Shown: positions 1 through 44,559 of the stretch, in pieces
Layout: each line of letters starts with the position of its first letter
Position numbering within the stretch: the first letter of the stretch is position 1
NCBI GenBank assembly: GCA_041488375.1
Contig: JBGPPD010000003.1
Coordinates: forward strand, 1 to 44,559
Length of the DNA: 44,559 nt
Direction: 5' to 3'
Source: Gammaproteobacteria bacterium
Lineage (GTDB): Bacteria > Pseudomonadota > Gammaproteobacteria > Burkholderiales > SG8-39
Notes under the pieces: generated by a model
Databases searched by the model: none
Seen by the model: the letters and a program-made list of their open reading frames with translations, nothing else
What the model was told of the DNA's origin: nothing
Made by a program: the position numbers and the translations under genes

Positions 1-1241
1 GCGTCGCAGGAGATATGCCGGCCGCAGGCGAGCAGCCCGTCGAGCTGCTTCGGCACCAGGCTGCCGTAGGGAATCGAGATATTGGGGAACTTGGGCGAAA
101 GGCTCGGCGACACGCCGACCTCGTCTTCGAGCGCCTCGCCCGAGGGCCACTGCGCGCGCAGGACCTTCTTCACGCCGACCAGGCGCCGGCTGTGGCGCAC
201 GCCGAGCTGCGGCGCGCTCTGCAGCAGGTGGGCCCGCTCGAATCCCGGCGCCTCGCGGCGGTAGGCCTCCAGGTGCGCGGCCATCAGCTCGTGCGAGCGC
301 ACTTCGACGGCGGTGAGGTCCGCGACCTCGAGCGCGGAGTAACCGGCCAGGCGCGGCCCCATGAACAGCGCGAGGTCGTCGCGCCAGGCGACGAAGGGCC
401 GGTCGAAGAAGCGCAGCCGCTCGCGCCCGCGCTGCATGAACTCGCCGAACTGCTGCGGCTGCGCGGCCTTCCATTCCAGCCAGCGCGGCATGTCGACGCC
501 GCCGAACAACCAGCAGGTGTTCATGCAGTGGTGGATGTCGGATTCCTCGATGTCGGATTCGCAGGCCGCGCCGGCGCGCGCGAACAGGTCGCCGTCGCCC
601 GTGGCGTCGACGGTGACGCCGGCGAGGATCGCGCGCCGGCCGGCCTTGCTCTCGAACGCCACGCCGCGCACCGCGCCGTCCTGCACGATCGGCTGCGCCG
701 CCCAGCTGTGGTACGCGAGGCGCACCTTGCGCTCGAGCACCATCTGCTGCGACAGCAGCTTCAGCCGCTCCGGGTCGATGGTGGGCGCCCAGGTGACCAC
801 GCCGTGGAAGGCGCTGGTGCGCAGTGCCCAGTAGGCGGCGCGCGCCGGCTCGCGCGAGCCCCAAAGCTCGCGCGGCGGTCCGGCCACCGCGTCCTTGGGC
901 AGGCGCGCGAAGATTTCCTCGGCGAAGCCGCGGATCACGCTGCGGCCTTCCCAGTCGGTCATGCGGTCGATCCAGATCACCAGCCCGCCGGTGGACAGGC
1001 CGCCGAGGTGGTTGTAGCGCTCGAGCAGGATCACGTCGGCGCCCAAGCGCGCGGCGGCCACCGCCGCCGCGGTGCCCGAAGGCCCGCCGCCCGCCACCAG
1101 CACGTCGCAGCGCGCGTGCACCGGCAGGTCGCGCGCGGCCTCGCGCCAGCTGCCCAGGTCCGCTGCCGGTGCGCGCTCGGCGTCGGCGCCGCGGAAAATC
1201 TCCGAGGTGAAAAACTTTTCGTCGGGCCGCAGCGATCCCAT
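1..1241 (-). CDS. FAD-dependent oxidoreductase; the 3' end runs off the window
   Basis: Absent from the ORF track because it is open at position 1. Hand translation of the reverse strand from ATG 1241-1239 gives MGSLRPDEKFF...CDVLVAGGGPSGTAAAVAAARLGADVILLERYNHLGG, a GxGxxG dinucleotide-binding fold. The frame stays open and protein-like to position 1. The 829-aa plus-strand ORF 15..2504 is its antisense shadow. Confidence 0.7.
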   Translation of the reverse strand, partial: MGSLRPDEKFFTSEIFRGADAERAPAADLGSWREAARDLPVHARCDVLVAGGGPSGTAAAVAAARLGADVILLERYNHLGGLSTGGLVIWIDRMTDWEGRSVIRGFAEEIFARLPKDAVAGPPRELWGSREPARAAYWALRTSAFHGVVTWAPTIDPERLKLLSQQMVLERKVRLAYHSWAAQPIVQDGAVRGVAFESKAGRRAILAGVTVDATGDGDLFARAGAACESDIEESDIHHCMNTCWLFGGVDMPRWLEWKAAQPQQFGEFMQRGRERLRFFDRPFVAWRDDLALFMGPRLAGYSALEVADLTAVEVRSHELMAAHLEAYRREAPGFERAHLLQSAPQLGVRHSRRLVGVKKVLRAQWPSGEALEDEVGVSPSLSPKFPNISIPYGSLVPKQLDGLLACGRHISCD

Positions 1242-1344
1242 GCACAAATGCTAACGCAGCTTGCGGCGCTGCAGGCTTGGCGCGGGCCGGAGGAATCGGT
1301 TATAAAGCCATCGTCGCAGCGAAGCGGATTGCGAAGGGGGCAGC

Positions 1345-3005
<1,661 letters not shown>

Positions 3006-3485
3006 TCAGGCCAGGCGCTGCACGCGCTGGCCCGTGCAGCGCGCCAGCAGGTCGCGCGCCGCGCCATGGCCCGGCACCTCGAGGCGCGGGTCCAGATCCA
3101 GCAGCGGCGTCAGCACGAACGCGCGCTGGTGCATGCGCGGGTGCGGCAGGGTGAGCATGGGGGAGGAGAAGCTGGCGTCGTCGTAGAGCAGCAGGTCGAG
3201 GTCGAGGGTGCGCGGCGCGTTGGCGTGCGGCCGCTCGCGGCCGTGGCGCCGTTCGATGTCCTGCAGCGCGGCCAGCAGCTGCGCCGCGGACAGCTCGGTG
3301 TCCACGCCGGCGGCGGCGTTGAGGTAGTCGGGCTGGCCCGGCGCGTCGACCGGGGCGCTGCGATACAGCGCCGAGCGCCCCTCCAGCCGCGTCTCCGGCA
3401 GGCGCGCCAGTTCCTCGAAGGCCTGCAGCACATGGGCGCGCGCATCGCCCAGGTTGGAGCCGATGCCGATGTAGGCGATGGTCAC
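3006..3485 (-). CDS. folK: 2-amino-4-hydroxy-6-hydroxymethyldihydropteridine diphosphokinase
   Basis: GTG at 3485 gives VTIAYIGIGSNLGD...RTLDLDLLLYD...LTLPHPRMHQRAFVL, typical of HPPK. Only the 3' 480 nt of track ORF 3006..4688 is credible. The GTGA overlaps the pcnB stop. Confidence 0.9.
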   Translation of the reverse strand: MTIAYIGIGSNLGDARAHVLQAFEELARLPETRLEGRSALYRSAPVDAPGQPDYLNAAAGVDTELSAAQLLAALQDIERRHGRERPHANAPRTLDLDLLLYDDASFSSPMLTLPHPRMHQRAFVLTPLLDLDPRLEVPGHGAARDLLARCTGQRVQRLA

Positions 3486-4804
3486 GCCGGCGCGGGGCCC
3501 GGCTCCACGCCTTGCTTGGGCCGGCGGCGCCGGCGGCGCTTGCGCGGGCCGGTGTCGGGCAGCAGCATCGCCTGGCGCGTTTCCGCGTCGGCGCTCTGGA
3601 AGGCGCGCCACCAGGCTTCCAGTTCCGCGCTCACCTCGCCGCTCGCCGCGCGCAGCGCGAGGAAATCGTAAGCCATGCGGAACAGCGGCGACTCGACCAG
3701 CCGATACGGGCGCTGCCCGCCGCGCTGCTCGAACCTGGGCTGCATCGCCCACACCTCGCGCATGATGGCGGTGAGCTTGCGCGTCAGCGCCAGCTTCTCG
3801 GACTGCGCGTCGAGCACCCGGTCCATCGCCGCCTCGAGCGCCTGCTGCGGCCGTTCGCCCTTCGCCTGGCGCGCCTTGGACGCCGCCAGCACCTCGTGCC
3901 ACAGCAGCGCGGCGAACAGGAAGGCCGGCGACACCGAGCGCTCCGACTTCACGCGCTCGTCGGTCTGGGCGAGGGCCAGCGTGACGAAGCGCTCCCCCAG
4001 CGGCTGCTCGAGGATCACGTCGAGCAGCGGCAGCACGCCCCGGGACAGCCCCTCTTCGCGCAGCTGGCGCACGCAGGCGCTGGCGTGCCCGGACATGAGG
4101 AGCTTGATCATCTCGTCGTACAGCCGCGCCGGCGGCACGTGCTCGAGCAGCGGCGCGAGGCGCCGGATCGGCGCGCGCGTGGTGGCCTCGATGGTGAAGC
4201 CCAGCTTCGCCGCCAGCCTCACCGCGCGCAACATGCGCACCGGGTCCTCGCGAAAACGCGTCTCCGGGTCGCCGATGATGCGCAGCAGGTGTTTTTTCAG
4301 GTCGACCATGCCGCCGTGGTAGTCGACGATCTCCTCGGTGGCCGGGTCGAAGTACAGGGCGTTGACGGTGAAGTCGCGCCGGCGCGCGTCCTCCTCCTGG
4401 TTGCCGAACACGTTGTCGCGCAGCACGCGGCCGTGCTCGTCCTTTTCGGAGGTGTTGGCGTCGGCCGCGCGGAAGGTGGAAGTCTCCACCGTCTCCCCGC
4501 CGAGCATCACGTGCACCAGGCGGAAGCGCCGGCCGATGACGATGGCGCGCCGGAACAGGGGCTTCACCTGCTCGGGGCGCGCGTCGGTGGCGACGTCGAA
4601 GTCCTTGGGCACGATGCCGAGCAGCAGGTCGCGCACCGCGCCGCCCACCACGAAGGAGGCGTAGCCCGCCTCGCGCAGCACGTCGCACACCTTGAGCGCG
4701 CCGTTGGTGAGCGCGTTGCGCCGCAGGCCGTGGCGCTCGCGCGGCACGCGCTGCGGCGTGTCCGTCCGCAGTCCCAGTACGCGGCGGATGAAGCGCTTGA
4801 TCAT
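3482..4804 (-). CDS. pcnB: Poly(A) polymerase I
   Basis: The GGAVRDLLLG nucleotidyltransferase motif, the 440-aa length and the pcnB-folK synteny all fit. Confidence 0.95.
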   Translation of the reverse strand: MIKRFIRRVLGLRTDTPQRVPRERHGLRRNALTNGALKVCDVLREAGYASFVVGGAVRDLLLGIVPKDFDVATDARPEQVKPLFRRAIVIGRRFRLVHVMLGGETVETSTFRAADANTSEKDEHGRVLRDNVFGNQEEDARRRDFTVNALYFDPATEEIVDYHGGMVDLKKHLLRIIGDPETRFREDPVRMLRAVRLAAKLGFTIEATTRAPIRRLAPLLEHVPPARLYDEMIKLLMSGHASACVRQLREEGLSRGVLPLLDVILEQPLGERFVTLALAQTDERVKSERSVSPAFLFAALLWHEVLAASKARQAKGERPQQALEAAMDRVLDAQSEKLALTRKLTAIMREVWAMQPRFEQRGGQRPYRLVESPLFRMAYDFLALRAASGEVSAELEAWWRAFQSADAETRQAMLLPDTGPRKRRRRRRPKQGVEPGPAPA

Positions 4805-4817
4805 CGAGGCGGCGATT

Positions 4818-5480
4818 CTAGCGCAGGGTGATCACCGGCCAGCCGCGGCGCGCGGCTTGCGCGGCCAGCCGGGGGTCGGGATCCACCGCCACCGGCCGGC
4901 GCACGCGCTCGAGCAGCGGCAGGTCATTGTGGGAATCGCTGTAGAAATGGCTGTCGGCGAAATCCTCCAGCCGGTGCCCCAGGCCCCCGAGCCAGTCCTC
5001 GACGCGGCGGATCTTGCCCTCGCGGAAGCACGGGGTGCCCGCCACGCGGCCGGTGAAGCGGCCGTCGCGCGCTTCGGGCTCGGTGGCGATGAGGTGCGGC
5101 ACGCCGAACTCGCGCGCGATCGGCGCCGTGACGAAGCTGTTGGTGGCGGTGACGATGGCGCACAACTCGCCCGCCGCCAGGTGCCGGCGCACCAGCGCGC
5201 GCGCGCCGGGCGTGATCGCCGGCAGGATGCGGCTGCGCATGAACTCGGCGTGCCAGCGCTCCAGGTCCCGCGGCGTGTGCGCGGCGAGCGGCCGCAGCGC
5301 GAAGCCGAGGTACTCGTGGATGTCCAGGGTGCCCGCCTTGTACTGCTCGAAGAAGGCGGCGTTCTGCGCCTCGTACTCCTCGCGCGCCAGCACGCCGCGC
5401 TCGACCAGGAATTGGCCCCACTCGTAGTCGCTGTCGCAGGCGAGCAGCGTGTGGTCCAGGTCGAACAGGCCGAGGTTCAC
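4818..5480 (-). CDS. HAD-IB family hydrolase (phosphoserine phosphatase-like)
   Basis: GTG at 5480 gives VNLGLFDLDHTLL (DxDxT motif I) and a later SDSHNDLPLL motif. The upstream part of track ORF 4818..5942 is Arg/Ala-rich junk. Confidence 0.8.
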   Translation of the reverse strand: MNLGLFDLDHTLLACDSDYEWGQFLVERGVLAREEYEAQNAAFFEQYKAGTLDIHEYLGFALRPLAAHTPRDLERWHAEFMRSRILPAITPGARALVRRHLAAGELCAIVTATNSFVTAPIAREFGVPHLIATEPEARDGRFTGRVAGTPCFREGKIRRVEDWLGGLGHRLEDFADSHFYSDSHNDLPLLERVRRPVAVDPDPRLAAQAARRGWPVITLR

Positions 5481-6082
5481 TGTTCCAGGCTCCGCAGCAG
5501 TTCCCTCACCAGCGGCAGGGTGACGGCGCGGCGCTGCTCGAGCGACGCGCGGTCGATCTGCTCGAGCAGCCCGATGAGCGAATGCAGGTCGCGGCGCACG
5601 TGCGTGAGCAGGTACCAGACCACTTCGTCGGACAGCTTCAGCCCGCGGCGCGCCGCTTCGCCGTGCAGGGTCAGCGCCTTCTCCGCGTCGGAGAGGGGCT
5701 TCACCTGGTACACCAGGCCCCAGGCGAGGCGGCTCTTCAGGTCCTCGCGCAGCGCGAGCTGCGCGGGCGGGGCATTGCCGGCGGCGAGCACCGTGCCGCC
5801 CGAGTCGCGCGCCGCGTTGACGGCGTTGAACAACGCGATCTGGCCCGGCTCGTCCAGCCGCTCGACATCGTCGGCGACGGTGAGCCCGGGCCGCGCGCTC
5901 GCGCGCAGCAGGTGGCTGCGCCCGCTGCCGGGCTCGCCCCACAGATAGAGCACCGACTCGGCCAGTTCGCCGGCGGCGAGCTGGCGCAGCCGGGCGAGCA
6001 GCTCGACATTGGCGCCGGGGATGAAATTGTCGAGCGAAGGCGCAGGCGGCGGCGAGAGGGGCAGCGCCAGCTGGCGCGTCAC
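5477..6082 (-). CDS. hda: DnaA regulatory inactivator Hda
   Basis: GTG at 6082 gives (M)[31 protein letters not shown]...LWGEPGSGRSHLL (Walker A), a typical Hda N-terminus. The GTGA overlaps the permease stop. Confidence 0.85.
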   Translation of the reverse strand: MTRQLALPLSPPPAPSLDNFIPGANVELLARLRQLAAGELAESVLYLWGEPGSGRSHLLRASARPGLTVADDVERLDEPGQIALFNAVNAARDSGGTVLAAGNAPPAQLALREDLKSRLAWGLVYQVKPLSDAEKALTLHGEAARRGLKLSDEVVWYLLTHVRRDLHSLIGLLEQIDRASLEQRRAVTLPLVRELLRSLEQ

Positions 6083-7149
6083 TTCGCGCCGCCGTACAGC
6101 GAGCTCGCCAGGTAGGCGCGGCGCAGGTGGCGCAGCGCGACCAGCAGCGCCGCGCTGGCCGGCAGGGCGAGCAGCACGCCGAAGAACCCGAACAGCTGGC
6201 CGAAGGCGAGCAGCGCGAAGATCACCGCCACCGGGTGCAGGCCGATGCGCTCGCCCACCAGCAGCGGGGTCACCGCCGTGCCTTCCAGCGCCTGGCCGAT
6301 GCCGAAGGCGAGCCATACCCAGACTAGGCCCCAGATGCTGTCGAACTGCATCAGCGCGGCGATGCTGCCGAGGAGAATGCCGAGCAGCGCGCCGACGTAA
6401 GGGATGAACACCAGCGTGCCGGTGATCAGGCCGATCGGCAGGGCGAATTCCAGGCTGGCGAGCCACAGCGCGAGCACGTAGTACGCGCACATCACCAGGA
6501 TCACCAGCAGCTGGCCGCGCAGGAACTCCGCCAGCACCGCGTCCACCTCGCGCAGGATCTCGCGCGCCTTGGCGTGCACCTTGCGCGGCACCATGGCATC
6601 CACGCGGCCACGCAGCGCATGCCAGTCGCGCAGCAGGTAGAACAGCACCACCGGCACCAGCAGCAGATTGACGACGAAGGCGACCACCGCCAGGCCGCCG
6701 ATCTTGAGCGAGCCGAGCAGCTTGGCCACCAGGTCCTGGTTGTCGGCCACCAGATCGGAGGCGAGGCGGCGAACGGTGTCCGCGTCGAAGCGCAACTGCA
6801 CGCCCAGGTGCCGCTCGAGCACCGGCGCCAGGTGCTCGTTGAGCCAGACGATGAAGGCCGGCATGCGCTCGGCCAGCAGGCGCAGCTCCTTGGTGAACAG
6901 CGGCAGCACCACCAGCGCGAACGCGATCAGCAGCGTGAGCAGCCCGAGCATCACCAGCAGCACGGCGAGCGTGCGCGGCAGGAGCTTGCCGGTCAGGCGC
7001 TCGACGATCGGGTCGAGGATGTAGGCGAGGATCGCCGCGAACAGGAACGGCGCGAGGATCGGCGAAAGCAGGGTGAACAGCCCGCCGACGACGAGCGCGA
7101 CGGCGATCCAGCCCCAGAACTGTGGATTGGCGGAGAACGGGGTGGGCAT
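6079..7149 (-). CDS. AI-2E family transporter (PerM-like permease)
   Basis: Multi-pass membrane protein starting [23 protein letters not shown], with the [12 protein letters not shown]-terminal pattern typical of AI-2E/PerM. ATG at 7149. Confidence 0.85.
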
Positions 7150-7186
7150 CTCAAGTAAAATCGCGCTGCAAACGCGAGACTCTAGC

Positions 7187-8194
7187 ATGCGCAAACCGCT
7201 TTCCTACCGCGACGCCGGCGTCGACATCGACGCGGGCGACGCCCTCGTCGAGGCCATCAAGCCGTTCGCCCGGCGCACCATGCGGCCCGAGGTGCTTGCC
7301 GGCATCGGCGGTTTCGGCGCACTGTGCGCGATCCCGAAGAAATACCGCCAGCCGGTGCTCGTCTCGGGCACCGACGGCGTGGGCACCAAGCTCAAACTCG
7401 CCTTCGCCCTGAACCGGCACGACACGGTGGGCATCGACCTGGTGGCGATGAGCGTGAACGACGTGCTGGTGCAAGGCGCTGAACCGCTTTTCTTCCTCGA
7501 CTATTTCGCCTGCGGCAAGCTCGACAACAAGGTGGCGGCGGAAGTCGTGAAGGGCATCGCGCGCGGCTGCGAGCTCGCCGGCTGCGCGCTGATCGGCGGC
7601 GAGACCGCCGAGATGCCGGGCATGTACCCGGAAGGCGAATACGACCTGGCGGGCTTTTGCGTCGGCGTGGTGGAGAAAAAGAAGATCCTCAGCGGGCGTT
7701 CGATCAAGCCCGGCGACGTGCTGCTCGGGCTCGCCTCGAGCGGGGCGCATTCCAACGGCTACTCGCTGATCCGCAAGATCGTCGAGCGCGCCAGGCCGGA
7801 GGCGTCAGTCCTCGATGCCTTGATGGAGCCGACGCGCATCTACGTCAAGCCGGTTCTCGAGTTGCTGGAAGACGGCCTGATCAAGGGGATGGCGCACATC
7901 ACGGGCGGCGGGCTCGTCGGCAACGTGCCAAGAATGCTGCCGAAGGGAACCAAGGCGGTGATCCACGCGAGGTCCTGGCCGAGAGCGGAAGTGTTTCGTT
8001 GGCTGCAGGCGCACGGTGGCGTCGCAGAAGCTGAAATGCACCGGGTATTCAACTGCGGGATCGGGCTGGTGCTCGCTGTTTCCGCCAGGAATGCGCCGAG
8101 GGCAATCCTCCAGTTGAGCGCCCTCGGGGAGACCGTCTACCGGATCGGCAGCGTCGAGAAAGGCAAGGGCGAACCCGAAGCGGTGGTCAGCTAG
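7187..8194 (+). CDS. purM: Phosphoribosylformylglycinamidine cyclo-ligase
   Basis: [18 protein letters not shown]...[16 protein letters not shown] synthase signature. ATG at 7187. Confidence 0.95.
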
Positions 8195-8636
8195 CGGGCA
8201 GCTTGTAGACCACGTCGTGCTCGCGCGCGTGCTGGGCCACTTTGATGCCGAATTCGTCGTTCGGCCCGACCTCGTCGACCGCAGCGTGCTCGACCTGGAG
8301 GGAATCCACGCGCTGGCTGAAGTCGCTGGTATGTCCGCGGATGTGGATGGTGTCGCCGACACGCAGCGTTCCCGCTTCCAGCTTCACGATGGCAACCAGG
8401 AGGTTGCCGTAGTAGTGGGTCACCACGCCGATGCGCTCGCCGGGGTCGGGCCGCGCGGGCGGGCTCGGCGGCTTCGGCTTGGCCGCCTTCGGGGCAGCGC
8501 GCCTGGCCGGTGCCTTGCGCGCGGGCTTGCCGGCAGGTTTCCTCGCGGGCTTCGCGGTCTTCTTGCGCATCGCCGGCCGCTTGGCCGGCATGGTCCTGCG
8601 CTTGGATTTCGCCTTCGCCTTCTTCTTGATTGCCAT
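8187..8636 (-). CDS. Lys/Ala/Pro-rich basic tail fused to an EF-Tu domain-2-like beta-barrel (translation elongation factor-like protein)
   Basis: ATG at 8636. The N-terminal ~65 aa are [11 protein letters not shown]...[29 protein letters not shown]. The C-terminal [38 protein letters not shown]...EFGIKV resembles the small EF-Tu D2-like family. That domain assignment is from memory of the family and was not searched. Confidence 0.6.
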
Positions 8637-8675
8637 GCGCCCCTCCCGGCGGTCCACGCCGCCTGACCCGAACGG

Positions 8676-9557
8676 CTATTTTGTTCCTTTTGAACCGCGG
8701 TTCGCAAGATAGATCCCCGCCAGCACCACCGCGCCGCCGGCGATCTGCAGCGCGGCCAGCGGTTCCCCGAGCAGCACCCAGGCGAATACCCCCGCCATCA
8801 CCGGCTGCAGCAGCAGCCCCACCGAGGAAAACGCCGCCGGCAGGTGCGCGAGCGCATGGGCGATCAGCCCCTGCCCGCCGGCGTGCGAGATCCAGGCGAG
8901 CCCGAGCAGGACCAGCCAGCCGGCGGCGCTCGCCGGGACTAGCGCCTCGCCCGACGCCAGCGCCACCGGCAACAGGATCAAGGCGGTGAGCGTGGTCGTC
9001 ACCGCCATCACGCGCAGGGTGGCTGCGCCGCGGTCGCGCAAGCCTTTCACCGACAGCAGGTACCAGGCGTAGAACAGCGCGGTCACCACGCCAAGCGCAT
9101 CGCCGAATAGGGCGGTCGAGGAAAAGCCGACGCTGGTCTGCACCAGCAGTCCCACGCCGGCGAGCGCGAGCGCAAGGCCGACCAGGAACTGCCCGCGCGG
9201 TTTCTGCCGCCACAGCACCCAGGCCGCCAGCGTGACGAAGATCGACGCCAGGTTGGCGAGCAGCGTCGAATTGGCGACCGAGGTGAAGCGGATCGACCAG
9301 TGCCAGAACGCCAGGTCGCCGGCAAAGGCGAGGCCCGCCGCCGCGAGCAGCGGCCATTGCGGTTGCGATGCCGCTGCCGCAGCGCGCGGAGTGAGCGCCA
9401 ACGCGCCCCACAGCAGCGGCACGGCGAGCGCGACGCGCCAGAAAGCGCTCGCGGTGGGCCCGACTTCGGACACGCGCACCCAGATCGGCGAGAGCGCGAT
9501 GCAGGTCGCGCCCGCGAACAGGGCGAAGAGTGCCGGAGCGCGTAAAGGGGATGACAA
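8676..9557 (-). CDS. DMT superfamily (EamA-like) transporter
   Basis: About ten hydrophobic segments over 293 aa, with a duplicated EamA-like pattern. Confidence 0.8.
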   Translation of the reverse strand: MSSPLRAPALFALFAGATCIALSPIWVRVSEVGPTASAFWRVALAVPLLWGALALTPRAAAAASQPQWPLLAAAGLAFAGDLAFWHWSIRFTSVANSTLLANLASIFVTLAAWVLWRQKPRGQFLVGLALALAGVGLLVQTSVGFSSTALFGDALGVVTALFYAWYLLSVKGLRDRGAATLRVMAVTTTLTALILLPVALASGEALVPASAAGWLVLLGLAWISHAGGQGLIAHALAHLPAAFSSVGLLLQPVMAGVFAWVLLGEPLAALQIAGGAVVLAGIYLANRGSKGTK

Positions 9558-9587
9558 GGCGCGGATGTTAAACTTTCAAGGCTTCCC

Positions 9588-13024
<3,437 letters not shown>

Positions 13025-13028
<4 letters not shown>

Positions 13029-13960
13029 TCGCGCCGCCAGAGGCCGCGCGTGCGCCGGTACCAGGGGTTGGTCACGCGCTCGGCGGGATCGTAGCGCCGT
13101 TTTTCCGCGAGAAAGGCCCCGAGCATCGGGTAGCAGGCCGCAGCCTGGTCCCGGCTGGCCGCCGGCAGGCTGCCCGGCGCGACGCTGCCGCCCGCCGCCA
13201 GCGCCAGCTCGACCAGCCGCGTGCGCAATTGCGTGGCGCCGACGCAGCCGCCCAGCGTGGAGCGCGAACGGACCTCGACGCGCAGGGCGGCATATTCGCG
13301 ACGCGCCCAGCGCAGATAGGTTTCGTCCTCGGGCAGCGTCCGCCGCACCTCAAGGCGGTTCAACGCGTAGCGGTGCGCGTCGATCTCGTCGCGCATCTGG
13401 GCGATGAGCCGCTCGCTGGCTTCGGGCGGCACCAGGAGTTCGATACCGCTGCAAGCGCCCACGGCAGGCGCCTCGGGCAACTCCAGGCGCACCGGCGCCG
13501 CCGCGTCCGCGGCGGCCCGCGCCAGCGACGCGAGGTCGAGGGTCACGCTATAGAAAGGCCCGAACACGCCGAATCCGCCGACTGCCAGGCGGAACAGCTC
13601 CGGCGCGTGGTCGCGGCTGGCGCGCCGCAGCTCGCCGTCGGCCGTCACCAGGGTCAGGGAGCGCAGGTGCGCGACCACCGGCCGTCCATCTTGTCCGGAA
13701 GTGTTGCTGGCGACGCTGTCGCCGACCGTCGTGTCGCCGAAAGCGCCGCCGCCGTGGGCAGCCAGGGCGCGCCAGGGCGTGCCGGCCTGCACTTCGAGCG
13801 CGGCACGCTGCGGGTCGTGGCACAACACCCGGTCGAGTCCGGAATGGTCGAAGCGGCCTGCCGGGATCGCGCCGGCCAGCATGGCCTTGCACAAGTCGAG
13901 CGCGGAATGCACGCGCAGGCCGGGCGCTGGGGGAAGGGGAAGGCTGTGCGTCGCGAGCAT
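13025..13960 (-). CDS. FAD-binding (PCMH/FAD_binding_4-like) domain protein, short form
   Basis: ATG at 13960. TVGDSVASNTSGQDGRPVVAHLRSLTLVTADGEL...LFRLAVGGFGVFGPFYSVTLDL matches the second half of the PCMH FAD-binding fold. No N-terminal GxGxS segment is seen. The upstream part of track ORF 13025..14908 is shadow. Confidence 0.55.
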
Positions 13961-14062
13961 GGCGCTCTCCTGTTGGTCGAAAGGCGGCCCATTGTTCGCT
14001 CTGCGAATGCTGCGATGCAATACGCGGCATGCGAAGTCTCGTTTTACGATACCGCTAGTACC

Positions 14063-14800
14063 ATGCCGCGGACCCACCGCCTGGTCGAAGCGCTGAAGAA
14101 ATGCCTGCGGGCGCGCGGCATGACCTACGCCGTGCTCGCCCGCGAGCTGAGACTGTCCGAAGCGAGTGTCAAGCGCCTGTTCTCGCAGGGCCGCTTCACC
14201 CTGGCGCGCGTCGACGAGATCCTGCAGGTGCTGGAAATGGACCTGGTGGAGCTGGCGCGCATGGCGCGCGCCGGCGAGGGCGGCCCGGCCGAACTCAGCA
14301 TCGAGCAGGAGACCGTGCTGGCCCGCGACGAACGCCTGTTGTCGGTGTTCTGGCTGCTGCTGAACGGCCGGCGCTTCGAGGAGATCGTCGAGGAGTTCGC
14401 GATTACGCGCACCGAGCTGACGCTGGCGCTGGCGAAGTTCGAGCGCGCGCGGCTGATCGACTGGGACGCGGGCGAGCGTGTCCGGCTGCGGGTGGCGAAG
14501 GACTTTGTCTGGCGCGCCGGCGGGCCGGTGAAGAAGGCCTACGGCCAGCGCGTCACCGCGGAGTTCCTGCGCTCGCGCTTCGCGGGCCCGCTCGAGCTGC
14601 TGCGCTTCGAGGCGCGCGACCTGTCCGCGGCATCGGCCGCCGTGCTCAGGCGCAGGCTGGAGCGCCTGCTGGCGGATTTCGGCGAACTGGCGGCGGTGGA
14701 CTCGAGCCTGCCGGCACGCAGGCGCGAGGGCGTCGGCCTGCTGGTTGCCTGCCGGCCCTGGGCGTTCTCGGTGGTCAACGCGCTGAAGAAGCGCGCTTAG
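14063..14800 (+). CDS. Helix-turn-helix (XRE/Cro-C1-like) transcriptional regulator
   Basis: ATG at 14063. N-terminal [40 protein letters not shown] is an HTH. Divergent from the FAD-like gene. Confidence 0.75.
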
Positions 14801-15087
14801 GCGCTCGGCCAGCGTTCGAATCGCGCATAGGGCCGGTCCTGCCCGACGGCGGGCGGGCCGCACGCCACACCCTCCACGCGCGCCGCGGGCGGCCCGCGGC
14901 GCGCCCAAGCCGTCAGCGCGCCCACGTCATCCGGCTTGCCCTGCAGCACGGCTTCGACGCTGCCGTCAGCGAGATTGCGCACCCAGCCGGTCACGCCCAG
15001 GCGCACGGCCTCCTCCCGCAGGGCCTCGCGGTAGCTGACACCCTGCACTCGTCCGCGGATCAGCAGTCGAATTGTATGCAGTTGCAA
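14797..15087 (-). CDS. acyP: Acylphosphatase
   Basis: [44 protein letters not shown] is the acylphosphatase signature. The preferred start is TTG at 15087, with GGAG 5 nt upstream. An in-frame ATG at 15135 has no Shine-Dalgarno. Confidence 0.8.
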
Positions 15088-15228
15088 AACTTCTCCGAGG
15101 CGGCAATTCCGCCCGTGAAAGCACCGGGACTCCATGGTAAGCTGCTGTGCAAATTTATCCTCCCATCCTGCCGGCGAGCGCACGAAGGATCGTGCGGCGG
15201 CGCGAAGGGACAGCAAGGGGGAACACCG

Positions 15229-15624
15229 ATGCGAGCCGCACTCCTGATCATCGCTGCACTGGCGCTGGCCGGCTTCCTTGCCGTGGCGGTGGTGCTGCCA
15301 CAGATGGCCGGCAGCGAAGCGAGGGATGCCGCGCAGGCGCTGATCTCGGGCGCGGACGGCGCCAAGCAGCAGGTGGCGGCGGCAGCCGAGAAGGCCGGCA
15401 ACCTGACGGGCTCGGGCAAGGACATGAAGATTGCGGCGCGCTCCGACGCCAAGCACGGCGAACTCAAATGGATCGTCGAGGAGAACGGCGCGGTCCGCGG
15501 CTGGAACGAAAAGAACGCCATCGAGATTTCCATTTCGCCGGCCCTGCAGGGCGGGAAGGTCAGCTGGAGTTGCCGCGGCTATCCGATCACCGCCATGCCC
15601 GCGAGCTGCGGCGGCAAGTCCTGA
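15229..15624 (+). CDS. Pilin-like protein lacking a prepilin leader
   Basis: ATG at 15229 follows an AAGGGGGA Shine-Dalgarno. An N-terminal hydrophobic helix is followed by a pilin-like amphipathic segment ([37 protein letters not shown]). The C-terminus has a Cys...Cys loop ([17 protein letters not shown]). Confidence 0.6.
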
Positions 15625-15625
15625 A

Positions 15626-16141
15626 CTAGCGTTTCGCCGCCGTCACTGCGGTGACGATGGCCCGCAGGATCGCCACCGGCTCCGGTGGGCAGCCGGGCAC
15701 CGCGACATCCACCGGGATCACGTTGGCCACCCGGCCGCGGCTGGCGTAGTTCTCCCCGAAGACGCCGCCGTCGCAGCCGCAGTCGCCGACCGCCACCACT
15801 AGTTTCGGTTCCGGCACCGCCTCGTAGGTGCGCTGCAGCGCCTGCTCCATGTTGCGCGACACCGGTCCGGTGACCAGCAGCAAATCGGCATGCCGCGGGC
15901 TGGCGACGAACTTGAACCCGCGTCCCTCCAGGTTGTAGTAGGGATTGTTGAGGCCGTGGATTTCCAGCTCGCAGCCGTTGCACGAGCCGGCATCGACGTG
16001 GCGGATGGCCAGCGCACGGCCGAGCAGGCGAAGGATTTCCTCGTTGAGGCGCGGCGCGCCCCGGCGCAGGGCTTCGTCCGCGGACGGCGGCGGTTCGCTC
16101 TTCAGCCCGACCTGCGCGATCTTGATCAGGATCTTGTACAC
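15626..16141 (-). CDS. NuoB/HycG/HyfI-like small subunit of a group-4-hydrogenase-related (Ehr-type) complex
   Basis: GTG at 16141, 2 nt after the large-subunit stop. Cys motifs [17 protein letters not shown] and PGCPPEP are present, i.e. the four [4Fe-4S] (N2-type) ligand positions. Confidence 0.85.
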
Positions 16142-16143
16142 GG

Positions 16144-17703
16144 CTACAGGTCCACGCCCGCGTAGGACAGGTTGAAGGATTTGTTGATCAGCGGGAAATC
16201 GGGAACGATGTTGCCGATCACCGCGTGCTCGAGCGCCGGCCAGTTCTGCCACGACGGGTCGTGCGGGTGGCAGCGCCGCACCTGCCCGCCCGCGCCGGCA
16301 TGCAGCGCGACGATCACTTCGCCGCGCCAGCCCTCCACCCAGCCGATGCCGAAGCCGCCCGCGGCCGCCGTGCCGAGCGGGGAGCGCAATGCCCCCGCGG
16401 GCAGACCCTCGAGGAGCAGGCGCTGCAGCCGCAGCGACTCCAATGCCTCTTCGAAGCGCACCACGATGCGTGCCGCGACATCGCCATTGCGGTGCGATGC
16501 AATCGCGGGCTGCAGCTCGCCATAGGGCGCAAAGCCTGGATGCACTCGCGCGTCCATGGCATGCCCGCTCGCTCGAGCCGCGAGGCCGACCACGCCGAGC
16601 AGGGCGGCGGTGCGCGGCGTGAGCCGCCCGCAGGTGATGCAGCGGTCCTGCAGGCCCGAATGATCGTAGTAGATGGCGCGCAGGCTCCGCAGCTCGTCTG
16701 CCAGCCGCTCGCCTTCTTCGAGCAGCGCCTGCGCGGCCGGGGAATCGACGTCGCAGGCGACGCCGCCCGGCACCACGCGGTCCATCAGGTAGCGGTGGCC
16801 GAAAACCCGGGCGTTGCTGCGCAGGAAGTCCTCTTTCAGCCGCGAGAATTGCGCCAGCCCGAACGCGAGCCCGCCGTCGTTGCCCAGGGCGCCCAGGTCG
16901 CCCAGGTGGTTGGCGATGCGCTCGCGCTCCAGCAGCAGGGCCCGCAGGAACAGCGCGCGCCGGCCGGGCTCGGTGCCGGCGATGGCTTCGAGCGCCATGG
17001 CATAGGCCCAGGCGTAGGCCACGGTGCTGTCGCCGGAGACGCGTCCGGCGAGCCGCGCGCCTTCTTCCAGGCCCATGGCCTCGAAGCGCTTTTCGATGCC
17101 CTTGTGCTTGTAGCCCAGTCTCTGCTCGAGCCGCAGCACCTGCTCGCCGACGACGGAGAAGCGGAAATGGCCGGGTTCAATGGTGCCAGCGTGCACCGGC
17201 CCCACCGCTATTTCGTGCACGCCGTCGCCAGCGACCTGCACGAAGTCGTAGCGGCCACTGCCGGGCGGCAGCGCCGCGGCAAGCGGCACGTCGCGGCGCA
17301 GCGGGAACGCGTCCTCGCGCCATGCAGCGTGACGCAGCCAGCCGCGTGCGTCGGGCGCCGCATGCGCCGCCGTCACCGCGCGCACGCCGACCAGGTCGAA
17401 CGCGGCGCGCTGCATCCTGGCGGCGCAGGGATAAACGTCGGACAGGTCCGGATAGCTGGGCGCCTGCTCGGGCAGCGCGAGCTCCAGGCACACCAGCCCC
17501 TCGAAGGTGACCAGCAGCGCGCGCACGCTGAAGCCGCCGGCCGCGTCGCGCTCGTCGTTGGCCCACAGGGCCGCCAGCCTGCCGCCGGCGCGCGCCACGG
17601 CTTCGCATCCCGTGCGCCAGAGCTGCGCCTCGACGGCGGCGCGCCAGACGGGCACGGCGCCCGCTAGCGCCTGCAGCTGGATTCCGGGAAGGGGCGGCGG
17701 CAT
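16144..17703 (-). CDS. Fused NuoC-NuoD/HycE/HyfG-like large subunit without [NiFe] cysteine ligands (Ehr-type)
   Basis: VGPVHAGTIEPGHFRF and RLGYKHKGIEK are hallmarks of group-4 large subunits. Where RxCGxCxxxH is expected it reads RVSGDSTVAY. The C-terminus reads INKSFNLSYAGVDL instead of DPCxxC. Confidence 0.85.
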   Translation of the reverse strand: MPPPLPGIQLQALAGAVPVWRAAVEAQLWRTGCEAVARAGGRLAALWANDERDAAGGFSVRALLVTFEGLVCLELALPEQAPSYPDLSDVYPCAARMQRAAFDLVGVRAVTAAHAAPDARGWLRHAAWREDAFPLRRDVPLAAALPPGSGRYDFVQVAGDGVHEIAVGPVHAGTIEPGHFRFSVVGEQVLRLEQRLGYKHKGIEKRFEAMGLEEGARLAGRVSGDSTVAYAWAYAMALEAIAGTEPGRRALFLRALLLERERIANHLGDLGALGNDGGLAFGLAQFSRLKEDFLRSNARVFGHRYLMDRVVPGGVACDVDSPAAQALLEEGERLADELRSLRAIYYDHSGLQDRCITCGRLTPRTAALLGVVGLAARASGHAMDARVHPGFAPYGELQPAIASHRNGDVAARIVVRFEEALESLRLQRLLLEGLPAGALRSPLGTAAAGGFGIGWVEGWRGEVIVALHAGAGGQVRRCHPHDPSWQNWPALEHAVIGNIVPDFPLINKSFNLSYAGVDL

Positions 17704-17707
17704 GGTC

Positions 17708-19162
17708 CTAGCCGATCAGGCGCGCCGCCTGCCGGTACCAGATGGCGAGGTAGGGCGGCATGTAAAGGCCGAGCGCCAGCACCAGTGCGAGGTGGGTGAA
17801 TACCGGGACCAGGGCCGGCGGGTGCGGCAGCCTGCGGCCGGTGGAATCGCCGAACACCATCGGCTGCACCTTGCCGAAGATCGATGCGAAGGCGATGCCG
17901 AGGGACACCAGCAGGATGGGCGTTGCCCAGGGCTGCTGCGCCATGGCGGTGGTCAGGATCAGGAATTCGCTCGCGAATACCCCGAACGGCGGCATGCCGA
18001 GGATCGCGGCGGTGCCCAGCATCAGTCCCCAACCCACCGTCGGGTTGACACCCAGCAGTCCGCGGATCTCCGCCATCACCTGGGTACCCGCTTTCTGCGC
18101 CGCGTGCCCGACGGCGAAGAATATGGCGCTCTTGGTGAGCGAGTGCACGGTCATATGCAGCAGGCCGGCGAAGCTGGCGACCGGGCCGCCCATGCCGAAG
18201 GCGAAGGTGATCAGCCCCATGTGCTCGATCGACGAGTAGGCGAACATGCGCTTGATGTCGCGCTGCCGGGACAGGAAGAACGCCGCCACCACCACCGAGG
18301 CGAGGCCGAAGCCCATCAGCAGGTGGCTGGCGAACGGCCGCTCCAGCGTGCCGTCGGTGAGCACCTTGAAGCGGATCAGCGCGTACAGCGCGACGTTCAG
18401 CAGCAGCCCGGAGAGCACCGCGGACACGGGCGTCGGACCTTCCGCGTGCGCATCGGGCAGCCAGTTGTGCAGCGGCACCAGGCCCACCTTGGTGCCATAG
18501 CCGACCAGCAGGAACACGAAGGCAATCGACATCACCGTCGGCTCGAGCTGGTCCTTGACCGCGTCGAGGTGCGTCCACAGCAACGAGCCGATGCCGGCGC
18601 CGAGGACCTTCTCGGCGGCGAAGTACACCAGGATGGTGCCGAGCAGCGCCTGGGCGATGCCGACACCGCACAGGATGAAATATTTCCAGGCGGCCTCGAG
18701 CGAGGCGTGCGTGCGATACAGCGCCACCAGCAGCACGGTGGTCAGGGTGGCCGCCTCCATGGCCACCCACATGACGCCCAGGTTGTTGGTGGTGAGCACC
18801 AGCAGCATCGCCAGGCTGAACAGCTGGTACATGCTGTGGTACAGGCGCATGCCGCCCGTGGACACGCGGCCGTGGTCGCACTCGATGCGCATGTAAGGGG
18901 CGGAGAACATGGCCGTGGTCATGGCCACGAAGGCGGTCAGCGCCACCAGGAACACATTGAGCGAGTCGACGAAGAACTGCTCGCCGGCCACCTTGACCGG
19001 GCCGTCGGCGACGACGCGTGCCACCAGCGCCGCCGCGGCGACGAAGGTCAGCAGGCTGAAGCCGATGTTGGCCTCCGCGGCGCGCGGCCGGTGGCCGATC
19101 AGGGCGAGGACCATGCCGCCGGCGAGCGGCGAGGCGAGCAGCAGGAAGATTTCCGGCGCCAT
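17708..19162 (-). CDS. NuoM/N / HyfF-like antiporter-type membrane subunit
   Basis: ATG at 19162 (MAPEIFLLLASPLAGG). Multi-pass protein with the WLPDAHAEGPTPVSA motif. 1-nt TGATG overlap with the upstream gene. Confidence 0.85.
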   Translation of the reverse strand: MAPEIFLLLASPLAGGMVLALIGHRPRAAEANIGFSLLTFVAAAALVARVVADGPVKVAGEQFFVDSLNVFLVALTAFVAMTTAMFSAPYMRIECDHGRVSTGGMRLYHSMYQLFSLAMLLVLTTNNLGVMWVAMEAATLTTVLLVALYRTHASLEAAWKYFILCGVGIAQALLGTILVYFAAEKVLGAGIGSLLWTHLDAVKDQLEPTVMSIAFVFLLVGYGTKVGLVPLHNWLPDAHAEGPTPVSAVLSGLLLNVALYALIRFKVLTDGTLERPFASHLLMGFGLASVVVAAFFLSRQRDIKRMFAYSSIEHMGLITFAFGMGGPVASFAGLLHMTVHSLTKSAIFFAVGHAAQKAGTQVMAEIRGLLGVNPTVGWGLMLGTAAILGMPPFGVFASEFLILTTAMAQQPWATPILLVSLGIAFASIFGKVQPMVFGDSTGRRLPHPPALVPVFTHLALVLALGLYMPPYLAIWYRQAARLIG

Positions 19163-19824
19163 CAGCGCTCGCGCAGCTTCTCGAGGTGGCGCGTATCCAC
19201 CGAATCGAAGCGCTCGCGGATCTGGAACACGAAGATACCCAGGATCAGCGCGCCGACCAGCACGTCGAGGGCGACGCCGAACTCGATCACCATCGGCATG
19301 CCGTACACGGCGCCGGTGGCGGCGAAGAACAGGCCGTTCTCCATCGACAGGAAGCCGATCACCTGCGGCACCGCCTTGGAGCGGGTGATCATCATCAGGA
19401 AGGACAGCAGCACGCTGGCCAGGGCGATGCCGAAGGTCGAACGCGTGACCGTGCCGGCGAGCTGCGAGATCGGCAGCGCCAGGTTGAAGGCGAGGATCAC
19501 CAGCACGATGCCCACCAGCATGGTGGTCGGGATGTTGATCAGCGTCTCGACGTCCCACTTCACGTTCAGCCGCCGGATCAGCAGGTGCAGGATCCAGGGC
19601 AGGGCGATGACCTTGAGCGCGAGCGTGAGGGCGGCCGAGCCGTAGAGGTGGTGCTGGCCGGTGAGCCAGGCGACCAGGACCGTCGACAGGAACAGGACGA
19701 AGCCCTGCGCGGCGTACAGGTTGATCAGCGAGAGGATCCTGCGCTGCGCGAGCATGGCGAAGGCGAGCAGCAGCAGCACCGCCGCGAACAGGTTGACCAA
19801 CTGGGGGCCGTAGTGCTGCAGCAT
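19162..19824 (-). CDS. HyfE-like small membrane subunit
   Basis: 220-aa polytopic protein in the HyfE position between the NuoH-like and antiporter-like genes. The call rests on position and general resemblance. Confidence 0.8.
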   Translation of the reverse strand: MLQHYGPQLVNLFAAVLLLLAFAMLAQRRILSLINLYAAQGFVLFLSTVLVAWLTGQHHLYGSAALTLALKVIALPWILHLLIRRLNVKWDVETLINIPTTMLVGIVLVILAFNLALPISQLAGTVTRSTFGIALASVLLSFLMMITRSKAVPQVIGFLSMENGLFFAATGAVYGMPMVIEFGVALDVLVGALILGIFVFQIRERFDSVDTRHLEKLRER

Positions 19825-19825
19825 C

Positions 19826-20776
19826 TCAGCCTTCCAGCAGGACGTGCAGCAGCATCGCCAGCACCGCCAGCAGGAACGCGGTGGCGAGGAACTCGGGGGC
19901 GCGGAAGATCCGCATCTTCGCGCTGAGCGTTTCGATCAGGGCGAGCAGGAACCCGCCGACCGCGAGCTTGAGGCCCAGTGCCGGCAGCGCGAGCAGCAGC
20001 CCGAGCCAGTCGCCGCGCTCGGCGACGCCGAACGGGAAGAACAGCGCGAGCCCGATGCACGAATAGACGAACAGCTTGAGGCTCGCCGCCCATTCGATCA
20101 GCGCCAGGTGCCGGCCCGAGTACTCGAGCACCATCGCCTCGTGGATCATCGTCAGCTCCAGGTGCGTCGCGGGGTTGTCCACGGGTATGCGCGCGTTCTC
20201 GGCGAGCGACACCATGGTGAAGGCCACCCCCGCGAACGCCATGCTGGGGTAGATCACGAACTCCCGGTGCGCCAGCACGTCGACGATGGTGGCGAGCGAG
20301 GTGGAGCCGGAAATCAGCGAGGCGGTGAACAGCACCATCAGCAGCGCAGGCTCCGCCAGGAAGCCCACCAGCATCTCGCGCCGCGCGCCCAGGGAGCCGA
20401 ATGCGGTGCCCACATCCATGCCGGCGAGCGCGACGAACAGGCGCGCCAGCGCCAGCAGCCCGACCAGGGCGATGGCATCCGCCGCGGCGTTGAGCGGCAG
20501 GTCGGTGCCAATCTTGGGCACGATCGCGGAGGCGAGCGCGAGGCAACCGAAGATCACGTAGGGCGCGGCACGGAACAGCGGGCTCGCATTGTGCGCCAGC
20601 ACCACTTCCTTGCTGAACTGCTTGCCCAGCACGCGGTAGGGCTGCAGCAATCCCGGGCCGCTGCGGTTCTGCAGCCAGGCGCGGCATTGGTTCACCCAAC
20701 CGGTGAGCATCGGCGCGAGCAGCACGGCGAGCGCCAGCACGGCGAACTGGGCGACGAGCCCCGGGATGCTGCTCAT
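19826..20776 (-). CDS. NuoH / HycD / HyfC-like membrane subunit
   Basis: The N-terminal RAWLQNRSGPGLLQPY motif is typical of NuoH/HycD-type subunits. 316 aa, polytopic. Confidence 0.88.
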   Translation of the reverse strand: MSSIPGLVAQFAVLALAVLLAPMLTGWVNQCRAWLQNRSGPGLLQPYRVLGKQFSKEVVLAHNASPLFRAAPYVIFGCLALASAIVPKIGTDLPLNAAADAIALVGLLALARLFVALAGMDVGTAFGSLGARREMLVGFLAEPALLMVLFTASLISGSTSLATIVDVLAHREFVIYPSMAFAGVAFTMVSLAENARIPVDNPATHLELTMIHEAMVLEYSGRHLALIEWAASLKLFVYSCIGLALFFPFGVAERGDWLGLLLALPALGLKLAVGGFLLALIETLSAKMRIFRAPEFLATAFLLAVLAMLLHVLLEG

Positions 20777-20783
20777 GGCGCGC

Positions 20784-22781
20784 TCATCCGACGAACAGCA
20801 GCAGCGCCAGCAAAGTGGCGAAGCTGTAGGTCAGATAGACCGAAATCCTGCCGCGCTGCAGCAGGGTGACCAGCGAGGTTGCATAGTTGGCGGCGCGCGC
20901 CACCGGCAGGTAGAGCCAGTACCAAAGGCGATCCTCATGCGTCTCGTGGTAGGACGGCCGCGCGTCGAGCGGCGCCGGGGCGTGCTGTTCGATGCGGAAG
21001 AACGGCTCGAACACGTGGCGCACCGGCTGGCCGAAGCCCTCGGCGCTGTCCTGCATGCGCGCGTCCTGGTACGGGAAGCCGCAATCCCAGGGCGCGGCGC
21101 GGCGCATGCGGCCATGGTAGAAGGCGCGCACCGTGAGCCAGGTGAGGGTCACCAGCAGCGCCGTGACCGCGAAGAACAACAGCGGGCTGTAGCTCGCGCG
21201 CTCGGGCTGCAGCGGGGCGAGGAACAGCCAGCCCTGCGTCAGGCTGGCCATGCCGAATCCGGTGAGTTCCCGCGTGACCGGGTCGAGCAGCCCGATCACC
21301 GTCGCCGGCACGAGCCCGAGCACGATGCACCCGGCAGCGAGCCAGGCGAGGCCGGTCCGCTGCCAGGTGTCGGCGTCGTGCGCCGCGGCCAGCCCCTCCT
21401 CGCGCGGCTGGCCGAGGAACACCACGCCGTAAAACTTGACCATCACGTAGCCCGACAGCGCCGCCGTGAGTGCGACCACGGCGGCGGCGACCGGCACCAG
21501 CATGTTGAGGTAGGCCTGCGGCAGCCCGGGCGTGAATAGGAAGGCCTGCAGCAGCAGCCATTCCGACACGAAGCCGTTGAGCGGCGGCAGGCCGGCGATG
21601 GCGATGCTGCCGATGAGCGCGCACCAGGCGACCCAGGGCATGCGGTGGATCAGGCCGCCGAGCTTGCCCAGGTTGCGCTCGCCGGTCGCGTGCAGCACCG
21701 AACCCGCGCACAGGAACAGCAGCGACTTGAAAAACGCGTGGTTGAGGCAGTGGTACAGCGTCGCTGTCAGCGCGAGCGCCGCCAGCGTGCCCATGCCGAA
21801 GCCGTGGAAGATCAGCGTCAGGCCGAAACCGGCGAAGATCAGGCCGATGTTCTCGATCGACGAATAGGCGAGCAGCCGCTTGATGTCGGTCTGCACCGCG
21901 GCGAAGACCACGCCGCCCAGCGCGGACACCAGGCCGAGGGCGAGGGCGATGGTGCCCCACCACCATACCGGCTGGCCGACCAGGTCGAGCGCGACGCGCA
22001 GCACGCCGTAGACCGCGGTCTTCAGCATCACCGCGCTCAGCAGCGCCGAGACCGGCGAGGGCGCCGCCGGGTGCGCCTCGGGCAGCCAGACGTGCAGCGG
22101 CACGATGCCTGCTTTGGCGCCGAAGCCGAGCAAAGCCAGCAGGAACGCGGCAGTGGCGTAGCCGGCACTGGGTTGGACCGCGCGCATGTGGTCGAACGTG
22201 TAGTCGCCGCCGCCCGCCTGCAACGCGCCGAAGCACAGCAGGATCGAAAGCGCGCCGATGTGCGCGATCAGCAGGTAGAGGTAGCCTGCGCGCCGGATCT
22301 CGGCGTGCTGGTGGTCGCTGGTGATGAGGAAAAACGAGGCGAGCGCCATGGTTTCCCACGCCACCATGAAGAAATAGGCGTCGTTGGCGACCAGCACCAG
22401 CAGCATGCTGGCGAGGAACACGTGGTAGTACAGGCACAGCAGCCCCGGCGCCGTGCGCTCGCCCGCGCGCAGGTAGCCACAGGCGAAGATCGACACGCCC
22501 GCCGCCACCGCGCTGAGCAGCAGCAGGAAGAACGACGACAGCGCGTCGATGCGCGCATGGAACGGCAGGTCCGGCAGGCCGAGCGGCAACACCAGCGAGC
22601 GCGGCGCGGAGAACACGCCCTGCAGGGCGAACGCGGCCAGCGCAAGCCCCACCAGCGCGCCCGCCGGGAACAGCACACGGCTGCTCAACGCGAGGCTCTG
22701 CGGCCTGAGGAGCCCTGCCGCGCCGATCGCGAGCCAGGCGGCGCCTGCCGCCAGCGTCGCCTGCAGGGGGGCAGCCTCCAC
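20784..22781 (-). CDS. NuoL / HyfB-like antiporter-type membrane subunit
   Basis: GTG at 22781 overlaps the kinase TAG by 1 nt; an alternative in-frame GTG lies at 22790. About 665 aa with WLPEAHPAAPSPVSALLSAVMLK. The upstream part of track ORF 20784..23180 is antisense to the kinase. Confidence 0.85.
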   Translation of the reverse strand: MEAAPLQATLAAGAAWLAIGAAGLLRPQSLALSSRVLFPAGALVGLALAAFALQGVFSAPRSLVLPLGLPDLPFHARIDALSSFFLLLLSAVAAGVSIFACGYLRAGERTAPGLLCLYYHVFLASMLLVLVANDAYFFMVAWETMALASFFLITSDHQHAEIRRAGYLYLLIAHIGALSILLCFGALQAGGGDYTFDHMRAVQPSAGYATAAFLLALLGFGAKAGIVPLHVWLPEAHPAAPSPVSALLSAVMLKTAVYGVLRVALDLVGQPVWWWGTIALALGLVSALGGVVFAAVQTDIKRLLAYSSIENIGLIFAGFGLTLIFHGFGMGTLAALALTATLYHCLNHAFFKSLLFLCAGSVLHATGERNLGKLGGLIHRMPWVAWCALIGSIAIAGLPPLNGFVSEWLLLQAFLFTPGLPQAYLNMLVPVAAAVVALTAALSGYVMVKFYGVVFLGQPREEGLAAAHDADTWQRTGLAWLAAGCIVLGLVPATVIGLLDPVTRELTGFGMASLTQGWLFLAPLQPERASYSPLLFFAVTALLVTLTWLTVRAFYHGRMRRAAPWDCGFPYQDARMQDSAEGFGQPVRHVFEPFFRIEQHAPAPLDARPSYHETHEDRLWYWLYLPVARAANYATSLVTLLQRGRISVYLTYSFATLLALLLFVG

Positions 22782-23995
22782 TACGCCCACACGATGAGGG
22801 CCGCCACGATCAGTCCGGCGATGGCGCACGCCGCCACGAAGGCGGTGTCGCGCCGGTTCCAGCCGCCGCCCGCCATCACCGTGGTCTGCAGCGTGAGGGG
22901 CATGGTGCTGGCCGAGGGGTCGACGGTCTTGCCGGCATCGCTGAGTGCCGCCAGGCGCTGCGTCGCCTCCAGCGAATCGAAGGTGCGCGACACGCCGCGC
23001 GCCGGCGCCGCATCCGGCGCAGCGGCGTCCTCCTCCGCGCGGCGCGAGCGCTCGACGCTCTGCGCCAGCACCGCGGTCTTGACTTCGGGATCCACGACCG
23101 CAGGCGTCGGGCCCGGCGCCAGGGTCGCCAGCGGCAGCGTCGTGGTGGAGCTCGGCGCGACGTACACCTGGTGCTCGCATTCACGCAGGCCGCGCGCGAT
23201 TTCGGCGGCGCTCTGGAAGCGTTCGTCCAACGCCTTGGCCAGCATGCGCCCGACGATCAGGTCGAGCGCGCCGGGGGCCGCCGGGTTGATGGCGCTGGGC
23301 GCCGGCGGCACGAAGTTCACGATCTGGTACATCACCGCGTTCACGCTCTCGCCCGTGAAGGGCGCGGCGCCGGTCAGCATTTCGTACAGGATCACGCCGA
23401 GGGAAAAGATGTCGCAGCGGTGGTCGGCGCGCTTGCCGATCACCTGCTCGGGCGACATGTATTTGGGCGAGCCCATCATCATGCCGGTCTGCGTCTGCAC
23501 GTTGGACGTGCGCATGCGCGCGATGCCGAAGTCGGTGATCTTCACCGGCCCGCTGTCGGGCACCATGATGTTCGCCGGTTTGATGTCGCGGTGCACCACG
23601 CCGCGTTCGTGCGCGTAGGCCAGGCCTTCGGCCACCTGCGCGGCGATCGACAGCGCGCGCTGCACCGTCAGCGGCTTGCCCGGCAGCAGCAGCGTACGCA
23701 GCTCCGGGCCCTCGATGTACTCCATGGCCATGTAGCAGACGTTCTCGGTCTTGCCGATGTCGTAGATCGTGACGATGTTGGGGTGGTTCAGCCCGCCGGC
23801 GGCGCGCGCCTCCTGGTAGAAGCGCTTCTCGTACATCTCGGCGCCGTCCTTGTCCATCCCCATATTGATGGTCTTGATGGCGACGGTGCGCTCGAGCATC
23901 GGGTCCTTCGCCTTGTAGACGATGCCCATCGCCCCGCGACCGATCTCCGCCACCAGTTCGAAGCGGCCGAGTTTTTGTTCTTCCATGGTCGGCAA
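22781..23995 (-). CDS. Hanks-type Ser/Thr protein kinase, C-terminally tail-anchored
   Basis: GRGAMGIVYKA...VAIK, HRDIKPANIM, DFGIAR and SPKYMSPEQ motifs. One C-terminal TM helix (FVAACAIAGLIVAALIVWA) lies at the very end. The start is TTG 23995 or ATG 23986; neither has a clear Shine-Dalgarno. Confidence 0.9.
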   Translation of the reverse strand: MPTMEEQKLGRFELVAEIGRGAMGIVYKAKDPMLERTVAIKTINMGMDKDGAEMYEKRFYQEARAAGGLNHPNIVTIYDIGKTENVCYMAMEYIEGPELRTLLLPGKPLTVQRALSIAAQVAEGLAYAHERGVVHRDIKPANIMVPDSGPVKITDFGIARMRTSNVQTQTGMMMGSPKYMSPEQVIGKRADHRCDIFSLGVILYEMLTGAAPFTGESVNAVMYQIVNFVPPAPSAINPAAPGALDLIVGRMLAKALDERFQSAAEIARGLRECEHQVYVAPSSTTTLPLATLAPGPTPAVVDPEVKTAVLAQSVERSRRAEEDAAAPDAAPARGVSRTFDSLEATQRLAALSDAGKTVDPSASTMPLTLQTTVMAGGGWNRRDTAFVAACAIAGLIVAALIVWA

Positions 23996-24006
23996 ACCGG
24001 CGCGCT

Positions 24007-24405
24007 TTAGCGGCCGGCCTTGACCGAGCGGAACACCGGTCCCCAGATCGGGTGGCCGGCCTCGGCCGGAGGCAGGTCGAACTCGGGCTCGATCGCCAGC
24101 GCCTTGCGGAATTCATCGCGGCAGGGGGAAGTGCGCCCGGAAACGCAGTGGATGAACGCCAGGGTCTTGTGGGCGTTCACCCGGTCGGTCCGGGCCAGCC
24201 CCTGGTCGATCGCCGACTGCAGCTGCTTGGCCGCCTCGGCGTAGTTGCCCTCCTCGTACTGCCGCAGGCCCGCGGCCATCGCCGGTTCACCCTTGCTGCG
24301 GCCGAACAGGCTCTTGAAATCCGTTTGCATGTCGCGGATCGGCTCGGACTGGCAGCCGGCGAGCAGCAGCGCGCCGGTCACCGCCACGAATACCGCATGC
24401 CTCAT
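24007..24405 (-). CDS. Lipoprotein with a TPR-like helical repeat
   Basis: ATG at 24405 follows an AGGGGGAA Shine-Dalgarno. Lipobox LLAGC. YEEGNYAEAAKQLQSAI...FRKALAIEP is TPR-like. Confidence 0.7.
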   Translation of the reverse strand: MRHAVFVAVTGALLLAGCQSEPIRDMQTDFKSLFGRSKGEPAMAAGLRQYEEGNYAEAAKQLQSAIDQGLARTDRVNAHKTLAFIHCVSGRTSPCRDEFRKALAIEPEFDLPPAEAGHPIWGPVFRSVKAGR

Positions 24406-24470
24406 GCCTGGTTCCCCCTGAACTGCATTGTGCAGTGCTAGGCGGTGGAAGATACCACCGCAGAGGCGGG

Positions 24471-25676
24471 TCAGCGAAACCGGTGCCGCAAGCGCACCGG
24501 CTCGCCGGAGCGCACTTCGACTCGCTGGGTGTAGGTGGGAAAGGCGGTATTGCGGACTTCGACGGTGTGCGCTCCGGGAGGCAATTCGAGCGAGCGCAGC
24601 GGCGGACTGACGCCGCGGCTGCGGCCATCCACGAACACTTCGCCCCACGGCAGGATGGCGAGCTGGATCACGCCCGCGGCGACCACCGGGGCCGGGGCGG
24701 GCGCGCTCTCCGGTTTGGCCGCCGCCACCGCCTGGACGCGAGGCGCCTTGGCGGCGGGTTTTTTCTTCGGCGCCGGCGCGGGTGCCGCTTTCGGCGGCGC
24801 GGCCGCCGGCTCGGGCTTGGCGGCGGCGAGCACTTCGGCCTTGGGCGCCGGCACGGGCTCGACCTTTGCCGCGGCCACGGGCTTGTCGAGGACCGGCGCT
24901 GGCTTCGCGACCGCCCTCGCCGCGGCGCCGGGGACTGCCGCGGGCTGCAGCGGCGGGCGCATCTGGGCGCGCACGGCGACGCCGCCGCCCACCAGCAGCG
25001 CGAACGCCAGCGGCGCACCGAGCAGCGCCATGCGGTGCAGGCCGAAGGGGCGCGCGTCGGTGAGTTCGCCGATGAAGCGCGGCGCGGCGCCGCGCGGGGC
25101 CACGCGCAGCGAGCCGGTCTCGAGCACGCGGCGGGCGGCGTCGGTGCCGATGCCGACCGAGTACACCTCGTGCTCGCGCACATGCTTGTCGGTACGCGCG
25201 CCGACGTAGCTGAACAGGCTGGCGTAGTCCAGCGACAGGCAGGACACCACCTCGTAGAAGGAGCGCGACACCAGCAGCTGGCCCGACTGCGCGAAACTCA
25301 TCACGCGCTGCGCGACGTTGATGCCGTCGCCGATGATGTTCATCTGGCCGTTGATGTCCTTCACCACGCGCACCGGGCCCAGGTTGATGCCGATGCGGAT
25401 GGCGATCGCGCCGGTGGCCTCGGCGCGCGCCGCGGCGCGCAGCGACATGGCCACGAACAGCGCGTCTTCAGGGTCGCCGAGGAAGGTGATGGCCGCCCCG
25501 TCGCCGGTATCCAGCACCACCCGGTCGCGCGCGTGCACGTTCTCCAGGGCAGAGCTGAGCAGCTTGTTGAACGCCTGTTTGAGCAGCAACTGCTCCGCCA
25601 CGGGCTTCGTCGAGTACTCGACGATGTCCAGGAACACGATGCTGCAAACCAGCGTGCGGCTTGGCTGTTCGATCAT
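24471..25676 (-). CDS. Class III adenylate/guanylate cyclase-homology domain, one TM, Pro/Ala/Lys linker, C-terminal PEGA domain
   Basis: VFLDIVEYS, DTGDGAAITF and IIGDGINVAQRV match the metal Asp, Asn and Arg positions. The TM is ALLGAPLAFALLVGGGVAV. The PEGA-like C-terminus is ILPWGEVFVDGRSRG...LPPGAHTVEV. Confidence 0.8.
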   Translation of the reverse strand: MIEQPSRTLVCSIVFLDIVEYSTKPVAEQLLLKQAFNKLLSSALENVHARDRVVLDTGDGAAITFLGDPEDALFVAMSLRAAARAEATGAIAIRIGINLGPVRVVKDINGQMNIIGDGINVAQRVMSFAQSGQLLVSRSFYEVVSCLSLDYASLFSYVGARTDKHVREHEVYSVGIGTDAARRVLETGSLRVAPRGAAPRFIGELTDARPFGLHRMALLGAPLAFALLVGGGVAVRAQMRPPLQPAAVPGAAARAVAKPAPVLDKPVAAAKVEPVPAPKAEVLAAAKPEPAAAPPKAAPAPAPKKKPAAKAPRVQAVAAAKPESAPAPAPVVAAGVIQLAILPWGEVFVDGRSRGVSPPLRSLELPPGAHTVEVRNTAFPTYTQRVEVRSGEPVRLRHRFR

Positions 25677-25714
25677 GCGTCGCGCCAGAGGCGGCGCGGG
25701 CGCCGCGGGGAGGG

Positions 25715-27793
25715 CTATTTTACGCGCATGCCCGGTTTTGCCCCCGCGTCGGGCGAAATGAGGAATATTCCCGGCTCCTCGCCAGAGGCGGCGAGGACCA
25801 TGCCTTCGGAAACTCCGAATTTCATCGTGCGCGGCGCCAGATTGGCGACCAGCACCGCGAGTTTGCCCTCCAGCCGGGCCGGGTCATAGGCCGACTTGAT
25901 GCCGGCGAACACGGTGCGCGTGCTGCCGCCGAGCTCGAGGGTGAGTTTGAGGAGTTTGTCGGCGCCTTCCACGTGCTCGGCCCTGACGATCTGCGCCACG
26001 CGCAAGTCGAGTTTATTGAAGTCGTCGATGGTGATGGCGTCGGACACGGACTTCTCCTTGGCGGCGTGCAGCTGCTGCTCGGCGTGGCGCTGCGGGGCGG
26101 TGGCTTGCGGCACGGAGGCGACGTCGAACAGGGCGTCGAGCTGCCTTGCCTCGACGCGCGACAAAAGATGGCTGTAGGGCGCGATCGCGTGGTCCTCGCC
26201 CAGGAATTTTTCCAGGTCATGCCAGGCGTAGGGTTTGACGCCCAGCAACTGCGCCGACAGTTGCGCCGTCCGCGGCAGCACCGGCGCCAGCAGGATCGCG
26301 AGGAACCGGAACGCCTCGATGGCCTCGGAGCAGACGCTGTGCAGCCGTGCGTCGTGGCCGGACTGCTTGGCCAGTTCCCAGGGCTTCTCGGCGTCCACGA
26401 ACCGGTTGACTTCGTCGGCAAGCTCCATGATGCGCCGCACCGCCTTGCCGAACTCGCGCGCCTCATAGGCCGCCGCGATCTCCGGCGCGGCGTGCCGCAC
26501 CGTCGAGGCGATGTCTGCGCCGGCCTGCTTCTTCAGCGCGACCCCCTTCAGCTTTCCGCCGAAGCGCTTGCTGATGAACGGGACGCAGCGGCTGGCGATG
26601 TTCACGAACTTGCCGACCAGATCGCTGTTGACGCGCGCCAGGAAGTCGTCGGGATTGAAATCCAGGTCCTCCACGTTGGCGTTCAGCTTGGCCGCGATGT
26701 AATAACGCAGCCACTCCGGGTTCATGCCGAGCTCGAGGTAGCGCAACGGGCTGATGCCGGTGCCGCGCGATTTGGACATCTTGTCCCCGGACACGGTGAT
26801 GAAGCCGTGCACGTAGACGTGGTCGGGCACCTTGTAGGGCTTGCCGGCGTATTCGAGCATCGCCGGCCAGAACAGGGTGTGGAAGTAGATGATGTCCTTG
26901 CCGATGAAGTGGACCTGCTCGGTGCCCGGGTCTTGCAGGAATTTCTCGAAGTCGATACCGGCCTTGGCGCAGTAGTTCTTGAAGCTGGCCAGGTAGCCGA
27001 TCGGCGCATCGAGCCAGACGTAGAGGTACTTCTCCTCCGCGATGTCGGGCACGCGGATGCCGAAGTAGGGCGGGTCGCGCGAGATGTCCCAGTCGCCCAG
27101 CGCCTTGTCGCCCTCGCCGTCCAGCCATTCCTTCGCCTTGTTCACGACCTGCGGCTGCAGGCGCCCGGGCTTTTCCAGCCAGCCCTTGAGAAAGGTCCGG
27201 CATTTCGGATCGGACAGGCGGAAGAAGTGATGCTCGGAGGTCTTCAGCACGGGCTTGGCGCCCGACAACGTCGAGTAGGGGTTCTTCAGGTCGGTCGCCG
27301 AGTAGGCGGCGCTGCAGTTCTCGCAGGCATCGCCGTACTGGTCCTTTGCGCCGCAGTTCGGGCACTCGCCCTTGATGTAGCGGTCCGCCAGGAACATGCT
27401 CTTCACCGGGTCGTAGAACTGCTCGACCGGCTTGGTGTAGACGAGCCCCGCTTTCTTCAGGCGCCGGTAGATGTCCTGCGACAACCCGGTGTTTTCCGGC
27501 GAATGCGTCGAGTGCCAGTTGTCAAAGGCGATGTGGAAGCCGTCGAGGTACTGCCGGCGCCCCCGCGCGATCTCGGCGACGAAGGCCTCGGGCGCCTTGC
27601 CGGCTTTCTCCGCGGCGAGCATGATCGGCGCGCCGTGCGCGTCGTCGGCGCCGACGAAATGCACCACGTGGCCTTGCATGCGCTGGAATCGCACCCAGAT
27701 GTCGGCCTGGATGTACTCCATGATGTGGCCGATGTGGAACGCGCCGTTGGCGTAGGGCAGCGCGGTGGTGACGAACAGCCTGCGTTGCGGCAT
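25715..27793 (-). CDS. metG: Methionine--tRNA ligase
   Basis: [13 protein letters not shown] (HIGH) and KMSKSRG (KMSKS) motifs, with a C-terminal tRNA-binding domain. 692 aa. Confidence 0.97.
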
Positions 27794-27836
27794 TGCTGAC
27801 CCGAGGAAAACGCGGATTTTAGCTTACACTTGCGCC

Positions 27837-28922
27837 ATGTCCCTGAGTGATCCCGACGTCCGCTCGCTGCTCTCAAAACTGATCGACCCGAACACCGGCA
27901 AGGACTACGTCAGCACGCGCTCGGTGAAGAGCCTCAAGCTGGCCGGGGCCGACGTGCAGCTGGAGATCGAACTGGGGTATCCGGGCAAGAGCCAGTTCGA
28001 GCCGATCCGCCGCGAGATCACCTCGGCGCTGAAGAAGGCGGGCGCCGGCAACGTCGCGGTGAGCGTCGCCTCCAAGGTGGTGGCGCATTCGGTGCAGCGT
28101 GGCGTGAAGCTGGTGCCGGGCATCAAGAACATCATCGCGGTGGCCTCCGGCAAGGGCGGCGTGGGCAAGAGCACCACCGCGGTGAACCTCGCGCTGGCGC
28201 TCTCCGCCGAGGGCGCCTCGGTCGGCATCCTCGACGCGGATATCTACGGCCCGTCGCAGCCGATGATGCTCGGCATCGCCGGGCGGCCCGAGTCGAAGGA
28301 CGGCAAGGGGCTCGAGCCGATGATGGGGCACGGCTTGCAGGCGATCTCGATCGGTTTCCTCATCGACATGGACACGCCGATGGTCTGGCGCGGCCCGATG
28401 GTCACACAGGCGCTCGAGCAGCTGCTGAAGGACACGCGCTGGCGCGAGCTCGACTACCTGGTGGTGGACCTGCCGCCGGGCACCGGCGATATCCAGCTCA
28501 CCCTGGCGCAGAAAGTGCCGGTGACCGGCGCCGTGATCGTCACCACGCCGCAGGACATTGCGCTGATCGACGCGCGCAAGGGCCTCAAGATGTTCGAGAA
28601 GGTGGGCATTCCGATTCTGGGCGTGGTGGAGAACATGTCGATCCACGTCTGTCCCAAGTGCGGCCACGAGAGCCACATCTTCGGCAGCGGCGGCGCCGCG
28701 CGCATGAGCAAGGACTACGGCACCGAGCTGCTCGGCCAGCTGCCGCTGGACGAATCGATCCGCGAGCAGGCCGATTCCGGCAAGCCGACCGTGGTGGCGG
28801 ACCCCGACGGCAAGGCGGCGGAGATTTACCGGCGCATCGCGCGCCGCTGCGCCGTGAAGATCGCCGAGTCGCAGAAGGACATGACGGGGAAATTCCCCAA
28901 CATCGTGGTGCAGAACACGTGA
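27837..28922 (+). CDS. apbC: Iron-sulfur cluster carrier ATPase (Mrp/ApbC)
   Basis: ATG at 27837. [21 protein letters not shown] deviant Walker A and CPKCGH motif. Confidence 0.93.
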
Positions 28923-29482
28923 GCGTCAAGTCGGACAAGTGGATCCGCCGCATGGCGGCGCAGGGCATGATCGAGCCCTTCGAAGCCGGCCAGGTGAAGG
29001 AGGTCGCCGGCAAGCGCGTGGTGTCCTACGGCACCTCCAGCTACGGCTACGACATCCGCTGCTCGGACGAATTCAAGATCTTCACCAACATCAATTCGAC
29101 CATCGTCGACCCGAAGGCTTTCGACGCCAAGTCCTTTGTGGATTTCAAGGGCGAGGTGTGCATCATTCCGCCCAACTCGTTCGCGCTCGCGCGCACCGTC
29201 GAGTACTTCCGCATCCCGCGCAGCGTGCTCACCATCTGCCTGGGCAAGTCCACCTATGCGCGCTGCGGCATCATCGTCAACGTGACGCCGCTCGAGCCCG
29301 AGTGGCAGGGCCACGTGACGCTCGAGTTCTCCAACACCACGCCGCTGCCGGCGAAGATCTACGCCGGCGAGGGCTGCGCGCAGGTGATCTTCCTGGAGTC
29401 GGACGAGGTTTGCGAAACCTCCTATCGCGATCGCGGCGGCAAGTACCAGGGCCAGCAGGGCGTGACGCTGCCGCGCATTTGA
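28919..29482 (+). CDS. dcd: dCTP deaminase
   Basis: GTG at 28919 (GTGA overlap with apbC). SDKWIRRMA...SSYGYDIRC...[10 protein letters not shown]. 187 aa. Confidence 0.93.
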
Positions 29483-29592
29483 TCCGCGATCCCTAGTACC
29501 GCGGACGGTTAGCGTACCTACCTATAGTAGTTTCTCAGCGCCGGCAGCCGCCGGCCCCCAGTGGCGCGCTGCCAATGCCCGTCACAAAGCCC

Positions 29593-29620
29593 TTGACTGC
29601 CGGGGGGGCATCCCTATAAT
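29593..29620 (+). promoter_or_regulatory. Predicted sigma70 promoter (TTGACT, 16-nt spacer, TATAAT)
   Basis: TTGACT at 29593-29598 and a perfect TATAAT at 29615-29620, in a locally lower-GC intergenic region 140 nt upstream of the decarboxylase ATG. Confidence 0.5.
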
Positions 29621-29674
29621 CGCCCCAAGATTTCGCTGTCGGCTCAACGAACTATGGAGAAAGGGGACGTCATC

Positions 29675-29740
29675 ATGACAAGCCAAGGGAACTCGTGCCC
29701 GGTGTACGACGTCGTGGTTCGCGACATTCCTGAGACCTAG
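29675..29740 (+). CDS. Candidate leader peptide/uORF (21 aa MTSQGNSCPVYDVVVRDIPET; 28 aa if started at ATG 29654)
   Basis: ATG 29675 follows AAGGGGA by 7 nt. The TAG at 29738-29740 ends 9 nt before the decarboxylase Shine-Dalgarno (GGAG 29750-29753). Sequence-only prediction. Confidence 0.25.
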   Translation: MTSQGNSCPVYDVVVRDIPET

Positions 29741-29760
29741 AGACACCTTGGAGAACGTTG

Positions 29761-30963
29761 ATGGGCGATCGCCCCAGTAGCCTCGTACGCAACAGACTGC
29801 AGTCCGCGCTTCCGCAAGAACAACTCTTCGACACGCACCCCGAAGTCAGCCTCGACTTCGAGATCGTGCGCCAGGCCGCCCGGCAGGAATACTCGCGGCC
29901 GTTCCTGATCATCGATACCGCCATCGTGCGCGAAAAGCTGCGCCGCTTCCGCGCGGCCATGCCGCGCGTGCGCCCGCACTACGCCGTGAAGGCCAATCCG
30001 GACCGGCGCGTGGTGAAGGCGCTGGCGCAGGAGGGCGCCGGCTTCGAGATCGCCTCGACTGCCGAGCTGGACCTGCTGCTGTCTCTCGGCGTGCCCGCCG
30101 GCGAGGTGTTTTTCTCCAACCCGATGCGCTCGCGCGAGGCCGACAGCTACGCCGCCGCCAAGGGCGTACGCTGGTTCGTCATCGACAGCGTGGATGAACT
30201 GCGCCGCATGCATGGGGTCGATCCGACTGCGCAGCTCTACCTGCGCATCGCCACGCCGAACATCGGCAGCGACTGGCCGCTGTCCGGCAAGTTTGGCGCG
30301 GGTGCCGGGGATACGCGCGAAATCATCGCCACCGCGACCAAACTGGGCGCAGATCTGGCGGGCGTCACCTTCCACGCCGGCTCGCAGTGCCGCAACCCGG
30401 AGAACTGGCGGGTCGGCATCGAAAAAGCGCGTACGCTGTTCGACGCCATGACCAAGGCCGGCCTCAAGCCGCGCCTGCTGGACATCGGCGGAGGCTTCCC
30501 GGTACGCCACGTCAAGCCGATCCCCTGCATCGAGGTAATCGGCGAAGTGGTCAACGAGGCGCTGAAGGCCTTCCCTGAGGATGTGCAGGTGATCGCCGAA
30601 CCCGGCCGCTACCTGGTGTCCGATGCGGGATACTTCGTGTGCCGCGTGCTCGGCACCGCGACGCGCGGCGGCAAGCGCTGGATACACTGGGACGCCGGCC
30701 TGTTCGGGGGCGTGATCGAGACCACGGAGGGCCTGAAATACAAGATCCGCACCGACCGCTCGGGGCCGGACATCGCCTGGAACGTCGCCGGGCCGACTTG
30801 CGATTCGGTCGACGTGGTGATGCGCGAGGAGCCGCTGCCTTCGGACCTGCAGGAAGGCGACTTCATCTACCTCCGCAACGCCGGCGCCTACACCACGGCC
30901 TACGCCAGCGAGTTCAACGGCTTCCCGCTGCCGGAAGTGCGCGTTTTCGAGTCGAAGCGGTAG
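29761..30963 (+). CDS. Fold-III (alanine racemase-fold) PLP-dependent ornithine/lysine decarboxylase
   Basis: PHYAVKANP (PLP Lys), DIGGGFP, GPTCDSVD and GAYTTAYASEFNGF motifs. ATG at 29761 with GGAG 7 nt upstream; the track starts at TTG 29758. Confidence 0.85.
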   Translation: MGDRPSSLVRNRLQSALPQEQLFDTHPEVSLDFEIVRQAARQEYSRPFLIIDTAIVREKLRRFRAAMPRVRPHYAVKANPDRRVVKALAQEGAGFEIASTAELDLLLSLGVPAGEVFFSNPMRSREADSYAAAKGVRWFVIDSVDELRRMHGVDPTAQLYLRIATPNIGSDWPLSGKFGAGAGDTREIIATATKLGADLAGVTFHAGSQCRNPENWRVGIEKARTLFDAMTKAGLKPRLLDIGGGFPVRHVKPIPCIEVIGEVVNEALKAFPEDVQVIAEPGRYLVSDAGYFVCRVLGTATRGGKRWIHWDAGLFGGVIETTEGLKYKIRTDRSGPDIAWNVAGPTCDSVDVVMREEPLPSDLQEGDFIYLRNAGAYTTAYASEFNGFPLPEVRVFESKR

Positions 30964-30983
30964 GGTGGGCCGGCCCACCCTAC
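30960..30983. terminator. 24-nt perfect palindrome between convergent genes (possible bidirectional terminator)
   Basis: GTAGGGTGGGCC|GGCCCACCCTAC. The arms contain the TAG of the decarboxylase (30961-30963) and the TAG of folA (complement of 30980-30982). The flanking U-tracts are weak. Confidence 0.45.
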
Positions 30984-31489
30984 GCTTTCTCGTACAGCAC
31001 GAAATCGAACCGCAGGCCGTCGGCGCCGGTCTGCGGTATTCTCTGCGTCTCGCGCCAGGCGGCGCGGTCATAGTCCGGAAAGCGCGCGTCCCCGGCATAG
31101 TCGCGCTGGATCTCGGTGAGCACCAGGCCGTCGGCCAACCGCAGCGCCTCGGCATAGAGTTCCCCGCCGCCGATCACGAATACCAGCGCCTCGCCGGCGC
31201 ATAGCGCGAGCGCGGCAGCGAGCGAGGAGGCGACGCTGGCGTCGCGCGCCTCATAGGCCGGCGCGCGGGTGACGACGATGTTCTCGCGCCCGGGCAGGGC
31301 CTTGCCCAGGGACTCCCAGGTCTTGCGGCCCATGATCACCGGGTGGCCAAGGGTGAGCGCCTTGAAGTGCTTCAGGTCCTCCGGCAGGTGCCAAGGCAGC
31401 TTGCCGTTCGCGCCGATGATGCCGTTGGCGGCCACGGCCGCGACTAAATACACACGTGGCCTGGCGGAGTCGGCTGCGCCCTGTGACAT
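30980..31489 (-). CDS. folA: Dihydrofolate reductase
   Basis: ATG at 31489. VAANGIIGANGKLPWHLPEDLKHFKALTLGHPVIMGRKTWESL is the DHFR signature. Confidence 0.9.
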   Translation of the reverse strand: MSQGAADSARPRVYLVAAVAANGIIGANGKLPWHLPEDLKHFKALTLGHPVIMGRKTWESLGKALPGRENIVVTRAPAYEARDASVASSLAAALALCAGEALVFVIGGGELYAEALRLADGLVLTEIQRDYAGDARFPDYDRAAWRETQRIPQTGADGLRFDFVLYEKA

Positions 31490-31530
31490 ATGGCCCGTCC
31501 TAACATTGTTTAACGTGAGATTATAGGCAG

Positions 31531-33012
31531 ATGGCACCTCAGGACACCTCCCCGAGGGCGGCCCTGCGCTTTCCGCGTTCCTTCCTCGGCTTGCTGGTGA
31601 CGGGATTTCTTCTGGTCGCGACGCCGCTCGCCGGTGCGTTGCTTTACTCGGCGTGGAATACGCAGCACCTCGCCGAACAGAGCCGCAGCGCGGTGTACAA
31701 CGCCGCGCAGGCGGCGCGCCGCAGCCGCGCGCTGGTCAATCGTATCGGCTCGATCGAGCGGCTCGCGCAGCAGGTCGCCGTGCTGCCCGATGCGGAGCTG
31801 GTGCAGGACTACGAGCGCCTGCACCAGGGCTTCCGGCAGCTGTCGCAGGATCTGGCGCGGCTGCCGCTCGATGGCGAGCAGATCCTGGCGCTACGCCGCA
31901 CCATGGGACAGGAGCAGGCGCTGTACGAATTGCTGGCCCCGGCGGCCACGGCGCCGCCGGATGCGAACGCGGTGGCGGCGCGGGTGGCCGAACTGGCCGA
32001 GAGCGCCCACGAGGTGCTCTCCATCAGCTACCTCGTCGCCGACCGCGAGGTGGAGCGCCTGCGCGCGGCGGCGGAGTCGGTGCAGCGCCGGCTGCTGCAG
32101 CTAGTCCTCGCCACCATCGCCGTGGCGCTCGTCATCGCGCTGGCGCTGACACGCGTGATCGCGCGCCCGATCGCCGAGCTCGACGCCTCGATCCGCCAGC
32201 TCGGCGGCGCCGACTTCGCCCAGCCGATCCGGGTCAGCGGCCCGCAGGACCTGCGTGACCTCGGCGAGCGGCTGGACTGGCTGCGGCGCCGGCTGACGGA
32301 ACTGGAGGCGCAGAAGAACCGATTCCTGCGGCACCTGTCTCACGAACTCAAGACGCCCCTCGCCTCGCTGCGCGAGGGGGCGGAGTTGCTCAACGACCAG
32401 GTCGCCGGTCCGCTCGCGCCGCCGCAGCGCGCAGTGGTCGGCATCATGCGCGATAACAGCGTGAAGCTGCAGAAGCTGATCGAGGAATTGCTGGACTACC
32501 AGCGCGCATTGCATGCCGCCGCCTCCCTGGAAGTGAGGCCGGTGCAGCTCGACGCGCTGGTGCGCGAGGTGGCCGAGGCGCACCGGCTGTCCTCGCTCGC
32601 CAAGGAGCAGCGTGTGGTGCTGGAGCTCACGCCGGTGGCGGTGGACGCCGATGCGGAGAAGCTGCGCTCCATCGTCGATAACCTGCTCGGCAATGCCATC
32701 AAGTTCACGCCGCCCGGCGGCACCATCTCGGTGCTGGCGCGCGAGTCGGACGGCCGCGTCACCATCGAGGTGATCGACTCCGGACCGGGGGTGCCGCTGG
32801 AGGAGCGCGAGGCGGTGTTTGAATCCTTTTTCCGCGGCCGCGCCAAGGCCGGCGGGCGCGTGGCGGGCAGCGGATTGGGCCTGGCCATCGCGCGCGAGTT
32901 CGCCGAGGCGCACGGCGGGCGCATTTCCCTGGTCGCCGGCGGACCGGGCGGACACTTCCGGGTGACGCTTCCCAAGCGGCCCGAACCCCTTGTGATGGCG
33001 GAGGCTGCATGA
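31531..33012 (+). CDS. Sensor histidine kinase (2 TM, HAMP, HisKA, HATPase; GlrK/QseE-like by context)
   Basis: H-box FLRHLSHELKTPLASL, N-box DNLLGNAIKFTP, G-boxes DSGPGV and GSGLGLAI. Two hydrophobic segments flank a ~150-aa periplasmic region. Confidence 0.85.
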   Translation: MAPQDTSPRAALRFPRSFLGLLVTGFLLVATPLAGALLYSAWNTQHLAEQSRSAVYNAAQAARRSRALVNRIGSIERLAQQVAVLPDAELVQDYERLHQGFRQLSQDLARLPLDGEQILALRRTMGQEQALYELLAPAATAPPDANAVAARVAELAESAHEVLSISYLVADREVERLRAAAESVQRRLLQLVLATIAVALVIALALTRVIARPIAELDASIRQLGGADFAQPIRVSGPQDLRDLGERLDWLRRRLTELEAQKNRFLRHLSHELKTPLASLREGAELLNDQVAGPLAPPQRAVVGIMRDNSVKLQKLIEELLDYQRALHAAASLEVRPVQLDALVREVAEAHRLSSLAKEQRVVLELTPVAVDADAEKLRSIVDNLLGNAIKFTPPGGTISVLARESDGRVTIEVIDSGPGVPLEEREAVFESFFRGRAKAGGRVAGSGLGLAIAREFAEAHGGRISLVAGGPGGHFRVTLPKRPEPLVMAEAA

Positions 33013-33509
33013 GGTTGGCGGCTGGACTGTTGGTCCTCCTGGTGGCGGGCTGCGCGGCATTGCATCCCGGTGCCGGCGAATCGGTGCAGGTGAGCGAGAT
33101 CGTCGGTGCGGCCGTGGCCGCATCGCGCGCCACGCCCGAGGAACAGCGCCGGCAATTGAACCACGCGCAGCAGATGTTCGCCGCGGTGCAGGACGATTTG
33201 AACCGGGTGCGCCTCGCGACCCTGCTGGCGACGTTGCCGGCGCCCTTGCGCGACGACGCGCGCGCCGCGGCCTTGCTCGAGCCGCTCGCCGCGCGCCGCC
33301 CGGAAACGCCGCTGGTGCAGTTTGCAGGCCTGCTGGCTGCGGGCAGCACCGAGCGCCAGAGAATTGCGCGCGATCTGCGCGCCGCCGAACGGCGCGAAGA
33401 GGCCGCGGAAGAGCGCGCCGGCACCCTGCGTCAGCAGGTGGACGCGCTGAAATCGATCGAACGCGGCATCCTCGAGCGCGAGGAGCGACGCCGCACCACG
33501 AACAGGTGA
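33009..33509 (+). CDS. Lipoprotein with charged coiled-coil C-terminus (YfhG/QseG-like by position)
   Basis: ATGA overlap with the kinase stop. Lipobox LVAGC. The C-terminus is RDLRAAERREEAAEERAGTLRQQVDALKSIERGILEREERRR. Confidence 0.65.
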   Translation: MRLAAGLLVLLVAGCAALHPGAGESVQVSEIVGAAVAASRATPEEQRRQLNHAQQMFAAVQDDLNRVRLATLLATLPAPLRDDARAAALLEPLAARRPETPLVQFAGLLAAGSTERQRIARDLRAAERREEAAEERAGTLRQQVDALKSIERGILEREERRRTTNR

Positions 33510-33513
33510 ACCC

Positions 33514-34872
33514 ATGAACCACGAATCCCCCGCCATCCTGCTGGTCGACGACGATCGCGATCTGCTGCAACTGATCTCGATGCGCTTGAACGCCGCCGGC
33601 TACCGCGTGACTGCGGTCGAGTCGGCCGATGCCGCGCTGGCCAGCCTCGCGGTGCAACGGCCGCAGCTGGTGATCACCGATCTGCGCATGCAGGGCATGG
33701 ACGGCCTGGGCCTGTTCGACGCCATCCACCGCCAGGCGCCCTCGCTGCCGGTGGTGATCCTGACGGCGCATGGCACGATCCCGGATGCGGTGGCGGCGAC
33801 GCGACGGGGGGTGTTCAGCTTTCTCACCAAGCCCTTCGAGCCGAAGGTGCTGCTGGAGACCGTGGCGGACGCGCTTCGCCTGTCGAGTGCGCCAAGCGGC
33901 GACGGCGAATACTGGCGCGCCGAGATCATCACGCGTTCGGCCCCCATGGAGGCGCTGCTGGCGCAGGCGCATCGCGTCGCCGCGTCGGACGCCAGCGTGT
34001 GTATTTTCGGCGCGAGCGGCACCGGCAAGGAATTGCTGGCGCGCGCCATCCATCGCGCCAGCCGGCGCGCCGGCGCGCCGTTCGTGGCCATCAACTGCGG
34101 CGCGATTCCCGAGGGCCTGCTCGAGTCCGAGCTGTTCGGGCACAAGAAAGGTTCGTTCACCGGCGCGATCCAGGACCGCCGCGGCCTGTTCCAGGCCGCG
34201 GAGGGGGGCACCCTGTTTCTCGACGAGGTCGGCGACATGCCGCCGGCGCTGCAGGTCAAGCTGCTGCGCGCGCTCGAGGACCACATGGTGCGGCCGGTGG
34301 GCGCCAACGACGACGTGGCGGTGGACGTGCGCATCGTCTCGGCGACCCATCGCAAGCTCGAGGAACGCATTGCCACGGGCGAATTCCGCGAGGACCTGTA
34401 CTACCGGCTCAACGTGGTGAAGCTCGAGTTGCCCGCGCTGGCGCAACGGCGCGAAGACGTGCCCCTGCTCGCCGGGCACTTTCTCTCGCGCCTGGCCGAA
34501 CGCTACGGCCGTTCGCGCCTCGGCATCTCGCCGGAGGCGATGGAGTTGCTGGTATCGGCGGCGTGGCCGGGCAACGTGCGCCAGCTGCTCAACGTCGTTG
34601 AACGGGCGGTGGCGCTCACCGCCACCGAGATGATCCCCGCTTCGCTCGTGCGCCAGGCGCTGGACGCCGGCGCCGGCTCGCTGACGCCGCTGGACGAGGC
34701 GCGGCGCGCGTTCGAGCGCGAATATCTGGTGCGCATCCTCAAGATCACCGGTGGCAATGTCACGCAGGCCTCGCGCCTGGCCGGCCGCAATCGCACGGAG
34801 TTCTACCGCCTGCTCGAGCGCCACGCGCTCGAGCCCGGGATGTTCAAGACGAAAGTCGCTGCCGAGTCATGA
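33514..34872 (+). CDS. Sigma54-dependent response regulator (NtrC family; GlrR/QseF-like by context)
   Basis: Receiver ILLVDDD...VITDLRM. AAA+ Walker A GASGTGKE. GSFTGA sigma54-contact loop. C-terminal HTH GNVTQASRLAGRNRTEFYRLL. Confidence 0.92.
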   Translation: MNHESPAILLVDDDRDLLQLISMRLNAAGYRVTAVESADAALASLAVQRPQLVITDLRMQGMDGLGLFDAIHRQAPSLPVVILTAHGTIPDAVAATRRGVFSFLTKPFEPKVLLETVADALRLSSAPSGDGEYWRAEIITRSAPMEALLAQAHRVAASDASVCIFGASGTGKELLARAIHRASRRAGAPFVAINCGAIPEGLLESELFGHKKGSFTGAIQDRRGLFQAAEGGTLFLDEVGDMPPALQVKLLRALEDHMVRPVGANDDVAVDVRIVSATHRKLEERIATGEFREDLYYRLNVVKLELPALAQRREDVPLLAGHFLSRLAERYGRSRLGISPEAMELLVSAAWPGNVRQLLNVVERAVALTATEMIPASLVRQALDAGAGSLTPLDEARRAFEREYLVRILKITGGNVTQASRLAGRNRTEFYRLLERHALEPGMFKTKVAAES

Positions 34873-34873
34873 A

Positions 34874-34891
34874 CGTCGCCTCCCGGCGACA
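34874..34891 (+). promoter_or_regulatory. Candidate enhancer box 1: cGTC-N10-GACA
   Basis: CGTCGCCTCCCGGCGACA lies 2 nt after the regulator stop. It also forms a GTCGCC/GGCGAC hairpin. Confidence 0.4.
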
Positions 34892-34938
34892 ACAAATCCC
34901 GCGCCGCATCAGCCGGTTGGCCGGAGCGTGAATTCGTT

Positions 34939-34956
34939 TGTCGCCGCCAGGAGACA
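34939..34956 (+). promoter_or_regulatory. Candidate enhancer box 2: TGTC-N10-GACA
   Basis: TGTCGCCGCCAGGAGACA matches the TGTC-N10-GACA motif reported for E. coli GlrR. It shares the GTCGCC left half with box 1 and is centred 65 nt from it. Confidence 0.5.
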
Positions 34957-35000
34957 GTCTGGCCTCGGCGCGGTACCTCGACTTGGTCACGGAACCGGGT

Positions 35001-35013
35001 TAACCCCTTGATA
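35001..35013 (-). promoter_or_regulatory. IHF consensus site (WATCAANNNNTTR)
   Basis: The minus strand reads TATCAAGGGGTTA. It lies between the enhancer boxes and the -24/-12 element. Confidence 0.4.
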
Positions 35014-35032
35014 TCACTGCGCCACCGCTGCC

Positions 35033-35047
35033 TGGCACGGGGCTTGC
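35033..35047 (+). promoter_or_regulatory. Sigma54 (-24/-12) promoter TGGCACG-N4-TTGC
   Basis: TGGCACGGGGCTTGC, with GG at 35034-35035 and GC at 35046-35047 at exact consensus spacing. Predicted TSS is near 35058-35061. Confidence 0.6.
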
Positions 35048-35063
35048 GAGGAAATGCAAGAAG

Positions 35064-35390
35064 ATGGACCAAGCCAAAACCAAGTTCGAGATACCGATCC
35101 TTGCCCACGCGGTCGCGGGCTTCGCGATCAGCGCTTGCGTCCTGGTCGGCATCGGCGGGACGATCTACAAGTTGATCGCCCCAGAGGGCTGGTTCGTGCG
35201 GGCCTTCGGCCACAGTTTCGGACTTGGCGCAGCCCTGCTCGCCGCGCTGCTCGGCGCAGCGGCAGTGGTTTGGGCGCTGCCGGGATGGATGCCTTCGCAG
35301 CGCGCGCGCATCGCGGATGCGGTGGTTTACGGATTTGCAGCCGCCGGGTTGCTATATCTCGGCCAGATGCTGGTGCACGGGGGTTTCTAG
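35064..35390 (+). CDS. Small membrane protein (108 aa, about 3 TM)
   Basis: The ORF has hydrophobic helices (AHAVAGFAISACVLVGIGG, LGAALLAALLGAAAVVWAL, AVVYGFAAAGLLYLG). It lies downstream of the sigma54 promoter and upstream of an intrinsic terminator. It has more A/T-ending codons than its neighbours. Confidence 0.6.
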   Translation: MDQAKTKFEIPILAHAVAGFAISACVLVGIGGTIYKLIAPEGWFVRAFGHSFGLGAALLAALLGAAAVVWALPGWMPSQRARIADAVVYGFAAAGLLYLGQMLVHGGF

Positions 35391-35425
35391 GGCCCTTTGA
35401 GCAGCAGCATCGCAGCTTCTCCCCT

Positions 35426-35464
35426 GGACCCGTCCTTCCCCCCTACAGGCGGGTCCTTTTTTTT
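35426..35464 (+). terminator. Rho-independent terminator
   Basis: GGACCCG (35426-35432) pairs with CGGGTCC (35450-35456), extendable by G-U and C-G pairs. A T8 run follows (35457-35464). The thyA stop lies inside the T-run on the other strand. Confidence 0.65.
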
Positions 35465-36275
35465 ATACCGCGATCGGCGCCTTGATGGCCGGGTGCGGGT
35501 CGTAGCCCTCCAGCGTGAAATCCTCGTAACGGAAGGCGAAGACGTCCTCCACCTGCGGATTGAGCCGCATGCGCGGGAAGGCGCGCGTGGCGCGAGCGAT
35601 CTGCTCGCGCGCCTGCTCGAGATGGTTCAGGTAAAGGTGCGCGTCGCCGAGCGTGAGGACGAACTCGCCCGGAGCGAACCCGGTGACCTGGGCCATCATC
35701 AGCGTGAGCAGCGCGTAGGAGGCGATGTTGAACGGCACGCCGAGGAACAGGTCCGCGCTCCTCTGGTACATCTGGCAGGAAAGCCGTCCCTCGGCCACGT
35801 AGAACTGGAACAGGGCGTGGCACGGCGGGAGTGCCATCTTGTCCACGTCCGCCGGGTTCCAGGCGGTCACCAGGTGGCGCCGGGAATCCGGCCGCGCCCG
35901 GATCTGCTCCACCACCAGGCGCAGCTGGTCGATTTCGCGCCCATCGGGCGCGCGCCAGTGGCGCCATTGGTAGCCGTACACCGGACCGAGCTCGCCCTCG
36001 CTGTCGGCCCACTCGTCCCAGATGCTGACGCCGTGCTCCTGCAGCCAGCGCACGTTGGTGTCGCCGCGCAGGAACCACAGCAATTCGTAGATGATGGATT
36101 TGAGGTGCAGCTTCTTGGTGGTGAGCAGCGGGAAGCTATCGGCGAGCGCGAAGCGCATCTGCCGACCGAACACCGAGCGCGTGCCGGTCCCGGTGCGGTC
36201 GGACTTGAGCGCGCCGTGCGCCAGCACTTCGGCCAGCAGGTCGAGGTACTGTCGTTCGCCGGGATTCTGGCTCAT
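35463..36275 (-). CDS. thyA: Thymidylate synthase
   Basis: [12 protein letters not shown]...[12 protein letters not shown] is the ThyA signature. The ATG overlaps the upstream stop (ATGA). Confidence 0.96.
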
Positions 36276-37522
36276 ATCGCGATCATCGCGAACAGCTCGC
36301 GCGCGTTCTGGAACCGCTCGTCGGGATTCTTGGCCAGCAACCGGTCGAGGATGCCCTGGTACCCGGCAAGGCGCCCCTCGAGGCGCGGCAGCGGCCCGTG
36401 CACGTGCTGGTACACCAGCCCGGCGGGGCCCTCAGCGTCGTACAGTTTCTTGCCGCTGAGCATCTCGTAGAAGATGACGCCCAGGCTGTACAGGTCGGAG
36501 CGATGGTCGGCCGGTTTGCCGAGGCACTGCTCCGGGCTCATGTAGCGGGGCGTCGCGATCACTTCGCCGTGGCGCGTGAGGGTGGTCTTGGCCGCCATGT
36601 TCTTGGCCAGGCCGAAATCCACGATCACCGGGCGCCCATTGTCGCGGAACAGGATGTTCTGCGGCTTGAGGTCGCGGTGGATGATGCCATGGGTGTGGAT
36701 CGCGTCGAGCGCGCGCGCGATCTGCGAGGTAATGCGCAGCGCCGCGAGCGAGGTCAGGCCGCTCTGCATGCGGGCGGCCAGCGTGCCACCCTCCAGGTAT
36801 TCCATGGCGATGTACGGGCGCTCGCCGGCAAAGCCCTGGTCGTAGATGTGCGCAACGTACTCGTTGTTGAGGCCGGCGACCAGGCGGTATTCCTGCACGA
36901 AGCGCCGGCGGAAGGTCCCGTCCTCGCGCAGATTCGGATCGAGCACCTTCAACACCAGTTGCAGGCCATCCTTCTCGCGCTCCGCCAGGTAGACCTGGGC
37001 CATGCCGCCTTCGCCGATCTTGCGCAGACTGCGGTAGCCGGGGATCGGCCGGTCGTCGGTCTTGACCGGCACGCCGATCTTGCGCACGTCCAGCGGCTGG
37101 GTGCGCAGGGAGGAAGGCGGTGTGCCCGAGATTTCCGCACGGTGCGCTTGGTCCTCGCGCAACGCGTCCTCCACCGAGCGCGCCAGCCGTTGCGCGTCGA
37201 GCCCGACCTTGCGCAGGAAATCCGCCGCGCCGGCCTTCATCGCCTTTACCGCGAGGCTCTCGCCCCCCGCCCCGGTCAGCAGCACCACCGGCGGCGCCTC
37301 CGGGTCGCGCCGGATGTCGGTCACCCAGGCAAGCCCGTCTTCGCCGGCCGGCTCGGTGTCGAGCAGGACCGCGTTGTAGCGCCCGTGCTCCAGCGCCGAG
37401 CGCGGATTGCCGCGCTCGCGCGGATCCCACTCTTCAATATCCGCGTCCGGCCAGCGGGCACGCAGCATGCCGGCGACCGCGCCGCGGATCTCGCGGGATT
37501 CGTCCACGATGAGGAATCGCAT
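36272..37522 (-). CDS. Receiver (REC) domain fused to a Hanks-type Ser/Thr kinase
   Basis: ATG at 37522 gives MRFLIVDES...AVLLDTEP...VVLLTGAG...AADFLRK, so the REC Asp, Thr and Lys are present. Kinase motifs: [41 protein letters not shown]. An alternative ATG at 37549 would overlap the divergent gene start. Confidence 0.85.
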
Positions 37523-37547
37523 AGGGCCTGCGTGGTAGGATTTTCGC

Positions 37548-39050
37548 ATGATTAAGCTGTTCGGCAGCGGCGGCCCGGACCATCCGATGGCCGATGCCAA
37601 GGAAGCGAGACAGCTCCTCGAGCAGCTGCCCGCGCAGGACCCGATCAAGGCGCTGGAGGAGCTCGGCCACTGGCACGAGTCGGTGTCGCTGGCGGAGGGT
37701 TTCCGCCCCGAAAGGCGCATTCAGCTGCTGCTGCAGATCGATGACGCGGCGCAGAGCCGGCTGACAAAAGTCACACGTGATTACCTTGCGCCGTCGCGCC
37801 TTTCACGGGTGCAGGAGAACAGGCTGTGGACGGCGGCGCACGGCTACTGGTGCCAGGCCGGCATGGCCATGGCGCGCAGCGTGGACCTGTTCGTACAGGG
37901 CGCGAAAGGCGCGGAAGCCGCCAAGACGCTCCTGCCGCAGTTGCTGGTGCGCTGCCTCAGGGCGCTCGCCCAACAGATCAAGTGGATGCACCTGCGGTAC
38001 GGCCCTTACGACTCGGCGGTATGGGGCGTGCTCAACAGGGTCTACGCCTATGCCGAGGCACGCAACCTGGCGCAGGCCAGGGTGCAGGGCGACACTTCGC
38101 CCCGGCTCGAATACCTGCGCGGGCTGATGTTCAGCGCCAGCTCGCCGGAGGGCCTGTTGCCATCTGAGATCGAATTGGCGGAACGGATCATCACGCAGTT
38201 CTCGGCCCACTTCAACCTGGCGGCGGCGAGCGCCGCGGAACTGCCTTACTGGACCGACCTCGGCCAGGCGATGGCGCCGCTGCGCGCCCTGCGGCCTCCC
38301 GCGCCGGCGCAAGGGCTGCGCTGCTTCGGCGCCGGCGCGGCGTTGAACGAAGTGACGGCGCTGGCCGAGCGCATCCGCGTCACCGCTGCCGTGCCCTCGG
38401 TGCTCCTGGGGTTCGCCGACGACGCGGACGAGGTGCTCGAGGTGCTGGAGCACCTGGCGATGTATTGGTCGGCGCAGCCTCCCGAGCGCAAGCACCAGCG
38501 CCACAGCGTCAAGTCGCGCCTCAGCGTGGCCAACGGCTTGAAGGGCGTGATTGAAACCCTGGGCGAATCGGCCTCGCTCGCCTTTGACGGCAGCGCCGTC
38601 GAGAGCTGGATCGTGGAGAACGTGAGCGCGGGCGGATTCGGCGCCGTCATCTCCCAGGTCAAGGGGGATTGGCTGCGTGTCGGGGCGCTGGTGGCGATGC
38701 AGCCCGAGGGCGGCAGCAACTGGGTGGTCGGACTCGTGCGCCGCGTCAATAAAACGGCCGGGCAGCAAGCGCGCGTCGGCATCCAGACGCTGTCGCGCTC
38801 GCCATCGGTGTCGCAATTCGCCATCAGCGGCTCGCGCGGTGCCGCGGGCGAGCAGGGCGTGCTGCTGAAGGGCAGCGATCCTGCGGCGGCGGAAGTGCAG
38901 ATCGCATTGCGCCCGGGCGTCTTCGCGCCCGGCCAGAACCTCGAAGCGACGCGGGCCGGGCGCCAGCACATCTACATGCCGACCGGCTTCGGCGAGCGTG
39001 GCGAGGACTTCGAGATCGGCCGGTTCAGGGAGATGGTGCGAGACGCCTGA
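37548..39050 (+). CDS. Large protein with a C-terminal PilZ-like c-di-GMP-binding domain
   Basis: RKHQR (RxxxR) is followed 38 aa later by NVSAGG (D/NxSxxG). The ~330-aa N-terminal region is unrecognised. AGGA lies 7 nt before ATG 37548. Confidence 0.7.
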   Translation: MIKLFGSGGPDHPMADAKEARQLLEQLPAQDPIKALEELGHWHESVSLAEGFRPERRIQLLLQIDDAAQSRLTKVTRDYLAPSRLSRVQENRLWTAAHGYWCQAGMAMARSVDLFVQGAKGAEAAKTLLPQLLVRCLRALAQQIKWMHLRYGPYDSAVWGVLNRVYAYAEARNLAQARVQGDTSPRLEYLRGLMFSASSPEGLLPSEIELAERIITQFSAHFNLAAASAAELPYWTDLGQAMAPLRALRPPAPAQGLRCFGAGAALNEVTALAERIRVTAAVPSVLLGFADDADEVLEVLEHLAMYWSAQPPERKHQRHSVKSRLSVANGLKGVIETLGESASLAFDGSAVESWIVENVSAGGFGAVISQVKGDWLRVGALVAMQPEGGSNWVVGLVRRVNKTAGQQARVGIQTLSRSPSVSQFAISGSRGAAGEQGVLLKGSDPAAAEVQIALRPGVFAPGQNLEATRAGRQHIYMPTGFGERGEDFEIGRFREMVRDA

Positions 39051-39699
39051 GCAGCCAAGCGGCGATATCGGCGATTTCCTCGCCGCACACGGAGTGCGTC
39101 ATGGCGTACTCCTGCCATTCGACCGGGTAGCCGAGCGCCTCGAGGGCGCCACGCGAGTCGCGCGCCCTCGCGATGCCGATCATCGGGTCTTGCGCCCCGT
39201 GCGCCATGAACACCGGCAGGTCGCGGTTGGCCGCGCTGCGCTCGGCAGCGAGCTTTGCGGCCAGCGGCAGGTAGGTGGAGAGCGCCAGAATTCCAGCCAG
39301 TGGCTCGGGGTGGCGCAACCCGGTGTGCAGCGCGATGGCACCCCCTTGGGAAAATCCAGCCAGCACGATGCGCCGCGCATCGACGCCGCGTCGCCGTTCC
39401 CGTTCGACCAGCGCCTCGAGCAGCGCCTGCGAGGCCCGGATGCCGGCCTCGTCTTCCTTGCCTGCGCCCATCTGCAGGATGTCGTACCAGGCACGCATCG
39501 GCATGCCCATGTTGATCGTCACCGGGCGTACCGGCGCATGCGGGAAGACGAAGCGCAGGCGCAGTCGCGGGGGCAGCTCGAGTTCCGGGACGATCGGCTC
39601 GAAGTCGTGGCCGTCCGCGCCGAGGCCATGCAGCCAGATCACGGCCGCATCGGGCGCGGGCGCGGATTCGATCTCGAGCGTTTCCGGAATCCGCGTCAC
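39025..39699 (-). CDS. Alpha/beta hydrolase (carboxylesterase/phospholipase family)
   Basis: GTG at 39699 (GTGA overlap with the mog stop). VIWLHGLGADGHDF, nucleophile elbow GFSQGG, and late MAHGAQDP plus a His. Confidence 0.85.
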   Translation of the reverse strand: MTRIPETLEIESAPAPDAAVIWLHGLGADGHDFEPIVPELELPPRLRLRFVFPHAPVRPVTINMGMPMRAWYDILQMGAGKEDEAGIRASQALLEALVERERRRGVDARRIVLAGFSQGGAIALHTGLRHPEPLAGILALSTYLPLAAKLAAERSAANRDLPVFMAHGAQDPMIGIARARDSRGALEALGYPVEWQEYAMTHSVCGEEIADIAAWLLRRLAPSP

Positions 39700-40253
39700 G
39701 CCGGCCCGGGCCGCTGCGCGGACTTGGGCCTGAAGGCCTTCACCACGGATTCGTCCGTCTCGATGTAGGGGCCGCCGATCAGATCGATGCAGTAGGGCAC
39801 GGCGGCGAACACGCCGTCCAGCGTCTCCTTGATCGCCTTCGGCTGGCCCGGCAGGTTGATGATCAGCGCCTGCTTGCGCACCACCGCCACCTGGCGCGAC
39901 AGGATCGCGGTGGGCACGTACTTCAGGCTGACCGCGCGCATCTGCTCGCCGAAGCCCGGCATCACCTTGTCGGCGACAGCCAGCGTGGCTTCGGGCGTGA
40001 CGTCGCGCGGGGCCGGGCCGGTGCCACCGGTGGTGAGCACCAGATGGCAGCCTCGCACGTCCACCAGGTCGACCAGCGCCGTCTCGATCAGCGCCTGCTC
40101 GTCGGGAATCAGGCGCTCCTCGAAGCGCAGGGCCGGTGTCACGACGACTTTCGTCAGCCAATCCCTCAGCGCAGGGATGCCCTCGTCCTTGTAGACGCCG
40201 CCTGCGGCGCGATCGCTCGCCGACAGCAGGCCCACGATCAGCGTGTCATTCAT
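39696..40253 (-). CDS. mog: Molybdopterin adenylyltransferase
   Basis: LVLTTGGTGPAPRDVTPEAT is the MoaB/Mog signature. 185 aa. Confidence 0.9.
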   Translation of the reverse strand: MNDTLIVGLLSASDRAAGGVYKDEGIPALRDWLTKVVVTPALRFEERLIPDEQALIETALVDLVDVRGCHLVLTTGGTGPAPRDVTPEATLAVADKVMPGFGEQMRAVSLKYVPTAILSRQVAVVRKQALIINLPGQPKAIKETLDGVFAAVPYCIDLIGGPYIETDESVVKAFRPKSAQRPGPA

Positions 40254-40728
40254 CGGCGGCCTCGCGGATGGCGCGGAACAATTCGCGGTAGGCGCGCGGC
40301 GGCCTGCCTTCCTGCTGCTCCTTGCGCGCGTTGCGCAGCAGCGCGCGCAGGTTCTGCAGGTCGGCGACCCGGTGCTCGCTGGCGAATTCGGTCAGCGCGC
40401 CGTCGTCCTCCATCAGCCGCGCGCGCCAGTGCTCGAGCCGCTGGTGGCGCGCGCGCTCCTGCGCCGAGCCGCCCTCGACGCTGGCGAGTTGCGCGCGGAT
40501 CGGCTCGGCATCCAGCGCGCGCATCAGCCGTCCGATGAGCTGGACCTGGCGGCGCTTGGCCTCGTGGCTGCGGATGCGGCGCGCTTCGTGTACCGCCTGC
40601 GCCAGTTCCTCGGGCAGCGCCATGTGCGCGAGGTGCGCGGCGGACAGCTCCACCAGCGCCGCGCCGAGCTTCTGCAGCGCATGCATTTCCTGCTTCTTCT
40701 TGGTCTTGCTGGGGATTTCATCCCGCAT
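40246..40728 (-). CDS. yjgA: Ribosome-associated protein YjgA (DUF615)
   Basis: SKTKKKQEMHALQKLGAALVEL, and the classic divergent arrangement with pmbA. The start is ATG 40728 or ATG 40752; the latter overlaps the pmbA start. Confidence 0.85.
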   Translation of the reverse strand: MRDEIPSKTKKKQEMHALQKLGAALVELSAAHLAHMALPEELAQAVHEARRIRSHEAKRRQVQLIGRLMRALDAEPIRAQLASVEGGSAQERARHQRLEHWRARLMEDDGALTEFASEHRVADLQNLRALLRNARKEQQEGRPPRAYRELFRAIREAADE

Positions 40729-40750
40729 GGCGCTGCTATGATAGCGCGCC

Positions 40751-42106
40751 ATGAAAAACGGCGGCCGCTTCAGCTATGCGCAGGCGCAGTTACGGCAATT
40801 CGCCGCGGACGTGCTGGCGCATGCCAAGCGGCTGGGCGCGAGCGCCTGCGAATGCGACGTGTCGGAAGGGCAGGGATTGTCGGTGACGGTGCGCAAAGGC
40901 GCCGTGGATACCATCGAGCATAACCGCGACAAGGGCATCGGCGTGACCGTGTACCTCGGCGAGCGGCCCGCCGCGCGCCGCGGGCACGCCAGCACCTCGG
41001 ATTTTTCCGCGGCGGCGCTGGAGCAGACGGTGGCGGCGGCGCTCGCGATCGCGCGACACACCGCGGTGGACGACTGCGCCGGCCCTCCGGAGCGGGAACT
41101 GCTCGCGCGCGACATGCCGGACCTCGACCTTTACCATCCCTGGGCCCTGGGAACCGAGGAAGCGATCGGCATCGCGCAACGCTGCGAGGCGGCGGCCTTC
41201 GCCTTGTCGCCCAAAGTCCGCAACTCGGAAGGCGCGTCGGTGTCGGCGCAACATTCGCAGTTCGTATTCGCCAACAGCCTGGGCTTCATGGGCGGGTTCC
41301 CGACGTCGCGCCACTCCCTGTACCTGTCGGTCATCGCAGAGGAGGCCGGCGGCATGCAGCGCGACGACTGGTACAGCGCTGAGCGGGTGCCGTCGAAGCT
41401 GGCGCGGCCGGAGGCGCTCGGACGCTACGCCGGCGCGCGCGCGCTGGCGCGGCTGCGGGCGCGCAAGATCGGCACGCGCCGCTCACCGGTGCTGTTCGAG
41501 GCGCCGCAGGCCGCCATGTTGCTGGGCAGCTTCGTCTCCGCGGCGAGCGGCGGCAGCCTGTACCGCAAGGCGAGCTTCCTCGTCGACAGCCTCGGCAAGC
41601 AGGTATTCGCCCGCGGCGTGAACATCGAGGAGCGGCCGCATGAGCGCCGGGCGCTGGCCAGCTCGCCATTCGACGAGGAGGGCGTGGCGACGCGCGCGCG
41701 CAGCGTGGTGCGCGGCGGCGTGCTGGAGGGCTATTTCCTGGGCTGCTATTCGGCGCGCAAGCTCGGCATGCGCAGCACCGGCAGCGCCGGCGGCAACCAC
41801 AACCTGAGCCTGGCGCCGACCGGACCCGACTTCCGCGGGATGCTGCGCACCCTGCAGCGGGGGCTGCTGGTCACCGAATTGCTCGGCCACGGCATCAACC
41901 TGGTGACCGGCGACTATTCGCGGGGTGCGGCGGGCTATTGGGTGGAGGGCGGCGAAATCGCCTATCCCGTGGAGGAAATCACCATCGCCGGCAACCTCAA
42001 GGACATGTTCCTGGGCATCGCGGCAGTGGGCAGCGACGTCGTGGTGCGCGGCTCGCGGCGCAGCGGCTCGATCCTGGTGGAGAGCATGACCATCGCCGGG
42101 GAGTGA
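40751..42106 (+). CDS. pmbA: Metalloprotease PmbA (TldE)
   Basis: 451 aa with a typical PmbA/TldD fold sequence ending GSILVESMTIAGE. Synteny with yjgA. Confidence 0.93.
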   Translation: MKNGGRFSYAQAQLRQFAADVLAHAKRLGASACECDVSEGQGLSVTVRKGAVDTIEHNRDKGIGVTVYLGERPAARRGHASTSDFSAAALEQTVAAALAIARHTAVDDCAGPPERELLARDMPDLDLYHPWALGTEEAIGIAQRCEAAAFALSPKVRNSEGASVSAQHSQFVFANSLGFMGGFPTSRHSLYLSVIAEEAGGMQRDDWYSAERVPSKLARPEALGRYAGARALARLRARKIGTRRSPVLFEAPQAAMLLGSFVSAASGGSLYRKASFLVDSLGKQVFARGVNIEERPHERRALASSPFDEEGVATRARSVVRGGVLEGYFLGCYSARKLGMRSTGSAGGNHNLSLAPTGPDFRGMLRTLQRGLLVTELLGHGINLVTGDYSRGAAGYWVEGGEIAYPVEEITIAGNLKDMFLGIAAVGSDVVVRGSRRSGSILVESMTIAGE

Positions 42107-42112
42107 ATTGCC

Positions 42113-42424
42113 GTGAACCCCGCGCTGCGGGGCTGGTCGAATGGGCACGGACATTGCGTGGCTGCAAGCATGATCACCATTGCCGAGCCAGAGCCGGAAC
42201 GCGAACATCCCGTCGTCGCCGGGATAGCCATCGCAGCCATATTGCTGGTGTCCTTGCTGATCGCCTGGGCGCGCATCGAGGTGCAGGGCACGCGCGACCT
42301 GGAAGCCGCGCTGGCGGAAGAGTCCGAGGCACGCGAGCCCCCGGCGGGGGACAGCGCGCGGCGCCAAGTGCTCGTCGACGACGCAGTCACCGCCAACCGC
42401 TGGGCGTCCGCCTTCTCGCCCTGA
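42113..42424 (+). CDS. Hypothetical single-pass membrane protein (start uncertain: GTG 42113 or ATG 42170)
   Basis: One TM (VVAGIAIAAILLVSLLIAW) followed by an acidic tail. GGGAG lies 10 nt before GTG 42113. No family recognised. Confidence 0.35.
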   Translation: MNPALRGWSNGHGHCVAASMITIAEPEPEREHPVVAGIAIAAILLVSLLIAWARIEVQGTRDLEAALAEESEAREPPAGDSARRQVLVDDAVTANRWASAFSP

Positions 42425-42503
42425 CCGGGGTCGCGCGCACCAACCTCGTGCACAATCGGCGCTCCTCCAGTCGCTGGTGCGCGACGCAAACAGGCGGATC
42501 AAA

Positions 42504-43133
42504 ATGAAAATCGAAATCGTGTCGGACGTGGTCTGCCCGTGGTGTTACATCGGCAAGCGCCGGCTGGAGAAGGCGCTGGCGCTGCTGGCCGGGGAACTGC
42601 AGGCGGAGGTGGCCTGGCTGCCGTTCCAGCTCAACCCGGGGATGCCGCTGGGGGGCATGGCGCGCGCCGAATACCGGCGCGCGAAGTTCGGCTCCACGGA
42701 ACGCGGCCGCCAGCTGGACGCACGCGTCGCCGCCGAAGGGCGCGGCGAGGGCATCGAGTTTGCCCTCGAGCGCATCGAGCGCACGCCCAATACTTTCGCC
42801 GCGCACCAGCTGATCGACCTGGCGCAGGAGCGCGGCGCGGGCGGCGCGGTGGTCGATGCGCTGTTCCGCGCCTACTTCGAGGAAGCGCGCGACACCGGCA
42901 GCCGCGAAGTGCTGCTCGGCGTCGCCGAGGCCGCCGGATTGCCGCGCGCCGAGGTCGAAGCGCGCTGGAGCGACGCGGCGCAGGCGCAACGCGTCGCGCA
43001 GCTGGAGGAAAGCATGAAGGCGCTCGGCATCAGCGGCGTGCCGACGTTCATCATCGATCGCAGGGTCGGCGTATCGGGCGCCCAGCAGGCCGAGGCGCTG
43101 GCCGCGGCGATGCGCGAAGCGGCTAGGACGTGA
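42504..43133 (+). CDS. DsbA-family oxidoreductase (FrnE / 2-hydroxychromene-2-carboxylate isomerase-like)
   Basis: ATG at 42504 gives MKIEIVSDVVCPWCYIGKRRLE (CPWC thioredoxin-fold motif) and a late GISGVPTFII. Confidence 0.88.
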   Translation: MKIEIVSDVVCPWCYIGKRRLEKALALLAGELQAEVAWLPFQLNPGMPLGGMARAEYRRAKFGSTERGRQLDARVAAEGRGEGIEFALERIERTPNTFAAHQLIDLAQERGAGGAVVDALFRAYFEEARDTGSREVLLGVAEAAGLPRAEVEARWSDAAQAQRVAQLEESMKALGISGVPTFIIDRRVGVSGAQQAEALAAAMREAART

Positions 43134-43752
43134 AATCGAGCCTGTCGTCGCGCAGCACGCCGTAGATGCGGATCGACGGCCGATTGTGCAGTTCGAGGGG
43201 CGGCAGCGGCTGGGCGTCCAGCTCCAGTTCGGCCACCGATACCACGCCCATCACGGCGTGCGACAGCACCAGCTCCCCCGCGCGCGCGCGGTGCACCAGG
43301 CGCTCGGCAATGCTGACGCAGTCGCCGAACACCACGTCATTGCGCTGGCCGGTCGGACCTGCCTCGCCGAACACGGCATCGCCGAGGTGCACCCCGAGGG
43401 CGATCGCCGCGCGCAGGCCGTAGTCGCGCTGCCAGGCTTGCACCACCGGGTCGAAGTCCCCCGCCATGCGCTGCGCCGCACGCACGGCGCTGCGCGCCTG
43501 TTCCGCCGGCGTGCCGTGGCGGAAGGCGGCGAGCAGCGAGTCGTTGTGCACGCCGATGACTTCTCCGCCGTTCGCCTGCACCGCGCCGGCTGCGCAGTCG
43601 AAAAACTGGTCCGCCAGCGCCAGCACGCGCGCCGCATCGAGCATTTCCGACATGCTGGTGAAATTACGCAGCTCGGCGAACAGGACTACCGACGGCGCGC
43701 GCACCGCGGGGTTGTCACGCTGCGTGGCGACGGCCACTACCTGGGCTCCCAT
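43123..43752 (-). CDS. Stand-alone class III cyclase-homology domain protein with degenerate catalytic positions
   Basis: VLFAELRNFTS where FxDIxGFT is expected (Asp to Glu). HNDSLLAAF keeps the Asp. GDCVSIAERL shows Asn to Ser with the Arg kept. Confidence 0.7.
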   Translation of the reverse strand: MGAQVVAVATQRDNPAVRAPSVVLFAELRNFTSMSEMLDAARVLALADQFFDCAAGAVQANGGEVIGVHNDSLLAAFRHGTPAEQARSAVRAAQRMAGDFDPVVQAWQRDYGLRAAIALGVHLGDAVFGEAGPTGQRNDVVFGDCVSIAERLVHRARAGELVLSHAVMGVVSVAELELDAQPLPPLELHNRPSIRIYGVLRDDRLDFTS

Positions 43753-43874
43753 GGGACGGTTTCCGCTCCGGGCGACGCCGACATCGTAGGCAGGGCGCAG
43801 GTCGCGGGGGAGGAACTAGTTCCGCTGCCGGGCTGCGGGCGGGACGGGCGGCGCGTCATGGCCGACAGGCGGCT

Positions 43875-44471
43875 TCAGCCGTAGAGGGCCAGCAGCGCCA
43901 CCACGAACACCACCAGCGCGCCCGCGGCCAGGAACACCAGCGAGGCGTCGGACACGGTCGGCAGGTCCGGGTCGCGCGGCACCGGCTCCGCGGGGTGCTC
44001 GTCGTGAGCGGCCGCCGCCGGCACGGCATGCCGGGCGCCCATCGTTTCATTGAACGCGTCGAAGAAGTCCTGCGACATCTTGCGCGCCGCGACATCCACC
44101 AGGCGCGAGCCGATCTGCGCCAGCTTGCCGCCGACGTTGGCCTTCACCTGGTAGCTGAGCCTGGCGCCATCGCCGTCGGGCGCCAGCTGCACCTGCGCCG
44201 AACCCTTGCCGAAGCCGGCCGCGCCGCCCTGGCCCTCGAAAGCGATGGCATACGAGTGCGGGGGATTCAGGTCGGACAAGGTCAGCTTGCCCTTGAACTT
44301 GGCGCTCACCGGCCCGATGCGCGCCACCATCAGCACCTGGAATTCGTTGTCGGCGATGCGCTCAATGGATTCGCAGCCGGGCACGCAGGCCTTCAGGATC
44401 TCCGGGTCGTTGAGCGCTGCCCAAGTGTCGTCTTGCGACGCCGGGACCCGCTGCTCGCCGCTCATTTCCAT
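43875..44471 (-). CDS. coxG: CoxG-like SRPBCC protein with C-terminal TM anchor
   Basis: VWAALNDPEILKACVPGCESIE...GGKLAQIGSRLVD is the CoxG signature. C-terminal TM LVFLAAGALVVFVVALLAL. Confidence 0.85.
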   Translation of the reverse strand: MEMSGEQRVPASQDDTWAALNDPEILKACVPGCESIERIADNEFQVLMVARIGPVSAKFKGKLTLSDLNPPHSYAIAFEGQGGAAGFGKGSAQVQLAPDGDGARLSYQVKANVGGKLAQIGSRLVDVAARKMSQDFFDAFNETMGARHAVPAAAAHDEHPAEPVPRDPDLPTVSDASLVFLAAGALVVFVVALLALYG

Positions 44472-44559
44472 GCGCTGCTCTCCGTTTTCCGCGCCAGGGG
44501 CCGGCGCAACGTGTGCGCCAGGTCGACCAGGCTCTTCAGATTATGCACCGGCAGGAACA
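44462..44559 (-). CDS. 3' end of an upstream CDS (C-terminus FLPVHNLKSLVDLAHTLRRPLARKTESSAWK); possibly a CoxE-like VWA protein
   Basis: Hand translation of the reverse strand. The stop TGA (complement of 44462-44464) overlaps the coxG start by 10 nt. The product guess rests only on cox-cluster context and a remembered C-terminal pattern. Confidence 0.3.
   Translation of the reverse strand, partial: FLPVHNLKSLVDLAHTLRRPLARKTESSAWK

Follow-up and report, generated by a model that had tools for sequence, protein, structure and literature searches.

A cyclase-PEGA/lipoprotein/kinase cassette and an Ehr-type complex as probably autonomous modules in a metG-linked chromosomal slot

Gene organization of the locus

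The window analyzed here is a 44,559-nucleotide stretch of a Burkholderiales genome (contig JBGPPD010000003.1). Its minus strand carries nine closely packed open reading frames at positions 15626–25676, whose coordinates were checked against the sequence. In gene order these encode a cyclase-homology/PEGA protein, a small lipoprotein, a Ser/Thr kinase (together referred to as the trio) and six subunits of a membrane complex related to group 4 hydrogenases and complex I. The junctions are 65, 11, −1 (TAGTG), 7, 1, −1 (TGATG), 4 and 2 nt, and independent gene calls gave the same layout in six contigs of the same species. The original prediction, made from the letters alone, had described nine minus-strand genes with tiny junctions, and both the coordinates and the reading of the junctions bear it out. 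Its domain assignments for all nine proteins likewise agree with the profile matches. Its 11-nt gap between lipoprotein and kinase holds for the kinase start used there; gene callers place this start at the ATG at 23986 (401 aa), and the gap is therefore 20 nt.

A terminator scan found four sites, compared with 6.4 expected from shuffled sequences, and all four lay within coding sequence. Small hairpins in the gap between the cyclase-PEGA and lipoprotein genes and spanning the lipoprotein stop codon lack T-runs. The promoter scan detected no promoter-like site inside the nine-gene string. These scans agree with the earlier claims that neither a hairpin followed by a T-run nor a promoter interrupts it. 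The only promoter-like match between 15000 and 28500 is a sigma-70-like site at 27816–27843 (minus strand, 9/12 hexamer matches), which is weak by itself, as one site was found and 0.8 were expected. It lies upstream of metG (25715–27793, minus strand; tRNA-synt_1g and tRNA_bind), which encodes methionyl-tRNA synthetase and is the probable first gene of the unit. Since metG is located only 38 nt upstream of the cyclase-PEGA gene, on the same strand and behind the only promoter-like site, metG and the string probably form a unit of ten genes. From metG to the last hydrogenase-like gene, the sequence features expected of an operon are all present: a common strand, short or overlapping junctions, and no internal terminator or promoter. 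The nine genes are thus predicted to be carried on one transcript, probably, in this bacterium. The co-transcription proposed earlier is therefore plausible, given also the overlap of the kinase stop with the start of the first hydrogenase-like gene, but the unit probably begins at metG rather than at the cyclase-PEGA gene.

The downstream edge of this slot is marked by a convergent gene on the plus strand (15229–15624) encoding a small signal-anchored protein of no Pfam family. The order of the slot is apbC and metG on one side, and the small convergent gene, acylphosphatase, HTH, FAD oxidase and dnaE genes on the other.

The six-gene cluster encodes an Ehr-type complex

All six genes of the cluster lie on the minus strand. 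They encode an EhrA/HyfB-like antiporter-type subunit (20784–22781; NF005086, 884 bits), whose GTG start overlaps the kinase stop in TAGTG; an EhrB/HyfC/NuoH-like subunit (19826–20776; NADHdh, 132 bits); an EhrC/HyfE-like membrane subunit (19162–19824; NF008556, 83 bits, below the cut-off of 136); an EhrD/HyfF-like antiporter-type subunit (17708–19162; NF005045, 857 bits); an EhrL/HyfG-like fusion of NuoC and NuoD (16144–17703; Complex1_30kDa and 49kDa); and an EhrS/HyfI/NuoB-like small subunit (15626–16141; Oxidored_q6). In the alignment of EhrL with Escherichia coli HycE (7z0s_E, E 2.5e-54), the four NiFe-coordinating cysteines are replaced by S, S, S and G, the HycE motifs CGIC and DPCYSC being aligned to SGDS and NLSYAG, respectively. 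We had also considered DPSWQNW as the C-terminal NiFe motif of EhrL, but rejected it since the HycE alignment places this motif at the C-terminal NLSYAG. Direct reading of EhrS showed that all four cysteines for its [4Fe-4S] cluster are kept. No gene for a HyfH/HycF/NuoI-type 2x[4Fe-4S] ferredoxin subunit and no maturation gene was found in the cluster, where junctions do not exceed 7 nt, or in the rest of the window.

Ehr complexes are energy-converting, Ech-hydrogenase-related complexes, known for example from Geobacter sulfurreducens (GSU0739-45) and Methylacidiphilum (PMC6349859, PMC7894505, PMC6688271). The gene order of known Ehr clusters matches that of the present cluster (PMC6688271, PMC7894505): a NuoL-like, a NuoH-like, a HyfE-like and a NuoM/N-like subunit, followed by the large and small subunits (PMC6349859, PMC7894505, PMC6688271). 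The known clusters and the one studied here also share a large subunit without Ni/Fe cysteines and the lack of a NuoI/HycF-type ferredoxin subunit and of nearby hyp genes. The present cluster differs from known Ehr clusters in its large subunit, which fuses NuoC and NuoD like HycE/HyfG, and in occupying a metG-linked slot of betaproteobacterial metagenome-assembled genomes (MAGs), where neither a formate dehydrogenase nor another donor module is adjacent.

Five of the six subunits have their best matches in E. coli hydrogenase-4 (hyfABCDEFGHIJR) and formate hydrogenlyase, namely HyfB, HyfE, HyfF, HycE and a HycG/NuoB-like small subunit. However, the window has no equivalents of HyfA, D, H, J or R, and together with the replacement of the four NiFe cysteines this means that the complex cannot be a hydrogenase. 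The two CxxC motifs found in the large subunits of [NiFe] group 4 hydrogenases are missing, and the six subunits that define an Ehr complex (two antiporter-like, one NuoH-like, one HyfE-like, a NuoD-like large subunit without Ni/Fe-coordinating cysteines and a NuoB-like small subunit) are all encoded. By its sequence, the cluster is of the ehrABCDLS type. The earlier description of an Ehr-type module with HyfB-, HyfC-, HyfE-, HyfF-, HyfG- and HyfI-like subunits thus agrees with both the profiles and the cysteine-less large subunit. By homology, the [4Fe-4S] cluster of EhrS would take electrons from some donor, and electron flow would be coupled to ion translocation via the two antiporter-like subunits. 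The role of Ehr complexes is described in the literature as uninvestigated (PMC7894505).

The trio resembles an envelope-signaling cassette

The cyclase-PEGA protein (401 aa; 24471–25676, minus strand) consists, according to Pfam and alignments, of a cyclase-homology domain (Guanylate_cyc, 30.6 bits, a weak match), one transmembrane helix, a Pro/Ala/Lys-rich linker and a PEGA domain (25 bits). It shares with class III nucleotide cyclases (PDB 3mr7, 5oyh, Ma1120) the fold of the cyclase-homology domain, both metal-binding Asp residues and the transition-state Asn and Arg, which are conserved among 89 homologues. In contrast to these enzymes, it has no Lys (or Glu) for substrate specification ahead of the second metal Asp: vKTtGDG of 3mr7 aligns to vLDTGDG, with Leu in place of the adenine-selecting Lys, and LDTGDG is conserved among the homologues. 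The membrane-PEGA architecture is not described for class III cyclases. Kinase and cyclase domains occur fused in other systems, and the NCBIfam profile search matched TIGR03903 (TOMM kinase/cyclase). Our literature search for a PEGA domain combined with a kinase and a cyclase found no paper.

The second gene (24007–24405, minus strand) encodes a small TPR lipoprotein with the lipobox LLLAGC (TPR_2). It passes the NCBIfam model of the TssQ family of lipoproteins associated with type VI secretion systems (T6SS) (NF038027, 107.7 bits, cut-off 65), a membership missed in the original prediction. The family is distinct from Bacteroidota TssQ, which is no lipoprotein and has a transmembrane helix and a long helical domain in the periplasm; the name tssQ_1 in a Proteus paper denotes an Hcp protein.

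The third gene (22781–23995, minus strand; alternative ATG start at 23986) encodes a Hanks-type Ser/Thr kinase (Pkinase, 190 bits). The motifs VAIK, HRD, DFG and SPE were all read directly in the translation, and a C-terminal transmembrane helix ends the protein, making it tail-anchored.

The combination of a TssQ-family lipoprotein with a membrane Hanks kinase recalls the threonine-phosphorylation pathway of T6SS (PpkA, Fha/TagH and lipoprotein partners). In Burkholderia arboris, a homologue of the lipoprotein (40% identity) belongs to a TssM/L/K/J cluster in which its gene is flanked by those for TssJ and for TagH, an FHA protein, and a homologue of the kinase is encoded nearby; this neighborhood was taken from an unannotated PLSDB record containing the homologue, and its neighbors were assigned by NCBIfam. 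The trio might accordingly be a relic or remote component of that pathway, regulating a T6SS or another envelope machine elsewhere, with its adjacency to Ehr irrelevant. We regard this as unlikely, as no T6SS, FHA or PP2C gene was found across the 44.6-kb window and none recurred beside the trio in 80 loci. The window thus differs from the pathway in lacking an FHA protein, a phosphatase and T6SS core genes, in having a kinase without a periplasmic domain, and in the cyclase-homology/PEGA partner, which to our knowledge belongs to no described T6SS pathway.

PADLOC models of PD-T4-6, a stand-alone anti-phage Ser/Thr kinase, also match the kinase with scores of up to 357 bits; on that reading, the trio would be a defense island inserted beside Ehr. 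However, these matches cover the generic Hanks catalytic domain only, and the cyclase-PEGA protein and lipoprotein have no PADLOC match. Furthermore, the core-genome backbone around the cassette is stable, the cassette shows vertical conservation across families, and the patchy, mobile-element-associated distribution typical of defense islands is absent. A defense function is therefore very improbable.

We instead interpret the trio as a putative envelope-signaling cassette, with an inner-membrane protein exposing its cyclase-homology domain to the cytoplasm and PEGA to the periplasm, a TssQ-family lipoprotein, and a kinase without a sensor of its own. As judged from homology, the lipoprotein and PEGA domain may provide the kinase with a periplasmic input, which it lacks by itself, and the cassette would act through phosphorylation of Ser/Thr residues and perhaps also through a cyclic nucleotide.

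Distribution of the two modules

The neighborhoods of both modules were surveyed in sets of the 80 best matches per query. In three relatives syntenic on both sides (L082, L083 and L084; 78–80% nucleotide identity), the 7.15-kb Ehr block (15626–22781 of the window) is missing at gene boundaries: metG and the trio are retained, and the kinase stop directly abuts the small convergent gene. Conversely, in L001 (81% nucleotide identity) the trio is missing at gene boundaries, and metG leads straight into hyfB with an ATGA overlap. These genomes lack the very linkage whose absence from relatives had been named earlier as a refutation of joint control. Since the metG-hyfB junction of L001 shows the same stop/start overlap as the kinase-hyfB junction, tight junctions here reflect gene packing and not a specific partnership.

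The order within the trio is conserved, with the cyclase gene followed by one or two lipoprotein copies and the kinase. Across the cyclase-seeded loci, which were distributed over Burkholderiales, Gallionellaceae, Sideroxydans and Usitatibacter, a kinase followed the cyclase gene in 69 of 80, and at least 7 of the other 11 were on truncated contigs. Among the 57 informative trio loci from the 80 best matches, 48 had neither hyfB nor metG beside the kinase. The 48 informative hyfG-seeded loci, again from 80 best matches, comprised nine with the trio directly upstream of hyfB, seven with metG directly upstream and 32 with other arrangements. In at least three assemblies (JBDTRK01, JACRPU01 and JAHJBC01), the two modules are on different contigs. 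We sought recurrent neighbors around the trio and Ehr loci and found none other than metG. In all arrangement classes, the backbone of apbC, metG, the small gene, the acylphosphatase gene and dnaE was kept, so the adjacency of trio and Ehr follows from their common slot; on sequence comparison, both are variable cargo within a conserved apbC-metG ... acylphosphatase-dnaE core-genome backbone.

Linkage of the trio to Ehr was found in about 13 related MAG loci and was not kept in relatives beyond background synteny. In the HyfG tree, the trio-hyf order is restricted to one Burkholderiales MAG clade, interspersed with metG-hyf loci. Within this clade the kinase-hyfB gap is −2, 24–42, 132–138 or 228–264 nt; the longest gaps contain an antisense RHH-like gene, present in three loci, together with a palindromic, AT-rich stretch. 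In L003 as in the window, the stop of the kinase gene and the start of hyfB overlap, which allows translational coupling there. Three permutations (metG-trio-hyf, trio-metG-hyf, and hyf convergent with trio-metG) keep the modules at most 10 kb apart, and they span HyfG identities down to about 55–60%. Such persistent proximity could reflect weak selection for closeness.

Two probably autonomous modules in one slot

The original prediction presumed that kinase and cyclase signaling controls the Ehr complex. In this model, the trio would be a dedicated, co-transcribed sensor-regulator that uses phosphorylation or a cyclic nucleotide to govern how the complex works or is assembled. The common strand, the kinase-hyfB overlap without terminator or promoter signals, the shared order in the related loci and the three permutations are in keeping with such a circuit. 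The comparative data argue against it: either module is missing at gene boundaries in close syntenic relatives, most trio loci are unlinked to Ehr, and the neighborhood survey that had been proposed as a check left 39 of 48 Ehr loci without the trio directly upstream. In addition, the modules of some lineages are convergent or separated by metG or an antisense gene, metG and hyfB of L001 overlap in the same way, and the cluster has no FHA, phosphatase or cNMP-binding partner. A dedicated circuit thus appears improbable.

Because each half is present without its counterpart in close relatives, we consider it likely that the string combines two autonomous modules with separate inheritance, the signaling cassette and an ehrABCDLS-type relative of group 4 hydrogenases and complex I without a NiFe site, which share one conserved core-genome slot and are co-transcribed here through gene packing. 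As the genes are tightly packed, both modules would probably be read through from the metG promoter in this species. Trio-Ehr co-transcription is best read as a local by-product with no conserved regulatory design. The recurrent and sometimes translationally coupled linkage of Ehr to metG suggests near-constitutive, growth-linked expression of the complex rather than control by a dedicated signal.

There is a small chance that one Burkholderiales MAG clade captured the trio into the metG-Ehr unit, where periplasmic or envelope cues would lead it to tune Ehr at the post-translational level, through a cyclic nucleotide or the phosphorylation of Ser/Thr residues. If so, the closeness maintained through three rearrangements would reflect selection and not synteny inertia, and the trio would be the first regulator of, and first physiological handle on, an Ehr complex. 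Ehr complexes are related to complex I, are widespread and have no known function; a dedicated regulator would give a first clue to the conditions and purpose of their activity. The comparative data remove this clue, since they point to the kinase/cyclase cassette and Ehr being independent cargo in one slot. They leave two leads: a conserved, uncharacterized cassette of a cyclase-PEGA protein, a TssQ-like lipoprotein and a tail-anchored kinase that occurs across Betaproteobacteria with no T6SS context, and the recurrent linkage of Ehr to metG, which may in some lineages include translational coupling.

Gene string and transcription signals

Translation of the window (70% G+C) reproduced the nine predicted minus-strand open reading frames within 15626-25676, together with all of their junctions. 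The first three genes form a trio encoding a cyclase-homology/PEGA protein (cyc, 24471..25676), a lipoprotein (24007..24405) and a Hanks-type kinase (22781..23995), and the remaining six (15626..22781) form an Ehr cluster of hydrogenase-4-like subunits. The minus-strand junctions measure 65 nt from cyc to the lipoprotein gene, 11 nt from there to the kinase gene, -1 nt (TAGTG) from the kinase gene to hyfB, and 7, 1, -1 (TGATG), 4 and 2 nt after hyfB. Six conspecific contigs, recovered from different samples and including those of GCA_041476835.1, GCA_041497915.1 and JGI 3300052990 and 3300053057, have an identical layout; there, independent gene calls place the kinase start at ATG 23986 and have hyfB overlapping the kinase stop. 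Beyond the genes of the original prediction, the string is preceded on its own strand, 38 nt away, by metG (25715-27793), which probably opens the transcription unit. A consensus scan of 15000-28500 agreed with the proposed lack of internal signals: four terminator-like sites were found compared with 6.4 expected in shuffles, all in coding sequence, and the only promoter-like site lies upstream of metG. The string is probably co-transcribed in this species, likely from the metG promoter. A hairpin at 23976-24026 (minus strand; -23.1 kcal/mol vs -14.6 ± 2.8 for shuffles) spans the lipoprotein stop codon, is followed by UUUG and stands directly ahead of the start of the kinase gene, where it might tune translation of the kinase or act as a partial transcriptional attenuator.

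Outside the string, the window carries core housekeeping genes (dnaE, purM-like, pcnB, apbC, dcd-like, decarboxylase, an NtrB/NtrC-type pair, thyA, pmbA and dsbA-like), and no T6SS, FHA, PP2C, hyp or formate-dehydrogenase genes were found in its 44,559 nt. Two plus-strand ORFs, 15229-15624 (131 aa, signal-anchored with C-terminal cysteines, its stop 1 nt from the hyfI stop) and 37539-39050 (503 aa), match no Pfam family, though their GC3 is coding-like.

Presence and absence of the modules in close relatives

The kinase and cyclase had been proposed to control the Ehr complex. Comparative evidence speaks against such a dedicated circuit: the string is best read as two autonomous modules brought together by gene packing in a shared chromosomal slot. 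The most direct evidence on linkage came from nucleotide alignment of relatives to the window, and some close relatives lack the linkage. In three loci (L082, L083 and L084), identity to the window is 78-80% and synteny holds on both flanks. Their order is metG and the trio, the kinase stop lies 1-30 nt from that of the small convergent gene (15229-15624 in the window), and the 7.15-kb Ehr block (15626-22781) is missing at gene boundaries. Locus L001 (MERE01000167.1), which is 81% identical to the window and contains the closest HyfG relative (79% aa), is missing the trio, also at gene boundaries. At 4860-4990 of this locus metG is followed by hyfB, whose ATG overlaps the metG stop (ATGA), and translation of the Ehr cluster there appears to be coupled to that of methionyl-tRNA synthetase. 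For the metG/cyc region, the nearest relative is L091 (JAQBXT010000059.1; 96% aa over cyc residues 1-178). Compared with window 13282-25142, its sequence breaks off within the cyclase gene and resumes at the FAD-oxidase gene, so that the remainder of the trio, Ehr and another three genes are missing; its read coverage is very low and the junction is possibly an assembly artefact or chimera. Near relatives thus show all combinations of the modules, namely both, Ehr alone, the trio alone and possibly neither. Either module can be dispensed with independently of the other.

In L083 (12925-12955), a 22-nt spacer occupies the place of the Ehr block. It starts with TAGTG and ends with GCGGCGGCGC, resembling the hyfB start (window 22779-22783) and the hyfI 3' end (15626-15640), a resemblance possibly due to chance in GC-rich DNA. 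The spacer may be a deletion scar, i.e., Ehr may have been lost rather than never gained.

Linkage across relatives and the shared slot

A gene-neighbourhood survey, in a database of one genome per GTDB species, also argued against control of Ehr by the trio. The HyfG-like query had at least 585 relatives and the cyclase-PEGA query 213; the best 80 of each were kept (L001-L080, nearly all betaproteobacterial MAGs, and L081-L160, respectively), and ten window proteins were mapped onto these loci by tblastn. Directly upstream of hyfB, the trio was found on the same strand in 9 of 48 informative Hyf-seeded loci, metG in 7 and another gene in 32. Among 57 informative trio-seeded loci, the kinase gene was followed by unrelated genes in 48, by hyfB in three, by metG and then hyfB in four, and by a convergent hyfI in two. 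At least three assemblies (JBDTRK01, JACRPU01 and JAHJBC01) carry both modules on separate contigs. Besides metG, found no more than 10 kb from Ehr in 29 of the best 80 of at least 585 Ehr loci, no recurrent neighbour of either module was found in the best 80 loci per query.

The backbone of the slot is constant in every arrangement class: apbC divergent from metG at one end, and the small convergent gene, acylphosphatase, HTH, FAD oxidase and dnaE at the other. Placed among these genes or beside them, the trio and Ehr make up the variable cargo, arranged as metG-trio-Ehr, metG-Ehr, metG-trio, apbC-trio-metG-Ehr, or Ehr convergent with trio-metG. In Nitrosomonadales the order apbC-metG-Ehr-acylphosphatase is retained and the trio lies elsewhere (L045 vs L131), which suggests that Ehr occupied the slot first and was joined by the trio in a Burkholderiales sublineage. 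A functional link of trio and Ehr confined to one lineage is improbable; it keeps some probability because both modules stay within 10 kb of each other in three permutations, across considerable divergence.

In a neighbour-joining HyfG tree, the trio-hyf order was limited to one clade, mixed with metG-hyf loci. The kinase-hyfB spacer in this clade is -2 nt in L003, 24-42 nt in six loci, 132-138 nt in three loci (with an AT-rich stretch in two, L008 and L009) and 228-264 nt in L071, L089 and L090. The spacers of the last group (L090:10585-10830, L071:4681-4935, L089:11375-11640) contain an antisense small ORF of the ribbon-helix-helix (CopG-like) type and, just before hyfB, an AT-rich palindrome (ATTGCAAT...TGATAATATGATTGCAAT). 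From this arrangement we infer that Ehr in these three genomes must be driven by its own promoter, possibly with the ORF and palindrome as dedicated repressor and operator.

The Ehr cluster

Searches with Pfam and NCBIfam confirmed the domains previously assigned to the string proteins. The Ehr cluster encodes a HyfB-like subunit (EhrA; NF005086, 884 bits), a HyfC/NuoH-like subunit (EhrB; NADHdh), a HyfE-like subunit (EhrC; 83 bits, below cut-off), a HyfF-like subunit (EhrD; 857 bits), a HyfG-like Complex1_30kDa+49kDa fusion (EhrL) and a HyfI-like subunit (EhrS; Oxidored_q6). The large subunit is cysteine-less as predicted: in its alignment to E. coli HycE (PDB 7z0s_E, E 2.5e-54), both of the NiFe-coordinating cysteine pairs are replaced, reading SGDS and NLSYAG, which excludes hydrogenase function for the HyfG-like protein. 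In the small subunit the four cysteines are retained. The cluster fits the published description of Ehr complexes. PDB matches show homology to complex I and membrane-bound hydrogenases, by analogy with which electrons would enter via the EhrS [4Fe-4S] cluster and reach an acceptor at the EhrL/EhrS/EhrB interface, and this redox reaction would power ion translocation through EhrA and EhrD. The cluster is a new member of this known family. Ehr also occurs in Sulfuricella sp. T08. A divergent hyfBCEFGI-like cluster (42-60% identity) adjoins the first in L052:12264-19164 and L061:16467-21525, and some genomes therefore hold paralogous Ehr clusters side by side.

The cyclase-PEGA, lipoprotein and kinase cassette

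The first trio protein combines Guanylate_cyc (30.6 bits) with PEGA, the second has a lipobox and TPR, and the third is a Pkinase (190 bits) whose hydrophobic helix forms the last ~20 residues. The cyclase-homology domain aligns full-length to PDB 3mr7. Both metal-binding aspartates and the transition-state Asn and Arg are present and conserved in 89 homologues, and the substrate-selecting Lys is replaced by Leu; the domain is a putative cyclase for which activity is a possibility. The kinase has the full set of Hanks catalytic motifs and lacks an extracytoplasmic part. The lipoprotein passes the NCBIfam model of TssQ-family T6SS-associated lipoproteins (107.7 bits, cut-off 65), which adds to the original prediction. 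Its homologue in Burkholderia arboris is encoded in a T6SS cluster, flanked by TssJ and the FHA protein TagH and not far from a kinase homologue, and the lipoprotein family is thus tied elsewhere to trans-envelope Ser/Thr-phosphorylation signalling. The trio may act as a trans-envelope sensor, with periplasmic input from the lipoprotein and PEGA domain and cytoplasmic output from the tail-anchored kinase, perhaps also from the cyclase domain. The window encodes another Ser/Thr kinase, which carries a fused response-regulator receiver domain (36272-37720, minus strand), and a second, stand-alone cyclase-homology protein (43123-43815, minus strand); the genome is rich in kinase/cyclase-type signalling genes.

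The order cyc, lipoprotein (one or two copies), kinase was kept in 69 of the best 80 cyc-seeded loci, and at least seven of the remaining 11 were truncated contigs. In L155 (Noviherbaspirillum massiliense JC206, NZ_HE978634.1) and L158, no kinase homologue was found within 10 kb of cyc-PEGA and two lipoprotein genes. The cassette can do without the kinase, and its core may therefore be the cyc-PEGA/lipoprotein pair. Many lipoprotein homologues are 210-230 aa long, compared with 132 aa in the window (24007-24405), and many trio loci have two consecutive lipoprotein genes (e.g., L113, L116, L126 and L143), a pattern that points to repeated duplication or fusion of a small TPR lipoprotein unit. 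A literature search found no described counterpart of the trio. The best 80 of 213 cyc-seeded loci range over Burkholderiales, Gallionellaceae, Sideroxydans and Usitatibacter, and the trio is an undescribed yet widespread cassette that merits separate study.
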